Counted from the stretch's first letter, positions 1-64,000 are shown. The stretch: 64,000 nucleotides of DNA from Promethearchaeota archaeon (GCA_048938105.1 JBHLMN010000008.1:64001-128000), one strand, 5' to 3'. The notes: a model not told the origin generated them from the sequence alone. Numbers and translations: made by a program.

Positions 1-16
1 ACCAATTCTAAAGGGC

Positions 17-1378
17 ATGGGAATATCATTCAAGGATATTTCAGTCGAATCTGAAGAAGCTGATGAGAAACGATCACTTGAAGATCTTGTTACTCAACTT
101 TCCTACAAAGTTGAAGAAATTCCTGAAGTTAAAGAACCAGATACTACAGAAATAGATACTAGTACTGAAGATATAGAGATGTCTGAAACTGCAACTGAGG
201 CTACCCAAAGCGAAACTCTTCCCCCGCCAATAACACTACTAGATACAGAAAGAAAAAATTACGATTTTGATGATTCATCCTTAACCCTAACACAAGAAAT
301 GATTGAAGGGCTCATGCAAGAATTAACTGAAGAATTCCCATCATCAGAGCAACAATCCCCAGTTGTTATCGATGAGGATGTTTTAAGTTCTGCTTCAAGG
401 GAGAATGACAGAGGAGAACCAAGTATTCAATTTGAAAGTCAAGAATCTTTCACTGAAGCGATTCAAAAGCTTTTAAAGTTAGAGAAGATCGACCAAGAGA
501 GTGAATTAGTTCAGGGGATAAGAGATGCTATCTCAAAGAATGCAGATATGGCAATTTATGCTGCAAAGAAGCTCACTAAAGAGTTGGAAACGCACCCCAC
601 TCAAATTATCCCAATATATCTTGAATTCCTTAAACCTAGAGCTTTAACATTTATTAAAGAATTATTAGATTGGCTATTAACAGATCTAGAATCTCCAGAT
701 TATGTAGCTTTTGCTCAACGAGTTTCCGTTATCATTTCGATGAGTAAACAAGATGTTCAATTCATAGAACAATTGATTACACAAATCGTTGATTATCATA
801 TTTCGAAGTCTCTTCCCCCTACTGAACGAGAGCGCATACGCACAATAATTGGAATGATTACTGCCCGAAATGTGACGCTACAAAGACGAGCTATTAGGAC
901 ATACTTAAGCTATTATGAATCATCTGAAGTAAAACCAGATGAACTCTGGCTTGGTCTTATTAAATTTGATGCGACTCTAGTAGCGCTTGAAATCATTGAA
1001 CATCAGAGTGAAATAGGAGTTAAACTCGTACAGGATGCATTATCGCGAAATTTCGGTTCGTTTGGACATATTGTTTATGATGTATTCCACGCTTACCAAA
1101 AAGGAGATATTCAGCGTGTATTAACGTTTGCAGGAACGCTCTCAGATGGTCTGCTTAGAAAACAAAAACGAATGGAACTCGCGGCAAAGATAACTAAATT
1201 TGGAAGCGTACCAATCGAAACATTGGCACGAAGTGTTGAAATTGATCCCAAGGAATTAGAAAATCTTGTTTATGAGATGATAAACGAAAATGAGATCAAT
1301 GCTAAAATCGATGTCGTTGAAGGACGTCTCTGTATAGTGCAGTTGAATGACAAAGAGAAAGAAGAAGGTGAAAAGTAA
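17..1378 (+). CDS. PCI-domain-containing protein (acidic N-terminus, helical middle, C-terminal PCI winged helix); probably 5'-truncated by the window edge
   Basis: C-terminus FGSVPIETLARSVEIDPKELENLVYEMINENEINAKIDVVEGRLCI fits the PCI winged-helix pattern. The frame is open upstream of the ATG to the window start. Confidence 0.7.
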   Translation: MGISFKDISVESEEADEKRSLEDLVTQLSYKVEEIPEVKEPDTTEIDTSTEDIEMSETATEATQSETLPPPITLLDTERKNYDFDDSSLTLTQEMIEGLMQELTEEFPSSEQQSPVVIDEDVLSSASRENDRGEPSIQFESQESFTEAIQKLLKLEKIDQESELVQGIRDAISKNADMAIYAAKKLTKELETHPTQIIPIYLEFLKPRALTFIKELLDWLLTDLESPDYVAFAQRVSVIISMSKQDVQFIEQLITQIVDYHISKSLPPTERERIRTIIGMITARNVTLQRRAIRTYLSYYESSEVKPDELWLGLIKFDATLVALEIIEHQSEIGVKLVQDALSRNFGSFGHIVYDVFHAYQKGDIQRVLTFAGTLSDGLLRKQKRMELAAKITKFGSVPIETLARSVEIDPKELENLVYEMINENEINAKIDVVEGRLCIVQLNDKEKEEGEK

Positions 1379-1399
1379 GTACGGAGGATTTCTTGAACT

Positions 1400-2413
1400 T
1401 TAAATCTGAGGGACATAATTTACCAAAATGAAGATTACTACTAGCAGAATAGTAACTACAAAGATCCAAATAATATTCATTCTTCTTACTTTTTCAGATT
1501 GTCTCTTAGACAGGCCTCTACTTTTTACTCCAAATATCCAAAACACTCCAGTGCAAGAGAGATTGATTGCTAGGATGTTAAATAGAAGGAGACCAGTAGC
1601 AGGTATTGCCAAGTTAAATTCCCCAAGCGCTAATAAAATCCCAATAGTTGCTGCAGGGGGACATAATGATGCCGCTATAGCTACTCCAACAATTGAAACA
1701 TCTAGTCCTCGTGCGACTACTATTCCTGCGGCAAGTCCTCCCAATAATGCAAGAGCTATTATCGGGGCATCTAGTCTTGTACGATTAAGTAATTCTGTTG
1801 TTAATTCAATTTCTTTTGTTAAAATTCCTAGAGTGCTAAGATATTGAAAGATCACGACCATTAATCCTCCAACTATCACCGTTACCGAAATACCTGTGAT
1901 TTCAGCTAGTAATCCCCTTTTAATGAATGAAGTTGTTTCAAGACTTAATAATCCAAGAGAAGTCAGTACTATTGGCCCTAGGAGAGGAGCTACAATCATA
2001 CTAGCAATGATGACAACCACATCATTATTAAGAAGACCAAAAGCAGCTAGAGCAGCTGCAAGGCAGTTCATAAGAATATAAATACCAGAAAATCCTGAAA
2101 TTTCGCCAAGAGTTGCTAATATCTCTTGTTTATTTACTCCCGCGCTCGTAGGTAAGATATCTTCTTCCTTTCTACTGGAAATAAGTAAAGATACCGGTTT
2201 GACAACTATCTCGCCATAAGCTACACCTATTCCTCGGGCTTTCAGTTCTTCTAAAGCGAAATTTGTCTGATAGTCTTCAATTCTGCATTCAAAGCGGAAA
2301 GATTCACCAAAATTGTAACTTGTGGCTTGAAGAGAAAATTCCTTCAAAAATTCCTCCATCAAAGTTTTACGATCAGTAGGGAGGGTAACTTGAATTTCCT
2401 TCATGAATTTCAC
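1400..2413 (-). CDS. DUF389/TIGR00341-family hydrophobic membrane protein
   Basis: Motifs GLLNNDVVVIIASMIVAPLLGP and VGVAIAASLCPPA; about 7 TM segments. Confidence 0.85.
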   Translation of the reverse strand: MKFMKEIQVTLPTDRKTLMEEFLKEFSLQATSYNFGESFRFECRIEDYQTNFALEELKARGIGVAYGEIVVKPVSLLISSRKEEDILPTSAGVNKQEILATLGEISGFSGIYILMNCLAAALAAFGLLNNDVVVIIASMIVAPLLGPIVLTSLGLLSLETTSFIKRGLLAEITGISVTVIVGGLMVVIFQYLSTLGILTKEIELTTELLNRTRLDAPIIALALLGGLAAGIVVARGLDVSIVGVAIAASLCPPAATIGILLALGEFNLAIPATGLLLFNILAINLSCTGVFWIFGVKSRGLSKRQSEKVRRMNIIWIFVVTILLVVIFILVNYVPQI

Positions 2414-2702
2414 CTATATTAGGGAATTAATACCTATCAATAATTGGAGATGGGAAATATCAACGATTAACGGTGAATTATTACAAATTAGACTTGACCT
2501 ATTTGATTTTGAATATTTTTAAATGACTGGGTTTCCACTAATCAATGGTTAAAAAACTAAACCTAAATCTATGTTTTAAATATCTTGGTGGATTATTTAA
2601 AAGATGATTAATAGATTTAAATGATTAATAAAAGAGGGAAGACAATTTATCATTAACTCCAGTAGAAACATGATACTCGTTAACTGAGCAGCAGGCTAGA
2701 GA

Positions 2703-4439
2703 ATGACAATGATTCCTAGTTCACAGCAGGAAAAAATGAAACATTATCAAGCAAGAATTATAGAAGTCATGTCAAAGTCTGGTGTCTCCAATTTATGGTA
2801 TTTTTCTATTATTTTGTTTTTTCTTGTACTTGTCTTATTTCCTACGATTTTTGTCTTAATTTATGTGATCCTAGAATTTGCTATTATCCAATCGGAGGTG
2901 CTTTCTAACCCAACAATCATGTCTGAAATTTTACAAGCGTTAATGTATTCAATTACTGTATCAGTCATTGTAACAATAGTAGACCTGATATTTGGGCTTC
3001 CTATTTCTTGGATATTAGTGCGAAAAGAATTTCGGTTCAAATCGATCTTAAATAGTATTATTGAACTCCCTTTGGCTGTCCCTACAGCTGGTCTTGGTTT
3101 CTCAGTCGCCCTTTTTTGGGGAGTGACTCCAAGTGTTCCCAAAGAAGAAGGTTTAGTATCAGTTTTTGCATTGAATTTCATACAAGATGCACTTCCTATT
3201 TTGATTCTCTTCCATTTTACTACAACATTTCCATATGTTGTTCGTTCATTGGCAGCGATATTAGATGAAATTGACATCACACTAGAAATCGCTGCTCGAA
3301 CATGTGGAGCAAGTAAGTTTACAGCAGCAAGAACTGTTACACTTCCTTTATTCCGTTCTGGTGTTGCGACAGCAATGGTATTAAGTCTTGCCAAAAGTTT
3401 AAGTGATACTGGTGGAGTGATGACCGTCTTAGCCACAATTAATAGCCTTAAACAGACTGGTACTGTACTAATTGGAAATTGGAAAGGAGAGTACAAAGAT
3501 GCAATTGCAGCAGGGGAGGAACCACTCAGTTATCTATTACCTGGTATGGCTTTTGTGAGTGTATTAATGATCTGTATCGCATTATTTTTAGTTTTTCTTG
3601 CGAAAATTCTAGCAAAACAAGCAAAATTACCATTTCGGAGAGTATTTCCCAGCTTTGAATGGAGAATCAGTGAGGGTACAGCACCAAAAGCTCGATCAAT
3701 TTTATCTTTCGGTTTCCTAGTAGTATTTGTTTTAATTCCCTCATTTTTCCTAGTTTTATATCTTTTTCAAGGAATAAGTGTTGAAAAACTTTTCACTGCT
3801 GATTGGCTACTTTTTAGCCAAAGTATTCTATTATCAGTAATAGTAGCAACTGTTGCAACCATTGTAAATGTTTGTTTAGGGGTTCCAATGGCGATTCTAA
3901 TTACACGAAAAAACCATCCTTTCTCACGTATTCTTGATGCACTGGTCGATATTCCTTATATTGTACCAAGTGCAGCATTAGGGTTTAGTGTAGGATTGTT
4001 CTGGACTACTCAATTTATTTTTCCCCCAAATGAATTATTCTTTGTTATTATGGCTCATATTAGTATGACTTTTCCTTTCATCGTTAGAAATACCATTGGA
4101 GGATTAGCTGAACTTGATCCTTCATATGAAGATGCTGCACGAAGCTTAGGTGCTCGACCTGTTCAAACATTTCGTCATGTTACTCTTCCAGTAGTAAAAT
4201 TTTCAATTATCGCTGGAGCAATCATGTCTTTTACCCGTAGTATTGGAGAAACTGGAGCAACTTTAGCAGTATCTCCTGAATCTATCACTGCTCCAGTTTT
4301 CATCGTTGAATTGATAAAGGGGGTAAAGCCCGATTATTTTTTCGCAGCTCTCACAACAGTGATCTTAATTTTGATTTCTTCTCTATTGATCTTCGTTCTA
4401 AGAATTACAATAACAAAAAAAGGTAAACACGTTGTGTAG
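2703..4439 (+). CDS. ABC transporter permease with two fused BPD_transp_1 units (CysT/ModB/FbpB-like)
   Basis: Two EAA loops (LEIAARTCGASK; YEDAARSLGARP) and two LPLAVP/IPYIVP motifs. Confidence 0.9.
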   Translation: MTMIPSSQQEKMKHYQARIIEVMSKSGVSNLWYFSIILFFLVLVLFPTIFVLIYVILEFAIIQSEVLSNPTIMSEILQALMYSITVSVIVTIVDLIFGLPISWILVRKEFRFKSILNSIIELPLAVPTAGLGFSVALFWGVTPSVPKEEGLVSVFALNFIQDALPILILFHFTTTFPYVVRSLAAILDEIDITLEIAARTCGASKFTAARTVTLPLFRSGVATAMVLSLAKSLSDTGGVMTVLATINSLKQTGTVLIGNWKGEYKDAIAAGEEPLSYLLPGMAFVSVLMICIALFLVFLAKILAKQAKLPFRRVFPSFEWRISEGTAPKARSILSFGFLVVFVLIPSFFLVLYLFQGISVEKLFTADWLLFSQSILLSVIVATVATIVNVCLGVPMAILITRKNHPFSRILDALVDIPYIVPSAALGFSVGLFWTTQFIFPPNELFFVIMAHISMTFPFIVRNTIGGLAELDPSYEDAARSLGARPVQTFRHVTLPVVKFSIIAGAIMSFTRSIGETGATLAVSPESITAPVFIVELIKGVKPDYFFAALTTVILILISSLLIFVLRITITKKGKHVV

Positions 4440-4452
4440 GAGAGAAGTGTAG

Positions 4453-5616
4453 GTGGTAAAAGCACATATTGAAATTCAAGACTTAAATAAGCGCTTCGGG
4501 AAGCTTTACGCCATACAAGATTTTAATTTAGAAGTAGAACGTGGAGAATATGTTGTAATTCTAGGGCCAACTGGTGCGGGGAAAACTACACTACTGAAAT
4601 TGATTGCTGGTTTAGTTAAACCAACATCAGGGAACATATATAAGAACGGTGAGTTATTAAATAATATTCCACCTGAAAAACGCAATTTAGCATATCTACC
4701 TCAAACATCAGATTATTCTCTTTTTCCATATATGAATGTCTGGGATAACACTGTTTTTTCTCCAAAAGTGAGAGGAAATAAACCATGGGAGGAAGTATTA
4801 ACCTTGGGAGATGAAATACTCGATTTAGTTAACTTAAGAACTCGCTACAATGCATATCCTCATGAATTAAGTGGAGGGATGATGCAGCGTGTTGCTTTAG
4901 CACGAGCGATAGCGGCAGATGCAGACGTTTTCCTGTTAGATGAGCCGTTACGAGCTTTAGATGCAAGGTTACGTATTCGATTACGAAAAGAGATACGAAA
5001 ATTAGTTAGTGATCTTGAAAAAACAACATTTCATGTAACCCATGACCAAGAAGAAGCGATAGCGGTCGCTGATAGAGTGTTAATCATAAATAAGGGGAAA
5101 ATTGTCCAATTTGATATTCCTGAAGAAATCTACAATTATCCTTCTACATTATTCGCAGCTTACTTTTTTGGTACAACAAATTTAATTCCAGCCCTAAGAG
5201 CAAGAAATAAAAATAATGGGGATGTGGTGCGAGTAGGGGAACATAAAATAAGTATTAAATCCCAAGATATTGTCCGTGGTATAGACAAAAATGAAAGTAA
5301 TTCAGAAGAGGAAATTGTGCTTGCGATTAAAGCGGAAAAAATCCTTGTGGCCCCCTTAATAGAAACTAGGACTGAATTAAAATCTAATGTAAATATCTTT
5401 GAAGGAACTGTTGAACAGGCTTTTTTCCTAGGAAAATGGGCAAATCTTGCTGTTAAGGTAGAAGGACTTTCGAAGAAAGAGCTTCAAGTGATTATTCCTT
5501 CATCAGATCTTCAACATTACGATGTTGGAACTAATGTTAGACTAGAAATTCCATTTGAGAATATATCTTATTTCGTTGAACCTTGGGAGTTAGTTAAAAA
5601 ACTGGAGATGACTTAG
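4453..5616 (+). CDS. ABC transporter ATP-binding protein (PotA/CysA/MalK-like, C-terminal TOBE)
   Basis: Walker A GPTGAGKTT, signature LSGGMMQR, Walker B FLLDEP, HVTHDQEEA. Confidence 0.95.
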   Translation: MVKAHIEIQDLNKRFGKLYAIQDFNLEVERGEYVVILGPTGAGKTTLLKLIAGLVKPTSGNIYKNGELLNNIPPEKRNLAYLPQTSDYSLFPYMNVWDNTVFSPKVRGNKPWEEVLTLGDEILDLVNLRTRYNAYPHELSGGMMQRVALARAIAADADVFLLDEPLRALDARLRIRLRKEIRKLVSDLEKTTFHVTHDQEEAIAVADRVLIINKGKIVQFDIPEEIYNYPSTLFAAYFFGTTNLIPALRARNKNNGDVVRVGEHKISIKSQDIVRGIDKNESNSEEEIVLAIKAEKILVAPLIETRTELKSNVNIFEGTVEQAFFLGKWANLAVKVEGLSKKELQVIIPSSDLQHYDVGTNVRLEIPFENISYFVEPWELVKKLEMT

Positions 5617-6714
5617 ATGCCAAATGTACAATTAATAGGGGTTTCTAAATTTTTTGGGCGGATTAAGGCTCTTGAAGATATAAATTTAGAAATCAAAGAA
5701 GGGGAATACGTTGGTATTTTGGGTCCATCTGGATGTGGGAAGACCACATTGATAAATTGTATCACTGGAATCGTCGAACCAACACATGGAACGATCTTGA
5801 TTGATGGAAAAAGTGTGATAAATATCCCTATTGAACGAAGAGATTTTGCAATGGTTTTTCAAAGTATTGCGATATTTCCTCATATGACAGTAGAACAAAA
5901 TGCTGCTTATGGACCTTTTGTTAGGGATGTACCTAAACAAACTCAGGGGAAAATAAGTGAAGAAATGTTACGATTGGTCGATATACTTGATCAGAAACAG
6001 TTATGTCCCCGTTCATTAAGTGGAGGAGCTAAACAAAAAACCGCGGTTGCACGAGCTCTAGCCAATCAAGAAAAGCTACTAATATTAGATGAACCAATCT
6101 CAGCTTTAGATTATAAAGTTAGGGTGTCCCTTCGGTATGAACTCAGACGATTGGTGAAAAAATTAGGATTAACTGCCGTGCATATTACGCATGACCAAGA
6201 AGAAGCAATGTCGATATCTGATCGACTGGTTATTCTACGAGCAGGGCGGATTGTCGAATCTGGAACTCCTCAACAGCTTTACGAACATCCGCAAACATTA
6301 TTCTCAATGAATTTTGTAGGAGAAAGTAACTTTTTAGAGGGAATGATCAAAAGCAAGAGAGCTCAGGAGTCTTATTTTAGAATTGAGTTTCGAAATCATC
6401 AATACATTGATCTTCAAGGCTTAGAAGGGGATTTTGATCAGGGGGAAAGTATTGTCTTGGCTTTCCGTCCTGAAACCATAAATTTTCGCTTTCAGGAAGA
6501 AGATAATACTTTGAGAGGAACTATTTTACGAAAAAGATTTATGGGGGGATACATTCGATATGAAGTGGAGTTATTAACGGATGATTTGATAATCATTGAT
6601 TCTCCAACTCTATTAGAAGAAAAGAAAAAGATATATATCCAAATAGACCCCCAGGAAGCACGTTTATTCGCTGCTCCAGAATTTGGTTTAAAGAAGGTAT
6701 TAGCACTTGAGTAA
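5617..6714 (+). CDS. Second ABC transporter ATP-binding protein (PotA/CysA-like)
   Basis: GPSGCGKTT, LSGGAKQK, LILDEP, HITHDQEEA; its ATG directly abuts the previous stop. Confidence 0.95.
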   Translation: MPNVQLIGVSKFFGRIKALEDINLEIKEGEYVGILGPSGCGKTTLINCITGIVEPTHGTILIDGKSVINIPIERRDFAMVFQSIAIFPHMTVEQNAAYGPFVRDVPKQTQGKISEEMLRLVDILDQKQLCPRSLSGGAKQKTAVARALANQEKLLILDEPISALDYKVRVSLRYELRRLVKKLGLTAVHITHDQEEAMSISDRLVILRAGRIVESGTPQQLYEHPQTLFSMNFVGESNFLEGMIKSKRAQESYFRIEFRNHQYIDLQGLEGDFDQGESIVLAFRPETINFRFQEEDNTLRGTILRKRFMGGYIRYEVELLTDDLIIIDSPTLLEEKKKIYIQIDPQEARLFAAPEFGLKKVLALE

Positions 6715-7408
6715 ACATGAAGAAAGTAGTTTATTGCATTGGTTCCGTCAGCGGCGAAACCAAGTAATTTTGAAGGGTTTAGATGAACATAATGAGAAAA
6801 TTTTAGATACACTAACCTCTTGCGAAGAATTAATCAAACATATGGCATCACCCGAGTTGGCTCGTGTAGAAAAGCTATATAATCGAGTAAGTATGCTTGA
6901 AAGGTCTGCGGATCACTGCCAAGATGATCTCGCTAATGAAATAGCACGGGGAGTGCTCCCACCTGAAATTCGGGAAAAACTGTATCGTCTTGTTCGAGTA
7001 GCTGATGCAACAGCAAATTGGACAAAGACTGCTAGCAAAAATTTAGTTATACTTGCTAAACTAGATGTAGACATGTTACAATTTGAAGATCCAATATTGA
7101 ACTATTTTAAGGAAATAAATAAACTTACGATAGAATCTGTTCGTATTTTTCGAAAGATGTGTTCATCTCTTGGACGAGATGATCGAATTATTATTGATAA
7201 TCGCCAGATCATTGAAGATCGTGAACGTGAGGCTGATGAGGTTCATTTTCGCGCAAGAGAGGAAATTTTAGGGATTTCTGATAGTTTTGGATATTCTATT
7301 CACTTTCTTCTTCTGGACACTGTAAAAAACTTCGAAAATGCTTCCGATGCCATAACATCTGCTGCAGATGTCTTGTACACCATTGTGTTATTAGGAACCC
7401 CAGCTTAA
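6707..7408 (+). CDS. DUF47/PhoU-like protein
   Basis: Duplicated helical motif LERSADHCQDD / REREADEVH...FENASD; overlaps the upstream stop. Confidence 0.8.
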   Translation: MSKHEESSLLHWFRQRRNQVILKGLDEHNEKILDTLTSCEELIKHMASPELARVEKLYNRVSMLERSADHCQDDLANEIARGVLPPEIREKLYRLVRVADATANWTKTASKNLVILAKLDVDMLQFEDPILNYFKEINKLTIESVRIFRKMCSSLGRDDRIIIDNRQIIEDREREADEVHFRAREEILGISDSFGYSIHFLLLDTVKNFENASDAITSAADVLYTIVLLGTPA

Positions 7409-7453
7409 TTAATTCTTCCATTCTTTTAATCACTGTCGGAGAACTAGTTTGTT

Positions 7454-8173
7454 ATGATCAAATATGATAGAAACACTAGAATCACAGTGATTTCTGGAGC
7501 AGGATTCTCCCAAGCATCTGGGATCCCAACTTTCCGAGGAAAGAATGGCTTATGGAAGAACTATGATCCTTCTGATTTGGCTACTCCTAGTGCTTTCGCT
7601 AGAGATCCAAAACTTGTTTGGGAATGGTACAAGTGGCGCTTAAATATTATTTTAAATGCAGATCCAAATCTGGCACACTTAACGTTGGCAAAAGTAGAGC
7701 AGGAAGGTTTTGATGTAGTTATTCTAACACAAAATGTCGATGATCTTCATGAAAGAGCAGGATCACAGAATGTGATACATCTTCATGGTGAAATACGTCA
7801 AGTAAGATGTGTCAGCTGTGGAGAGAAATTCTATTGGACATTAGATCTCCTTAAAATTATTAATGACATACCTAAATGTGATACCTGTGCATCAGTTTGC
7901 CGTCCTGATGTTGTGTGGTTTGGAGAAGGTTTGGATAGTAAAATCATTCAAAGCTGTATTACACGACTATCTATAACAGATATATTGATCGTTGCTGGAA
8001 CATCAGGAGTAGTTTATCCTGTGGCTGAATTTCCATTCCTGTCCAAAAGACAGAATCCATCAATTCAGATTTTTGAGTTCAATCTTGATTATACACCTAT
8101 TTCTAATATTGCTACTAAAACAATTCTTGGATCAGTTGAGAAGACGCTCCCAAACTTCATTCAATCTAAATGA
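7454..8173 (+). CDS. cobB: NAD-dependent protein deacylase, Sir2 class III
   Basis: GAGFSQASGIPTFRG, TQNVDDLHERAG, HLHG, CxxC/CxxC zinc motifs, RPDVVWFGE, GTSGVVYP; WYKWR supplies a YxxR. Confidence 0.93.
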   Translation: MIKYDRNTRITVISGAGFSQASGIPTFRGKNGLWKNYDPSDLATPSAFARDPKLVWEWYKWRLNIILNADPNLAHLTLAKVEQEGFDVVILTQNVDDLHERAGSQNVIHLHGEIRQVRCVSCGEKFYWTLDLLKIINDIPKCDTCASVCRPDVVWFGEGLDSKIIQSCITRLSITDILIVAGTSGVVYPVAEFPFLSKRQNPSIQIFEFNLDYTPISNIATKTILGSVEKTLPNFIQSK

Positions 8174-8264
8174 TCTTCATTGTTTTCTAATAATCTTAAA
8201 AAGCATATATGAAATCCTAGCCCCATCAACATTCTTTTACTAAATTATTTGTGAGATGAACTGA

Positions 8265-9704
8265 ATGAAGACTTCTCAAGAATATAGAGAGAGCTTATAC
8301 AAAATGAAGCATAATGTATTCATAAATGGGGAGAAGGTCGGACGGAAAGATCCGAGAATGGAAGGGGTAATAAAGACAATTTCCCAAACCCTAGATAGAG
8401 TTAATGAACCAGAATTTAAAGATTTACTATCTGCCAAGTCCCATATTAGTGGTGAAACTGTAAATAGATTTACCCATATTCATCAATCCGTAGATGATCT
8501 TCTCAAGAAACAAGAGATGACAAGAAGGATTTGTCGTTATACTGGAGGGTGTATATTTCGCTGCATGGGAATCGACGCAATGAATGCGCTTTCAATTATA
8601 ACTTATCGCGCAGAAAAAATGACAGGTAAACCATATCATCAACGTTGGCTAGAATACCTAAAGTTCTGGCAAGAAAATGACATTATTGCGACTTGTGCTC
8701 AGACAGATGTTAAAGGAGATCGATCCCTGAGGCCCCATCAACAAGCTGATCCTGATTTGTATGTTCATGTTGTAGAGCATCGTGATGATGGTATTGTGGT
8801 TCGTGGAGCCAAAAATCATATTACTGCAGCTGCGGTAGCTGAAGAGATCATCGTTACTCCAACAAGATTTTTGACCCCAGAGGAGGATCAATATGCGGTT
8901 TCTTTTGCTATTCCTGGCGATTGGGACAACGTTTATCTGGTTACACGAGCGTCGAATATGAGACCACGTGAGCATACATCATGTCCTTCTGCAGATGCTG
9001 GGGATGTTGAAAACTTCATCATTTTTGACGATGCATTTATTCCAAACGATAGAGTGTTTCTAGGGGGTTATGAGGGAGAACATCAGTTCGGAGGTTGGTT
9101 AGCTCTGTTATTTGCTTTATATCATAGACATAGCTACACTGGGTGCAAACCTGCGACCACTGATATTATTATGGGGTATAGTGCACTAGTCACAGAATAT
9201 AATGGCGTAGGAGACAAGAAACACGTCCAATCTAAGCTCGCAGATTTAATTAGTGTTGCTGAACTCGTTAATGCAGCGGGGATTGCCTCAGCTTATAAAG
9301 CAACAAAAGATGAATCAGGTACAATGATTCCTGATCCAGTTTTCTGTAATGTCGGTCGAAAACATGCCGGGAAAAATTATTATCACGAACTAGAAACTCT
9401 AGCTGATCTTGCTGGAGGATTACCAGCCACTCTTCCTTACGAAAAAGACTTTTTCAATGATACAACTGGTCCATTTCTGCAAAAATATATCAAACGTAAA
9501 GAGGATGTCTCTGCTGAGAATGTGTATAGACTCTACAGAACACTGTCAGATACTCTTTGCTCGGGAATTGGTGGTGTTGCGGCTGTTGCAGGTATTCACG
9601 GTGGTGGAAGTCCAGTTATGGAAGACATAGCTATTCTTAAACAATACGATATCGATGAACGGAAGAAAATCGCGAAGTACCTTTCTGGAATTTCGGATGA
9701 TTGA
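8265..9704 (+). CDS. abfD: 4-hydroxybutyryl-CoA dehydratase (HpaB/AbfD family)
   Basis: Candidate [4Fe-4S] ligands CIFRC and HRHSYTGCK; AQTDVKGDRS, DPDLYVHVVE, GIVVRGAK and HGGGSP motifs. Confidence 0.85.
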   Translation: MKTSQEYRESLYKMKHNVFINGEKVGRKDPRMEGVIKTISQTLDRVNEPEFKDLLSAKSHISGETVNRFTHIHQSVDDLLKKQEMTRRICRYTGGCIFRCMGIDAMNALSIITYRAEKMTGKPYHQRWLEYLKFWQENDIIATCAQTDVKGDRSLRPHQQADPDLYVHVVEHRDDGIVVRGAKNHITAAAVAEEIIVTPTRFLTPEEDQYAVSFAIPGDWDNVYLVTRASNMRPREHTSCPSADAGDVENFIIFDDAFIPNDRVFLGGYEGEHQFGGWLALLFALYHRHSYTGCKPATTDIIMGYSALVTEYNGVGDKKHVQSKLADLISVAELVNAAGIASAYKATKDESGTMIPDPVFCNVGRKHAGKNYYHELETLADLAGGLPATLPYEKDFFNDTTGPFLQKYIKRKEDVSAENVYRLYRTLSDTLCSGIGGVAAVAGIHGGGSPVMEDIAILKQYDIDERKKIAKYLSGISDD

Positions 9705-9752
9705 CAGTGTATCAATAATTAATCCTTAAGCAGAAACTTTCAGAACTAGTCT

Positions 9753-11405
9753 CTAGTCTACTTGGATAGTAACTAATGGCCCAAAAACTTCTTCAGCATC
9801 ATTTATTGCATCATCGAATTGGCTTAGGTCTCCGCTCCAAGTAGGAATGATAGCTTTGAATTTCTCCTCGAATTTCTGTAAGAACTTTTGTAAGAGACTA
9901 TGTAGTTCAGGGTCATTTTTATTAGCAAAAATTGCAGCAGAAAGTCCCATCTTGCCTTTATCAGAAATAATGAAGTGAGTTCCATGACGAACTAGGCTTA
10001 AGTTTGCCCCTTCTTCTCCAGTTGCTTCTAGCATGAATGACCCTACAGCTGAAAGGGCACCAGAAATCAAAGGAAGATCTACTTGAAGTTCTTTCTCTCT
10101 CCCAAAATCATAATGAAAGATAGGCATTCCAGCGTCATTAATGACCAATAAGAGAAAAAATTCTAAGGGGGGAAAAGAATCTCCAATCCAAAATAATGGT
10201 AAACCAGCAAGTATGGCTAAACCAAGTAATATAAATACATTCATAATCAAGGTAATATCTAAGATTTGTTCAGAAACAAATAAATAACTTAAGGGGAAGC
10301 CAATATAAATACCTAGACCAAGAGATTGGAAATTAAGAGATGAATATTTACCAATGGAATCTCTCGGAGCTAGGTCTACCCATAAACTTCCATCAAGAGC
10401 TGGGTGAATCAAAGCGAAAGATATACCGATGATAAGAGCAGAGAGATAAAAAGCTGCTGAATAGTCGTTAAATAATCCAACAATTAATGAAGCGAAAACA
10501 ATTCCATATAAAGCTAGAATAATTGAAGTTTTTCTCCCCCAATAATCAGTAAGGAATCCCGAGGGGAAAATAAAGAAGCAACTACCAATAAGTACAATTA
10601 ACCAGAAAGATTTGTACCAACTAATGTCTAGAAATGTACTAAAACCAAGGATAATGCCAGCCTGGGCTAATGAACCGAAGGTCAAACCAATCATCAAATA
10701 TACAAGGGTATGTGTCCAATAATAAGCCTCTACTGAAGGACGCTTGAGAATTCGTATAAGTGGAGTAACCCATGGGTCATTTATCCAGAAGGGCCAATTT
10801 CGGGTATAGTAATAGAAAACAATACTAATCACAATTCCAATAACTGAAATTACGGAAAATGAGAAGAAAAAATCCAAATTAAATAATTCAGTTCCTAAAA
10901 GCAATAAAATACAAGAAAATAGCCCTCCAAATATCGCAATCGCATATCCTCTCCCACGATGCGTCCACTTTATCGAAGATCCATAGAGAGTATGTGCTGT
11001 AATAGTCAAAACTCCCATAAAGGCCCCTAGACAAAATACTGCTATAATTAAGAGTAATCCATTTATAAATTGTAAAGCAATCATATCAATGGCAAGAAAT
11101 AGCGAACTTCCAATCAGTCCCACTACTGTTACTTTTCCTAAATCTTTAGGATATTTATCTATGACCATACCACTAAAAGATCCAGTAACTCCTGCTGGAA
11201 CTGCCCAGACAATCATAATAAAAAAATCATGAGTACCAGGTAAAATGTTATTATCCTTTATATAGTCCATCATATCAAAGGAATAAATTAAGACAAAAGC
11301 AATGAGTAATACCCATGTAAATAGGGATGGTAGCAAAGCGTTTGTGTAATGAATAAGTCTGCTATATTTATTATTTTTTTCATTATTTACTTTCAATCTC
11401 CTCAC
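9753..11405 (-). CDS. MFS transporter fused to a C-terminal longin-like domain
   Basis: About 12 TM helices with motif A (GFLTDYWGRK), then a soluble ~135 aa tail with LLLVINDAGMPIFHYDF...LISGALSAVGSFMLE...FEEKFK...WSGDLSQF. Confidence 0.8.
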   Translation of the reverse strand: MRRLKVNNEKNNKYSRLIHYTNALLPSLFTWVLLIAFVLIYSFDMMDYIKDNNILPGTHDFFIMIVWAVPAGVTGSFSGMVIDKYPKDLGKVTVVGLIGSSLFLAIDMIALQFINGLLLIIAVFCLGAFMGVLTITAHTLYGSSIKWTHRGRGYAIAIFGGLFSCILLLLGTELFNLDFFFSFSVISVIGIVISIVFYYYTRNWPFWINDPWVTPLIRILKRPSVEAYYWTHTLVYLMIGLTFGSLAQAGIILGFSTFLDISWYKSFWLIVLIGSCFFIFPSGFLTDYWGRKTSIILALYGIVFASLIVGLFNDYSAAFYLSALIIGISFALIHPALDGSLWVDLAPRDSIGKYSSLNFQSLGLGIYIGFPLSYLFVSEQILDITLIMNVFILLGLAILAGLPLFWIGDSFPPLEFFLLLVINDAGMPIFHYDFGREKELQVDLPLISGALSAVGSFMLEATGEEGANLSLVRHGTHFIISDKGKMGLSAAIFANKNDPELHSLLQKFLQKFEEKFKAIIPTWSGDLSQFDDAINDAEEVFGPLVTIQVD

Positions 11406-11447
11406 TACCCATTTTGCTGTGTCTTCTTTAGATTTTAAGTATTGGGA

Positions 11448-13262
11448 TTATTGTAAGGAAAAAATAGGTTGATCAACAGTGAGAAGTTTGGCTGCTTCTA
11501 TATTAAAGTTGGATCCATAGATTCTCTCTACTGCCTCATTGAACGGAGTATGACGTCTAGCTGCTAATAATTGATTTGTTCTCATGTGCAGGGATCTGCG
11601 TGGAAGTGGTTCCACATCTTTAGCTCTTGATTGCCAATCTGCTATTTGTTGTGAAATCCCTGCAATTTCGACAGAAGTCGTTGCTATAGTACCAACAACT
11701 CGTTCTTGATTTCCATTCAAGCTAAGAATGAGTTTTTGATTGTCTTCAGCTATCAAGAAGAGTTCTTCAATTAATATTCGATTGTCATCAAAGCAGGTTT
11801 TATATAATTTTGATATTTCCTGATCTAAACCATTAAAAAACGTAATCACTGTATTTGGTAGAGTATCCAGTCGTGTTAGGAAAAATGTGTCCGTTTTCTT
11901 AAAGTCTGTTTCAAAAGTTCCAACGACGTAATAGCTTTCCTCACGAACCGTATCAAAGAGATCGAAAAGATTCATATCTCCAACCGCGTCAACAGTTATT
12001 CCTTGGGTGATAAAAGAACTTTCAGACATAAATTGTGGTAAATGACTTTGTTTTTTCTCTTTCTTTACTTCTTTAGGGAGTTTGATTTTTCTTGGTTTAG
12101 GAATTGATCTTTCTTTGACTGGTGGTTTTGCTTTCTTACCAAATAATACTCGCTTAATTTTGCCAAAGAAGCCTTCTTTAACTGGTGGTTCTACTGTTTC
12201 TACCTCTGGAACAGCAGCAATCTCTTCAGATATAATGATTGGTTTCTCTTTGGGTTTAACAGCATGTTCTTCTATGGAAGTAAATAATGATTTCCAACCA
12301 CCATGTTCAAGACCCCGTAATTGAAGAATTGTTAAGACTTCTGAGAGATTGAGTTCATCTGCTGGTGTTTTAAGAACAAATATTGGTTTTGCGCGCGTAA
12401 AAGGATCTCGTACGATGAAAAAATGTTCCATAGTATCTAATATACTCCCTCTCATTAGTACTAATTGTTTACCATCAAGAGGTTGATTTAAGAATTTTAC
12501 AATTGAAGGTAATTCGACTTGTAGTTTGAGTGCATTTGATGGGGTTGTATTCCATAAAGAAACTAGAGAGGTTTGTTGAGCGTCAAGAAGTAAAATAGCT
12601 TTACTTTCGTTCATGTTTGGAATAATCGGATTAGGATTTGTTTCTACAACTTGTTTTTCACTATAACTTATCATCAAGCGCCAAATTGGTTCAGTTAATG
12701 CTTTATACTCTGTATATTGAGGTAAATTACCGAATTTCTGAATTTCGTCATCTGGGTACATTCTCTTCATGGCAGCTGATAAAATACCTAGTTCCCACCC
12801 ACAAGGGCCTTTCCCTAGAAGTTCTGACACTACAGCTAAATAAGGGGTGATATAGCTATCTTTTAACCTGATTAATGTAGCTTTCCGTGATAATCCCCGA
12901 CCAGCCATAAACAAGTCCTGTCGTCTTATGGTGGTAGCTGTTTTATATGCTAGATAGAAAATTCTCATCAAGGAGTCAGATGAAGAACAACGAGAACGAC
13001 CTTGAAGAAATGAGTGTATAACTGACCGATATCGTTCCTCATCTGATCCACCAGAAGGAAGTTCGGAAGCGGTGACGATGAAATCAGCAACAAAAAGAGC
13101 ACGAACCGCATCATCAATTTCAGTTAATCCTTGATTGGAAGCGAGCTCAACCAACTCTGATTGATTTTTATAACGATTCAACCGATTTTCAAGATCATAT
13201 TCATCTTCTATCTTGTGAACCAAGGATCTACAAACGTCTTCATTTGGTATCTTTAACATCAT
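11448..13262 (-). CDS. Hypothetical protein (604 aa; Lys/Pro-rich linker; alpha/beta C-terminal domain)
   Basis: Long ORF with normal composition; no family recognised. Confidence 0.75.
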   Translation of the reverse strand: MMLKIPNEDVCRSLVHKIEDEYDLENRLNRYKNQSELVELASNQGLTEIDDAVRALFVADFIVTASELPSGGSDEERYRSVIHSFLQGRSRCSSSDSLMRIFYLAYKTATTIRRQDLFMAGRGLSRKATLIRLKDSYITPYLAVVSELLGKGPCGWELGILSAAMKRMYPDDEIQKFGNLPQYTEYKALTEPIWRLMISYSEKQVVETNPNPIIPNMNESKAILLLDAQQTSLVSLWNTTPSNALKLQVELPSIVKFLNQPLDGKQLVLMRGSILDTMEHFFIVRDPFTRAKPIFVLKTPADELNLSEVLTILQLRGLEHGGWKSLFTSIEEHAVKPKEKPIIISEEIAAVPEVETVEPPVKEGFFGKIKRVLFGKKAKPPVKERSIPKPRKIKLPKEVKKEKKQSHLPQFMSESSFITQGITVDAVGDMNLFDLFDTVREESYYVVGTFETDFKKTDTFFLTRLDTLPNTVITFFNGLDQEISKLYKTCFDDNRILIEELFLIAEDNQKLILSLNGNQERVVGTIATTSVEIAGISQQIADWQSRAKDVEPLPRRSLHMRTNQLLAARRHTPFNEAVERIYGSNFNIEAAKLLTVDQPIFSLQ

Positions 13263-13410
13263 AAGCGTCTCGGTGAAAATCAGTGAGAATTGAAAAAAAA
13301 CAATTTCAATTATTTCATAAGAAGTTAATTAGGAGTTGCTTTTGAAACTTCCCAATGAAAAATTACTATGTTTATACATGTTTCAAGAAGATATCTTTGG
13401 TAAATTTTGA

Positions 13411-14745
13411 TTATTCGAGGCCAATATCTGGAACTGGAGATAGAGATTTCTCCATAGCAATCTCAGTTGGTACAGCGGTCTTTTCAACATTTCGAAACCC
13501 AGTCATAAACCATGAAAATCCTAGGAAGAACAATCCCATTGATATTGCTAGAAGAAAAACTGGTACTATCCCTAACAGTTCAGCTATAATCCCTGAAAGA
13601 ATCGTTGAAATTGGTCCCGATGATTGAGCAATTGATCTCCTAACAGACATTACTCTCCCCATTTTTTCTGGTGGAACGATTTTTTGCCAAATTGTTTGGG
13701 ATGCAATGTTAGCCACTGGAAGAAAGAACCCCATAATGACCATACCACAGGCTAATATTAGAAAATTTCCTGTCGGGGTAATAGTACAAATGAGAAATCC
13801 AATATACATTGCAAACAATCCAATAACTACTCCATTGGCATTATTTTCGAATCCTCTCCAAGTTGACATGAATATAGAAGCTGCAATAATTCCAAATTGC
13901 TGAACTGCCATGATGAACGCTAAATCAGTTGCTCCTCCTAAATGATTGTATTTTACATACATGGGTAATAGAACAAAAATCGGATTAATGAAGAAATTGG
14001 CTGCAGTAAAAACGGTCAACAGGGCTAGTAATCCTTCTTTGCTCTTAATAAAGATAAAACCTTCAGAAAATTCTTCCCGAAACCTGGGTTTTTCTTCACT
14101 AGGAATCGTTTTGGCTTTTATTGAAGGAATCGCAATAATTATTGTTGGTATTATAGCAAAGAAAAAGGTAATTGCATCAATCCACATAACTTCCCAGATG
14201 AACCAAATTTCAAGTAATACAGCTCCAATTATCGGTCCTGTTAAAAAGATGATCCCCGTAAAGAAATAATTTAGCCCATTCATACGACTGAGTTTTTCTT
14301 TGGGGACTAATAAAGGAATAATTGCATCAACTGCAGGATTATGGAAGGCCTGAAAAATTGCTCTAAGCGTTATAATTGCTAGAACCCAAATCATTAAAAC
14401 CCAAGATTCTAATCCAATCATAAATAGATAAATTAGAAAAACCGTTACCAGAGCTTGAAAGAAGTCGACAGTGGCAATAATCTTCTTTCTTGACCATCTA
14501 TCTACAAAAACTCCTGCAATAGGAATTAGAAAAACTGTAGGCGCGAAACCGAGGAAAAAGGAAATTGCTAACATGAATTCGCTCTCGGTTGTGATCGTAA
14601 TCCACCATACGATTGCAAATTGTACTATACTTGAACCTAATAAGGATACTAATTGACCAATCCATAAAATAATATATCCTCTTAAGTTATAGTGAGACTC
14701 CATATCATTTTCATTCGTTGTTGAATTATTACTGTTTTCAGACAC
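13411..14745 (-). CDS. MFS efflux transporter, DHA3/MefA-like
   Basis: LWIGQLVSLLGSSIVQFAIVWWIT, AGVFVDRWSRKK, QKIVPPEKMGRV. Confidence 0.9.
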   Translation of the reverse strand: MSENSNNSTTNENDMESHYNLRGYIILWIGQLVSLLGSSIVQFAIVWWITITTESEFMLAISFFLGFAPTVFLIPIAGVFVDRWSRKKIIATVDFFQALVTVFLIYLFMIGLESWVLMIWVLAIITLRAIFQAFHNPAVDAIIPLLVPKEKLSRMNGLNYFFTGIIFLTGPIIGAVLLEIWFIWEVMWIDAITFFFAIIPTIIIAIPSIKAKTIPSEEKPRFREEFSEGFIFIKSKEGLLALLTVFTAANFFINPIFVLLPMYVKYNHLGGATDLAFIMAVQQFGIIAASIFMSTWRGFENNANGVVIGLFAMYIGFLICTITPTGNFLILACGMVIMGFFLPVANIASQTIWQKIVPPEKMGRVMSVRRSIAQSSGPISTILSGIIAELLGIVPVFLLAISMGLFFLGFSWFMTGFRNVEKTAVPTEIAMEKSLSPVPDIGLE

Positions 14746-14766
14746 CGCGAATTCACCATGTAACGA

Positions 14767-14783
14767 TTTAGTAAATCACTGAA
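14767..14783. promoter_or_regulatory. Candidate operator TTTAGT-N5-ACTGAA upstream of the MFS gene
   Basis: Imperfect copy of the perfect palindrome at 14917-14933. Confidence 0.55.
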
Positions 14784-14916
14784 CAGTTAGTTTTAAAAGT
14801 TTCTTGAGGTGGTAATTAATGCTTAAAAACAACAAAATAATATTCTTCAAATAACATAAAACCAAAAAGACAAAAATCTGTTAATAGCCTTTAATGGCTG
14901 CATAATTCTTTAACAA

Positions 14917-14933
14917 TTCAGTTTTTAACTGAA
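14917..14933. promoter_or_regulatory. Candidate operator, perfect palindrome TTCAGTT-ttt-AACTGAA
   Basis: Lies between the divergent MFS and wHTH genes; a second copy is at 14767. Confidence 0.65.
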
Positions 14934-14966
14934 CCGTAATAAGATTCTTTATTGTGGTAAATTATA

Positions 14967-15716
14967 ATGAAATCATCACAATCTAAGACACTATCAATAA
15001 AAAAGAAAAGAATTAGAAAATTACCAAAATTATTATCTGATCCTAAACTCAAGAAGAGATTACTTCAACATTGGCAAGAAATACCAGTAATAAAAGAGAT
15101 ACCAGAATTTATGCCAGCTTTAGTTGAACAAGAGGTTAGATCAGCAATTCTCAATCTACTACGAGAGGGAATTGAGGAATATAATGAGGAACAAGATCTT
15201 ATTGAGATGAGACATGTATTTTCAGCTAAAGAGTTACGAAAACTGATAAATGAAAGAATATCCAAACGAATCAAAATTTCAAATGTTTATTTTCATATAA
15301 ACACATTGAAAGATAATGGATATCTCCAAATTGTCACTAGTATTAAAGAAGGACGACAAATTACTCACTTCTATGGAAGAACCGCAAGACTGTTCCTATG
15401 GATAGGAGAACCTCTTGAAAAAGCAAAGATAACTGAAGATTCAATTTATCTTAATTTGAAGGTATTATTGAAACAATTTCATCCTGATTTGGCGTCAGAA
15501 GATATTAAAGAACTTTATAGATCATTTCTACAAATAAAACAAGAAACTCATGACAGAGTAAAACTGTGGATGGAAAAAAATGTTGAAATCCTGACCAAAC
15601 TAAATGTAGATACAAGAGAGGTTTATAGTTTTCTGAAATCAATAGATCAATGTAATTCACACACAATCGAAATATATCACAGAATTATGAAATTCATTAA
15701 TTTTCATGATGAATGA
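14967..15716 (+). CDS. Winged-helix (ArsR-like) transcriptional regulator
   Basis: VRSAILNLL...SAKEL...ISNVYFHINTLKDNGYLQIV...THFYGRTA; divergent from the MFS gene. Confidence 0.75.
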   Translation: MKSSQSKTLSIKKKRIRKLPKLLSDPKLKKRLLQHWQEIPVIKEIPEFMPALVEQEVRSAILNLLREGIEEYNEEQDLIEMRHVFSAKELRKLINERISKRIKISNVYFHINTLKDNGYLQIVTSIKEGRQITHFYGRTARLFLWIGEPLEKAKITEDSIYLNLKVLLKQFHPDLASEDIKELYRSFLQIKQETHDRVKLWMEKNVEILTKLNVDTREVYSFLKSIDQCNSHTIEIYHRIMKFINFHDE

Positions 15717-15735
15717 AAATACATTTCCTCACCTT

Positions 15736-17049
15736 TCATGTTATATCTTGAGGAATTTCCCCAGAACGTTTGAGTGCTTGTTTTAATAATAGGGGGCCAA
15801 GGATTTCTGCAATTAGAACATTAACAGCAACAATATCCAAAATTAATATTGCTACTTCTTCCATACCAATTGCCATGAGTCGAGTAAAAGCTATCGCTGC
15901 TAGTCCTAAAGCCACGCCTGCTTGAGAAAGTAAGGCGAGAGGTATATTATTTGTCACTTTTGCTGGCATTTTCGCGATATAAGCAGAACCATAAGAACCA
16001 ACTGTTTTTCCAATTGTTCTCAAGACAAAATAGAGTAATATTATTACTAAGATAGGTGTGACTAATAATCCTAAATCCATTTCATAACCTACCAATATAA
16101 AGAATAAAGCTATTATCGGTACTGATAATCGTTCTACTCCCCTAATACATTCTTTGTTTTCACACCTAGCTATTAAATTTAGTGTTAAACCTAAAATAAT
16201 ACAGCTTAAGATAACAGAAAGATGCAATAGCCCAGATAATGAAATACAAATCAAAACAGATGGAAAAACAAACTCTGCTGATTGATATGCTTCCACTCCT
16301 TCAATATGAAAAGGTTTCATCATTAAGGCAAGGATAATTCCTAATAGGACAGAACCACCAATTTCAATTATCAAGGGTATCGAAATCTCAATCAATGATA
16401 GGCTTATTCCAGAATATACAGACTCAGCGAATGAAATAGCAACACTGAAGAAAATAATCGTTAAAATATCATCAAAAGCGATAAGAAACAATATAGTTTG
16501 ACTCAAAGAGCCATAGGATTTGTATTCACGAATCACCTCCGCTGTGGAAGCTGGAGCAGTAGCCATTGCGATTGTCCCTAATATTATTCCAATAAGAAAA
16601 TCCTGAAGTACTAATGTAATCACTAGAGTAACAATGATAAAAGTTCCAATAGTATTTCCAAGTAATATCAGAACTAAGCCCCATGATGCATCTTGGAGCT
16701 TCCAAGGGTCTAAATGCGAGCCAATGCTATAGCCAATAAATCCTAAAGCAGCTGTAGTAACAATATAATGAATTAATGGAGTAGGAGGCGTTGGAAAAGT
16801 TACGATTGAGATCGAAGAAGTGAGAAATGTGAGAAGTTGCAAAAAAAATCCTCCAAAAATCAATCCAAGTACTTGAGGAATACCTCTTTTTTTCAACACC
16901 CTTGCAACTATCAATGAAAATATTATGACAGTTCCTATCTCAAAAATAAAAATTAGAGCCTCTTCATATTCTGTCATAAGGTTGTTAAACCTCACGAATT
17001 GTTTTATGGAAATATTTTTTCTAGGATGTATTTCTTTTCTTTTTTTCAT
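15736..17049 (-). CDS. Cation:proton antiporter (CPA2-like); true start probably the internal ATG near 16977
   Basis: MATAPASTAEVIRE, AFDD, SQAGVALGLA; about 12 TM. Confidence 0.9.
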   Translation of the reverse strand: MKKRKEIHPRKNISIKQFVRFNNLMTEYEEALIFIFEIGTVIIFSLIVARVLKKRGIPQVLGLIFGGFFLQLLTFLTSSISIVTFPTPPTPLIHYIVTTAALGFIGYSIGSHLDPWKLQDASWGLVLILLGNTIGTFIIVTLVITLVLQDFLIGIILGTIAMATAPASTAEVIREYKSYGSLSQTILFLIAFDDILTIIFFSVAISFAESVYSGISLSLIEISIPLIIEIGGSVLLGIILALMMKPFHIEGVEAYQSAEFVFPSVLICISLSGLLHLSVILSCIILGLTLNLIARCENKECIRGVERLSVPIIALFFILVGYEMDLGLLVTPILVIILLYFVLRTIGKTVGSYGSAYIAKMPAKVTNNIPLALLSQAGVALGLAAIAFTRLMAIGMEEVAILILDIVAVNVLIAEILGPLLLKQALKRSGEIPQDIT

Positions 17050-17119
17050 TCTCTAAAAATAATTTCTTCTTGAAACAAATATCAAAGACTAGCATCAAAA
17101 AACATACTAAAACTCTTAC

Positions 17120-17277
17120 TTACTTTATCCAGATGGTTTTAATGTTTATAAATTCCCTAATCCCAAATAAGAAAGTTCGCGACCGGAACCTGATTCTTTT
17201 ATTCCTCCAAAAGGTAACCTCGGATCCGATTTTACAAAATCATTTACAAAACAAGATCCTGCTTCAAGTTCTTCCAG
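17120..17277 (-). pseudogene. Frameshifted 3' remnant of an aldehyde dehydrogenase (succinate-semialdehyde dehydrogenase-like)
   Basis: Minus strand reads [37 protein letters not shown], then after a frameshift [14 protein letters not shown]. This is the ALDH C-terminal PFGGxKxSGxGRE signature. Confidence 0.85.
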
Positions 17278-17298
17278 ATTGATGTATCTCGTTTTAAC

Positions 17299-19521
17299 TC
17301 AGCGGATTACTCTTTTTTTACGATGTATCAGTATTACTAAAGTAATGGCTACCAATACAGGTAATATAGGAAACTGAGAATTATTTTGTGAGGTGTCTGT
17401 TGTTGTGATGGTGGATTCTTGAATAAGATTTATCAAGACATCAAAAGCGATAGCTCTCGCATTATATTCATCTTCCCTGGCTGTAGTAACGATAATTAAA
17501 TCATATGTTGGATAAATTTGAATCATTTGACCACCATAACCAAGAGCTGTATATGCATCCCCAATGAGCCAGAATTGATATCCATAGCCAGAAGGGTTAT
17601 TAATACCAGTTCTAGGCAATCCTTCAATATGATCTTGAGATGATATCATAATCCAGTCTTTAGAGATTATTTGATTACTGTTCCATGTCCCATTATTCAA
17701 ATATAATTGACCGAATTTTGCCATATTTCGAGGCGTTAAAAAGAGTCCAATTCCCCCAAAATTGATTCCATCGGATCCAGCCATCCATATCACGTCGGAC
17801 TCTTCAATGCCTAAAGGCTTAAAAAGATATTTTAAAGCGAATTCTAAGGTAGATAAACCAGTAGTCTTCTGGATTATCGCTGATAATAATTGGGAAGCCC
17901 CTGTATTATAATTATATTCTGCACCTGGATTAGCAGCCATTGGTTTTGAGAGAACATACTCCACACTATCATTAGCTACAACCATTCCCCATATATCAAT
18001 CAAATCATTCCACTCCATCCCTGTGGTCATTGAGAGTAAATGATGAAGTGTTATTGCTTCTTTTCTCGAATCATTGTTTGATATTGATATATCAGGAAAG
18101 AAATCAAGAACTCGTTGATCAACACTATTAATGTATCCTTTATCAATAGCAATACCAATTAATGCTGACGTAAAACTTTTAGTGGCCGAAAAATGAGTAT
18201 GTTTTAAGGTAGGAGTATATACTTGACTATAATCACTATAATATTGCTCAAATACTAAACTACCATGCCTGATTATTACTACACTATGTATTCGTGAGTT
18301 TTCTACAGTATTGGCTAAAGATTTTCTTAATGACGTCGAATTGATTCCTTGTTCTTCTGGAGTTGATGTGGGCCATTCATCTAACGATTGTTCTATACTA
18401 AGAGTTGGATAATCTCCCCATAGCTTAACTGTCCAATCCCAACTAGCTGAGGCAAGCATTGTTCCATCCAATGAGAATTTCACTGACTCAATGGAATTTT
18501 TATGGCCTACCACTGTATCAATTAACTTTCCATCAGTTGTGTTCCAAATTTGGATTGAACAGTCATGTAGTTGGCCATAAAAACGCCAATAATCTTCAGG
18601 CCATTCTAGAGATGGATCAACCGCGACGGCAAGAGAAGAATCAACTAGAGAAAGAGCTAATGACCAAGTTGATTCATTTGTTTTTAGTACGCGAGAAATA
18701 TTTTTTTTCTTTACATCCCAGAAATTGATTGATTTATCAAGGCCAGCAGAAATTATTGTTGACTCATCGTGTGAGAATGTCACAGAAGTAATCTTATCTC
18801 CATGACCCTTAAAAGTTTGAAGTTCGATTCCAGAAGATACATCCCATAATCGAATAGTTTTATCCCAAGAGCCAGTAAGTAACAAAGAGTCATCCTTTGA
18901 GAAGGAAATGGAGGAAACAGCATCGGTATGACCAATGAACCTCTGTAAGACTTCTCCACTAGTCACGTTTAAAAGCTGAATGAACTTCTTTTCGTTATTA
19001 CCATAAGTAACATCTCCCATCCATTCACCTCCTCCTACAGCTAAAGTTTTTCCGTCAGAGGACCATTTTAAATCAATAACTGCATGTGGAAATAAAGCCC
19101 ACTTCGCCAAAAGTTCCCCTGAAGAAATATTCCAGAGATTAATTTTAGTGTCTATTCCCCCAGAAGCTAAGATTTCACCAGAAGGATTAAAATCTAATGA
19201 AATGACCCCATAATGATGTCTACTTAGTACATGTATAATATTCCCGTTACTTAAGTTCCACAAGCGAATAGTTCCGTCTGAAGAACCTGATGCAAGTATG
19301 GAACCATCTGGTGAAAATGCTATTTCTCGAACTCTCCAACCATGACCTGTGAGGGTGGCAAAGTTGTTGGAAAATAATGAAGATTTGGAACTTCTAGAGT
19401 AATGTACGAGATTTTCGTCTTCATTGATTGCACCTACGCCGAAGTTCATGCAAATTGTGTTTGTAATGAAGATTATTAGGGAAATTAAACAAAAAAAAGT
19501 TTTACTGGTTATTTTTGGCAA
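17299..19521 (-). CDS. Secreted, membrane-anchored WD40-repeat plus class C beta-lactamase-family serine hydrolase fusion
   Basis: Signal peptide; about 7 WD40 repeats (GH...FSPDG..LASGS.DGTIRLW); SATKS (SxxK), YNYN (YxN), ALGYGGQ; Thr-rich linker, TM helix, RKKR tail. Confidence 0.9.
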   Translation of the reverse strand: MPKITSKTFFCLISLIIFITNTICMNFGVGAINEDENLVHYSRSSKSSLFSNNFATLTGHGWRVREIAFSPDGSILASGSSDGTIRLWNLSNGNIIHVLSRHHYGVISLDFNPSGEILASGGIDTKINLWNISSGELLAKWALFPHAVIDLKWSSDGKTLAVGGGEWMGDVTYGNNEKKFIQLLNVTSGEVLQRFIGHTDAVSSISFSKDDSLLLTGSWDKTIRLWDVSSGIELQTFKGHGDKITSVTFSHDESTIISAGLDKSINFWDVKKKNISRVLKTNESTWSLALSLVDSSLAVAVDPSLEWPEDYWRFYGQLHDCSIQIWNTTDGKLIDTVVGHKNSIESVKFSLDGTMLASASWDWTVKLWGDYPTLSIEQSLDEWPTSTPEEQGINSTSLRKSLANTVENSRIHSVVIIRHGSLVFEQYYSDYSQVYTPTLKHTHFSATKSFTSALIGIAIDKGYINSVDQRVLDFFPDISISNNDSRKEAITLHHLLSMTTGMEWNDLIDIWGMVVANDSVEYVLSKPMAANPGAEYNYNTGASQLLSAIIQKTTGLSTLEFALKYLFKPLGIEESDVIWMAGSDGINFGGIGLFLTPRNMAKFGQLYLNNGTWNSNQIISKDWIMISSQDHIEGLPRTGINNPSGYGYQFWLIGDAYTALGYGGQMIQIYPTYDLIIVTTAREDEYNARAIAFDVLINLIQESTITTTDTSQNNSQFPILPVLVAITLVILIHRKKRVIR

Positions 19522-19595
19522 AATATCACACTCGAAAAGTAAGTATCCAATAAAGTAAGGTTAATACTCGAAATTTATTTGGTGTTCTTATAATT

Positions 19596-19627
19596 TCCCA
19601 TATTTTGAGACGTCACAAAATTTGGGA
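19596..19627. promoter_or_regulatory. 32-bp near-perfect palindrome, candidate double operator
   Basis: TCCCATATTTTGAGAC|GTCACAAAATTTGGGA, with 14/16 arm match; each half is itself TC.CA-N5-TG.GA. Confidence 0.75.
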
Positions 19628-19712
19628 TAACTTATTATTCTATTCTGCAAAATGCTAAAAAGATAACGAGTGGATATGCAAAGACGCAAATAGTACTGTA
19701 AGGTTAAGAAAC

Positions 19713-20336
19713 ATGAATTCATCACATGAAAGGAAAAAATATTTTTCTAATAAACCTATATTCAAAGGAGTTATTCGTTTCCTATTATTTCGATATGGGC
19801 CTCAAACTGCTAAACAAATACAAATAAAATTAGGTTTAAAACAACAAACAACATACAATTATTTGAATGAATTAGTTGACGAAGGGAGAATTGAGGTAAA
19901 ATACGAAAAACTCGAAAAACGTTCAAATTTGACAAGAGCTTATTACTACCATAAACAACTTCCTTTTTTTCCTGATCCTGAAGAGATGCCTTATACTGAT
20001 AGAATAATGAAAGCTAGTCGATCTGTTGAAAACTTAGTAAAACAGGTAAGAAGTGGAATAGAGTCAAGCTTAGGAGCAATATTAGAAATAAAAGCAGCAA
20101 TAGATAGGATGACCGATAAAGAAGTGGAAGAATATGTGAAATGTGATCCGATAGTATGGGGATTTTTTACAACAACAATGTTACTAACGGATGAAGAATA
20201 TAGTGAACTTCAAATAGAATTTAAAGAGTTATTGAATAAGCTGGATAATAAATGGGTGAACGAACATGAAAAGGATGTGCATTCAGGAAACGTGTTTACA
20301 TTTATGTTTTACAAAGCAATACCTTATAGTGAATAA
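19713..20336 (+). CDS. Winged-helix transcriptional regulator
   Basis: GPQTAKQIQIKLGLKQQTTYNYLNELVDEGRIEV helix-turn-helix; C-terminal LTDEEYSELQIEF domain. Confidence 0.8.
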   Translation: MNSSHERKKYFSNKPIFKGVIRFLLFRYGPQTAKQIQIKLGLKQQTTYNYLNELVDEGRIEVKYEKLEKRSNLTRAYYYHKQLPFFPDPEEMPYTDRIMKASRSVENLVKQVRSGIESSLGAILEIKAAIDRMTDKEVEEYVKCDPIVWGFFTTTMLLTDEEYSELQIEFKELLNKLDNKWVNEHEKDVHSGNVFTFMFYKAIPYSE

Positions 20337-20492
20337 CAGGTTAATTCAGGATTCATAAATTCATAATAACTTCTATAAAGATCTGAAAGAAGAAGTGTGT
20401 GAAAAAACCACAGACTTTTAAATTACAGAATTTTAGAGGAACTTGTATAATTATAAAAGAAACGATTTTATCGCAAAATTAGGTGCAACAAA

Positions 20493-20966
20493 ATGTCACG
20501 AAGAGTTTATGTTAAAGGAAAACGCACGTATGCCCACGGTCAAGCCCCAGATCTTTCTAAATCCAACCGTTACCAAAATATCGTCAGCTTAATGTCTATA
20601 CGGGTAGAAGATGTCCATGAGACAAGTCCCGTGGATAGAACGGGTGAATTTTATTTCGAAGTAGGAGGTAAAGGAGCCTTAAAGCACGATTATCGCATTC
20701 CACATCAAGGGAATATTAATATTAAAGAAAATATGACCTATTCCGCTAAACAAGATTTTACATTGTGGCTCGAATTTGACGAGTCTGAAAAAGCAAAAAC
20801 TAAGCAGATTCCTATTAAACTTCGAGAACGGGATGCTACCCGAGATGATACTGTAATAAAGTCCGAAATTCCAATTGTTTACGGAAGTGGAACCAAATAC
20901 GAGGTTTTGAAAGGGAAGGGTATTGCTGTTAAGATTAAAATCTCGTCCCGTAAGACTCGTTTTTAA
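20493..20966 (+). CDS. Hypothetical beta-rich protein, possibly C2-domain-like
   Basis: AGGTG ribosome-binding site; DRTGEFYFEV and IKLRERDATRDDTVI loops. Confidence 0.6.
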   Translation: MSRRVYVKGKRTYAHGQAPDLSKSNRYQNIVSLMSIRVEDVHETSPVDRTGEFYFEVGGKGALKHDYRIPHQGNINIKENMTYSAKQDFTLWLEFDESEKAKTKQIPIKLRERDATRDDTVIKSEIPIVYGSGTKYEVLKGKGIAVKIKISSRKTRF

Positions 20967-20990
20967 GAATGCTTTAATTTCAGTTGATTA

Positions 20991-21584
20991 ATGATAATAG
21001 GTGCAATGAGAATGGTAAAAGACGAGGAACCAAAAAAGTCACGTAAATTGTTCGATAAGATCAAAGATTCAGGGAAGGATTTCGTAGAGGGTATGAAAGA
21101 AGAAATTCAGACTGCTCAAACCACGACTAAAGAGAAAACCAAGACTTATACAACGAAAAAGTCTGAGGAAATAAGAACTTCTGTAAAGCGTCGGGCTGCA
21201 GAAACCAGTACTGCAGAGGAACTTTATTTTTCTACATGGGCTTGGTTCTGGGCAATGATCTTTAGTGGTTTCGTGTGTCTTTCTATTTTTTTATTTAGTG
21301 TGGTCAACGCAAGATTCTTTTTGGTTGGATTACTTGCATTGATTGCCCTCCCATTCGTTGTTGCATGGTGTCTTATCCATATGATTCCGACTGTTAAAAT
21401 TTTTGGTTTCACTATTTTTGATAGACGGAAGCTATCATTACGCAGACAGTTGAGCTTGGGAAAAGAAATTGCGCGATTATTTTCTCGTGAATTCCTACAG
21501 GAATCTCCCATCATTGCATTCTTCATCTTTGCATTTTTCGTTATATTTATCTTTGCCCTCCTATTTGCGTTTATCCCTACTTGA
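20991..21584 (+). CDS. Hypothetical membrane protein (charged helical N-terminus, about 3 TM)
   Basis: Hydrophobic hairpin plus a C-terminal TM segment. Confidence 0.7.
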   Translation: MIIGAMRMVKDEEPKKSRKLFDKIKDSGKDFVEGMKEEIQTAQTTTKEKTKTYTTKKSEEIRTSVKRRAAETSTAEELYFSTWAWFWAMIFSGFVCLSIFLFSVVNARFFLVGLLALIALPFVVAWCLIHMIPTVKIFGFTIFDRRKLSLRRQLSLGKEIARLFSREFLQESPIIAFFIFAFFVIFIFALLFAFIPT

Positions 21585-21635
21585 TCCTCCTCTACAGTTC
21601 AAGGTAGTATTATATATGCTTCAGATGAGTTAGTC

Positions 21636-22565
21636 ATGAAGCCATTACCTACAACAAGCTTTTCTTATGATAAGAATATTCTCTCCAAACTGGGAGAAAC
21701 ACTAAAAGAATATCATAGTAGTAATATTGATGTGTCACAAGAAAATTACTTATTAAGTACTGAACTTCTAGACTTACTGGATGGCGAGATTCTTCATTTT
21801 CTGTTGTTAAATGGGCTTGTTCAGAGCGAAAACGATATGGATAGATGGAATTTTCAGTACGTTTTTAGTGATAATCTACTTCTTTTCTGTGATTTACCAA
21901 GTTTTGAGCGGCATCGTCAATATGTTTGGCTATCTTCCAATGTTTCTGGAGGGAGTTGGGCTTTTTCTCGGTCATTGCCCGTAAAGAAGGGGATGAAAGT
22001 CTTAGATCTAGGTACTGGGTCTGGATTATTAGCATTAATGGCTAGATTAAAAGGGGGGACGGCTCTTGGAGTTGATGTGAACCCTCGCGCAGTACAATTA
22101 GCTCAATTAAATCGAGACTTAAACGGTTTGAATTCAGTTGATTTTCAAATACGTAACTGGAATTCTGTTGAAAGTGATCGGTTTGATCTGATTGTTTCGC
22201 AACCGCCTTTTGGGATTTCATCAGGGGAAATCTCGCTTGGTTACTCGTTCAATGGGGGAGATCTCACAGGTTTACAGGCTACAAAAGAAATTGTTAAACG
22301 TTTTTACCCTCAAGAGAATCAAACTCTTGGATTATTTGTTCATGTTTTAGAAAATGATTCACATTCTCGTTTTCTACATCTATTAAAGAAGTGGATCATA
22401 GATGAATCTATTAGTATAGATCTTCAACCCCAATACAACTACTCAATTAAAATTTGGTGGGAAAGATTACTGAAGAAACAAAGATTAAAATCCTCCCTTC
22501 CAATTTCCTCTGATCTTCAATCTTACAATGAAGTTGTTGCTTATATTGCATACTTAACTAGATAA
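21636..22565 (+). CDS. Class I SAM-dependent methyltransferase (HemK/PrmC-like)
   Basis: VLDLGTGSG, GVDVNPRAV, DLIVSQPPF (an NPPF-like motif). Confidence 0.8.
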   Translation: MKPLPTTSFSYDKNILSKLGETLKEYHSSNIDVSQENYLLSTELLDLLDGEILHFLLLNGLVQSENDMDRWNFQYVFSDNLLLFCDLPSFERHRQYVWLSSNVSGGSWAFSRSLPVKKGMKVLDLGTGSGLLALMARLKGGTALGVDVNPRAVQLAQLNRDLNGLNSVDFQIRNWNSVESDRFDLIVSQPPFGISSGEISLGYSFNGGDLTGLQATKEIVKRFYPQENQTLGLFVHVLENDSHSRFLHLLKKWIIDESISIDLQPQYNYSIKIWWERLLKKQRLKSSLPISSDLQSYNEVVAYIAYLTR

Positions 22566-22608
22566 CTGCTGTATTAGTGATCGATGGATTGAAGATGAAT
22601 AAGACTCA

Positions 22609-23535
22609 TTAATCTTTTAATCCGAATAATATCTGAGTATCTTGGATTGTACCACCTAGTTCTTTAACTGTAGCTATTAGGTCTTCTTGATTTCCAACAT
22701 TCATTAACAGAGGCTTATCCTGCCACCCAGTCTCAATGTTATGTTTAGAAATTTCGACTAATAAAGCTTTTCTTAAATTTTCATATCCAGGCCTAGTAGC
22801 TAAAAATCTAACGATTAGACCTTCCTGGGTAATACCTTCCAAAGGTGCACCAGCACATACAAGTTGGTTATCTTTTGATAAGAGCATCGTGTGCTTATCA
22901 GGAAGAACTCGATTTTGGAAGTAGCTTATCCAGGCTTCTTCATTGGGAAAGGCATTTTTTAAATTGGGATCAGATTTGCACAATTCTATTAACGCCTCTA
23001 AATCGTCCATGGTTGCCATCCGTTTTGAATATCCTGATACCTCTTCTTTACTGGCTTTTTGAACGTCAATAGCATATCGGTATCCTTCATCAATTATTTC
23101 AAAACCCTTACTTTTCGCAAAAGAAACTGATTCGGTAAAACTGTCAGAAAAGTAGCCCATCACAATTTCATTCTCTGGATCACGTTTTTTTATGTATTCA
23201 AACATTTCATTGTAGAGTTTTTCCTGTACGTCGGGACATGCTTCCACTGCCCAAGGGTACCCAATCCAAGTTCGTCTCTTTGTGTTTTCGTTTGCTTCTG
23301 TTACCCGAGTCTGGATATAGGCAAGAGGGTTACCACCCTCTTTAAAGGCGTATCTTATGCCTTTAGGATCTGGTTTTTCAGTCTCATACCTTTGTCGGAT
23401 CAATTCTGCACTTGCAGTTACACGTGTCTTATATTTTTTTGTGTCTTCATTATATATTTGAGCTTGGAGTTCCTCAAATCCCTTATTTGGTTCATAATAT
23501 AGATAATTGACTTTCATTTTCATCATCACCATCAT
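22609..23535 (-). CDS. Hypothetical protein, tandem GNAT-like fold
   Basis: Two alpha/beta units (FAKSKGFEII; RMATMDDLEALIEL) typical of degenerate tandem GNATs. Confidence 0.55.
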   Translation of the reverse strand: MMVMMKMKVNYLYYEPNKGFEELQAQIYNEDTKKYKTRVTASAELIRQRYETEKPDPKGIRYAFKEGGNPLAYIQTRVTEANENTKRRTWIGYPWAVEACPDVQEKLYNEMFEYIKKRDPENEIVMGYFSDSFTESVSFAKSKGFEIIDEGYRYAIDVQKASKEEVSGYSKRMATMDDLEALIELCKSDPNLKNAFPNEEAWISYFQNRVLPDKHTMLLSKDNQLVCAGAPLEGITQEGLIVRFLATRPGYENLRKALLVEISKHNIETGWQDKPLLMNVGNQEDLIATVKELGGTIQDTQILFGLKD

Positions 23536-23599
23536 TTCTACGCAAATTCTAATAAGATTACTTTCGATGCAAAATCCAAAATACTGAAAAAAAGGAAGA

Positions 23600-24244
23600 A
23601 TGATTCAGGTGGTGTGGTTCAACAAGTTGCAGCCTTTCGATTTAATTCCTTCTTACCTTCAAAAAATTTTGATTAAACTAGAGGAAAGAGATAGAGAAGA
23701 ACGAAAAGTAGGTCTAGAACGATCCAAACGCCTTCGACAGATTCCCCGTGAAACAGGTGAATTTCTTTTTCAGTTTCTTACTACATTCATTCCTCAGTTC
23801 CCTGAGTTTTTAGCTCTTGAAATAGGCACATCAGGGGGATATTCAACATTATGGCAAGGGATGGCATTAGTACTACGTCACCAGGGAAAATTAATTTCAC
23901 TAGAGCATGATCCCAAAAAGTACCAACTAGCTTCTGAGAATATTACATCCACTGAAGTTGAGAAATATGTCACATTGATTCATGAAGATGCCAAGAATTA
24001 TCTAAAAAGAAAATCTCAGGATAGATACTCCTACGTTTTCATGGATTGTGAAAAAGAAGATTATGCTTATTTTTTTAGTTTTCTTGTTGCACGATTAACC
24101 TGTGGTTCTGTCTTAATAGCTGATAATGTGATTAGTCATAAGGATGACATGTCAGATTTCATTGGTCAAATAAAAAGCGATTCAAGAGTATCTAGTATAA
24201 TATTGCCTATTGGAAGCGGTCTGGGCTTTATCCGATGGATTTAG
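23600..24244 (+). CDS. O-methyltransferase (Methyltransf_3, caffeoyl-CoA/catechol type)
   Basis: LEIGTSGGYSTLW, FMDCEKEDY, LIADNV. Confidence 0.88.
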   Translation: MIQVVWFNKLQPFDLIPSYLQKILIKLEERDREERKVGLERSKRLRQIPRETGEFLFQFLTTFIPQFPEFLALEIGTSGGYSTLWQGMALVLRHQGKLISLEHDPKKYQLASENITSTEVEKYVTLIHEDAKNYLKRKSQDRYSYVFMDCEKEDYAYFFSFLVARLTCGSVLIADNVISHKDDMSDFIGQIKSDSRVSSIILPIGSGLGFIRWI

Positions 24245-24286
24245 CTTCTATTCAAGAGTGAACCACAGGGGGTGTGTTAAGGTCTC

Positions 24287-24487
24287 TTATCTTATTTTTT
24301 CTATCCGTTCATATTCCTGATATCTAGGGTACTTTCCCCTTTTTCGGGTTTTGTTAAGTTTTCGTTTAGAAAGAAGATAAGAGATTGATCCTGGGTTCAT
24401 ACCTAAAACTGCTCCAATCCAAGCTCCAATTGATTTTCTTTCTAATTCCTTATCAAGTTCACCTTTCTTTTTATCCTGCATTTCCAA
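24287..24487 (-). CDS. Small hypothetical protein
   Basis: 66-aa ORF filling an intergenic gap; GAWIGAVLG segment and a basic tail. Confidence 0.4.
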   Translation of the reverse strand: MEMQDKKKGELDKELERKSIGAWIGAVLGMNPGSISYLLSKRKLNKTRKRGKYPRYQEYERIEKIR

Positions 24488-24702
24488 TCCACATATTTAA
24501 CTTTCTGAAAATAGGTCGTCTTAAAGAGAGGCCCATTTCTTTTAAAGCTTGTTAATGTAGAAATCTAAGTTTATGGAAAAAGGGCAATCCTGATTATAAG
24601 GCTTTACGAAATATTTTTCCTAATATAGAAAGTAGCAATAAGTAATCAAATATTATTGGTTCTCGAAATAAATAGCATAATTTCTAAAATGGAGTCATTA
24701 AA

Positions 24703-27015
24703 TTGGTTGTAGGAAAACCCCTTCCACGGAAGGACGCTCGTCTCAAAGTTAAAGGGGAAGCACAATATATTTATGACCTGAGTTTTCCTGATGAACATTT
24801 CCTAGCAGTTGTACGTAGTCCTCATGCCCATGCTCGAATCAAGAAGATTAAAATTGATCATGAAAAGATAAAACAATTAGGAGCTACAATTGGAACAGCC
24901 AAGGACATTCCTGGAAAAAATATTGTTCATGTCATACTTGATGATTGGCCTCTTCTCGCAGAAGATGTCGTGCGACATGTAGGAGAACCAGTAGCCATCG
25001 TTGTTGCAAACGATTTTAGGAGTCTGAAGGAAGCTGTTTCAGCAGTATATGTGGAATATGAAAAACTACCAGCAGTGTTTAATCCTGATGAAGCTAAAAA
25101 CCATTCAAGTATTCACATATATGGAGATAACAATGTCATATCTTATTGGCAACAAAAGAATGGAGATGTGATTAAAGGATTTGAAGAAGCCGAGGTCATT
25201 ATTGAAGGAGAATATCGAACACCAGCACAAGAACACGCGTACATAGAACCCCAAGGATGTATTGCCGTCCCCTTAGGACATGATACGATTACTGTATATG
25301 GTTCGATGCAATGTCCATTTTATGTTCAACGAGCTGTAGCTGACATTCTGGGATATCCTTGGTCAAGAGTTACAATTATCCAAACGACCACAGGAGGAGC
25401 ATTTGGTGGAAAAGAGGACCAACCGAATCAGCTTGCTAGTCTAGTTGCACTAGGTGCATATCTCACAAGAAAACCAGTCAAATATATCTTATCTCGAGAA
25501 GAAGATGTAGAAAATACCTCAAAACGTCATCCAGCAATTATTCGTATAAAAACAGGGGTATCGAAAGATGGAGTGTTAACTGCAGTTCAGGTGGGACATT
25601 TAATGAATTCAGGGGCTTATGCGACTCTGACACCTGCAGTTCTTTATCGTGGATGTTTACACGCTGTTGGCCCTTATCGCTGTCCCAATGTTGATGTTCA
25701 ATCTTATGCTGTTGCCACCAATCTTGTCCCATTTGGAGCTTTCCGAGGTTTTGGATCCCCACAGGTTCTTTTTGCCTGTGAAGAACAGATGGATCGTGCT
25801 GCAGCGGAGTTAGAACTTGATCCTATAGAGTTTCGAGAGAAAAATTTGATACGAAAAGGTGATACCGCTTCTTTTGGACAAGTTCTCGATAACTCTGTTG
25901 GTTTACTAGAAACTCTCAAAGAAGCCAAAAGAAAGAGTAATTGGGAAAAGAAATGGAAACTTGCACCTGATTTCAGGTATGTAATAGAAGAGAGTAAGAA
26001 GGGAAATTATAAATGGAACGGAGTCGGAGTTTCGACAATTTTTTATGGGGTTGGTTTGGGCTCAGCAGGAAAACAGTTATCCCGTACTGGTTCATATGTT
26101 CAACTTGAACCTGATGGGAGTGTGCGATTTGCAGTTGGAACTACTGAATTAGGTCAAGGGATGATAACAGTTCTTTCTCAGATTGTTGCGTCAGAATTAG
26201 GGATAGATTATTCCAAGGTTCTTATGGTACCTGTTGATACTAGTCGAGTTCCTGACTCAGGGCCAACAGTTGCATCCCGAGCAACTTCTTTTTCGGGTCG
26301 AGCACTCCAAAATGCTTGCCAACAAATACGATCTTTGATGTTTGAAACAATTTCTCCACATATTGAGAGTAATTCTTCTGATTTGCAAATAAAAGGGAAC
26401 TATATTATCTCAACTTCTTCTGGAAAAAAGATGTTGGTTGAAGATGCGATTAAAATAATGTACGAAGAACGAGGACAAGTGGCAAAGGCAGGTTGGGATG
26501 TAGCTCCACCTACAGACTATGATAATGAAAAAGGGCAAGGGAATCCATATGCAACTTATGCTTGGTGTACAAATGTTGTTGAAGTGGAAGTTGATGTTCA
26601 AACAGGTACTGTTCAAGTTAAAGACATCTGGGCTGCACATGATGTGGGACGAGCTATCAATCCCCAAACCTTAGAAGGTCAAATAGAAGGTGGATCACTT
26701 CAGGGAATGGGATACGGCCGTTATGAAGAAATAATTTTCACCCCTGAAGGAGGGATTTTATCAAACAACTTAGGCACTTATCTTGTTCCTACAACGAAAG
26801 ATACCCCAAATATTCATTCTATCATTGTTGAAGATCCATGGAAACAAGGCCCTTACGGTGCAAAAGGTTTTGGTGAACAACCTTTGATGGGTATCGCTCC
26901 TGCATTAACTAATGCAATCTATAATGCGATTGGTGTTAGAATATCAGAGATCCCCGCTACACCAGAACGCGTCTGGAAGGCTATTCAGGATAAACTGAAG
27001 GAGGATTGGGTATGA
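24703..27015 (+). CDS. Xanthine dehydrogenase-family molybdopterin-binding large subunit (cluster 1)
   Basis: QEHAYIEPQ, GGAFGGK, AFRGFGSPQ, GQG, VASR, GQIEGG, GAKGFGE. Confidence 0.95.
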   Translation: MVVGKPLPRKDARLKVKGEAQYIYDLSFPDEHFLAVVRSPHAHARIKKIKIDHEKIKQLGATIGTAKDIPGKNIVHVILDDWPLLAEDVVRHVGEPVAIVVANDFRSLKEAVSAVYVEYEKLPAVFNPDEAKNHSSIHIYGDNNVISYWQQKNGDVIKGFEEAEVIIEGEYRTPAQEHAYIEPQGCIAVPLGHDTITVYGSMQCPFYVQRAVADILGYPWSRVTIIQTTTGGAFGGKEDQPNQLASLVALGAYLTRKPVKYILSREEDVENTSKRHPAIIRIKTGVSKDGVLTAVQVGHLMNSGAYATLTPAVLYRGCLHAVGPYRCPNVDVQSYAVATNLVPFGAFRGFGSPQVLFACEEQMDRAAAELELDPIEFREKNLIRKGDTASFGQVLDNSVGLLETLKEAKRKSNWEKKWKLAPDFRYVIEESKKGNYKWNGVGVSTIFYGVGLGSAGKQLSRTGSYVQLEPDGSVRFAVGTTELGQGMITVLSQIVASELGIDYSKVLMVPVDTSRVPDSGPTVASRATSFSGRALQNACQQIRSLMFETISPHIESNSSDLQIKGNYIISTSSGKKMLVEDAIKIMYEERGQVAKAGWDVAPPTDYDNEKGQGNPYATYAWCTNVVEVEVDVQTGTVQVKDIWAAHDVGRAINPQTLEGQIEGGSLQGMGYGRYEEIIFTPEGGILSNNLGTYLVPTTKDTPNIHSIIVEDPWKQGPYGAKGFGEQPLMGIAPALTNAIYNAIGVRISEIPATPERVWKAIQDKLKEDWV

Positions 27016-27476
27016 AGGTAGAAATTTTCATCAATGGAGTATTCTATCGAAAAGAAGTATCTCCTGATTATAGACTCTTAGATTTTCTTCGTGAAGATTT
27101 GGGTTTAAAAGGAACGAAAGTAGGTTGTGACCAGGGGGAATGTGGAGCATGTAGTGTGATCTTGAACGGAAAAGTTGTTAATTCTTGTTTGGTATTGATG
27201 GCTCAAGTTCCAAAGCATAGTAAGGTTGAAACTATTGAATCATCAGATTCACTTATTTTATCCCTTCAAGAATCATTTATTGAAAAGGGAGCTACGCAAT
27301 GTGGGGCTTGTACTCCAGGAATGATCATGGCATCTTCAGCATTATTGAGAGAAAAACCTAATGCAAACTTGGATGAGATTCGTGAAGGATTGAGTGGTGT
27401 CATCTGTCGCTGTACGGGGTATCAAAAGATTTTTGATGCAATTAAAGAGACACAACGAGGATTAGTACAAAAATGA
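27006..27476 (+). CDS. Xanthine dehydrogenase-family 2x[2Fe-2S] small subunit
   Basis: GCDQGECGACSV, QCGACTPG, CRCTGY. Confidence 0.95.
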   Translation: MGMKVEIFINGVFYRKEVSPDYRLLDFLREDLGLKGTKVGCDQGECGACSVILNGKVVNSCLVLMAQVPKHSKVETIESSDSLILSLQESFIEKGATQCGACTPGMIMASSALLREKPNANLDEIREGLSGVICRCTGYQKIFDAIKETQRGLVQK

Positions 27477-28282
27477 GCTCGCAGAAAGATTTTATCAAGA
27501 TTATGACTGAACAATTCCATAAAGGTAAAACTTTCGCACTTGTCACTGTTGTTGACGTTAGTGGTTCGGCCCCTCAACGAATAGGGGCTAAAATGTTGGT
27601 ATCTTCTACTGGAAAACGCCTTTGGGGGACAATTGGTGGAGGAACTATTGAGAATTTGGCTCTTAAAGAAGCACAAGTTCAAATCAAAAAGAAATTACCT
27701 CTCCTGAAAGAATACGAATTAACTGAAGAAGGGGAGAAAGCCACAGGAATGCTTTGTGGAGGGAAAATGAGTCTGTTTATTGATGTGCAGGGTGCAGGTA
27801 CTAAAGCCTATATCTTTGGAGCAGGCCATATCAGTCAACAATTAGTCTCATTGTTAACACCCTTAGGTTTCTGGACAATTGTTATCGATGATAGGAAAGA
27901 ATACCTTGATGAAAATTTCAAGAATATTAATGTAGCTGAAACACTTACAGGTAATTTTCCTGAAATCATTGACTCAATTGAATTTGAAAAGGGTTGTTAT
28001 ATTATTATTCTTACATATTCTCATGATTTAGACGAAAAGATCTTGAAACATCTTTTAACAACACGACAACAAGAATTTGAAACCTGGAAATATCTTGGGA
28101 TGATTGGAAGCAAGAGAAAAGTCTCAGAGATAATCAGTCGTTTAGAATCTCAGGGAGTCGATTCGATCCTCTTTGAAAAGGTTCATGCCCCTATTGGAAT
28201 ACCAATAGGGAGTCAGACTCCAGAAGAAATCGCCATTTCCATTGCAGCCGAAATAATTGATGTTCGGAATAAGAAAGAGTGA
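27473..28282 (+). CDS. xdhC: XdhC/CoxI-family Moco insertion chaperone
   Basis: GSAPQRIGAKM, GTIGGG, CGG, FGAGH, YLGMIGSKRK, APIGIPIGSQTPEEIAISIAAEI. Confidence 0.93.
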   Translation: MSSQKDFIKIMTEQFHKGKTFALVTVVDVSGSAPQRIGAKMLVSSTGKRLWGTIGGGTIENLALKEAQVQIKKKLPLLKEYELTEEGEKATGMLCGGKMSLFIDVQGAGTKAYIFGAGHISQQLVSLLTPLGFWTIVIDDRKEYLDENFKNINVAETLTGNFPEIIDSIEFEKGCYIIILTYSHDLDEKILKHLLTTRQQEFETWKYLGMIGSKRKVSEIISRLESQGVDSILFEKVHAPIGIPIGSQTPEEIAISIAAEIIDVRNKKE

Positions 28283-28288
28283 TGAAAA

Positions 28289-29149
28289 ATGTACGAATTT
28301 GAAATTTATTCACCCACGAATTTAGATGAAGCATTGGATCTAAAAGCCACTTTTGGAGCAGATTTACATCCTCTTGCTGGTGGAACCGATATACTCGTTA
28401 GTATACGGAATAATCGCGTAAATTGGGGAGATAAGCCTTCTCTTTTAAACCTCAACAACATCAAGGCACTCCATTTTATCCGAGAAACACCTGACACTAT
28501 TGAAATTGGTCCTTTACTGACTCATAGTGCAATAGCTACTCATCCGCTTATTGTAACTCATGTTCCCGCTCTAGCTAAAGCAGTATCTTACGTTGGATCT
28601 CCTCAAATTCGAAATCGAGGGACAATTGCTGGTAATATGTGCCATGCAAGCCCCGCTGCTGACTCCTTACCTATTCTTTATTGTCGGAATGCGAAAATAG
28701 AAATTCAAACACATAATCGAACCACTCTAGTTCCTATTGAACAATTTATTACAGGCCCAGGTTTTATTGCAATAGACCCTTGTGGTATACTGACAAAAGT
28801 AATTATCCCTAAACTCCCAAATTATATAGGTGATTATTTAACCCTCCGTCAACGTCAAGCATTATCCTGTAACGTCGTATCTGTTGGAGTTGAGATGTTT
28901 CGACCAAATCGTGAGGGGAAAATAATTGATATTCGAATAGCTCTTGGGGCAGTTGCTCCTACAGTGGTTCGTGGAAGAAAGACCGAGGAACTTCTTAAAA
29001 ATAAAATACTCACTGGAGATCTAATTGATGAAGCTTCTAGTCTCATCCAAACCGAATGTATTCCTATAGATGACGTTCGGTCAAATAAAAACTATCGTCA
29101 AGCCATGACTGGTGTTTTATTAACACGCTTTCTTCATAAATTATCTTAA
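28289..29149 (+). CDS. Xanthine dehydrogenase-family FAD-binding medium subunit
   Basis: LAGGTD, QIRNRGTIAGN, ASPAAD, PIDDVRS..YR. Confidence 0.95.
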   Translation: MYEFEIYSPTNLDEALDLKATFGADLHPLAGGTDILVSIRNNRVNWGDKPSLLNLNNIKALHFIRETPDTIEIGPLLTHSAIATHPLIVTHVPALAKAVSYVGSPQIRNRGTIAGNMCHASPAADSLPILYCRNAKIEIQTHNRTTLVPIEQFITGPGFIAIDPCGILTKVIIPKLPNYIGDYLTLRQRQALSCNVVSVGVEMFRPNREGKIIDIRIALGAVAPTVVRGRKTEELLKNKILTGDLIDEASSLIQTECIPIDDVRSNKNYRQAMTGVLLTRFLHKLS

Positions 29150-29176
29150 GAGAAAATTTAGAAATAAAAAAAATGC

Positions 29177-30991
29177 CTAGATCTTTTCTATAACAGGTAA
29201 TCGGAAAACGAACTTTGCTCCTTGAGGTTTAACATTCTCTATCCAGATCTTGCTTTTGTAAGATTGGAGTATCTCTAAACTTATTGAAAGCCCCAATCCA
29301 CTACCTACTTTTCCTTGTGGGCCAATACTGACGAAAGGTCTGAATATTTCATCCTTTAGACCATCAGGGACCCCAGGGCCATGGTCACTGATACTAAATC
29401 TCCAAAATTGATCCTCTTTTTCCACAGAAATCTCAATTACTTCATTTGGAGGACTCCATTTGATGGCATTATCTATGATATTGCTAAAAACACTACGAAG
29501 ACGTAGATCTGCTAAAGTGAAAATCTTTGGATCTGCTGGCCAATTTACATTGAGTTCTAAATTCTTGGTTTTAATTGCTGATTTAAAACCCACCATTACA
29601 TCCTTAATTATTTCCTTTACATCTATCTCTGACAAGTCTTTTACTTCTTCAAAAGTCCCCAATGTCTTTAGGTAACTTCGTACATCAGTAATGATTTCTT
29701 GCATTGAACGAGTTTTTGCGTTAATTCCATCCAAAGATTCTTCTATTTCAGCAAAATTCTGAATGTGACTTAATTCCTTTCTTAAAACATCTGTAAATCC
29801 TTGAATCACCATTAATTGATTTTTCAAATCATGAGAAATGACACTTAATAGGGAGTTCTTGAAATCTATGCTTTTTCTGAGTAGTAGCTCAATTTCTTTC
29901 TCAAGGGTGATATTCTGAACGAGGTAGATAAAGCCAAGAAGATTATTTTTCTCTCGGAGCGCTTTAATACTCACTCTATAGAATTGACCTTGGGGTTCTA
30001 AGGGATAAAGGAGTTCCATCTCAAAGTTCAGGGGCTCATCGCGAATTTCTGGTAAGGAGTTTTCAATTTGGCTTATTCCTTCATGATAAGGCTTTAATCT
30101 TTCCTGTTCACTAAGGATAGCGAAAAGATTGCTTCCGATGATATCTGGGGGACATTCGCTTTCAAATATATACTGACAGGCTGATTCATTAATATCAACA
30201 ATCAAATTATCTCTAGTAGTCGCTATTATTCCAATATCTGCAAGATTTTTGATTATGAATTGATGAGCAAAAGGTACCAAATCAAGAAATCCAACTTCAA
30301 ACAACGCGTAGAAGAATAATATATAGCAAATGACGAATGCTACTGGTGTTAGGTCTATAAATGTAAGAGGAGGGATTTTGAAGATTCGTATTATATTCCC
30401 TAAAATGGGAAAAATTGAACCAATAATTAAGATTAAAATTTGTTTCTGATAAAGATTACTCCCTTTGGTATTAACCTTAAAATACCTCTGTAAAAGTAAA
30501 AAGAATCCAATGGCCAATAAGAGATATGAATAGATAGTATGACTATAAAAAACAGGTCCATAAACAAGATCTAACGTATTAAAAGGAGTTTCTGTGTTTA
30601 GGGTGACTGATTTATAAAACTGTTCGTGATATTCGTTTGTTATCAATAATAACCAATGAATGAAAGGTGGAAAAAATAACAAACCCATAATTGGTTTAGA
30701 GGCAGTCTCTACTCGATTCGTAAAGATTAAAATGAAAAGAAGAAAGAATGGACAAAGTGCAACTATCCCAAGATATTCAATTTTAATCCAAAATAATTTG
30801 GTAGCTTTATCAACTGCAAGTATATCTAAAGTATACCCTAGAGACCAGATCACTGTACTACCAATTAGTGCCATAAAATGAAGTACCAATCGGGATTTTG
30901 GACGGAAAATAAGGGGATAAAGGAACATACAGAAAGCGAGGACAGTCAGAGCGCCCATTACGACCGCAAATGTTGTAAACTCATAGGGCAT
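29177..30991 (-). CDS. Sensor histidine kinase with an N-terminal HisKA_7TM domain and a PAS-like region
   Basis: 7 TM helices, H-box SHDLKNQL, N-box NIIDNAIKWS, DHGPG, GSGLGLSI. Confidence 0.92.
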   Translation of the reverse strand: MPYEFTTFAVVMGALTVLAFCMFLYPLIFRPKSRLVLHFMALIGSTVIWSLGYTLDILAVDKATKLFWIKIEYLGIVALCPFFLLFILIFTNRVETASKPIMGLLFFPPFIHWLLLITNEYHEQFYKSVTLNTETPFNTLDLVYGPVFYSHTIYSYLLLAIGFFLLLQRYFKVNTKGSNLYQKQILILIIGSIFPILGNIIRIFKIPPLTFIDLTPVAFVICYILFFYALFEVGFLDLVPFAHQFIIKNLADIGIIATTRDNLIVDINESACQYIFESECPPDIIGSNLFAILSEQERLKPYHEGISQIENSLPEIRDEPLNFEMELLYPLEPQGQFYRVSIKALREKNNLLGFIYLVQNITLEKEIELLLRKSIDFKNSLLSVISHDLKNQLMVIQGFTDVLRKELSHIQNFAEIEESLDGINAKTRSMQEIITDVRSYLKTLGTFEEVKDLSEIDVKEIIKDVMVGFKSAIKTKNLELNVNWPADPKIFTLADLRLRSVFSNIIDNAIKWSPPNEVIEISVEKEDQFWRFSISDHGPGVPDGLKDEIFRPFVSIGPQGKVGSGLGLSISLEILQSYKSKIWIENVKPQGAKFVFRLPVIEKI

Positions 30992-31123
30992 TCCAGATGT
31001 CTCCTTTTAAAGATCCTGAGATCAAAGAGATCAATATTTCAAAAGAAAACACAATTTTATTGAATGTCTTTAATATTCATCACAATAGAGAAAATTGAAT
31101 CAGTAAGATAGCGAGGGATTGAA

Positions 31124-32926
31124 TTAGTTTTCGGCCCTTTTTGGGATCTCAAAATAAAATATTGTTCCCTGTGGCTTAGCATCTTCAATCCACATTCGTC
31201 CCAAAAAGAATTGAATGGCTTGAAAAGCGATGGTAAGTCCTAATCCGATCCCTTTTTGTTCACCAAATGCAGCAAACGGTTCAAAAACTTGTTTTTTCAG
31301 GCCATCAGGAATACCAGATCCTTGGTCTGCTATACTTACTTGCCAATCATTATTTGTGTCTATTAAACAAATTTCAATTATCCCTTGAGGAGGTGAAAAC
31401 TTTATTGCATTTGCTATCAAGTTTAATATAACACTGTTCATTGCAAGATTAGCAAGAATATATGCAGGACCCTCAAGTAGTTTTAATTCCACTGATAACT
31501 TTTTTGCGTTAATTTCTGGTTGTAATTGTTTAATAGCGGCTTGAATTGCCCCAATTAACTCATATTTCTCTGTGGGTGATGATCGAAGAACATCTTCTAC
31601 TTTTAGATAAGCAGTAACTTCCTCAATAAGTCGCATTGTAGCATTACTTTTAACCCGAATAGCTAATAGTCCTTCTTTCGTACCCTCAAGATCAGTTGCT
31701 TGTGCAGCTATCTCTGTATATCCATCTAGGACATTCAAATGGTTATAAAGATCGTGTGAGAGGAGTTTTAGTATGAGGTCTTGCATACGATTTTTTTGTT
31801 GAAATGTGAGTTCAGCTGTCACATGATCTGTTATATCTCTGAGAATAACTACAAAACCGAGGATATCTCTGTTACTTGGAGACCTCAGAGGGGAGGCAAG
31901 TAGGTCATAGAACTTTTTGGGAACATCCTGAGGAACTAATATATCGAATTCTGTAGAATACATAGAGGATGTACCTGTCTGTAGTTCCTCCAATCCATGT
32001 TGGACTTCATCTATTTTTTCATTATAAGCCTTCTGTAGTATCTCTGCTTTCAATAATGGAAAGATGTTTTTTCCATAAATCTCTGAAAGTTCTAATCGAG
32101 GGAGAAGAATGTCATGCGCTGCTGAATTAAGATCAATTACTCGCCAATCTCGGTCTATGACAACAATACCATCGAGGATTTCCTCAAATACTCGTTGACG
32201 TGCAATAGGGACTATATCAAGAAAACTAATCCCATATAAAGCATATGCGAACACAATGTAAGCAATAACGAATGAAGTCGGTGTTAGATCCAAATCTAAG
32301 CTTGGGATAAGATAGAATATGCGAATGATATTACCAATAATAGGAACCGTTGTACCGAAGATCAAGATTTGGAGTTGCTTTTTGTAAAGTAGATTAGTTT
32401 CAGAGGTGGATAAATATGTGTGAATCAATAGATAGTATCCAATAGCTAAGAGTATATATGAATAAATGACATTAGTATAAAACAAAGGACCATAAGCTAA
32501 GTCCAAGCTGGAACCAAGATCTGAAATTTGAACTCCAACAGATAGATAAAAAAAGGAATGAAGAGTGTCGTTTGTCAATAAGAATATATAATGAACGAAA
32601 GGAGGAAAGAAAAATAAGCCTATAAATGGTTTCGAAGTAATTTCATAACGTTGAGTAAAGATTAAGATAAATAAAAGAAGAAGAGGAGGTAGTGTAAGGA
32701 TCCCCAAATATTGAAAGTAGTTCCAAAACATCATTGTATTCTCATCAGTGGCTGCTAGCTCCAAAAAGTATCCGACGCACCAACATGCCGTAGCGGCTAC
32801 CATTAAAAGGAAATGTATAGCTACCCGAGATCTTGGACGGAAAAAAAAGGCGTACGAACCTAAAGAAATAGCTAAAAGTGATATCATTCCCATTATCAGT
32901 GCATATACAGATAGCTCATATGCCAT
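31124..32926 (-). CDS. Sensor histidine kinase with HisKA_7TM and PAS domains (paralogue of the neighbour)
   Basis: 7 TM helices, DGIVVID PAS start, SHDLYNHL, NLIANAIKFS, DQGSG, GIGLGL. Confidence 0.92.
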   Translation of the reverse strand: MAYELSVYALIMGMISLLAISLGSYAFFFRPRSRVAIHFLLMVAATACWCVGYFLELAATDENTMMFWNYFQYLGILTLPPLLLLFILIFTQRYEITSKPFIGLFFFPPFVHYIFLLTNDTLHSFFYLSVGVQISDLGSSLDLAYGPLFYTNVIYSYILLAIGYYLLIHTYLSTSETNLLYKKQLQILIFGTTVPIIGNIIRIFYLIPSLDLDLTPTSFVIAYIVFAYALYGISFLDIVPIARQRVFEEILDGIVVIDRDWRVIDLNSAAHDILLPRLELSEIYGKNIFPLLKAEILQKAYNEKIDEVQHGLEELQTGTSSMYSTEFDILVPQDVPKKFYDLLASPLRSPSNRDILGFVVILRDITDHVTAELTFQQKNRMQDLILKLLSHDLYNHLNVLDGYTEIAAQATDLEGTKEGLLAIRVKSNATMRLIEEVTAYLKVEDVLRSSPTEKYELIGAIQAAIKQLQPEINAKKLSVELKLLEGPAYILANLAMNSVILNLIANAIKFSPPQGIIEICLIDTNNDWQVSIADQGSGIPDGLKKQVFEPFAAFGEQKGIGLGLTIAFQAIQFFLGRMWIEDAKPQGTIFYFEIPKRAEN

Positions 32927-33310
32927 GTAATCAGCCTAGTTGGGTGTTTTCCTGATTTGAGAACTCTACAGGTTTCTAAATCAACTTTGTTCATTTTATA
33001 TACAATGAGAGTTGACGAAACATTAAGTTTTCCTTTACCATGAGATCAGAATTATTACCAATTAGATTTCTTTATGAAAAAACTTCTGTAGTGTTTTCTG
33101 ATTAATTAATAATTGATGTTTTTTATAAATCACTTTTTTTTCGCAATTTTCTTCTCATCTCATATAATAACTTAAGAATTTCTATTCAACTTAAAATTAA
33201 GTATGCAGAACTAGACTTCTTGATTCAATCCAATAAGAGAAGTAATATTAAATTTATGAAATCGAGTTAATCTAGAGAATCTAGTTATACTCGTATTCTT
33301 ATGAGTTGTT

Positions 33311-35647
33311 TCATTGATGTTCTTGAATTGCTTTTAAAACTCTATCAGGGGTATAAGGAGGTTCAGTTAAACGAATACCAATAGCATCATAAATTGCATT
33401 TGAAAGACATGGCATTGGTCCACTGATATTCGGTTCAGCAATTGATTTCGCACCAAATGGTCCTGTTGGCTCGTAAGTTTTAACAATAATGGTTTTTATT
33501 TCTGGTAGATCAATTGTTGTCATTACTTTATAATTCCCAAATGAGGGGTTCAACATCCTTCCCTGGGCGTTAAAATAATAACGTTCACTTAATGCATATC
33601 CTAATCCGTTTACTAATGCGCCTTCAGTTTGGCCAATGACCAATTTAGGGTTTATGGGAGTACCACAGTCTACTGCTGCTACATATCTCAGGACTCTTAC
33701 TCTTCCAGTCTCGATGTTTACCTCTACCTCTGCAAAATGAGCACAAAATGGGGGAGGCGATTTTCGTGCCAGTTCTGATGCAACCGCACCAATCTGTTGT
33801 TGATTTTCTGTGTAGAGAGCTTTTGTGCCTATCTCAGTAAAACTCAAAGATTTTTTAGTCTTGGGATGAAATACAGCCTTATTCTTGAGTTCGAGTTCAT
33901 TGATAGGTAAATTCAATAGGACTGCAGCATACTCAAGAACTTGTTTCTTTATTTTTTCAGCTAAATTCTTAACTGCCATCCCAGAGAGGTAGGTTGTAGA
34001 TGATGCATAAGCTCCCTTATCAAATGGAGTAATGTCTGTATCTGAAGAAAGGACAACAATATCAGATTCGATGTCAAGGTTTAAGACTTCTGCGAAAATC
34101 TGAGCTAAAACAGTATCACTCCCAGTTCCGATATCTGTTGCCCCAACCATAAGGTTGAAAGAGCCGTCATCATTCATTTTTGCATAAGCGCTTGCCATGT
34201 CTATATATGGTATTGCAGAGCCTTGCATGAGACATACTAACCCAAATCCTCTCTTTCTCGTTTCAGTATTGTATTTTTTCTTGTGTTCCTCCCGATTCCA
34301 CCATCCAATTGCATCAGCTCCAAGTTTAATACATTCTGAAAGCCCAACCGACTCTAGTGTTTGTTCATGTCCTTCGCCCCCTTCGCCAAGTGCTCTGAAG
34401 ATGGGGGAGGTCTCACCAGGTTTGATATGATTTAATAATCTAAATTCTGCTGGATCCATTCCGATTTTTCTTGCCAGTTCATCCATCACAATTTCCATTG
34501 CCAGTGCAGCTTGCGTACCACCATATCCCCTGTATGCACCTGCTATAGGAAGATTTGTGTAAACAGTGTCACCAACAATACGGATATTGTCACAGTGGTA
34601 CAATGGTAAGGTTTTACTTCCTGTATTACTTAATACTGTTAATCCATGAGTTCCATATGCCCCAGTATTGCTAAGCACTTTCATATCAATAGCAGTAATT
34701 GTTCCATCTTCCTTGACACCAGCTTTGAATCTCGTAGTCATTGGGTGACGAGTTCGTGCGGAAATAAACTCCTCCTTTCTTGTGTACTCCAATTTTACAG
34801 GTCTTTTTAGTTGAAGTGTAAAAGAAGCAGCAATTATCTCTGTAACAATTTCTTGTTTTACACCAAAACCCCCACCGATCCGTGGCTTTATTACTCTGAC
34901 TCTAGCTATTGGAAGATTCAAAACCTGTGCTAGTATTCTTCTTGCATGGTACGGAACCTGAGTAGCAGATCGTACAACTAATCGGTCATGTTCATCTAAA
35001 TAAGTAATTGAAATATGAGGTTCTAAAGGACAATGTTGACCATAATGATTCCGAACTGTACAATCTACAATATAATCAGCTTCAGCGAATCCTTGGTTAA
35101 TATCCCCTACTTCTGCATCTATATGAGCTACGTGATTGTTGGCTGGATCATAAAAAACAGGTATAAGGTATTTTGCATCTCTTTCATCATGGATCACTAT
35201 TTGGTTGCCTAAGGCTTGATCCCAATCGAATAGAGGTTCTAATATTTTATATTTTACCCGAATGAGTTTTATTGCTTCTTCAGCGATCTCTATTGATTCT
35301 GCTGCAACCGCTGCTACTCGATCTCCTACATACTTCACTTTCTTATTGAATAAACGAGTATCATATGGACTTGGTTCGGGGTAACCCTGACCTGCTGTTG
35401 TGTGAAGGACTTGAGAACAATTTTTGTGGGTGAGGATTCCTAATACTCCTGGGTGTTTTTCTGCTTCACTTGTGTCAATATCAGTGATTATGGCATGAGC
35501 ATGGGGACTACTTAGAAGTTTTACATGAACTAGGTCCTTGAAATCAATGTCATCCGTGAATAATGGTTTACCCATAGCCAAACTTAAAGCATCAACTTTA
35601 GGAACACTTTTACCAACTACTCTGCCTTCAAAAACCTTTGATTTTAT
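33311..35647 (-). CDS. Molybdopterin-binding large subunit (cluster 2, XdhD-like); start extended from 35581 to a probable ATA at 35647
   Basis: GGGFGVKQE, AYRGYG, GAYASSTT, GAKSIAE. The in-frame upstream VVGKSVPKVDALSL matches the N-terminus of the cluster 1 subunit. Confidence 0.9.
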   Translation of the reverse strand: MKSKVFEGRVVGKSVPKVDALSLAMGKPLFTDDIDFKDLVHVKLLSSPHAHAIITDIDTSEAEKHPGVLGILTHKNCSQVLHTTAGQGYPEPSPYDTRLFNKKVKYVGDRVAAVAAESIEIAEEAIKLIRVKYKILEPLFDWDQALGNQIVIHDERDAKYLIPVFYDPANNHVAHIDAEVGDINQGFAEADYIVDCTVRNHYGQHCPLEPHISITYLDEHDRLVVRSATQVPYHARRILAQVLNLPIARVRVIKPRIGGGFGVKQEIVTEIIAASFTLQLKRPVKLEYTRKEEFISARTRHPMTTRFKAGVKEDGTITAIDMKVLSNTGAYGTHGLTVLSNTGSKTLPLYHCDNIRIVGDTVYTNLPIAGAYRGYGGTQAALAMEIVMDELARKIGMDPAEFRLLNHIKPGETSPIFRALGEGGEGHEQTLESVGLSECIKLGADAIGWWNREEHKKKYNTETRKRGFGLVCLMQGSAIPYIDMASAYAKMNDDGSFNLMVGATDIGTGSDTVLAQIFAEVLNLDIESDIVVLSSDTDITPFDKGAYASSTTYLSGMAVKNLAEKIKKQVLEYAAVLLNLPINELELKNKAVFHPKTKKSLSFTEIGTKALYTENQQQIGAVASELARKSPPPFCAHFAEVEVNIETGRVRVLRYVAAVDCGTPINPKLVIGQTEGALVNGLGYALSERYYFNAQGRMLNPSFGNYKVMTTIDLPEIKTIIVKTYEPTGPFGAKSIAEPNISGPMPCLSNAIYDAIGIRLTEPPYTPDRVLKAIQEHQ

Positions 35648-36114
35648 TGTTTTTCACCTCTCATCATTGCCGCAGCGTTAAGAACTGCTTTAAGCTGGCC
35701 AGAATAGCCAGTACATCGACAAAGATTTCCATCTAAAGCACGTTTTACATCATCTTTGGTCGGTGAAGGATTTCTATCCAAAAGTGCTTTAGCACTAATA
35801 ATTATCCCAGGGATACAAAATCCGCATTGCACTGCTCCTTCATCAACAAAAGCCTGTTGAAGAGGATGGGGATTTTCACGAGTACCAATTCCTTCAATCG
35901 TAGTTATTGAACCTTCATGAGCTTGAGCAGCGAACATTATACATGATTTAACTGCCCTTCCGTTCAGAATAATCGTACAAGACCCACATTCTCCTTCCAT
36001 GCATCCTCTTTTCACCCCTTTATACCCCTCCTTTCTTAAAACATCGATTAGGAGTTCATTGGGTTCAATTGTTAATATTTTTCTCTTCCCATTAATTATT
36101 ACATTAATTTCCAT
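35644..36114 (-). CDS. 2x[2Fe-2S] small subunit (cluster 2)
   Basis: GCMEGECGSCT, QCGFCIPG, NLCRCTGY. Confidence 0.95.
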   Translation of the reverse strand: MEINVIINGKRKILTIEPNELLIDVLRKEGYKGVKRGCMEGECGSCTIILNGRAVKSCIMFAAQAHEGSITTIEGIGTRENPHPLQQAFVDEGAVQCGFCIPGIIISAKALLDRNPSPTKDDVKRALDGNLCRCTGYSGQLKAVLNAAAMMRGEKQ

Positions 36115-36123
36115 TTTCTTTTC

Positions 36124-36942
36124 TCAACCTCCTTTCAGCTCATTCAACATTCGCCGAAATAACAATCCTAAAAGATGTTCTCGATAGGATTTTGAAGACC
36201 TATAATCAGCCACTATATTTATTGATTGCCTTAATGTTGTTACGGCTGTATCTATATCTAAATTAGATAATGATTTTCCCTTAAGAAATTCTTCCACCTG
36301 AATCACCCGTTGAGCTTTCGTTATACGAGATACTGCAAGACGAGGATCAACTATTATTCCATTCTCTTTTTTTGCTGCAAAAGCCATTGTAAGCCATGAA
36401 TAATCTACTGTAGTTAATGAAAACTTCTCATAACGACAAAAATAATTGTCTCTGAAAGGGAAAACAACTTCTGTTATGATCTCTCCTTTATGCAATTTGT
36501 CACCTTTGAAATAATCCTTCGCGGAAACCTTTCTAATTCCTCCCAGATTTCTTATTACTATTTCTGAGTCGAGAACGAGTAAAACGACTGGTAAACCCAC
36601 CCAAGGATAAGTTCCTGCAATATTGCCCCCAAGAGTGATAACATTACGGAGAGGAGTGTCACCAATGAGTTGACACGCTTCTGTTAATATTCCATTACCG
36701 ATTTTCCTTATGATAGGTGATTCGATTATTTCCGTGATCGTTGTTGTACTTCCTACCCGTGCAAATTTTTGGTCTTTCTTGATATAATTCAATCCTAATC
36801 GTGTAATATCAACAAAATTCGATATGGTTCGATTTTTTGATGTAGCTAGATGAGTTCCACCAGCAATAATTGCTGTAGATTCTTTTGTAAGTAAATTAAG
36901 TGCTTCTTCAAGGCTAGTAGGGTAAGAAAATTCTTGGGTCAT
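36124..36942 (-). CDS. FAD-binding medium subunit (cluster 2)
   Basis: IAGGTH, LRNVITLGGN, DYRSSKSYR. Confidence 0.9.
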   Translation of the reverse strand: MTQEFSYPTSLEEALNLLTKESTAIIAGGTHLATSKNRTISNFVDITRLGLNYIKKDQKFARVGSTTTITEIIESPIIRKIGNGILTEACQLIGDTPLRNVITLGGNIAGTYPWVGLPVVLLVLDSEIVIRNLGGIRKVSAKDYFKGDKLHKGEIITEVVFPFRDNYFCRYEKFSLTTVDYSWLTMAFAAKKENGIIVDPRLAVSRITKAQRVIQVEEFLKGKSLSNLDIDTAVTTLRQSINIVADYRSSKSYREHLLGLLFRRMLNELKGG

Positions 36943-37195
36943 ATCCTAAAAAACCTCCGCCGAGCGGAAAGGTAATCCATAGATGATCGCCATCTTTGAG
37001 TTCATAATCCATTGACATTCTTGTACCATTCACAATTGGAATTAAATGATTTAATTCTTTTTCAAGGAAACCGCTATCTATTAACAATTTTCCAACCAAT
37101 AATCCATCATTAAGCTCTGTGAGTTTCATTTTTCTTTTTTTACTTGGAAAAGGATTTCGAACTGCTGACATCAGTTCTATGGTTATTGAGATCAT
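36914..37195 (-). CDS. MoaD/ThiS/SAMP-family beta-grasp sulfur carrier with a 12-aa extension after GGG
   Basis: IVNGTRMSMDYELKDGDHLWITFPLGGG followed by FLGYDPRIFLPY*. Confidence 0.8.
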   Translation of the reverse strand: MISITIELMSAVRNPFPSKKRKMKLTELNDGLLVGKLLIDSGFLEKELNHLIPIVNGTRMSMDYELKDGDHLWITFPLGGGFLGYDPRIFLPY

Positions 37196-37380
37196 AGTAC
37201 ATCGGTTTAACAGTAATTCAATTAGAGGATAGTTTAGCTAAAAGAATTTGTAGCAATTTCCTTGCATCTTTATCACTCTGCCAAATGATCTATATAAGTA
37301 TAGTTTGCAAAAGAAAATCAGTAAAAAATCTAAAAAAGGAAAGAAATTATATTCTTTTACTTTCTGTTATTTTTTAACTC

Positions 37381-37986
37381 TTAATAATCATCCATTTTAG
37401 CTTTAAAATAAGTCATATCAGAAACATTATCAATATCGTATAGTATTCCTTGAAAGTTTGTTGGAAGGAATACAATTTTCTCTCTAAACTTTTCGATGAT
37501 TTCCTTCAAACCTCTTTTTTCTTCTGAAATATTTAAGACATGCTTAAAGAGCTGAGATCCAATTAAAATAGGATGACCCTTTTGTCTTTGGTAAGTAGGG
37601 ATGATCACAACAGGTGACATGGAGAGATAGTAATCGATCAGTTGGTCAAAGACCGTTGAGGGGATAAAGGGGATGTCTGCTGGTGTAATCATAATTGCCT
37701 GACTATCCAGCGCTTCTTCCATCCCTTGACGGATAGAGGAAGACATACCTCCCCTCTCATAATTAGGATTAAGGACGGTAATTATGTCATTGCATAAACC
37801 TTGGACTTTTTTATTGACTAATTCCGCATCATGTCCGAGAACCACTACTATTCGATCGACTTTAGAGGCTAGTATTGAACTCAGAAGCATTTCTATCATA
37901 GTGATATTTGGTTTGACCTCAAACAATAATTTGTTTCCATTAAATCGCTTCGACTCACCAGCAGCTAGTACAATACAGGTAATCAT
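37381..37986 (-). CDS. mocA: Molybdenum cofactor cytidylyltransferase (MocA/NTP_transf_3)
   Basis: VLAAGESKRF..NKLL, NPNYERGGMSSSIRQG, PADIP, GHPIL, DID; adjacent to a Mo-hydroxylase operon. Confidence 0.85.
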   Translation of the reverse strand: MITCIVLAAGESKRFNGNKLLFEVKPNITMIEMLLSSILASKVDRIVVVLGHDAELVNKKVQGLCNDIITVLNPNYERGGMSSSIRQGMEEALDSQAIMITPADIPFIPSTVFDQLIDYYLSMSPVVIIPTYQRQKGHPILIGSQLFKHVLNISEEKRGLKEIIEKFREKIVFLPTNFQGILYDIDNVSDMTYFKAKMDDY

Positions 37987-38079
37987 GAATGTGAATTCTC
38001 CAGAAATTCAAGTTCTTGAAAATATTCTTGTTTTCAACTGAATTAATATTTTTAAAGATATTTTTTTCTATTAGGATTA

Positions 38080-38784
38080 ATGATAGAAATTGGATATTTA
38101 CTAATTTTTTGGATAGTTGCATGCATCTTCATCATTTTTAAGAGCATTAAAATCGAAGAGATTCGAGTTGAAAGCGAAATAATTCATAAATTGATTAATT
38201 TTAGCAGCCCTTTCATCAAAGGAGTGCCTGCGATTCTTGCAGCTCTATTTGTTTTAATTATGAGGTCAAGTGACTCTCTTTTCTTTTTTGTCTTAATTGG
38301 GGCATTTCTCTTCTGTTTTGCAGGAGATTTAGGAATGGAAAAGGGGATTTTAGTAGGACTTCCCCTCTTCTTAATCGCTCAGCTCCTTTTTAGTATTGCT
38401 TTTCTTGGCCAAGCGTTTTCAATTGGTATATCATTCGAAACTTTAATACCAACAGCTGTTGTAATCGGTGTTGTAGTCGGATATATGTTCATGTTTCTTC
38501 GTTATCTTGATTCATCTGAGACTGGACTTGGAGAGTTTAAAATTCCTGTCATCATGTATTGCCTAGTCATTAGTACAATGCTTATCTCTTCATTCCTCCT
38601 CTGGATTACTTTAGGAATCTTGGAAGTCATTGTGATGATTTTAGGAGCAATAATCTTCGTTATTTCTGATTCAATTATTGGTATTCACGAGTTTCATCAT
38701 AAAATTTCAAGAAACGTTTTGAAGGTTATGGGGACTTATTATATGGCCATTTTCCTCCTCTCATTAGGTGTTCTATTAATATAA
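38080..38784 (+). CDS. YhhN/TMEM86-family lysoplasmalogenase-like membrane protein
   Basis: IKGVP, FCFAGD, FLIAQ, PVIMY, GAIIFVISDSII, VMGTYY. Confidence 0.82.
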   Translation: MIEIGYLLIFWIVACIFIIFKSIKIEEIRVESEIIHKLINFSSPFIKGVPAILAALFVLIMRSSDSLFFFVLIGAFLFCFAGDLGMEKGILVGLPLFLIAQLLFSIAFLGQAFSIGISFETLIPTAVVIGVVVGYMFMFLRYLDSSETGLGEFKIPVIMYCLVISTMLISSFLLWITLGILEVIVMILGAIIFVISDSIIGIHEFHHKISRNVLKVMGTYYMAIFLLSLGVLLI

Positions 38785-38804
38785 CTAATGACCAGGCTTA
38801 TTGG

Positions 38805-39971
38805 TCATTCACCTTTCGATCCAAAAGCAATTGTGAGGACCTCAGTGATGTTCTCCCATTCTTGATCTATTTTTTCCCATGTACGGTAGTCTTGGAACAA
38901 TCTTTTTCGAAAAGGAAGGATCATTTGAGCCATTAAAGAAAGCTTTTCTTGAGTAGGATGCTCTAGGATTTTTCTTTCAACGTTCTTAAGTGATTCTTTC
39001 TCCCAATTTGGATATATTTCTCCAAGCTGTTCACCTAAGAATAAACCTAGCTCTAATCCCGTTAGAATTCCAGAGCCTCCCGAAGGAGTAACCTGTCCTG
39101 CAGCTTCCCCAATAATAAAACAATTGTTTGAATAGACTTTAGACACTGGCCCTCCCATAGGTATTGTTGTCTGGATTGTTTCATAGAATCTCGAAGTTTG
39201 GATTTTTTCTTTGATTATAGGACTGTGTAATACTTCTTCCCAAATTTCCCAATAACTTGGTAGTGGATCTGTGGAGACTTCTGGAAAAATAATAAACCCA
39301 AATTCAGCATTTTGGTGTCCATGAGGAAAAATAAAACTTGTACCTGCTACATTCAAATTAGTATCTGAGAAAAAGAGAAATTCCATATCATTCTCATTAT
39401 AATCACCGAAAAAATGCCCTCTAATAATTGGACAAAGAGGACCTGGTTGAGGTAATTGCTGACCTTGTGCTGTTAAGCTGTTCGCTCCTTCTGCTCCAAC
39501 CACTACTCGTGAAGTTAAAATTTTAGATGTGTTTTTTACCACATTTTTAGTAAATACTTGTAATCGCTCATCAGGTAATAGAACAAGATTGGTTGCTCTG
39601 GTGTTTACTCGAAGAAATACATCTTCCATTACAGATTGTTTGGCAAGCTCGGTTTGAAAAAGACGGAAGTCAATCCACACTCTGTCAATATTGTCTTCAA
39701 GATGGAATGCTTTTTTCCCCGAAGGAGAGTAATAATTTCTACCAAACGACTTAATCTCATTAACAAAAGCCTTAGTAGGGAGGTCTTTCGGGAAAATCTT
39801 TGTTAATAATTTCGGACGATAGTGAATGGATTGCCCTTTTATTTGATTCCCGATCGCTGGCTGTTGATCTAAAACTAATACTTTTTCCACACCCCTTCGT
39901 TTAGCTCCTAATGCTGTTGCTAGACCAGCAGGTCCAGCTCCAATTATGATTAAATCAAATTCATTTTTCAT
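38805..39971 (-). CDS. Geranylgeranyl reductase-family flavoprotein (divergent)
   Basis: IIIGAGPAG, VVGAEGANS, FIFP, IGEAAGQVTPSGGSGI. Confidence 0.8.
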   Translation of the reverse strand: MKNEFDLIIIGAGPAGLATALGAKRRGVEKVLVLDQQPAIGNQIKGQSIHYRPKLLTKIFPKDLPTKAFVNEIKSFGRNYYSPSGKKAFHLEDNIDRVWIDFRLFQTELAKQSVMEDVFLRVNTRATNLVLLPDERLQVFTKNVVKNTSKILTSRVVVGAEGANSLTAQGQQLPQPGPLCPIIRGHFFGDYNENDMEFLFFSDTNLNVAGTSFIFPHGHQNAEFGFIIFPEVSTDPLPSYWEIWEEVLHSPIIKEKIQTSRFYETIQTTIPMGGPVSKVYSNNCFIIGEAAGQVTPSGGSGILTGLELGLFLGEQLGEIYPNWEKESLKNVERKILEHPTQEKLSLMAQMILPFRKRLFQDYRTWEKIDQEWENITEVLTIAFGSKGE

Positions 39972-39989
39972 TTATATTCACTCATGAGT

Positions 39990-40079
39990 TTAAGCTCTTC
40001 AAAGGATTTCCACTGGTCTCTTACTTACCACTATTCGTGCAGGAATAACAGCTCCAAGCACACTAACAATAAGTATTGT
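39990..40079 (-). pseudogene. 3' remnant of an FtsX/MacB-type ABC permease
   Basis: Reads TILIVSVLGAVIPARIVVSKRPVEIL*RA*, resembling the FtsX C-terminal PA(R)xxxxxxPVEALR motif with a premature TGA. Confidence 0.65.
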
Positions 40080-40147
40080 TTTATACAAGTAAGTTTAAAG
40101 AATTTTCTTGTCTGTTGTGTAAATACTTTTATTAATTCATTGATTTT

Positions 40148-43100
40148 TTGAAGTACAAAACATTATTTAAACAAGTAATAAATATTAACCTCGTTATAGA
40201 ATCTTTCGCTGCAGGAATGATATTTATGGTAACTACTGACATAGAAATGAAACCCGCCGCTCTTAGTGGTCATTCAATCAAGTTAGATGAACTTGTTTCA
40301 AAATTAGATTCCAATCTTGAAAATGGGATTTCTCAAGAGTACGCTACAAAAAGACTTGAGGAAGTCGGTTTTAATGTTATTCCCAAACCTAAGCAGAGTT
40401 TTTGGCAAGTATACTTAGCTCCGTTGTTAAACACATTAATTGTTATCTATTTGATAATGACTGCTTTTATTCTTCTCTTGGCGCTCATTTATCTATTCAT
40501 TAATCCTGATGATACAAGTATATGGATCACTGCAGCCCAATGGATAGTGATTGTCGGTGTGAACTTCCTTATTGCTATTATTCAACAAGCAAGAGCTCAG
40601 AAAAAGATCGAAGCTCTTCATAAAATGGCTGCACCAGAAGCTCGTGTAATCAGGGATGGAAAAGAACACGAGATCCCAACTGAGGAAGTTGTACCAGGAG
40701 ACATTATCAAAATCGCCCAGGGTGATAAAATACCTGCAGATTCTCGTATCATAAAGTCAAGTTCTCTCCGTGTAAATGAATCGTCTTTAACTGGGGAAAG
40801 TGTTCCTGTAACAAAAGTGGAGTCGGGAGAACCTGTGTTTGCTGAAGATACACCTATTGGTGATCGAAAAAATATGCTATTTAACGGAACATTTGCAACA
40901 ATGGGTTCAGGCTTAGCATTAGTTGTTAATACGGGGGGAAATACAGAATTTGGAAAAATAAGTCTTGAATTAGAGCAATTAAACACAGGAGACATTCCAA
41001 TCCGTCAGAAAGTGAATGTCATTGGGAATTATTTAGCATTTGGTATGTTGGTTGTTTTTAGTATGCTAATTATTTATCAGGGAGCTGTGATTCTTGACAA
41101 ATTGAAATATGGAGAACTCAGCTTTGCCGAACCAGTTCTATTGATTGGTGAGATTATTTTCTCCCTTAGCAACATTATCATCAAAGCCATGAGCGTTGTC
41201 CCCATCAATATCCCTCTATTAACTACAATTATTTTGATTACTGGCGTTCTAGCTATGGCTAAACATCGGGTAATCATTCGAAATCTGGCTTCAATAGAAA
41301 GTTTAGGGAGAATTAGTGTTCTCTGTTCTGATAAGACAGGAACAATCACCGCTGGTCAGATGACTGTGAAACGGATTTGGGATGCTACCACAGGTAAGCA
41401 CTATTATGTCACTGGTTTAGGGTATTCTCCAGAAGGTAAGATAGTTGAATTAAAAGAAGATGATGATAAAATAGTTGAAAAAGATGCTAAAACTTATACT
41501 GAGTATACTGTTGAACTAGACTCGTCTTTAGGTATGTTGATAACATCTGGTATGTTAAATAACGATTCCGAAATCATAAAAGAATTTATTGAAGCAACAG
41601 GCCAATATGTGTATGATGGAACTGGAAGTCCAACCGAATCGGCCCTCTTAGCATTATTTAATAAAACAGGGATGGAAAAAAATAAGATAGAAGAAGAATT
41701 TGAGCTTTTAAGAGAGTATCCTTTTGACTCATCTTTAAAACGGATGAGTAAAGTCTTTAAAACCAAGAACGAGATCTTTGTGTTTTGTAAGGGAGCTACT
41801 GAAGTCCTTTTACCAAAATGCTCTTACATTGGATTTGGAAAGAATCGAGAAAAAATAACAAAAGAGCATAAGGATAAAATTATGGATTATATGGAAAAAT
41901 TTGCTGGCCAAGGTTATAGAATATTATCTTTTGCATATAGAAACATAGATAAACTTCCAATGAAGGGAGATGAGGAACGAGATGAAGTAGAAATCGATCT
42001 TTCATACCTCGGTTTTGTTACAGTACTAGATCCTCCTCGTGAACGTGTTGATGAATCAGTAAATGAAACATTGCAAGCTGGAATCATTCCAATTATGATC
42101 ACAGGCGATTCACCTCTGACTGCCTCCTCTATTGCTAATAATATTGGTATGGTATACTTGGAAGAACACCAAACACATGAGGGGAAAATGGCATCCCAAC
42201 TAGCGGATAGAGATTTCACAAACACACGGGTTTTTGCACGTGTGGCACCTCAAGACAAACAGATCATTGTTGCACGGTATCAACAGCAGCAGCGAGTTGT
42301 TGCTATGACAGGTGATGGAGTCAACGATGCACTCGCCCTTAGTATGGCAGATGCGGGGATAGCTATGGGAATTGCTGGTACAGAAGTAAGTAAGCAAGCA
42401 GCAGATCTTGTTATTGCTGATGACTCTTTTAACTCCATTGTAACAGGAATTAGAGAGGGACGTGCTCTCTTTCAAAGGATTCGTGTTATTATCTTTTTCT
42501 ACATATGTGCTAATTTAGCTGAAGCTGGTTGCTATATCGGTGCCTCCTTCATTTCAGGATTCATTCCAGGTTTTGAATTAATGGATCATCTCCAACGAGC
42601 CTATATTTTTGGTATTGCACACTCTTTTCCTCCTCTAGCATTGATCATTGATGGTATTCCCAAGGATATCATGGATAGAAAACCAATTGATACTGCTGGA
42701 ATATTTAACAAGAGATTAGCTTTAACATTATTATTAACTTCGATCAGTCTGGCTACCGTTATTTATATCGTTTACTTCATTACTTATTTTGCTTTCATCC
42801 CCGTGAATGAAGTTTTTGTTGAGGGATTTTACAGACCTATTTTCCAGACTGAGGTTGAAACCTACCCTGATGTCCCGAATTTAAGACCACAAAATTGGAA
42901 TCATGCTAAAGCACGGACATACATGCATACAATACTTTATATCGCTATTCCTCTAATTATTCTCTCAATTCGTAGAATTGACAAATCTCTCATACGAGCA
43001 ATCAAAGAAGACTCTTATTGGTATACATATGTTCTGGCGTTCTCAATCTTACCTTTACATCTAATCTTAATGTACATCAAGGAAATCCAGGAATTAATTG

Positions 43101-43237
43101 CTAGATTTGGAGTTTATGTTGACATTATTGCCCTTGATATCAGTGACTGGCTTTTATGTATCATTGCGGCACTCATTCCACTTTTAGTACTGGAAACAAC
43201 AAAATGGATTAATAGATTGAGAGGACAATATTACTAA
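40148..43237 (+). CDS. P-type ATPase with a P2-like scaffold and a non-canonical membrane site; start probably at 40217 or 40226
   Basis: PGD, PAD, LTGES, DKTGT, KGA, DPPR, MITGD, MTGDGVND; TM4 reads VVPINIP. Confidence 0.95.
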   Translation: MKYKTLFKQVININLVIESFAAGMIFMVTTDIEMKPAALSGHSIKLDELVSKLDSNLENGISQEYATKRLEEVGFNVIPKPKQSFWQVYLAPLLNTLIVIYLIMTAFILLLALIYLFINPDDTSIWITAAQWIVIVGVNFLIAIIQQARAQKKIEALHKMAAPEARVIRDGKEHEIPTEEVVPGDIIKIAQGDKIPADSRIIKSSSLRVNESSLTGESVPVTKVESGEPVFAEDTPIGDRKNMLFNGTFATMGSGLALVVNTGGNTEFGKISLELEQLNTGDIPIRQKVNVIGNYLAFGMLVVFSMLIIYQGAVILDKLKYGELSFAEPVLLIGEIIFSLSNIIIKAMSVVPINIPLLTTIILITGVLAMAKHRVIIRNLASIESLGRISVLCSDKTGTITAGQMTVKRIWDATTGKHYYVTGLGYSPEGKIVELKEDDDKIVEKDAKTYTEYTVELDSSLGMLITSGMLNNDSEIIKEFIEATGQYVYDGTGSPTESALLALFNKTGMEKNKIEEEFELLREYPFDSSLKRMSKVFKTKNEIFVFCKGATEVLLPKCSYIGFGKNREKITKEHKDKIMDYMEKFAGQGYRILSFAYRNIDKLPMKGDEERDEVEIDLSYLGFVTVLDPPRERVDESVNETLQAGIIPIMITGDSPLTASSIANNIGMVYLEEHQTHEGKMASQLADRDFTNTRVFARVAPQDKQIIVARYQQQQRVVAMTGDGVNDALALSMADAGIAMGIAGTEVSKQAADLVIADDSFNSIVTGIREGRALFQRIRVIIFFYICANLAEAGCYIGASFISGFIPGFELMDHLQRAYIFGIAHSFPPLALIIDGIPKDIMDRKPIDTAGIFNKRLALTLLLTSISLATVIYIVYFITYFAFIPVNEVFVEGFYRPIFQTEVETYPDVPNLRPQNWNHAKARTYMHTILYIAIPLIILSIRRIDKSLIRAIKEDSYWYTYVLAFSILPLHLILMYIKEIQELIARFGVYVDIIALDISDWLLCIIAALIPLLVLETTKWINRLRGQYY

Positions 43238-43321
43238 CTTTTTTTTACATATAAGTTTATCAAAGAAACCTCCTCATCTATTATAACATGTAAAAGACGT
43301 TAATTAGTAAACTATTTAGTA

Positions 43322-44698
43322 TTATAGCTCAATTTCAGCCTTAGAATTCTCTTTTCGCCAAAATCTTCTATAGTACCACCCTCCAGTTCGCTTTCCAATA
43401 GAAACTTCATTGATGTCGGAAATCCAATTTTTTTCTATTTCACGTGCTTCTTCAAAAGCTTTCTTCGATAATTGGAATAAAATATCTTTACGCTGGTCGA
43501 ATGGTTGGGAGGTAAGTTGAGATTTTGTTTCAGTAACTATTGCAATCCACTTCTGCTCATACTGTTCGATATCAGGATGAATTATTCGAATTCTTGTTTG
43601 GTAATCTTCAAGAATTAAACGATGGATTCGTTCATGCTGCCACCACATACTTTTTGGATCATACTTATTTTTTGGCCTTGGACCAATATCAGGAAGTCCT
43701 GCGTCGAGGAAAACAGGTTTAAAGAGGGAAGTACAAGGAGCTGCTGTTCCAGTAACCCAATGTGTTTGAAGATCTGAGTGGAGATGTGATACTAAAGATC
43801 CTGTTGTTTGACTTATCACAAAAATTGGCCTGCAATGAATACAAATGTTATCGAATGAGCTTTTTGAAGGATTCCAGTTATTAATCTTTTTAGGCTCTTT
43901 GATATTATGGTCTCGGAGTATAGCCATCATGAACGCTGTATCTATGCTCCCTTTTTTTTCAAGAAGCTTTTGAGTTGTGAATTTATGTCTCTTAAGTCCC
44001 TTTCCTCCCCAAGTTCTTATATCAGTTATTCTAGCGGTAAATGCCCTAGCAAAATGGAAATTTTTTCGTTTACTATAACCCTTTTTTACGGCATAAGTGA
44101 TGGCATCAGGATGAATACGATCGTATTTCTTTCCGATAGTGAGTGCGTTCGAAATAGTCCTAATATCCTCAACTTTCTCAACACACCAGAACCTATCTGC
44201 AGTCTCCAAGACCCATGCTTCATTGGGATCAGCAATAAGCCATGAATTATGATAACCTCCCTCAGAATAACCTGGACATGTATGATTCCCTCCTTGACCA
44301 TATTTTTCCAATAAATGTATGATTACATCTACAGCTTGGGTAGCAGTTTCAACTCTCTCTAGAGCCAAACGAATGAAATCCATCCCGAGTAATCCTTTAT
44401 CTTGTTCTGGTTCTTTAGTAAACACTGCTTCATTTCCGATGGTTACCCCATATTCATTTGCACCCATTTCACATCCATATATCCAGTAAGGGGAGGAGAG
44501 GAGTATAGCAAAGGTCTCTTCAACTTGAGGGATCTCCAAATTTGTTGTTTTCACAACTTCTTGGTCAGGATCATGTGTTTGACGAGGATAAAATTGAAGA
44601 TAATGGCTTTCATTCACTACTCTATCGGAATTTTTAGCCAGAAGTACACTTCCATCGGCAGTACTGTTTTTTAATGCTACTAATGTATCGCACAACAT
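43322..44698 (-). CDS. Peptidase C69 / secernin-like Ntn hydrolase
   Basis: N-terminal CDTLVA, AKNSDR, GCEMGANEYGVTIGNEAV, LLGMDFIRLALER. Confidence 0.9.
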   Translation of the reverse strand: MLCDTLVALKNSTADGSVLLAKNSDRVVNESHYLQFYPRQTHDPDQEVVKTTNLEIPQVEETFAILLSSPYWIYGCEMGANEYGVTIGNEAVFTKEPEQDKGLLGMDFIRLALERVETATQAVDVIIHLLEKYGQGGNHTCPGYSEGGYHNSWLIADPNEAWVLETADRFWCVEKVEDIRTISNALTIGKKYDRIHPDAITYAVKKGYSKRKNFHFARAFTARITDIRTWGGKGLKRHKFTTQKLLEKKGSIDTAFMMAILRDHNIKEPKKINNWNPSKSSFDNICIHCRPIFVISQTTGSLVSHLHSDLQTHWVTGTAAPCTSLFKPVFLDAGLPDIGPRPKNKYDPKSMWWQHERIHRLILEDYQTRIRIIHPDIEQYEQKWIAIVTETKSQLTSQPFDQRKDILFQLSKKAFEEAREIEKNWISDINEVSIGKRTGGWYYRRFWRKENSKAEIEL

Positions 44699-44867
44699 AT
44701 CTCACCAGAACTTTATATGATTATTAAGATAATTAGAATGTTTCTAACAGCCAATCTATTTGCAATACCGTGTATCACTACCTGTTAATAATTATTGGAA
44801 ATAAAAAGATAAATGTTGAATAAAAATACTGTTTTTTACTATAAAAAATATCTTATTGGTGTTTAGA

Positions 44868-44975
44868 ATGGAAAATTACTTGAAGGAATCTATTACATTA
44901 CTTTCAGAGCTAATTCAGAACAAATGCGTCAACCCTCCAAGTAATAAAATGAAATCGATTCAATCCATTCAATGA
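44868..44975 (+). pseudogene. 5' remnant of an M20-family (ArgE/DapE-like) metallopeptidase
   Basis: MENYLKESITLLSELIQNKCVNPPSNK...* resembles the M20 N-terminal LLxxLIxxxxVNPPGNE motif; preceded by GGTG; stops after 35 aa. Confidence 0.65.
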
Positions 44976-45148
44976 TTCTTATGATCCGAAAAACAAAGAA
45001 AATATAATTCATTCCACTCAGGCTGTTTTACACCTAGTTTGGGAGTCAGTGGCTCCATTTCAACATAATTCTTATGAAATTAATCAACCAAGAGCCCAAA
45101 CTGTAACTGTTATTCTGATAGGAAATCTTTAAGAAGATTTTCATTCTT

Positions 45149-45862
45149 TTGTGTTTCTACAGGAGAAATGTCATGAAAAAACTGAAATGTGTTTTCATTG
45201 ATATGGTTGATGATCGAAGGAGGAGAACATTAGGAGAAGAGGAGAATCTACCCCCGTATTCTACTTTCCAGGAGTATCCATTTAATAGCCACATTAGTAG
45301 TCGAGTAAAAGAGATTTTTGGTTGGACCACGGATTTAATGAAGGATACTTCTTTCGGTGAATATGAGATTAGCATTCATGTCATTACATTAGATTATCTC
45401 CAACGACATGGCATCACTCAACACTTCTATTCGCCTCATGGGCCTAAATATGATGATAAATATTCTTACCTACATGGTATGAATTTACTTACTTTAGAGG
45501 GTTATAATAGAAGCCATTTGATATACTCGATCAAGAGAATCCGTCACATCTTTCAAAAAAAACTAATTACGGCCAAAACAAAAAAGTCCCGTTCCATTAA
45601 GGTGAATGATTTAAGAAATTCATACGTTGTACCAGTTGATCGTCCCAGAGTCGGGATTTTAACACCACGCATAAACTTACATACATCATGGGTTCAAGAC
45701 TTAAATAATCTCTCAGAATTTAATATTATCTCCAGTGATATTCGTGATTTAGTACCAGATATATCTCCTGATAATTTTGTTGATTATTCTTTATCCCGAA
45801 GTTATAAGTATAATTTGGATGATTATAATCAAATATTTGATCAAATCCTTGAAACCATATAA
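45149..45862 (+). CDS. Hypothetical protein (orphan); start probably the ATG at 45173
   Basis: 237-aa ORF, AGGAG upstream of the internal ATG; no recognisable family. Confidence 0.55.
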   Translation: MCFYRRNVMKKLKCVFIDMVDDRRRRTLGEEENLPPYSTFQEYPFNSHISSRVKEIFGWTTDLMKDTSFGEYEISIHVITLDYLQRHGITQHFYSPHGPKYDDKYSYLHGMNLLTLEGYNRSHLIYSIKRIRHIFQKKLITAKTKKSRSIKVNDLRNSYVVPVDRPRVGILTPRINLHTSWVQDLNNLSEFNIISSDIRDLVPDISPDNFVDYSLSRSYKYNLDDYNQIFDQILETI

Positions 45863-45897
45863 TATATTATCTGACTGTATTACTCTCGATCTGATTG

Positions 45898-46584
45898 TTA
45901 CTTTTCGGGTTTAACACAAAGGATCTTAGATAAGTGGCTAGGAATCTTATATTCGGTGTTATTTATTTCTACGGAAACTCCTTCTGTATCCCTATCTTTA
46001 ACAACTATTTTTGTATCAATCTCATGAATCTGATATGATTCCAGTTCTTTAATGGTTTCTGTTGAATGACTGCTAATTCTAGTCAAGATAACTATGTTTC
46101 CAGTCGGGATATCGACCAAGTTTTGATCATCACAACCTAGATCCTCAACGTCTCCCATTGGAATTATGTCTCCAAATGGAGTTTTTTTATCTTTCAGTTT
46201 TTTAAAGATTATTTCAGCAAGACGATCCGATATCCCATGTTCTAAGTAACACGCCTGTTCATGAAGCTCACTAAATGGTACATCAAATATTTGATAAAGC
46301 ATTGCTTCGGCCAGTCTATGATTTCTTGCAATTCGTCGTGCAACTTGATATCCTAGTTTAGTCAAGAGGATCCCATCATACGGTGTATAATCAACATAGC
46401 CCCGAGGTTCTAATTTCCGCCGTACGATGTTTGTTAATTGGGTTTTAGCAATATCTTGGTCTAATTTATCTAAAATCTCTCCCATCTTTATCCGTTGTTT
46501 CATCTCTTTGTTAATAGTAATATCAAAAAGAACTTCCATTATCTCTTCTTCAATGTTCCTAAGATCAAATTTTTTTTCATGCAT
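45898..46584 (-). CDS. DtxR/MntR-family metal-dependent repressor with a C-terminal FeoA-like domain
   Basis: GYVDYTPYDGILLTKLG, RNHRLAE, HEQACYLEHGIS, TPFGDIIP. Confidence 0.9.
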   Translation of the reverse strand: MHEKKFDLRNIEEEIMEVLFDITINKEMKQRIKMGEILDKLDQDIAKTQLTNIVRRKLEPRGYVDYTPYDGILLTKLGYQVARRIARNHRLAEAMLYQIFDVPFSELHEQACYLEHGISDRLAEIIFKKLKDKKTPFGDIIPMGDVEDLGCDDQNLVDIPTGNIVILTRISSHSTETIKELESYQIHEIDTKIVVKDRDTEGVSVEINNTEYKIPSHLSKILCVKPEK

Positions 46585-46694
46585 TTGAACATACCTGATC
46601 CTTTAATTAAGGATGAAAGGTTATATATAAAATGGTTTATCCTTTTTAATTCTTTATTCTCAAAGTTATTTTGTTGATCGTAGAAAAATCTAAG

Positions 46695-46720
46695 TATAAT
46701 ACTTTAAACGAAGTATTATA
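46695..46720. promoter_or_regulatory. Perfect 10-bp inverted repeat TATAATACTT-N6-AAGTATTATA
   Basis: Lies in the divergent gap between the DtxR-like and acyltransferase genes; AT-rich, so it may be chance. Confidence 0.4.
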
Positions 46721-46735
46721 TTTTGTCTTCTTTTT

Positions 46736-47485
46736 TTGTCACTCATGTCATTATTTACTCATATTCGCATTATAACATATTTCATTTTTACTATTCTCGT
46801 TCTTATTATATCTTTCTTCCCTGAAGGATGGTTAATCTATTATCTAATAACAACGCCAGAACTTGATGAAATATACTACCTTTTGTCCCCTCTGTACCTC
46901 TTTATAGCCTACTGCGGAACAGTTTTTTTCTTCGGTGTTGTGCATTCTCAATTCGTTGTGCGACTCCTACTCCCCTACCAGATAAAACCAGGTAAATATC
47001 CACATCACTCTTCAATGGGACGATTGGTAGCTGTAAGGATAACAGCAGATGGTATTTTCAAATCCATGTTAAAGGTGTTTACCTTCATTCCTTTTATTTG
47101 GGGGATCTTCCTCTTTCCCTATGGTTTAAGGTTATACGGACTTAAATGTGGTAAAAACGTCCACATTGCTACAAGGACATACATTGAAACCGGTGGTTTA
47201 GTTGAGATTGGTGATAATTCGTTTATCGGGTATAATAGTGTAGTAACAGGACATGCTAATGAAGATCGTGCTATTGTTGTCGATCCTACAAAAATCGGTA
47301 AAAATTGCTTAGTAGGGACTTATTCAATAGTTGCTTGTGGTTGTGAACTTGGAGATGGTAGTACTTTAGGAGGGATGAGTGGTATGCTAAAAGGGCAAAA
47401 AATCCCACCTAATGAAATCTGGATTGGTATTCCTGCAAAATATCTTAGAAAACGTGGTGAAAAAGAAACCACTGTCACCGAGTAA
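46736..47485 (+). CDS. Membrane-anchored hexapeptide-repeat (left-handed beta-helix) acyltransferase-like protein
   Basis: GLKCGKNVHI, EIGDNSFIG, KIGKNCLVG, WIGIPAK; N-terminal TM segments. Confidence 0.8.
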   Translation: MSLMSLFTHIRIITYFIFTILVLIISFFPEGWLIYYLITTPELDEIYYLLSPLYLFIAYCGTVFFFGVVHSQFVVRLLLPYQIKPGKYPHHSSMGRLVAVRITADGIFKSMLKVFTFIPFIWGIFLFPYGLRLYGLKCGKNVHIATRTYIETGGLVEIGDNSFIGYNSVVTGHANEDRAIVVDPTKIGKNCLVGTYSIVACGCELGDGSTLGGMSGMLKGQKIPPNEIWIGIPAKYLRKRGEKETTVTE

Positions 47486-47509
47486 GCTTTTCTTCATTTA
47501 ATCGTTAAT

Positions 47510-48184
47510 TTATTCCCAATTAGGATTGAATCTTCTTTTCTTGCTTATTGACACACCATATTTCAGAAGTCCCACGGTAATAAACAATGCACAAATAACT
47601 CCATCTAGGACGGGAACGTTAAGTTTTTCCTGAAGATATTTGTCTAAACCAGTCATTCCTGCGCAACCCAAGACAATCACTTCTGCCATGTCTTCATAAA
47701 TAGCAAGTTTTGCCACCTTTAGATATTTTTCTTCTTCGTTAAATTTAGCCATATTCTTATCAGGTGCTCTTATTGAAGCTAAAACATCCTGAAGATGATA
47801 TTTTCTTACTAATTCTTCTTTGATAGGGATAGAATGTTTAGATGTGGATACAACAGAGAAACGATGACCAAGCATGGAAGCTATTTTCATTGAAGCTTCT
47901 CCAATTCCTACAACTGGTTTATTAGTGAGCTCTTTTATAACATCGAGGTTAGGGTCATCATGACATGCTACAATATAAGCATCATATTGTATATTTTCTT
48001 TAACTAATTGCATCATTCCTGAAGCTGCTTTAAGTTCGTCCTCATACGTTTCAATGAATTTAGGAGCCCCAGGTGTAAGCTTGCAGGTCACCTCGATATT
48101 TTCATATATAAAATCCTCTGCTGTTTTCTGGATCGCCTCAGTCATTACTGGATCGCTATTTGGATTGATAATTAGTATTTTCAT
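47510..48184 (-). CDS. Hydantoin/allantoin racemase
   Basis: KILIINPNS, IVACHDDP, PVVGIGEA, IVLGCAGM, PVLDG (two catalytic Cys). Confidence 0.9.
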   Translation of the reverse strand: MKILIINPNSDPVMTEAIQKTAEDFIYENIEVTCKLTPGAPKFIETYEDELKAASGMMQLVKENIQYDAYIVACHDDPNLDVIKELTNKPVVGIGEASMKIASMLGHRFSVVSTSKHSIPIKEELVRKYHLQDVLASIRAPDKNMAKFNEEEKYLKVAKLAIYEDMAEVIVLGCAGMTGLDKYLQEKLNVPVLDGVICALFITVGLLKYGVSISKKRRFNPNWE

Positions 48185-48213
48185 AAAGACACTTCTCAGT
48201 TAAAACCTTCTTT

Positions 48214-49605
48214 TTATTGCGCTAATTTATGATATTCTTTTGCAAGAGTCCTAATATAGTCGATTGTTTCCATTATTATTTCAGAAGTAATATTTACATT
48301 GATGATTACTAAACGTAAAACTGTTTTATTTTGAATTTTTGTCAAAGAGATAGAACGTTTTCCTTCTGTTTTCATTCGATGATAAACATACTCTTGAAGT
48401 TGATCTAGATGTATTTTAGGAAAACCTTCAGGCGTGATGCGAATACAAAGAATTCCTAAATCTGGTTTATGACATAATTCAATATCAGGACTATTTAAAA
48501 GCTTATTATATACAGTTTCAACCGCAATGAGAGGAGTATGGAGTCGTTGAATAATTTTTTCCAAACCAAGATAACGAATAGAGGTAATTAGAGGAAGAGC
48601 AGAGAAAGGTCGTGTTGATGGGGGTGATTTTAACCCTGGGTTTGGTTCAGGATCTCCTTTACGATTCCAATAATCCCCATACATTGCCATTCGCTCAAAG
48701 TCTTCTTTTCGACGTACAAAAAGGAGGGAATTAGGTATTGGTACCCCAAATTGTTTATGTGGATCCCAAGTGATTGAATCTGCAAGTTCTATACCAGAAA
48801 AAAGCTCTTTTCGTTCTGGAACTAAAGAATAAGCCAACCCATAAGCGCCATCAATGTGTAACCAAATTCGAAATTTCTCACATAATTGTGCTATTGGAAA
48901 AATTGGATCTATAGAACCAGTTGAAGTTGTACCTGCAGTAGCAATCGCACAAAAAATGTCCTTTTTATTCTGTAATTCAGTTAAAATTTCCTGCATGTGT
49001 TTAACATCAATACGAAAATCATTATCAACTGGTAAGGTCACGAGACTTTGTTCACCAAGTCCCATTATTCGTAAAGCATGTTTTAAAGAAAAATGAGCTT
49101 CTTGAGAAGTTACTGCAACTAAACGAGAAGGATCTTCAAAACCCTGCATCCCTTTTTTGGCAAAATCAAAACCATGTTGTTCTGCAGCCCAATGAAGTGC
49201 CAAATACAAAGCTGATTGATTGGAATAAGTACCACAGTACATAAAAGTCGCGTCAGAGTTAGAAGGGAGCCCAAATAATTGGCAAAGCGCTTTACAGCAT
49301 AGTTCCTCTGACATAACTGCACCAGGGGAAACCTCCCAATTGGTCACCCCTTGATTAAATTGTAGTGCAAAGCTTGCACCAAATTTAGCCCCTTCCTCAG
49401 GGAAGAAATTAAACAGAGATTGAAATTCAGGACGATCATAATGCATAAGATGTGGTAATAGTCGTTCTTCAATCATCTGTCGAAGTTTTTCTAAGGATAG
49501 CCCCTCATTTTGAAAATCAAATAACGGTTTTAAATCTGAGGTAATTTCTTCTGGAGAAGCACCAGAATAAATAGGATTGTTGAAGGATCTGTTCATACTT
49601 ATCAC
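48214..49605 (-). CDS. Group II PLP-dependent amino-acid decarboxylase
   Basis: AHFS, ATAGTTSTGSID, WLHIDGAYG, DSITWDPHK. Confidence 0.9.
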   Translation of the reverse strand: MISMNRSFNNPIYSGASPEEITSDLKPLFDFQNEGLSLEKLRQMIEERLLPHLMHYDRPEFQSLFNFFPEEGAKFGASFALQFNQGVTNWEVSPGAVMSEELCCKALCQLFGLPSNSDATFMYCGTYSNQSALYLALHWAAEQHGFDFAKKGMQGFEDPSRLVAVTSQEAHFSLKHALRIMGLGEQSLVTLPVDNDFRIDVKHMQEILTELQNKKDIFCAIATAGTTSTGSIDPIFPIAQLCEKFRIWLHIDGAYGLAYSLVPERKELFSGIELADSITWDPHKQFGVPIPNSLLFVRRKEDFERMAMYGDYWNRKGDPEPNPGLKSPPSTRPFSALPLITSIRYLGLEKIIQRLHTPLIAVETVYNKLLNSPDIELCHKPDLGILCIRITPEGFPKIHLDQLQEYVYHRMKTEGKRSISLTKIQNKTVLRLVIINVNITSEIIMETIDYIRTLAKEYHKLAQ

Positions 49606-49617
49606 TAGAAATATTCG

Positions 49618-50244
49618 CTATATTTTGATTGAGACGCAAATCCCATCTCCTACAGGGATAATTGTAGAAAATACTCTTGGATCAGAAAATGCAAGTCTAT
49701 TATATTCTTGAACTCCCTTTGTGCTTTCTCTTTCAGGAATTGGTTGTATTACTCTCCCATACCATAAAGCATTATCCGTGATAAGAAGACCTCCTTTATG
49801 TAATTTGGGAATAGCTTGTCTGAAAGCTTGTGGATATTCTTGCTTGTCCACATCATTGAAAATAATGTCAAATTCTCCTTGGATTTGGTTGATGACTTCA
49901 AGAGAATCCCCCACTATATATTTAATATTTGTGATCACTAATCTTTTAAAATAAGAAATAGCTAAATTCTTATTCTCTTCAGAAGCATCTGTACAGATTA
50001 TTTCAGTATCATCAGATGCTGCTTTAGCAAAATATACAGCTGAATAGCCATATCCAGACCCTAATTCTAGGATTTTTTTCGCATTAATAAGGCGGGTATA
50101 TTGATACAGTAATCGGCCAACAAGAGGACTAATTATAGGAAAATCATGTTTTTTAGCATATAATTCCATTTCCACTAGGACGGGGTCTTTCTCTTTTATT
50201 AAATCTAACATGTAATCATGTAAACCATCCATTAGAATACCCAT
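49618..50244 (-). CDS. O-methyltransferase (Methyltransf_3)
   Basis: ILELGSGYGYSA, FDIIFNDVDK, GGLLITDNALWYG. Confidence 0.9.
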   Translation of the reverse strand: MGILMDGLHDYMLDLIKEKDPVLVEMELYAKKHDFPIISPLVGRLLYQYTRLINAKKILELGSGYGYSAVYFAKAASDDTEIICTDASEENKNLAISYFKRLVITNIKYIVGDSLEVINQIQGEFDIIFNDVDKQEYPQAFRQAIPKLHKGGLLITDNALWYGRVIQPIPERESTKGVQEYNRLAFSDPRVFSTIIPVGDGICVSIKI

Positions 50245-50455
50245 AATTCACACCAAATTCTTTAATTGAAAAAAATTAAAAATTAAAGTATTGAATGAGC
50301 TAAAATCTAGTTTATTTTCCTTTGTTAAGAATCTAATAAAAAAGATAAGTTTACTAAAAAAAAGGGTTCCTCTCTTTAGTCTCCCTCATAAATTCTCCGA
50401 AATAACAGGAAAACTGTTTCATGAGCTACTAGAGCTATAAAATGGAAATTACGGC

Positions 50456-51202
50456 TTAAGAACCATTTTTCCAATCTTCAACGACTTTGTTCGCCTCTCT
50501 AGCGTATTCTAACTTCTTATTATCTAGCTTGGGGTGAGGATCTTGTTCGATAAATTCGAAATATGAACATTGGAAACATTTTGTGTATAATAACAATTTA
50601 GGTATTGTTTCAGGCACTCGTACAAGATGGCAATGATTAATTGAGTTAACAAACTCCTTAAAGCTTTCTAAATCTACATTAACAAACTCTAGTGTGTCAA
50701 TATAATTAAAATTTATTGTTATGTTCGTTTTTGATAGATCTAAGAGGTCTTCATTCGTAATTATAAGCTGCTCCTGATGACTGACTGATATCTCTGCCTG
50801 TCTCTTCATGAGCTTTCTTAAACTGTCCGCTGAGAAGTCAGGAAATGCCCCATCAAATTTCAAAACAAAATCTTCCATCAAAGATGTAAGAAGTTCTCCT
50901 GGATTATAATCTAATTTCTTTGATAAATTATAGAAATCATTGTATAACAATTCATCTATTTCTTTGATTAAAAGGTTTAAGGATTCTTCATTCAGATCAT
51001 TTTTTTGTATCCATTTGTTGCGTGCTTCTTTGAGGATATCAATCTCACTAAAGAGAATCTCTCGTTCAAAGAGAATTTTCTCTATTAATACTATCAATTC
51101 CTCTTTAGAAACATATTTTTTCTGAACTTGATTGCGATAGGTTTCAATCTCCTTTGATAACTCAGCCTTTAGTTGAGTAGGATTGATTGCTTTCACACTC
51201 AT
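50456..51202 (-). CDS. Hypothetical protein, RHH-like segment plus a short beta-solenoid-like domain (paralogue of the neighbour)
   Basis: NLLIKEIDELLYNDF...GELLTSLM and SINHCHLVRVPETIPKL align with the next ORF. Confidence 0.65.
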   Translation of the reverse strand: MSVKAINPTQLKAELSKEIETYRNQVQKKYVSKEELIVLIEKILFEREILFSEIDILKEARNKWIQKNDLNEESLNLLIKEIDELLYNDFYNLSKKLDYNPGELLTSLMEDFVLKFDGAFPDFSADSLRKLMKRQAEISVSHQEQLIITNEDLLDLSKTNITINFNYIDTLEFVNVDLESFKEFVNSINHCHLVRVPETIPKLLLYTKCFQCSYFEFIEQDPHPKLDNKKLEYAREANKVVEDWKNGS

Positions 51203-51240
51203 TAAATCACAACCACATTAGTATTCAAAAGAGAACTTCA

Positions 51241-51819
51241 TCAATCTTCAAGCGTATTTTTTGAATTGTTATCTTCAACGTTATAAACTTCAATTCTATC
51301 ACAAAATTGAAGTTTGGAATACATAATAAGCTTAGGAAAAATAGATGGCATTCTAACAGTTCCACAATGACTAACACTCTTTACATATTGAGTAAAAACT
51401 TCCCGTGTCACATCAGGAAGAAATGTGAGTTTATCAATATGTGAAAAATTAACTTGTGCGTTTGCTTCCTCGAGATCAGCTCGACTAATCTTGAGTCGAT
51501 CATAATGATTAATTGATAGCCTCTCAAGGGTAAAATTATTGAATGTGGTTCTTGCCCGTAAAGCAGGAAGATCATCTAGAGAGTCATCTAAATCCATAAT
51601 GATGTCATTCATCATTTTAGTAATAGCTTCCCCTAAATTCATTCGTAGATTTCTAATCTTGTATGAAAATTGGTCATAGATATCACTATCAATTCCACGG
51701 ATAGTAACATTTTTGAGTTTAGATTTCCCTTCTTTCCAACCTTCCTCTTCGTTTTCTGCTTCTTCTTGTACATCTTCACTTTCAAGCTCGTGATCTTTTT
51801 CTGATTCATGTTCACTCAT
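51241..51819 (-). CDS. Ribbon-helix-helix-like putative regulator with a C-terminal solenoid-like domain
   Basis: KNVTIRGIDSDIYDQF...GEAITKMM (FitA-like RHH pattern); SVSHCGTVRMPSIFPKL; GAGG ribosome-binding site. Confidence 0.65.
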   Translation of the reverse strand: MSEHESEKDHELESEDVQEEAENEEEGWKEGKSKLKNVTIRGIDSDIYDQFSYKIRNLRMNLGEAITKMMNDIIMDLDDSLDDLPALRARTTFNNFTLERLSINHYDRLKISRADLEEANAQVNFSHIDKLTFLPDVTREVFTQYVKSVSHCGTVRMPSIFPKLIMYSKLQFCDRIEVYNVEDNNSKNTLED

Positions 51820-51863
51820 GAAAAATTCCTCAATTAGTGGTTTAAGTTTTACGCGCTATTCTT

Positions 51864-51901
51864 GTATCACACGTATGACGTGTATGACAAAGCTATATAA
51901 A
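51864..51901 (-). promoter_or_regulatory. TATA box followed by three 9-bp-periodic GTAT(C/G)AC repeats (candidate RHH operator)
   Basis: GTATCAC at 51864, GTATGAC at 51873 and 51882; minus-strand TTTATATA just upstream at about 51894-51901. Confidence 0.6.
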
Positions 51902-51986
51902 TGCTTTGTTAAGGGTAAAGCCCTAAAAATAGCATTATTTTGAAAAAAATTTCAATTTTTTAACCAATAGTCGTTTCTTAGATTTT

Positions 51987-53375
51987 TTGGAGGTTATATT
52001 AATAATAGATCTAAATATAGTCAATGCTAAAATTTTCATTGAAGATGGTCTTGTCGATGCAAGCTTAGGTATTGACCAAGGGAAGATTGTTGTAATTGGT
52101 AGAGAGAGTGTTCTTCCTAAAGCGCAACAAACAATCAATGCGTCAGATAAAATCGTTATTCCAGGTAGTATTGATGTTCACACTCATATTTTAGATTTAA
52201 TCTTTGATTATAGGGAAACATTCGTAACAGGAACTAAATCTGCTGCTGCTGGAGGAATTACGACTATTTTAGAGATGCCTCTCGGCATCGAGGGAAAAAC
52301 TGTTCTTGAAGTATTTGATATGCAATTAGATGTCATGAGGAAGAAATGTTTAATAGATTTTGGGTTAATAGGATCAGCTGGATATTCAACTATAGATACC
52401 ATTGCTGAGTCGGCCCAGAAAGGGGCGATTGCTTTTAAAACATTTATGATTAACCCCTCTGAAGAAGAAGCTGAACTTAAGGATCTTGCTGCTAAAGATG
52501 ATTATTTTTTACTGAAAATATTTTCCGAGATTGCGAAAACTGGACTTGTTAGTAGTGTTCATGCAGAAAATGATGTTATAATAAGTAATGAAATCAAGAC
52601 ATTAATTTCACTAGGAAAAATAGACTTTAATGCACATACAGCGTCCCGACCCGCCATTTCTGAAGATGAAGCCTGTATGAGGGCGATATTACTGGCACAT
52701 CATGCAAATGTAAAACTTAATCTTGTCCATATGAGTTCTAAAAATTCTTTTGAGTATATAAGAAGAGCAAAACAGAACGATTGGGATATAAGTTGTGAAA
52801 TAACACCTCACCATTTATTTTTGACTTCTGAAGATGGTGAGAAAATTGGGCCTTGGGCCAAAGTTGACCCACCTTTACGATCAAGAGACCATGTAATCGC
52901 TGCATGGAGGGCTCTGAACGATGGGACAATTGATATGATCGCTTCCGACCATTCCCCTTATTCCGATGATGAAAAAGATGTGAATCAAAAGAACAACAAC
53001 TATTTTGAGGTTGGATCAGGAACAACTGGCTTGCAAACACTTCTTCCTTTAATGCTTGATGCAGTAAATAAGAAGAAGACAACTTTACGAAGACTCGTTG
53101 AATCTACATCGACTACCCCTGCAAAAAGATTTGGGATATATCCCAGAAAGGGAACTATTACGTTAGGTGCTGATGCTGATCTCGTTATTATCAATATGCA
53201 AAAGGAATACACATTAAAAAGTGAAAATTTATTCACTAAACCTAAAATAACAATATTTGAAGGGATGAAGTTAAAAGGATCGATTGAGAAAACATTCGTG
53301 AGGGGGAATTTAGTGTACGACACAGGAACCTTTCATGTAGAACAAGGAAATGGAGAGTTTATCACTCCACTGTGA
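51987..53375 (+). CDS. Cyclic amidohydrolase, allantoinase/dihydroorotase family (allantoinase-like)
   Basis: IDVHTH, AAAGGITT.LEMPL, FKTFM, HAEN, EITPHHL, KVDPPLR, ASDHSP; lacks the dihydroorotase HxHxR arginine. Confidence 0.85.
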   Translation: MEVILIIDLNIVNAKIFIEDGLVDASLGIDQGKIVVIGRESVLPKAQQTINASDKIVIPGSIDVHTHILDLIFDYRETFVTGTKSAAAGGITTILEMPLGIEGKTVLEVFDMQLDVMRKKCLIDFGLIGSAGYSTIDTIAESAQKGAIAFKTFMINPSEEEAELKDLAAKDDYFLLKIFSEIAKTGLVSSVHAENDVIISNEIKTLISLGKIDFNAHTASRPAISEDEACMRAILLAHHANVKLNLVHMSSKNSFEYIRRAKQNDWDISCEITPHHLFLTSEDGEKIGPWAKVDPPLRSRDHVIAAWRALNDGTIDMIASDHSPYSDDEKDVNQKNNNYFEVGSGTTGLQTLLPLMLDAVNKKKTTLRRLVESTSTTPAKRFGIYPRKGTITLGADADLVIINMQKEYTLKSENLFTKPKITIFEGMKLKGSIEKTFVRGNLVYDTGTFHVEQGNGEFITPL

Positions 53376-53381
53376 TTTCTC

Positions 53382-54260
53382 TCATTTTAGAAGTTCTATA
53401 AATCCATGTTTTAATACCGCTTCTCCATTTTCATTTTTAGTTTCAAAACCAATGGTCTTACTCGTCTCACCTTCCTCCAGCAGCCAACCTTCGGTAGTAA
53501 GCGTACTCTCCATAAGAACAGGCTTTGAAAACCTTGTTTTTATTTGCTTGACCTTTGTAGGATCTCCTTCTGCAAGTTCATCAACAATTGCCTGTGTTGC
53601 GAATGCTAATGTACATAATCCATGAAGAATGATATCAGGTAATCCAACAGCTTTGGCGATATCCCTATCTACATGAATAGGATTGTTATCTCCAGAAGCG
53701 GCAGCATAGCGAACCGATTGATCAGAAGCGACTTTCATCTTTTTTGTAATAATTATCTTCCTTTCAAGCTCTTCCTTTCTCTTCGAACTGACTCCTTTTC
53801 TCGGTTTCCTGAAAAACATTCCAGCTCGCATTTCAAAGACAAGCTCTTCTCCCGCGTAACCTAAATTTTTAGCCCACAATATGTCTCCTGATTCTTTAAC
53901 ATCGATAGATTCTAATTCAACTTTTATTTTAATCTTGTCCCATAGTCTTAAAGGTCGGTGGTACAAGATTTCATGCTCGCCATGAACCATTCGGAAAATA
54001 TCTAGGTTTAAAGTTTCATCCGCGACAATCTGTTTCATTGGATCAACTAACATTGTCACTGGGAAAAGAGGTGGAATAGCTAGTTTATCCTCTTCCGATT
54101 CATAATATCGCGGATTTTTCTCATTTGTTGCTTTGGCATAAGCCATCGTTCTTTCTGGGTCAACAGTTTCTATTCCTCCCTCGTATTTTTTACCAACAAT
54201 ATTAGGATTAAGACCACTTTCTAAAAGTCCCAAAATTTTTTCACCTAAACATTTTTTCAA
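53382..54260 (-). CDS. Double hot-dog MaoC-family (R)-enoyl-CoA hydratase
   Basis: MVHGEHEI and YAAASGDNNPIH...ILHGLCT (hydratase-2 motif). Confidence 0.88.
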   Translation of the reverse strand: MKKCLGEKILGLLESGLNPNIVGKKYEGGIETVDPERTMAYAKATNEKNPRYYESEEDKLAIPPLFPVTMLVDPMKQIVADETLNLDIFRMVHGEHEILYHRPLRLWDKIKIKVELESIDVKESGDILWAKNLGYAGEELVFEMRAGMFFRKPRKGVSSKRKEELERKIIITKKMKVASDQSVRYAAASGDNNPIHVDRDIAKAVGLPDIILHGLCTLAFATQAIVDELAEGDPTKVKQIKTRFSKPVLMESTLTTEGWLLEEGETSKTIGFETKNENGEAVLKHGFIELLK

Positions 54261-54322
54261 CGATTTTTAGAAATAGAATTAAAAAGTACTCGAACAAAAA
54301 TATCTATTCTTGGTGGTTAATA

Positions 54323-55762
54323 TTGTCAGAGAAGATTTTAGAATGGTTAGAAAAGAATCGAGAAAGGTTTATCAAGATCAGTAATGAAATTTGGGGTTAT
54401 GCTGAGTTAGGATTATTTGAGAAAAAGTCGTCAAAATTGTTAGCCGATACTCTTGCAGGTGTTGGCTTTACAATAAAGATGGGTGTGGCAGATATGCCCA
54501 CGGCGTTTGTGGCAAGCTATGGAACAGAGGATCCAATTATTGCCATACTGGGGGAATATGATGCGTTACCAGGACTTAGTCAAGCAGCTGAGCCAGTAAA
54601 AAAGCCCATCAAAGAAGGTGCACCTGGTCATGGATGCGGTCACAACCTATTTGGTACAGCTTGTTTGGCAGCTTGTTTAGCTGTCAAAGAGGCAATAGAA
54701 TCAGGAGAAGTGAAGGGTACTATTCGATTTTATGGTACCCCTGCGGAAGAGAATGCAGATGGCAAAGGATGGATGATTAAAGCAGGTGTTTTTGATGATG
54801 TCCATGTTTCTTTGACCTGGCACCCTTGGGACATCTGCTTTGTCATGGCGAACAATTTTCAGGCGATGTATAATGTTGTTTTCCAGTTTCAAGGACAAGC
54901 TGCCCATGCTGCGGGAGATCCACATAATGGCCGATCCGCTCTTGATGCTGTAGAACTAATGAATGTGGGGTGCAATTATCTTAGAGAACATATGATCCCT
55001 GATGCTAGAGTTCATTATGTAATAACCAAGGGTGGTCAAGCTCCCAATATTGTCCCTGATGAGGCTGAAGTTTGGTATTTTGTACGCGGTCCTCGACTTG
55101 AGGATGTTAAAGCCCTGTATCCTAGAGTGGTTAAGGTTGCTGAAGGAGCAGCTTTAATGACTGAAACAGAAGTTGATGTAGTTTTTCTGGGTGGTTCAGC
55201 CAATCTTTTACCCAACGAAACATTAGAAGAATTATTGCATGAAAAGATGGAAGAAATTGGTGCTCCACAGTTTACAGAGGAAGAGTTTGAATTTGCGCGT
55301 CAAATTCGGAAAACGTTCCCCAAAAACTATTTTGACAACAGCTTAGCAGTCCTTCCTCAAGATGCCAGACCCTATTTGGAAAAATTTAGGGATAAAGAGT
55401 TTTTTGATTCGGTAAGTCCTATCTTTGGTAGAGGTATTACTTTAGGTGGATCTACTGATGTAGGAGATGTATCCTGGATTACTCCATTGGCTCAATTTGC
55501 AACTGCATGCGCAACTATTGGAACTCCAGGTCATTCTTGGCAAGAAGTTGCCCAAGCAGGCATGAGTATCGGTCACAAAGGGATGATTTATGCTGCAAAA
55601 ATACTTAGCCTTGCGACAATTGAATTGATGCAGAGACCAGGATTGGTAGAAAAAGCGCGCATAGAGTTTGAAGAGAAGATCAAAAAAACACCATTTGAAA
55701 GTCCCTTATCTGCTGATGCGAAACCTCCTATTGAGTATTATAGAAATTTGTATAAACAATGA
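54323..55762 (+). CDS. M20 amidohydrolase (AbgB-like)
   Basis: GEYDALPGL, GHGCGHN, GTPAEE, GRSALDA, GGSTDVGDVSW. Confidence 0.9.
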   Translation: MSEKILEWLEKNRERFIKISNEIWGYAELGLFEKKSSKLLADTLAGVGFTIKMGVADMPTAFVASYGTEDPIIAILGEYDALPGLSQAAEPVKKPIKEGAPGHGCGHNLFGTACLAACLAVKEAIESGEVKGTIRFYGTPAEENADGKGWMIKAGVFDDVHVSLTWHPWDICFVMANNFQAMYNVVFQFQGQAAHAAGDPHNGRSALDAVELMNVGCNYLREHMIPDARVHYVITKGGQAPNIVPDEAEVWYFVRGPRLEDVKALYPRVVKVAEGAALMTETEVDVVFLGGSANLLPNETLEELLHEKMEEIGAPQFTEEEFEFARQIRKTFPKNYFDNSLAVLPQDARPYLEKFRDKEFFDSVSPIFGRGITLGGSTDVGDVSWITPLAQFATACATIGTPGHSWQEVAQAGMSIGHKGMIYAAKILSLATIELMQRPGLVEKARIEFEEKIKKTPFESPLSADAKPPIEYYRNLYKQ

Positions 55763-55955
55763 ATGGTGAATATTCTTTTTGAGTGAAAGCTCTTAATTGC
55801 TTCATTAATTAGAATGTGGTTCTATTAGCAAGTTTCAGTTTAGATATTAAAGAGCTCCAAATTGACGTTGAAAAAAAGGAGAAACTGAATTATTTCAATC
55901 AAGTTACCAATTTAAAATTTATCCATTATTCTAACAATATAAGGTAGGATTATTT

Positions 55956-56564
55956 ATGATTTCAAGTGATTATCTCAAACCAACGTTTTTTATTGACTCT
56001 GAATCGGATGTTGTCGTGAATTTAGCCCAGAAACTCAGATCGGAGCACAAAGAGAAGGTTGACCTAGCTATAGCGACATTCAATTATGTACGGGACAATA
56101 TCAAATATACAATTGATGTCACTCGGTATGAAACTCCAGAAGATATGAAAGCGAGTGCAACGATCAAAAAAGAGTTTGGATTTTGTATTCCTAAATCCGT
56201 GGCATTGGTCGCTCTTTTACGGGCAAATAATATTCCTGCTCGACTTCATTTCGCGGATATTATAAATCATAGAATCCCCCCCCATATCCTAGAGCTCCTA
56301 AAAACTAATGTGATGATATTTCATGGATATGCAGAAGTTCATCTGGGAAAATGGATAAAACTTACACCCTCATTTGAAACCTCTCTTTGTGAACGGCATA
56401 ACTTTCCAGTGTGCACATTTAATGGAGTAGACGATGCGACCTTTAAATCCTATGATAATGCTGGTAACATATTTGTAGAATATATCAATGATAGAGGAAC
56501 CTATGCTGATCTCCCTTACGATGAGATATTCAAAACATTCGCAGAATATTATGAATATCCATAA
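55956..56564 (+). CDS. Transglutaminase-like protein
   Basis: FNYVRDNIKY, GFCIPKS..LVALLRA..IPAR, HGYAEV. Confidence 0.88.
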   Translation: MISSDYLKPTFFIDSESDVVVNLAQKLRSEHKEKVDLAIATFNYVRDNIKYTIDVTRYETPEDMKASATIKKEFGFCIPKSVALVALLRANNIPARLHFADIINHRIPPHILELLKTNVMIFHGYAEVHLGKWIKLTPSFETSLCERHNFPVCTFNGVDDATFKSYDNAGNIFVEYINDRGTYADLPYDEIFKTFAEYYEYP

Positions 56565-56800
56565 AACTGGTCTTAACTTCAAAATCATTTCATAAGGTTT
56601 TTTTTGATAAACAAAAAAGGCATGATTTCTCTTCATTTCTTAAGAGTTTGAATTCCTTAATAAATATCAACAATCCTTTTTCCTTAAATGAAGAAAAAAT
56701 CATCATTATCTTTTAGCAAAGCTTAAATAGAACCCTATCCAAAATTACTAAATTCTAAGATGCAAATTTTGGAAGAAAACTTAATGATTCAATTCGAGAG

Positions 56801-59683
56801 ATGGAATTCATGAGACACAAAAAATTACAATTTATTTTTGCTATAATGCTTTTAATAGTAATCTTTCAAGGTAATAGTCAGGAACTTAAGTCTGGACTCG
56901 AAGAGGAAATTAACATTCAAAACAGAAGTTGTCTAGAGCATACCCCCCTTAGTTATGAATCTCATAAGGATGGGAGAAATCAACAAAAGGAAGATAATAT
57001 CAAGCAGCAAACCACCGATGGGATTCAAAGGGGGATTGTAGATCTATGTTTTCCAACATTCTCACAGCCCTCAACTAAAATATCCTCTATCTCAAGCGTT
57101 GTATCATATGTTAGCCATAATACCATTTATATAGATGATAACACAGATTTTGGCCCCTTAGGATATAACTTTACTGGTACTGGAACTTATCATGACCCGT
57201 ATAGAATCCATGGTTACGATATTACAAACTCTAGTGTAACTTTAATATATATTCGTGATACTACCGTGTATTTTAGAATTTATGACAACCACTTAAACGC
57301 TATTACAAGAGTCAATAATGGAATTGTATTTCACAACGTTACACGGGGCACTATTTATAACAACACCATTCATAATTGTTTTTGGGGTAGTAGGATTGAA
57401 ATTTCCAAGAATAACAGTATTTATGGCAATTATTTTTATGATAATTCCTTAGATGGTTTTTGTATTTATCTATCTTCAAATAACAATATTTCTAGTAATA
57501 TTGTTTATCAGAATGACAGGAATGGAATTCAAGTTGAGACATCCTGTGAGAAACTCACCATTTTCAACAATACTGTATTCAATAATAACAACACTGGAAT
57601 TCATATTGATTCCTCTGATAATAACACAATAATTCTGAATTTTGCTTACGATAATGGCCAGAGTGGCATTCAACTATCTGCTTCTACGTCTTCAGCTCGT
57701 AATAATACTATTTCGGGTAATACATTATTTAGCAATTCTCAAAGAGGATTTACTTCTGTTAATTGTCCCAATAATACCATATCTGATAATTTCATGTATA
57801 ACAACACTTGGCAAGGTATTGGGATATTCTCCGCCTCCCATAGTAATAAAATTGTTAACAATACCGTTTTCTCCCACAATGGGAGTGGAATCTTTGTTAT
57901 CCAATCCAACAATGTCAAAATCTTTAATAATACCGCGTTTAATAATGGGTACAATGCATATCTTAACACAAGTAACATGGCTTCTGGTATCTCCCTTTAT
58001 ATGTTATCAGATGCATTGGTATTTAATAATACATCATACGATTCTTATGATATTGGTTTTGGTGTATGGAATGTGCAAAATACAATACTCTTAAACAACA
58101 TCGTACATGGTAACATAGATGATGGGATTGAAGTATCTGACACTTCATTTAATATTACAATTTCAAACAACACTATCTTTAATAATAACGATAATGGAAT
58201 ATACGTGCTAAACTCTCACAATAACAGTATCACTAAAAATAACGTTAATTCTAACAGTCAGGATGGGATTTTTTTTGAAGATTCAAATTATAATACCATA
58301 TATGATAATGATATATTTTGTAATGGGAACTCCAGCGTCTGTCCCTCAGTATTCGGATCTAACCAGTTAAGGATGTCGATTCAGCGAATCGCTGGAGGGG
58401 GTAACGGGATATTCTTGGATCCATCGAATTATAATAACATTTCTCATAATAGGATTTTCAATAACTCTCAAGATGGCATTGGATTGGAAAATTCTGGTCA
58501 TAATATTATCGAACTCAATGATATTTATGGTAATGGTGCTAAGTATGGAGGGGCACCCCAAAGTATTTCTGACATTTCTTATTCGATTCAGCGAATCGCT
58601 GGAGGGGGTAACGGGATATTCCTGGATCCGTCAAATTACAATACGATTTCCAACAATGAGATTCACAATAACTCTGGGGATGGAATCCGAATCGAGAACT
58701 CCAGTTATAATCTCATTTGGGGTAATATCATTTATAACAATGGAGGCACCAATGGAGGCTCTCCTCGGGGTATTTCTGATATTCGATTTTCTTTTCAGCG
58801 AGTTGCTGGAGGAGGTAATGGGATTTTCTTGGATCCTTGCTATTATCATGAGATATCCAATAATACGATTTTCAATAACAGGAATAACGGTATTTATCTT
58901 TTTGAATCATATGATATCTCCATTTATGCTAATATAGTATTTTATAACGGTTTATATGGAATTTTTATCGACACTGGTTCTTTAGAGAATACTGTGAGTT
59001 GGAATGATTTCATTGGTAACAATTTAGAAGGCACTTCCCAAGCTTATTATGAATCCAGCAATACATTCATCTATAACTATTGGGATGAGTGGACAAGTCC
59101 AGATGTGGAACCCAAGGATGGTTATGTCGATAATCCCTATCCTATTGACGGGGAACTTGATAATTACGACCCATATCCAGCAGCTTCTCCTCAAAATTCC
59201 AGAACACTAGATATTCATTTTATTTCCAGACCAAGAATATACTATCCAAATGGGGGTGAGACAGTCGATGGTACTATCACTGTTGAATGGTCAAAAGCTA
59301 TTGATTCTTGGGACCACTCTCTTTCCTATACACTTTATTACAGCGCGAATGGTGGAGACACATGGAATTGGATAGCTGAAGGGTTGTCCACTCTCCGTCA
59401 TGACTGGAATACCGAAGAAGTGAGTGATGGATCCAATTATCTAATCAAAATAGTTGCGATCTGTGATAAAGGCTTAGAAGTGGAAGATGTGTCTGACGCG
59501 TCATTTACCATTCAAAACGGACCTCCACCAACAACTACAACTTCAACTACTAAATCCACTAAATCAACAGGAGAAACTACAACTCCCACTGTAACTTCAG
59601 GTCCTAGTTGGATTCTTCTTTTCTCCTCTGTTGTCATAGTTGTGGCAATTGAACGGAGAAAAAAACGCAAATCTGGCAAATAA
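56801..59683 (+). CDS. Secreted parallel beta-helix (NosD/CASH-type) surface protein with a C-terminal Ig-like domain and TM anchor
   Basis: Signal peptide, many N..I.NN.I..N...GI repeats, YNYWD, YPNGGE domain, Thr-rich linker, TM helix, RRKKRK. Confidence 0.9.
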   Translation: MEFMRHKKLQFIFAIMLLIVIFQGNSQELKSGLEEEINIQNRSCLEHTPLSYESHKDGRNQQKEDNIKQQTTDGIQRGIVDLCFPTFSQPSTKISSISSVVSYVSHNTIYIDDNTDFGPLGYNFTGTGTYHDPYRIHGYDITNSSVTLIYIRDTTVYFRIYDNHLNAITRVNNGIVFHNVTRGTIYNNTIHNCFWGSRIEISKNNSIYGNYFYDNSLDGFCIYLSSNNNISSNIVYQNDRNGIQVETSCEKLTIFNNTVFNNNNTGIHIDSSDNNTIILNFAYDNGQSGIQLSASTSSARNNTISGNTLFSNSQRGFTSVNCPNNTISDNFMYNNTWQGIGIFSASHSNKIVNNTVFSHNGSGIFVIQSNNVKIFNNTAFNNGYNAYLNTSNMASGISLYMLSDALVFNNTSYDSYDIGFGVWNVQNTILLNNIVHGNIDDGIEVSDTSFNITISNNTIFNNNDNGIYVLNSHNNSITKNNVNSNSQDGIFFEDSNYNTIYDNDIFCNGNSSVCPSVFGSNQLRMSIQRIAGGGNGIFLDPSNYNNISHNRIFNNSQDGIGLENSGHNIIELNDIYGNGAKYGGAPQSISDISYSIQRIAGGGNGIFLDPSNYNTISNNEIHNNSGDGIRIENSSYNLIWGNIIYNNGGTNGGSPRGISDIRFSFQRVAGGGNGIFLDPCYYHEISNNTIFNNRNNGIYLFESYDISIYANIVFYNGLYGIFIDTGSLENTVSWNDFIGNNLEGTSQAYYESSNTFIYNYWDEWTSPDVEPKDGYVDNPYPIDGELDNYDPYPAASPQNSRTLDIHFISRPRIYYPNGGETVDGTITVEWSKAIDSWDHSLSYTLYYSANGGDTWNWIAEGLSTLRHDWNTEEVSDGSNYLIKIVAICDKGLEVEDVSDASFTIQNGPPPTTTTSTTKSTKSTGETTTPTVTSGPSWILLFSSVVIVVAIERRKKRKSGK
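58376..58834 (+). repeat. Three intragenic repeats at a 207-bp (69-aa) period
   Basis: S(I/F)QR(I/V)AGGGNGIFLDP starts at 58376, 58583 and 58790; the first two share 39 identical bp. Confidence 0.9.
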
Positions 59684-59799
59684 CCTTCTCTTCTCTTATT
59701 TTTTAAGATTTTTTTTTCGTCTTGAATTTCTAAATATGTTTAAAAGCTAATTAAGAACTTTTAATCCAAACATTCTGAAATATATGGAGTATTTTAGTT

Positions 59800-61674
59800 T
59801 TGCCTAGTCATGACCCTGCTCAATCCCCTCGTGATGCAACCACGTTAAATGAATCAGAATTTGACATCCCCCAGCTCAAACGAGTAAAGTATCTCATCCA
59901 TAGAGGTAAACTCGATGGAGCCCTGAAAGAACTGATAGAACTAGAAAGAATGAATAAATTCAAGGGTACTGATAAAATAAAAATCCAAATCCATAAAAGT
60001 TTGATTTTCACTCAAATGGGTGATGCGCAGGGTGGATTAAGACTTGCTGATCAAGTAGTTGAAGAAAGCCAGCAGATTGGCGTCATGTCTATTTTATTTG
60101 ATGCCATTAATGCTAGAGCATCTGCATTGTTTGAGTTAGGGGAATTTAATAAGTGTCTTGATGTAATCAAGAGTAGTGAAAAAATCCTAGAGACTTGTAA
60201 GGCTGCAGGTCTTCCAGGATATGAAATAAGAGAATCAAAGTTAAAATTCCTCAAAGGGAAAATCTATCGGAAGAAAGGTGAGTTAGGTACTGCTTTAAAT
60301 TACTTACAAGAATCATTTTCTTTCGTAAATAAATACGGAAACCAATATGAAAAAGCTGATCTTCTGAATGCAATTGGAATAGTTTATGCTTCAAGAAGTG
60401 AAAATGATTCTGCACTAGAGTACTTAGTGAAAAGCTTAACTTTATTCAATGAACTTGAAAATAAGTCTCAAGTTACAAAATTAACAAATAATATTGGTAT
60501 GCTTTATTGGTTAAAGGGTGAACTTGATCAAGCATTGGAATATTTCCAGCAAAGCCTAGTATTAAGCGAAGAAAGCGGAAATAAACGCTATATTGCCTCT
60601 TTACTCTTAAATATTGGCCTTATTTACCGTCATAAGGGAGAACTAAACTCTGCTTTGTCTAATTTTAAAAAAGGATTGGAAATTTATAGAGAATTGAAGA
60701 GTAAAAGTGAATTGACAACTTTTTACAATAATATAGGGCTTATTCTCATGATGCGGGGAGAGTTAGAGGAAGCTTCGGAATATTTTCAGAAAGGTTTCGA
60801 AATCTCAAAAGAACTTGAAGATAAGCAAGAATTGGCTACTTGCCTAAATAATATAGGAAATATTCACCAAGTCAAAGGGGATATGAAAAAGGCAATATTG
60901 CGTTATAAAGAAAGTTTATCATTGTATGAGGAGATTGGTAGTAACATCAATACTTGTAGAATGCTTTATCTTTTAATATTGTCTCTCGTAATTGAAGGGT
61001 CAATGAAAGAAGCGGATCTTTATTTAAAGAAGTTGCAAAAAATAAATGAAAAAGAAGATAATAAAATTATAAGTCAAGCATATCGTTTAGGTAAGGCTAT
61101 ATTGTTAAGAGCAAGTGATAGGATCATCACAAGAGCAGAAGCTCAAAACTTATTCTTTGAAATCACTCAAGAAGAAATTGTAAATTTTGAGTTTTCTTTT
61201 TACTCAGTTATATCTCTTTGTGATTTACTTCTATTGGAACTAAGAATTACCGGTAATGAAGAAGTCCTACAAGAAATTAAAACGATATTGACCCAGTTCC
61301 TGGAAATTGCGGAAAAACAACATACTTATTATTGGCTTATTCAAATCTACTGGATACAATCTAAATTAGCACTCTTAGAGCTTGATATCGAACGATCTCA
61401 ACGATTATTGATTCAGGCTAAAACACTGTCAGAGGAAAAAGGTTTACAGATGTTAACAACACAAATCTCTAGTGAATATGAAGCGTTGATTACTCAAATA
61501 GGTAAATGGGAAGAAATTTTTGATAAAGAGCCTTCAATGAACGAAATCATTGAACTAACTCAGCTGGAAGATTTACTTGAGCGAATGATCCACAGTAGAA
61601 TATATCGTAGAGAAGCAGAAGTAATGGCATATGCAGAAAAAGCCAAGGTATTAATTCAGAAGTGGGAAGGATAA
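59800..61674 (+). CDS. Tetratricopeptide-repeat protein
   Basis: Repeated (L/N)NNIG.IY..KGEL..AL.YF..SL units at about 40-aa spacing. Confidence 0.92.
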   Translation: MPSHDPAQSPRDATTLNESEFDIPQLKRVKYLIHRGKLDGALKELIELERMNKFKGTDKIKIQIHKSLIFTQMGDAQGGLRLADQVVEESQQIGVMSILFDAINARASALFELGEFNKCLDVIKSSEKILETCKAAGLPGYEIRESKLKFLKGKIYRKKGELGTALNYLQESFSFVNKYGNQYEKADLLNAIGIVYASRSENDSALEYLVKSLTLFNELENKSQVTKLTNNIGMLYWLKGELDQALEYFQQSLVLSEESGNKRYIASLLLNIGLIYRHKGELNSALSNFKKGLEIYRELKSKSELTTFYNNIGLILMMRGELEEASEYFQKGFEISKELEDKQELATCLNNIGNIHQVKGDMKKAILRYKESLSLYEEIGSNINTCRMLYLLILSLVIEGSMKEADLYLKKLQKINEKEDNKIISQAYRLGKAILLRASDRIITRAEAQNLFFEITQEEIVNFEFSFYSVISLCDLLLLELRITGNEEVLQEIKTILTQFLEIAEKQHTYYWLIQIYWIQSKLALLELDIERSQRLLIQAKTLSEEKGLQMLTTQISSEYEALITQIGKWEEIFDKEPSMNEIIELTQLEDLLERMIHSRIYRREAEVMAYAEKAKVLIQKWEG

Positions 61675-61804
61675 AAGAAAGAGATGTGAGAATAAATTCA
61701 TTGTTTGTACAAGAGAAATAATTTTTAAGAATCTCAATTATTTTTATAATGATTAGAGGTCTAAATTCTCACACTACCTTAAAAAGGTTAAAGGAAATCA
61801 TTAA

Positions 61805-63550
61805 TTGAACATACTAGATAAACAATTAAATGAAGAAGTTTTTTTAATGAAAGACCCAGCAATGGATGAAGAATGTAAGAAAAGGTATAATGAACTACTT
61901 CCCCGAATGTTTGATTATGTGGATCTCTACGCGAAAGAAAAGGGTTCAGATCTGGCACTCATCGAATATGACACTGGAGAAGAGATCACTTGGAAAGATT
62001 TTGCAACAAAATCAAAAGCGTTTTCTGCAAAACTATTGTCTATTGGTATGAAAAAGGGAGATATTATCGCCACCTCACTTCCATTATTAAAAGAAAATGT
62101 ATATTTGATGTACGCCTGCTATCGCATTGGAGTGATTATTGCACCCTTGGATCTGAGATTAAAAGCTCAGGAAATCAATCGAAATTTTGAAAAAATTAAG
62201 CCCAAAGTATATTTCTTCTTAGGGAAGACTGAGCGAGCAGATTTCCGACCAATGATTGCTGAAGTTATGAAAAATCATAAAGATTCCTGTAAATATTGGG
62301 TACAATTTCAAAAAGAAGAAGATCTTATTATGGATGGTGCTATCGGCATTACTGAATTTATCAAGGGTATTAAGGGAACATACATCAAAGCACTAATAAC
62401 AGGGAAGGTGAAAAAAGCGCAGAAACAAGTGGATAAACATGATCCTTGTTTGATTATCTTCACTACTGGTTCAACTGGATTTCCTAAGCCTGCGCTGCTT
62501 TCCCATTATAACATTCTAGTTCAAAATATTGGTCTTGCTGTTGGCTTTGGTATGGACGAAAAGGACATCATGTGTGTTAATCTTCCTCCAAGTCATGTTG
62601 GATGTACCACTGAGCAGTTAGCAACAACAATTTATAGTGGAGGCACTAGTGTGATCCTCCACATCTTTGATGCTGAAAAAACATTAGATGCTATCCAGAA
62701 ATACAGGATTACTGTGCTTGGCCAGATCCCTGCACTTTATGCGATGCAGTGGCGGCTCCCAAATTACAACGAGTATGATTTATCATCGTTACGCTTTGCA
62801 ATCTATGGTGGTCAGGCTGTTACTCGACCATTCCTTGAAAAATTAGCAACCATGGCCCCTGAAATGGGATCAGGATTTGGATTAACTGAAGGCGCTGGTT
62901 TTCTTACATATACTCCTCATGGTGGAACAGTTGATGATATTTTAGCCAGTATTGGTTATGACATTCCTATCAGTCCTATCTCAATTAGAGACCCTATGAA
63001 ATCAGATGGGTCAGTGGGTGATGAGAAAAATCCAGGCGAAGTTGGAGAGATCTGCTTCTCGGGTCCTCAGGTGTTTCTTGGGTATTATGGTGATGAAGAG
63101 AACACTAAAAAAGTTATTTCCACTGATAAAATCTGTTATTCGGGGGATCTAGGGTCTTACGACGATACAGGACTTCATTTTGCTGGTCGTGCCAAGTTTA
63201 TCATTAAACCTAAAGGCTATAATGTATTTCCGACCGAAGTCGAAGATTTTATTGAGCAGTCATTCAAAGGGAAAGTTGGTACTGTGGCCTGCGTTGGAAT
63301 TCCCCATGAAGTTTTTACTGAAGGAATTATGGCTTTTGTAGAGAAGGTTGAAGGACAAGAACTCACAATAACAGAGCTAGAAGAAATGATGAAGGAAATA
63401 GCAGCGTATAAGCGTCCAAGTCACTTTGAAATATTAAAGACAGGAGAAATCCCTCTTACTCGTGTTGGTAAAACAGATTATATGATTTTAAGACAGCGAG
63501 GCGAAGAAATCGCTCAAAAGCTGAGATCTGAAGGAAAATGGGATTCATAA
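61805..63550 (+). CDS. Acyl-CoA synthetase / AMP-binding enzyme; start probably the ATG at 61847
   Basis: FTTGSTGFPK, GFGLTEG, GEICFSGP, SGDLG, GYNVFPTEVE, TRVGK. Confidence 0.92.
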   Translation: MNILDKQLNEEVFLMKDPAMDEECKKRYNELLPRMFDYVDLYAKEKGSDLALIEYDTGEEITWKDFATKSKAFSAKLLSIGMKKGDIIATSLPLLKENVYLMYACYRIGVIIAPLDLRLKAQEINRNFEKIKPKVYFFLGKTERADFRPMIAEVMKNHKDSCKYWVQFQKEEDLIMDGAIGITEFIKGIKGTYIKALITGKVKKAQKQVDKHDPCLIIFTTGSTGFPKPALLSHYNILVQNIGLAVGFGMDEKDIMCVNLPPSHVGCTTEQLATTIYSGGTSVILHIFDAEKTLDAIQKYRITVLGQIPALYAMQWRLPNYNEYDLSSLRFAIYGGQAVTRPFLEKLATMAPEMGSGFGLTEGAGFLTYTPHGGTVDDILASIGYDIPISPISIRDPMKSDGSVGDEKNPGEVGEICFSGPQVFLGYYGDEENTKKVISTDKICYSGDLGSYDDTGLHFAGRAKFIIKPKGYNVFPTEVEDFIEQSFKGKVGTVACVGIPHEVFTEGIMAFVEKVEGQELTITELEEMMKEIAAYKRPSHFEILKTGEIPLTRVGKTDYMILRQRGEEIAQKLRSEGKWDS

Positions 63551-63715
63551 TCATGTGACAAGATTAGTATCTAGTAATTCATTCTTCGGTCTTTTTTCCT
63601 GTTAAAAGGGAAAAAATTGTATTTATTATCAGAAAAGATTTGTTGGAATCAATAATATTATTATGCATTAATAAAATCGGTCTTGTGGGGATAACCTAAC
63701 GTATAGTGGTAAATT

Positions 63716-64000
63716 ATGACCCCTGACATACTTTTGTCCAATGATGATGGAATTTATTCCAGTGGAATTCGTGCTTTTGCTCGTGCTATTCACAAACATA
63801 ACTGGGATGTCACTATTATAGCTCCCCGTACTCAGCGCTCAGCAGAAGGGAAAGCAATTACTTTTGATCAACCAGTGAGAATGCAAGAGGTTCCTCTGTC
63901 TTATCTCGATGGCAAAACAGGTTGGCGGACTACTGGAACCCCTGCGGATGCTGTGATTCATGGAGTCTATCAACGGGCTAACGGGGGAAAACCTCCTTTT
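63716..64000 (+). CDS. surE: 5'/3'-nucleotidase SurE (partial; runs off the window end)
   Basis: Not in the ORF track. Reads MTPDILLSNDDGIYSSGI...IAPRTQRSAEGKAIT...TGTPADAV. Confidence 0.92.
   Translation, partial: MTPDILLSNDDGIYSSGIRAFARAIHKHNWDVTIIAPRTQRSAEGKAITFDQPVRMQEVPLSYLDGKTGWRTTGTPADAVIHGVYQRANGGKPPF

Follow-up and report, generated by a model that had tools for sequence, protein, structure and literature searches.

The P-type ATPase encoded at positions 40148 to 43237 of a 64,000-nucleotide stretch of DNA from Promethearchaeota archaeon (the window) combines an intact catalytic core with a transport site that, as read from its alignment with SERCA, is incompatible with the canonical site for two Ca2+ ions. 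The protein is one of a large, Asgard-centered and experimentally uncharacterized group among the type II (P2A-like) pumps, and we consider it rather likely that, on a SERCA-type scaffold, it pumps a small cation that is not Ca2+ and is bound at a single site. Both the classification and the understanding of the P-type ATPases rest on the ligand signatures of TM4, TM5, TM6, and TM8. This near-universal and monophyletic Asgard family departs from the P2 signature in a constant manner, with a hydrophobic residue for the gating glutamate and a histidine for the universally conserved aspartate of TM6. In effect, the family is a substrate class still to be assigned, on a scaffold that is itself very well understood.

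The gene and its catalytic machinery

Provided in Table 1 are the coordinates of the gene, its motifs, and its relevant neighbors. The region forms a single uninterrupted open reading frame in the window, and the residue numbering of the protein (P0001) is counted from its TTG codon. The true start is likely the downstream ATG, given that the homologues begin at a residue that aligns with Met 27, and that residues 1 to 31 of the AlphaFold2 model display pLDDT values below 50.

Table 1. Coordinates of the pump gene, its sequence motifs, and neighboring genes
Feature	Position	Strand	Remarks
YhhN-family membrane protein (lysoplasmalogenase-like family)	38080..38784	+	PF07947, 91.8 bits
FAD-dependent oxidoreductase, geranylgeranyl-reductase-like Rossmann N-terminus	38805..39971	-	Between YhhN and ATPase
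Longest open reading frame	40148..43237	+	TTG start at 40148
P-type ATPase gene	40226..43237	+	~1003 aa from the homologue-consistent ATG
A-domain dephosphorylation motif TGES, 215-218	40790..40801	+	P2/P3 form
TM4 unwound segment P352-I353-N354-I355-P356 (PINIP)	41201..41215	+	
Phosphorylation motif DKTGT, 395-399	41330..41344	+	Phospho-Asp D395
P-domain hinge motif DPPR, 628-631	42029..42040	+	
P-domain Mg2+/phosphate motif GDGVND, 722-727	42311..42328	+	
TM5 N789-L-A-E792	42512..42523	+	SERCA N768/E771, site I ligands
TM6 Y819-P828	42602..42631	+	F821, A824, H825 = SERCA N796, T799, D800
TM8 A933-I934-P935-L-I	42944..42958	+	I934 at SERCA E908 position
DtxR-family metal-dependent repressor	45898..46584		2.7 kb downstream of the pump

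The gene carries every catalytic motif of the type II P-type ATPases. The initial annotation had described the core as intact and P2-like, and indeed TGES, DKTGT, DPPR, and GDGVND were all located. In an alignment of 61 sequences (alignment A1), Gly 216 and Glu 217 of the TGES motif are invariant, as are Asp 395, Lys 396, Gly 398, and Thr 399, with Thr 397 nearly so. The Pfam matches comprise Cation_ATPase_N, E1-E2_ATPase, Cation_ATPase, Hydrolase, and Cation_ATPase_C, and the protein is placed within the P-type superfamily by its score of 261 bits with the model TIGR01494 (HAD-IC), for which the cut-off is 62 bits. The machinery for ATP hydrolysis and phosphorylation is thereby shown to be intact.

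The AlphaFold2 model has a pLDDT of 87.8 and a pTM of 0.81. The TM4 helix is broken at residues 349 to 353 and TM6 is unwound at residues 825 to 829, both as expected. The best 50 Foldseek matches in the PDB are all P2 pumps, namely SERCA, SPCA, LMCA1, and the Na,K- or H,K-ATPases.

A remodeled transport site in an Asgard family

The residue equivalences were taken from a family profile covering TM5 to TM10, which aligned end to end with SERCA2 at 108 bits; a search of the PDB with the short TM8 segment returned no match, and the profile was used in its stead. The pocket described below is accordingly the geometry predicted from the alignment with SERCA. The PINIP segment of TM4 lies exactly where it had been placed in the initial annotation. 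Ile 353 occupies the position of SERCA Glu 309, which is both a gating and a ligand residue, and Asn 354 that of Gly 310. The profile alignment also supports the proposed replacement of the TM6 Asn, Thr, and Asp ligands by Phe, Ala, and His. Of the Ca2+ ligands of the P2A pumps, only Asn 789 and Glu 792 of TM5 are kept, as had been suggested, and the others are replaced by Ile 353, Phe 821, Ala 824, His 825, and Ile 934. Glu 792 is invariant across the family, and His 825, Asn 789, Tyr 89, and Pro 92 are each at least 90% conserved in alignment A1, which extends down to 30% identity. In TM1 lies a family-specific Y-x-x-P-x-x-N motif, at the place of the QF of canonical pumps. Taken together, the equivalences indicate that SERCA site II has been erased (Glu 309 to Ile and Asn 796 to Phe) and that site I is rebuilt around the invariant Glu 792 and the near-invariant His 825, with Asn 789 and Asn 354 beside them.

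Conservation of these features was assessed in an alignment of 249 P-type ATPases, 145 of which are family members (30 to 91% identity). A hydrophobic residue at the Glu 309 position and a histidine at the Asp 800 position occur together in all but one of the family members (144 of 145), and the TM6 histidine is absent from every PEGLP-type protein in the alignment. Close homologues keep the substitutions rather than carrying PEGLP, and the changes in TM4 and TM6 can be regarded, from the alignment, as family traits conserved far beyond chance. A sequencing error or private mutation as the source of the unusual motifs was ruled out, the motifs being conserved in the 145 homologues.

The absence of a TM8 glutamate, also pointed out in the initial annotation, holds for this protein (Ile 934) but not for the family: position 934 is Glu in 99% of members outside its subclade. 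In this Hodarchaeales-type subclade the TM8 Glu is replaced by Ile and the Met preceding the TM4 proline by Val, giving VPINIP; family-wide, Met is found at position 351 in 81%. A single carboxylate and a single imidazole remain in the subclade pocket. New here is this distinction between a family-wide TM8 Glu and a subclade Ile, together with a YhhN gene that in the subclade usually lies directly upstream.

The 145 homologues form one separate and long-branched clade, with a support of 0.95 in one tree and 1.0 in another. The clade falls inside a P2A-like group (support 0.92), with the Asgard P3A and P3B pumps outside and the P1B pumps also apart. The trees covered these groups, and for the eukaryotic P2B-D, P4, and P5 pumps the comparison was by HMM scores and fold matches. 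The NCBIfam models for type II gave the highest scores (IIA2, 422; IID, 417; IIA1, 399; IIB, 360; and IIC, 340 bits), followed by those for types IIIA (313), IIIB (296), V (246), and IV (112 bits), and the same order of models was observed for nine distant family members. All of the subfamily scores are below their cut-offs, and therefore the protein is in none of the named subfamilies. Its membership in type II, in the broad sense of P2, is indicated by the tree placement, the Cation_ATPase_N and Cation_ATPase_C domains, and the P2 fold matches.

With the TM5 to TM10 query, matches were obtained in 324 of 399 Asgard genomes and in 79 of the 89 high-quality ones, often two to four per genome; the weakest of these (E ~1e-6 to 1e-8, with partial coverage) do not belong to the family but are canonical pumps. 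Such an Asgard-wide distribution fits a housekeeping ion pump. No clean pattern of complementary distribution with P3A or P3B pumps was apparent across the Asgard families. A literature search, with subscription journals outside its range, returned no paper describing PINIP-type pumps. The earlier proposal of an undescribed P-type subfamily is thus upheld: the family is conserved, distinct and, within the literature searched, undescribed.

Candidate substrates

The conserved motifs are consistent with a functional Post-Albers (E1/E2) cycle on a SERCA-type scaffold of ten helices. One small cation would bind from the cytoplasm at the Glu-His-Asn pocket, and phosphorylation of Asp 395 would drive a rearrangement of TM4 and TM6 at the two unwound segments. 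Ile 353 would serve as a hydrophobic plug in place of the gating Glu of SERCA, the ion would be released outside, and Glu 217 of the TGES motif would catalyze dephosphorylation. A protonated histidine may provide a built-in counter-charge comparable to Arg 655 of AHA2 or to Lys 791 of the gastric H,K-ATPase, which is a built-in positive charge in the site.

Within this reading, H+, Na+, or K+ is tentatively placed first and a transition metal somewhat behind; for the Hodarchaeales-type subclade, a proton or monovalent cation is our best guess. A hydrophobic residue at the Glu 309 position is normal in proton pumps. It would be unusual for histidine to coordinate Na+ or K+. A P3A-type H+-ATPase, its gene divided between two contig ends, is present in the genome already, and the need for a second proton pump is not obvious. 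In chemical terms, the Glu/Glu/His/Asn/Asn(/Met) pocket of the wider family suits Mn2+, Fe2+, Zn2+, Ni2+, or Co2+ at least as well as a proton, and the gene neighborhoods give no consistent ion-related partner.

That the protein is a P2-scaffold pump for one of these divalent transition metals is conceivable but doubtful. The wider family would offer the TM5 and TM8 glutamates, the TM6 histidine, two asparagines, and perhaps the methionine before the TM4 proline (Glu 792, Glu 934, His 825, Asn 789, Asn 354, and Met 351), a set of the borderline-metal chemistry typical of ZIP, CDF, and Nramp sites, but the subclade would work with a reduced set, neither the TM8 Glu nor the Met being retained in this protein. 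It also has no metal-binding N-terminal domains and no His/Cys-rich stretches. The downstream DtxR-family repressor is found in related genomes as well, in one relative the pump and the repressor flank genes for Ni-superoxide dismutase, and in another a ZnuABC-type uptake system is located 2.5 kb upstream. However, the genes that lie between repressor and pump are variable and unrelated, the repressor being in genus-level synteny and not in an operon, and no metal genes are present at the other five of the nine wider loci examined. In 117 loci the commonest neighbors encode subtilase, PanB, and an MFS transporter. Likewise, no riboswitches or other RNA families were detected near one bacterial and two Nitrososphaeria copies. 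The neighborhood of a Dehalogenimonas copy is uninformative.

Across the nine wider loci and the clustered neighbors of the 117 loci, a search for a consistent partner revealed only lineage-specific synteny (S8 subtilase, PanB, MFS, SCP2, and beta-lactamase-fold proteins), and no beta-subunit-like protein, chaperone, or regulator was found as a partner. Recurrent near this gene are only the subclade-specific YhhN and the genus-level DtxR-like gene, which is not adjacent. YhhN lies directly upstream of the pump, on the same strand, in at least eight genomes of the genus and at seven further loci, all of the VPINIP/TM8 Ile type where readable. The gap between the two genes is 96 to 136 bp, and the two remain together even where the genes around them differ. 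This arrangement was observed in the Hodarchaeales-type subclade only. The FAD-dependent oxidoreductase that intervenes in the window is also present at the P0007 locus and absent from the P0032 locus, and is probably not part of the system.

It is this YhhN adjacency that would argue for a convergence of the subclade on lipid transport, an outcome we regard as improbable. According to such a scheme the subclade enzymes would be lipid or lysolipid translocases that arrived at the hydrophobic gate of the P4 flippases and are partnered with YhhN; a lyso-ether lipid, for example, could be flipped by the pump and then cleaved by YhhN. The Ile following the TM4 proline, as in the PISL of P4 pumps, and the further hydrophobic character of the subclade pocket (TM8 Glu to Ile and TM4 Met to Val) are in keeping with it. 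Yet in the window the opposite-strand gene between YhhN and the pump precludes co-transcription, the genomes are close kin such that the synteny counts are not independent, and P0036, of the same subclade and 65% identical, has no YhhN upstream. In addition, the family is placed inside the P2A-like pumps, and its invariant, buried pair of Glu and His has the appearance of a site for an ion or a proton.

The initial annotation had taken an Ile in place of the PEGL Glu to be the hallmark of the eukaryotic P4 flippases. This was not borne out, for Ile or Val also occupies that position in the P3 proton pumps (PMC4937031). The sequence is PIAMP in AHA2, PVGLP in Pma1, and PVALP in the Asgard P3A pumps. 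Since Ile or Val is common to the P3A proton pumps as well, the TM4 Ile does not discriminate P4. Other features of the P4 pumps are a DGET motif, PISL in M4 with the Ile as hydrophobic gate, and an M5 lysine, Lys 873 of ATP8A2 (PMC4937031). As had been correctly stated, DGET and the M5 Lys are both absent here: residues 215 to 218 read TGES, and the M5 sequence is C-A-N-L-A-E, the P2 type, its helix core lacking Lys. With the P4 model TIGR01652 the protein scores 112 bits, where the cut-off is 431; the match covers the cytoplasmic domains only, and no locus in the genome exceeds that cut-off. There are no Pfam matches to P4-specific terminal domains, Cation_ATPase_N and Cation_ATPase_C being present instead, and the 50 best fold matches include no P4 structure. 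CDC50/Lem3 (PF03381) gave no match in the 99%-complete genome, with a model that also matched no control genome. Some P4 pumps work without CDC50. Any special relation to the P4 flippases, such as the suggested intermediate towards them, hence finds no support, and of the proposal that the protein is a non-Ca2+ pump that might move lipid or an organic ion, the non-canonical Ca2+ site stands.

Were the lipid scheme true, a slim prospect, the subclade would contain the first prokaryotic P-type ATPase to move lipid or lysolipid, derived from a cation pump by a P4-like conversion to a hydrophobic gate, and the conversion would have arisen in the archaea that are, by the source names, nearest to eukaryotes. 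More conservatively, the family as a whole may constitute a new type II class with a Glu-His site and a substrate that no P2 pump is known to carry.

Least probable of all, and very unlikely, is that the protein still pumps Ca2+ (or Mg2+) as one ion at a modified site I: the equivalents of Asn 768 and Glu 771 are retained and one relative has a Na_Ca_ex-family gene after the pump gene, but these two are all that remain of the SERCA site residues described, four of the six classical ligands (Glu 309, Asn 796, Thr 799, and Asp 800) and Glu 908 being replaced. The single-site Ca2+ pumps LMCA1, PMCA, and SPCA retain site II, which the LMCA1 alignment indicates is erased here. Furthermore, Ca2+ export is already covered, because the same genome encodes separate canonical PEGLP/NLxTDGLP Ca2+-type pumps. 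Homologues are named "Ca2+-transporting ATPase" or "cation-translocating P-type ATPase" in the databases, but these names are automatic. In a transporter survey, Asgard proteins were described as orthologues of the putative Ca2+-ATPase TC 3.A.3.2.21 and used as evidence for Ca2+ signaling in Asgard archaea (PMC7997004). Judging from the site residues, the substrate is probably not Ca2+, and the signaling inference is probably wrong for this family. The identity of the substrate would inform Asgard membrane energetics and ion homeostasis, and how far the SERCA scaffold can be retuned. The cultured Lokiarchaeum ossiferum has a family member, and therefore the question is open to experiment.

Comparison with known P-type ATPases

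With respect to the P4 flippases (ATP8A2, Drs2, and Dnf1), the likeness consists of the Ile at the PEGL Glu position and an acid-poor transport region; from PISL to PINI, the Ile is kept, the Ser becomes Asn, and the Leu becomes Ile. The P3A pumps (AHA2, Pma1, and their archaeal relatives) have in common with this protein a hydrophobic residue after the TM4 proline, few charged site residues, and TGES. Whereas they retain the TM6 Asp and rely on an Arg in TM5, this protein has a TM6 His and a TM5 Glu. The score with TIGR01647 is 313 bits against a cut-off of 615, and the Asgard P3A pumps form a separate clade.

The P2C pumps, the α-subunits of the Na,K- and H,K-ATPases, provided the best TM5 to TM10 match of a single-protein query (E ~1e-13) and share the TM5 xNxxE motif. 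They differ in having PEGLL, two TM6 aspartates, and the need for a β-subunit. When the family profile is the query, SERCA2 scores higher than they do (108 versus 70 bits), and the TIGR01106 score is 340 bits against a cut-off of 946.

The closest resemblance is to the P2A pumps, represented by SERCA1/2, SPCA1/PMR1, and Listeria LMCA1. Shared with them are the A, P, and N domains, the ten transmembrane helices, the L7/8 loop, the four catalytic motifs, the 43-residue spacing between the TM4 proline and the phospho-Asp, and the N..E pair of TM5. They provide the best sequence matches (LMCA1, E=6e-113; SPCA1, 1e-100; SERCA, 1e-96) and the best structural matches (TM ~0.7), and the tree contains a common clade. 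Unlike them, this protein has PINIP rather than PEGLP, F..AH rather than N..TD in TM6, and, in its subclade, an Ile in TM8 where the rest of the family has Glu. Its scores are 399 bits with the SERCA-type model TIGR01116 (cut-off 703) and 422 bits with the PMR1-type model TIGR01522 (cut-off 798), and those of nine other family members on the same P2A models range from 396 to 521 bits.

The gene and its relatives

The PINIP pump, named here for its TM4 motif, is encoded by one uninterrupted reading frame, 1029 codons long from its initial TTG (window 40148-43237, plus strand); residues are numbered from that codon. Met 27 aligns with the first residue of close homologues, and residues 1-31 lack confident structure in the AlphaFold2 model. 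The start is thus likely the ATG at 40226, which would yield a product of ~1003 residues. Pfam matches to Cation_ATPase_N, E1-E2_ATPase, Cation_ATPase, Hydrolase and Cation_ATPase_C make up the complete P2/P3-type domain set. The four motifs of the catalytic core, described in the initial annotation as intact and P2-like, are all present, and its coordinates for the TM4 motif match exactly.

Features of the PINIP pump, its surroundings and related loci (pump motifs are given by residue number; C21, C41 and C50 are other contigs of the same genome)
Feature	Location	Strand	Remark
Molybdoenzyme operon, XDH/CO-dehydrogenase type	window 33311-36942	-	upstream; three genes (MoCo-binding large, 2Fe-2S and FAD subunits)
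MobA-like nucleotidyltransferase	window 37381-37986	-	next after the operon
YhhN-family gene	window 38080-38784	+	upstream
FAD oxidoreductase	window 38805-39971	-	upstream
A-domain TGES	residues 215-218	+
TM4 PINIP	residues 352-356, window 41201-41215	+
DKTGT	residues 395-399	+	phospho-Asp D395, 43 residues after the TM4 Pro
DPPR	residues 628-631	+
GDGVND	residues 722-727	+
TM5 N789/E792	residues 789, 792	+
TM6 H825	residue 825	+
C69/Ntn-hydrolase-like protein	window 43322-44698	-	directly downstream, opposite strand
237-aa protein	window 45149-45862	+	after the C69/Ntn-hydrolase-like gene; no Pfam match
DtxR-family repressor	window 45898-46584	-	downstream
Hexapeptide transferase			downstream, listed after the repressor
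Second family member	C21:701-2878	-	TM4 PINIP, TM6 His and TM8 Glu kept; cut by contig end
P3A plasma-membrane-type H+-ATPase	C41:268293-269591 and C50:10-1119	+, +	AHA2 E=3e-97; TM4 PAALP; split over contig ends
Family member of Dehalogenimonas sp. XYDCF	L094, CP139473.1 1815-4778	-	full length; closed Chloroflexota MAG

Homologues were sought among 5.8 billion proteins and, exhaustively, among 1.84 billion cluster representatives. The full-length relatives recovered form a graded series from 91% down to ~30% identity. When 249 P-type ATPases are aligned, 144 of the 145 series members combine a hydrophobic residue (Ile, Val, Leu, Phe or Trp) at the position of SERCA Glu 309 with a histidine at that of Asp 800, a histidine found in none of the PEGLP-type proteins. 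This conservation excludes a local mutation, and the concern that close homologues might carry PEGLP does not apply to the 145 sequences. TM4 of the family follows the pattern P-hydrophobic-(N/S/T)-hydrophobic-P. Within the family alignment Glu 792 is invariant, and His 825, Asn 789 and the TM1 motif Tyr 89-x-x-Pro 92 are at least 90% conserved. Asn 95, a family-specific TM1 residue following that motif, is Asp or Glu in some subclades.

The transport site

Residue equivalences were taken from an end-to-end alignment (108 bits) of the family TM5-TM10 profile with SERCA2. Asn 789 and Glu 792 correspond to SERCA Asn 768 and Glu 771, position 934 corresponds to Glu 908, and Phe 821, Ala 824 and His 825 align with Asn 796, Thr 799 and Asp 800, as had been proposed for the TM6 ligands. 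The TM4 and TM6 equivalences agree in alignments with Listeria LMCA1 and Na,K-ATPase. By these correspondences, Ca2+ site II is erased in the PINIP pump, with Glu 309 replaced by Ile and Asn 796 by Phe, and site I is reduced to its TM5 pair, correctly recognized at the outset as the sole one retained.

Position 934 is glutamate in 99% of sequences across the family, and Ile or Leu followed by Pro in the 37 sequences nearest the PINIP pump (at least ~65% identity), the source names of which are mostly Hodarchaeales/Hodarchaeota. The initial annotation was therefore right that TM8 of this pump has no glutamate, but the trait belongs to its subclade rather than to the wider family. The Ile-type subclade is further distinguished by Val for the Met before the TM4 proline, Thr for a TM2 Gln, and Leu for a TM6 Trp. 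As read from the sequences, the pocket of the wider family would offer the TM5 and TM8 glutamates, the TM6 histidine and two asparagines, and that of the PINIP pump a single glutamate, one histidine and two asparagines. The second copy in the genome retains the TM8 glutamate, which suggests that the Ile-type pump may be a derived paralogue.

Placement, distribution and gene neighbourhood

The 145 sequences form a single clade (support 0.95) in a tree that has the P1B pumps of the same genome as its root. Monophyly holds (support 1.0) when eight P3B pumps, with PELLP or PDLLP in TM4, and eight Asgard P3A pumps, with PVALP there, are added; the family then groups with the PEGLP-containing P2A-like pumps (0.92), and the P3A and P3B enzymes lie outside. 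The PINIP pump and nine distant members rank the NCBIfam models alike, with 340-520 bits against type II, ~270-370 against IIIA and IIIB, ~200-255 against V, and 85-147 against the P4 model. Since every score lies below its curated cut-off, the family belongs to none of the named NCBIfam subfamilies. With 61 family sequences as input, AlphaFold2 gave a confident model (pLDDT 87.8, pTM 0.81) in which TM4 is broken at residues 349-353 and TM6 at 825-829, as in SERCA. SERCA, SPCA1, LMCA1, and Na,K- or H,K-ATPases account for all of its best 50 Foldseek matches in the PDB (TM-scores by query of 0.55-0.72), with no P4 or P5 pumps among them. Among type II P-type ATPases the PINIP family is an uncharacterized, Asgard-centred branch, and its non-canonical transport site is fixed.

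With a query limited to TM5-TM10, family members gave full coverage and E < ~1e-16, and canonical pumps partial coverage and E ~1e-6. This query matched 324 of 399 Asgard genomes and 79 of the 89 of high quality, commonly with 2-4 copies per genome, which are often in tandem. The family pump is missing from a few Asgard families. Many genomes of one Asgard family carry 2-4 copies, and at locus L016 two adjacent family pumps (3646-6603 and 7001-9973) are followed by an Na_Ca_ex-family gene. A degenerate DNA pattern for PINIPLLTTI occurs at no fewer than 117 loci among 185,579 species genomes. All but four of the 80 matches listed are from Asgard MAGs or archaeal MAGs without a finer name, and the cultured Lokiarchaeum ossiferum is among those listed. 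The four in records named otherwise comprise the closed Dehalogenimonas MAG, two Nitrososphaeria MAGs and one "Aerophobetes" contig. The Dehalogenimonas copy (68% identical to a metagenomic family member) and the two Nitrososphaeria copies suggest occasional transfer. The neighbour of the Dehalogenimonas copy is a presenilin/SPP-like gene, which is typical of archaea, and the region is thus possibly an archaeal fragment so gained. The pump of the fourth (L028, NJBP01000013.1, named Candidatus Aerophobetes bacterium) is 96% identical to an Asgard MAG copy, which suggests mis-binning. Named members of the deepest family branches are all labelled Promethearchaeota. In the literature searched, such proteins are mentioned in PMC7997004 alone, where they are treated as orthologues of a putative Ca2+-ATPase.

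In at least eight genomes of the genus, the gene immediately upstream of an Ile-type pump, and on its strand, belongs to the YhhN family; in three more, the present one included, a YhhN-family gene lies within ~5 kb. Seven further loci contain the pair with gaps of 96-136 bp, the pump being of the VPINIP/TM8 Ile type wherever readable, and the pairing is kept at 66% identity despite altered flanks. One 65% relative lacks the pair, as does every Glu-type locus examined. These counts are non-independent, the genomes being kin, and the pairing is taken as a lead rather than as evidence of function. The DtxR-like gene holds its position in several genus genomes behind variable, unrelated genes. 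At L010, the locus of the 66% relative P0032, genes for an Ni-superoxide dismutase and its S26 maturation peptidase (11025-12968) lie between the pump and the repressor. The recurrent neighbours across 117 diverse family loci are unrelated housekeeping genes.

Mechanism, substrate and relation to known pumps

On a SERCA-like fold, the PINIP pump has its engine intact and its site II erased, and a Glu-His-Asn pocket is conserved where site I lies in SERCA. One small cation probably binds in this pocket from the cytoplasm and would be expelled after phosphorylation of Asp 395, with Ile 353 serving as a hydrophobic plug where the gating glutamate stood. For the Ile-type subclade a proton or monovalent cation is favoured, in that the one carboxylate would lie beside a titratable histidine that could serve as a built-in counter-charge, the role of Arg 655 in AHA2 and Lys 791 in the gastric pump. 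P3A proton pumps share the hydrophobic TM4 residue. Against this assignment, the genome already encodes a P3A H+-ATPase, on contigs that probably abut. A divalent transition metal would suit well the Glu/Glu/His/Asn/Asn(/Met) ligand set of the wider family. Ca2+ is an unlikely substrate, in line with the initial annotation: site II is retained in the single-site Ca2+ pumps that are known, and canonical PEGLP pumps are encoded separately in the genome. The accompanying suggestion of lipid transport is of low probability, the YhhN pairing being its sole support.

P4 flippases are marked by DGET, PISL and an M5 lysine, Lys 873 (PMC4937031). The TM4 isoleucine had been regarded as their hallmark, but in P3 pumps, among them AHA2, the PEGL glutamate is likewise replaced by Ile or Val (PMC4937031), and AHA2 reads PIAMP and Neurospora Pma1 PVGLP at this point; the residue is no evidence for lipid transport. 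No locus in the genome scored above the P4 cut-off, and the CDC50 model, silent in every control genome as well, had no match there. Whereas P4 flippases have DGET and Lys 873, the PINIP pump has TGES and no M5 lysine, both as originally noted, and its terminal domains are of the P2 type. On these grounds neither P4 membership nor a special P4 relation is supported. What stands of the initial interpretation is a distinct, conserved subfamily with a rebuilt site, an addition to the type II pumps that has its hydrophobic TM4 residue in common with the P3A H+-ATPases.
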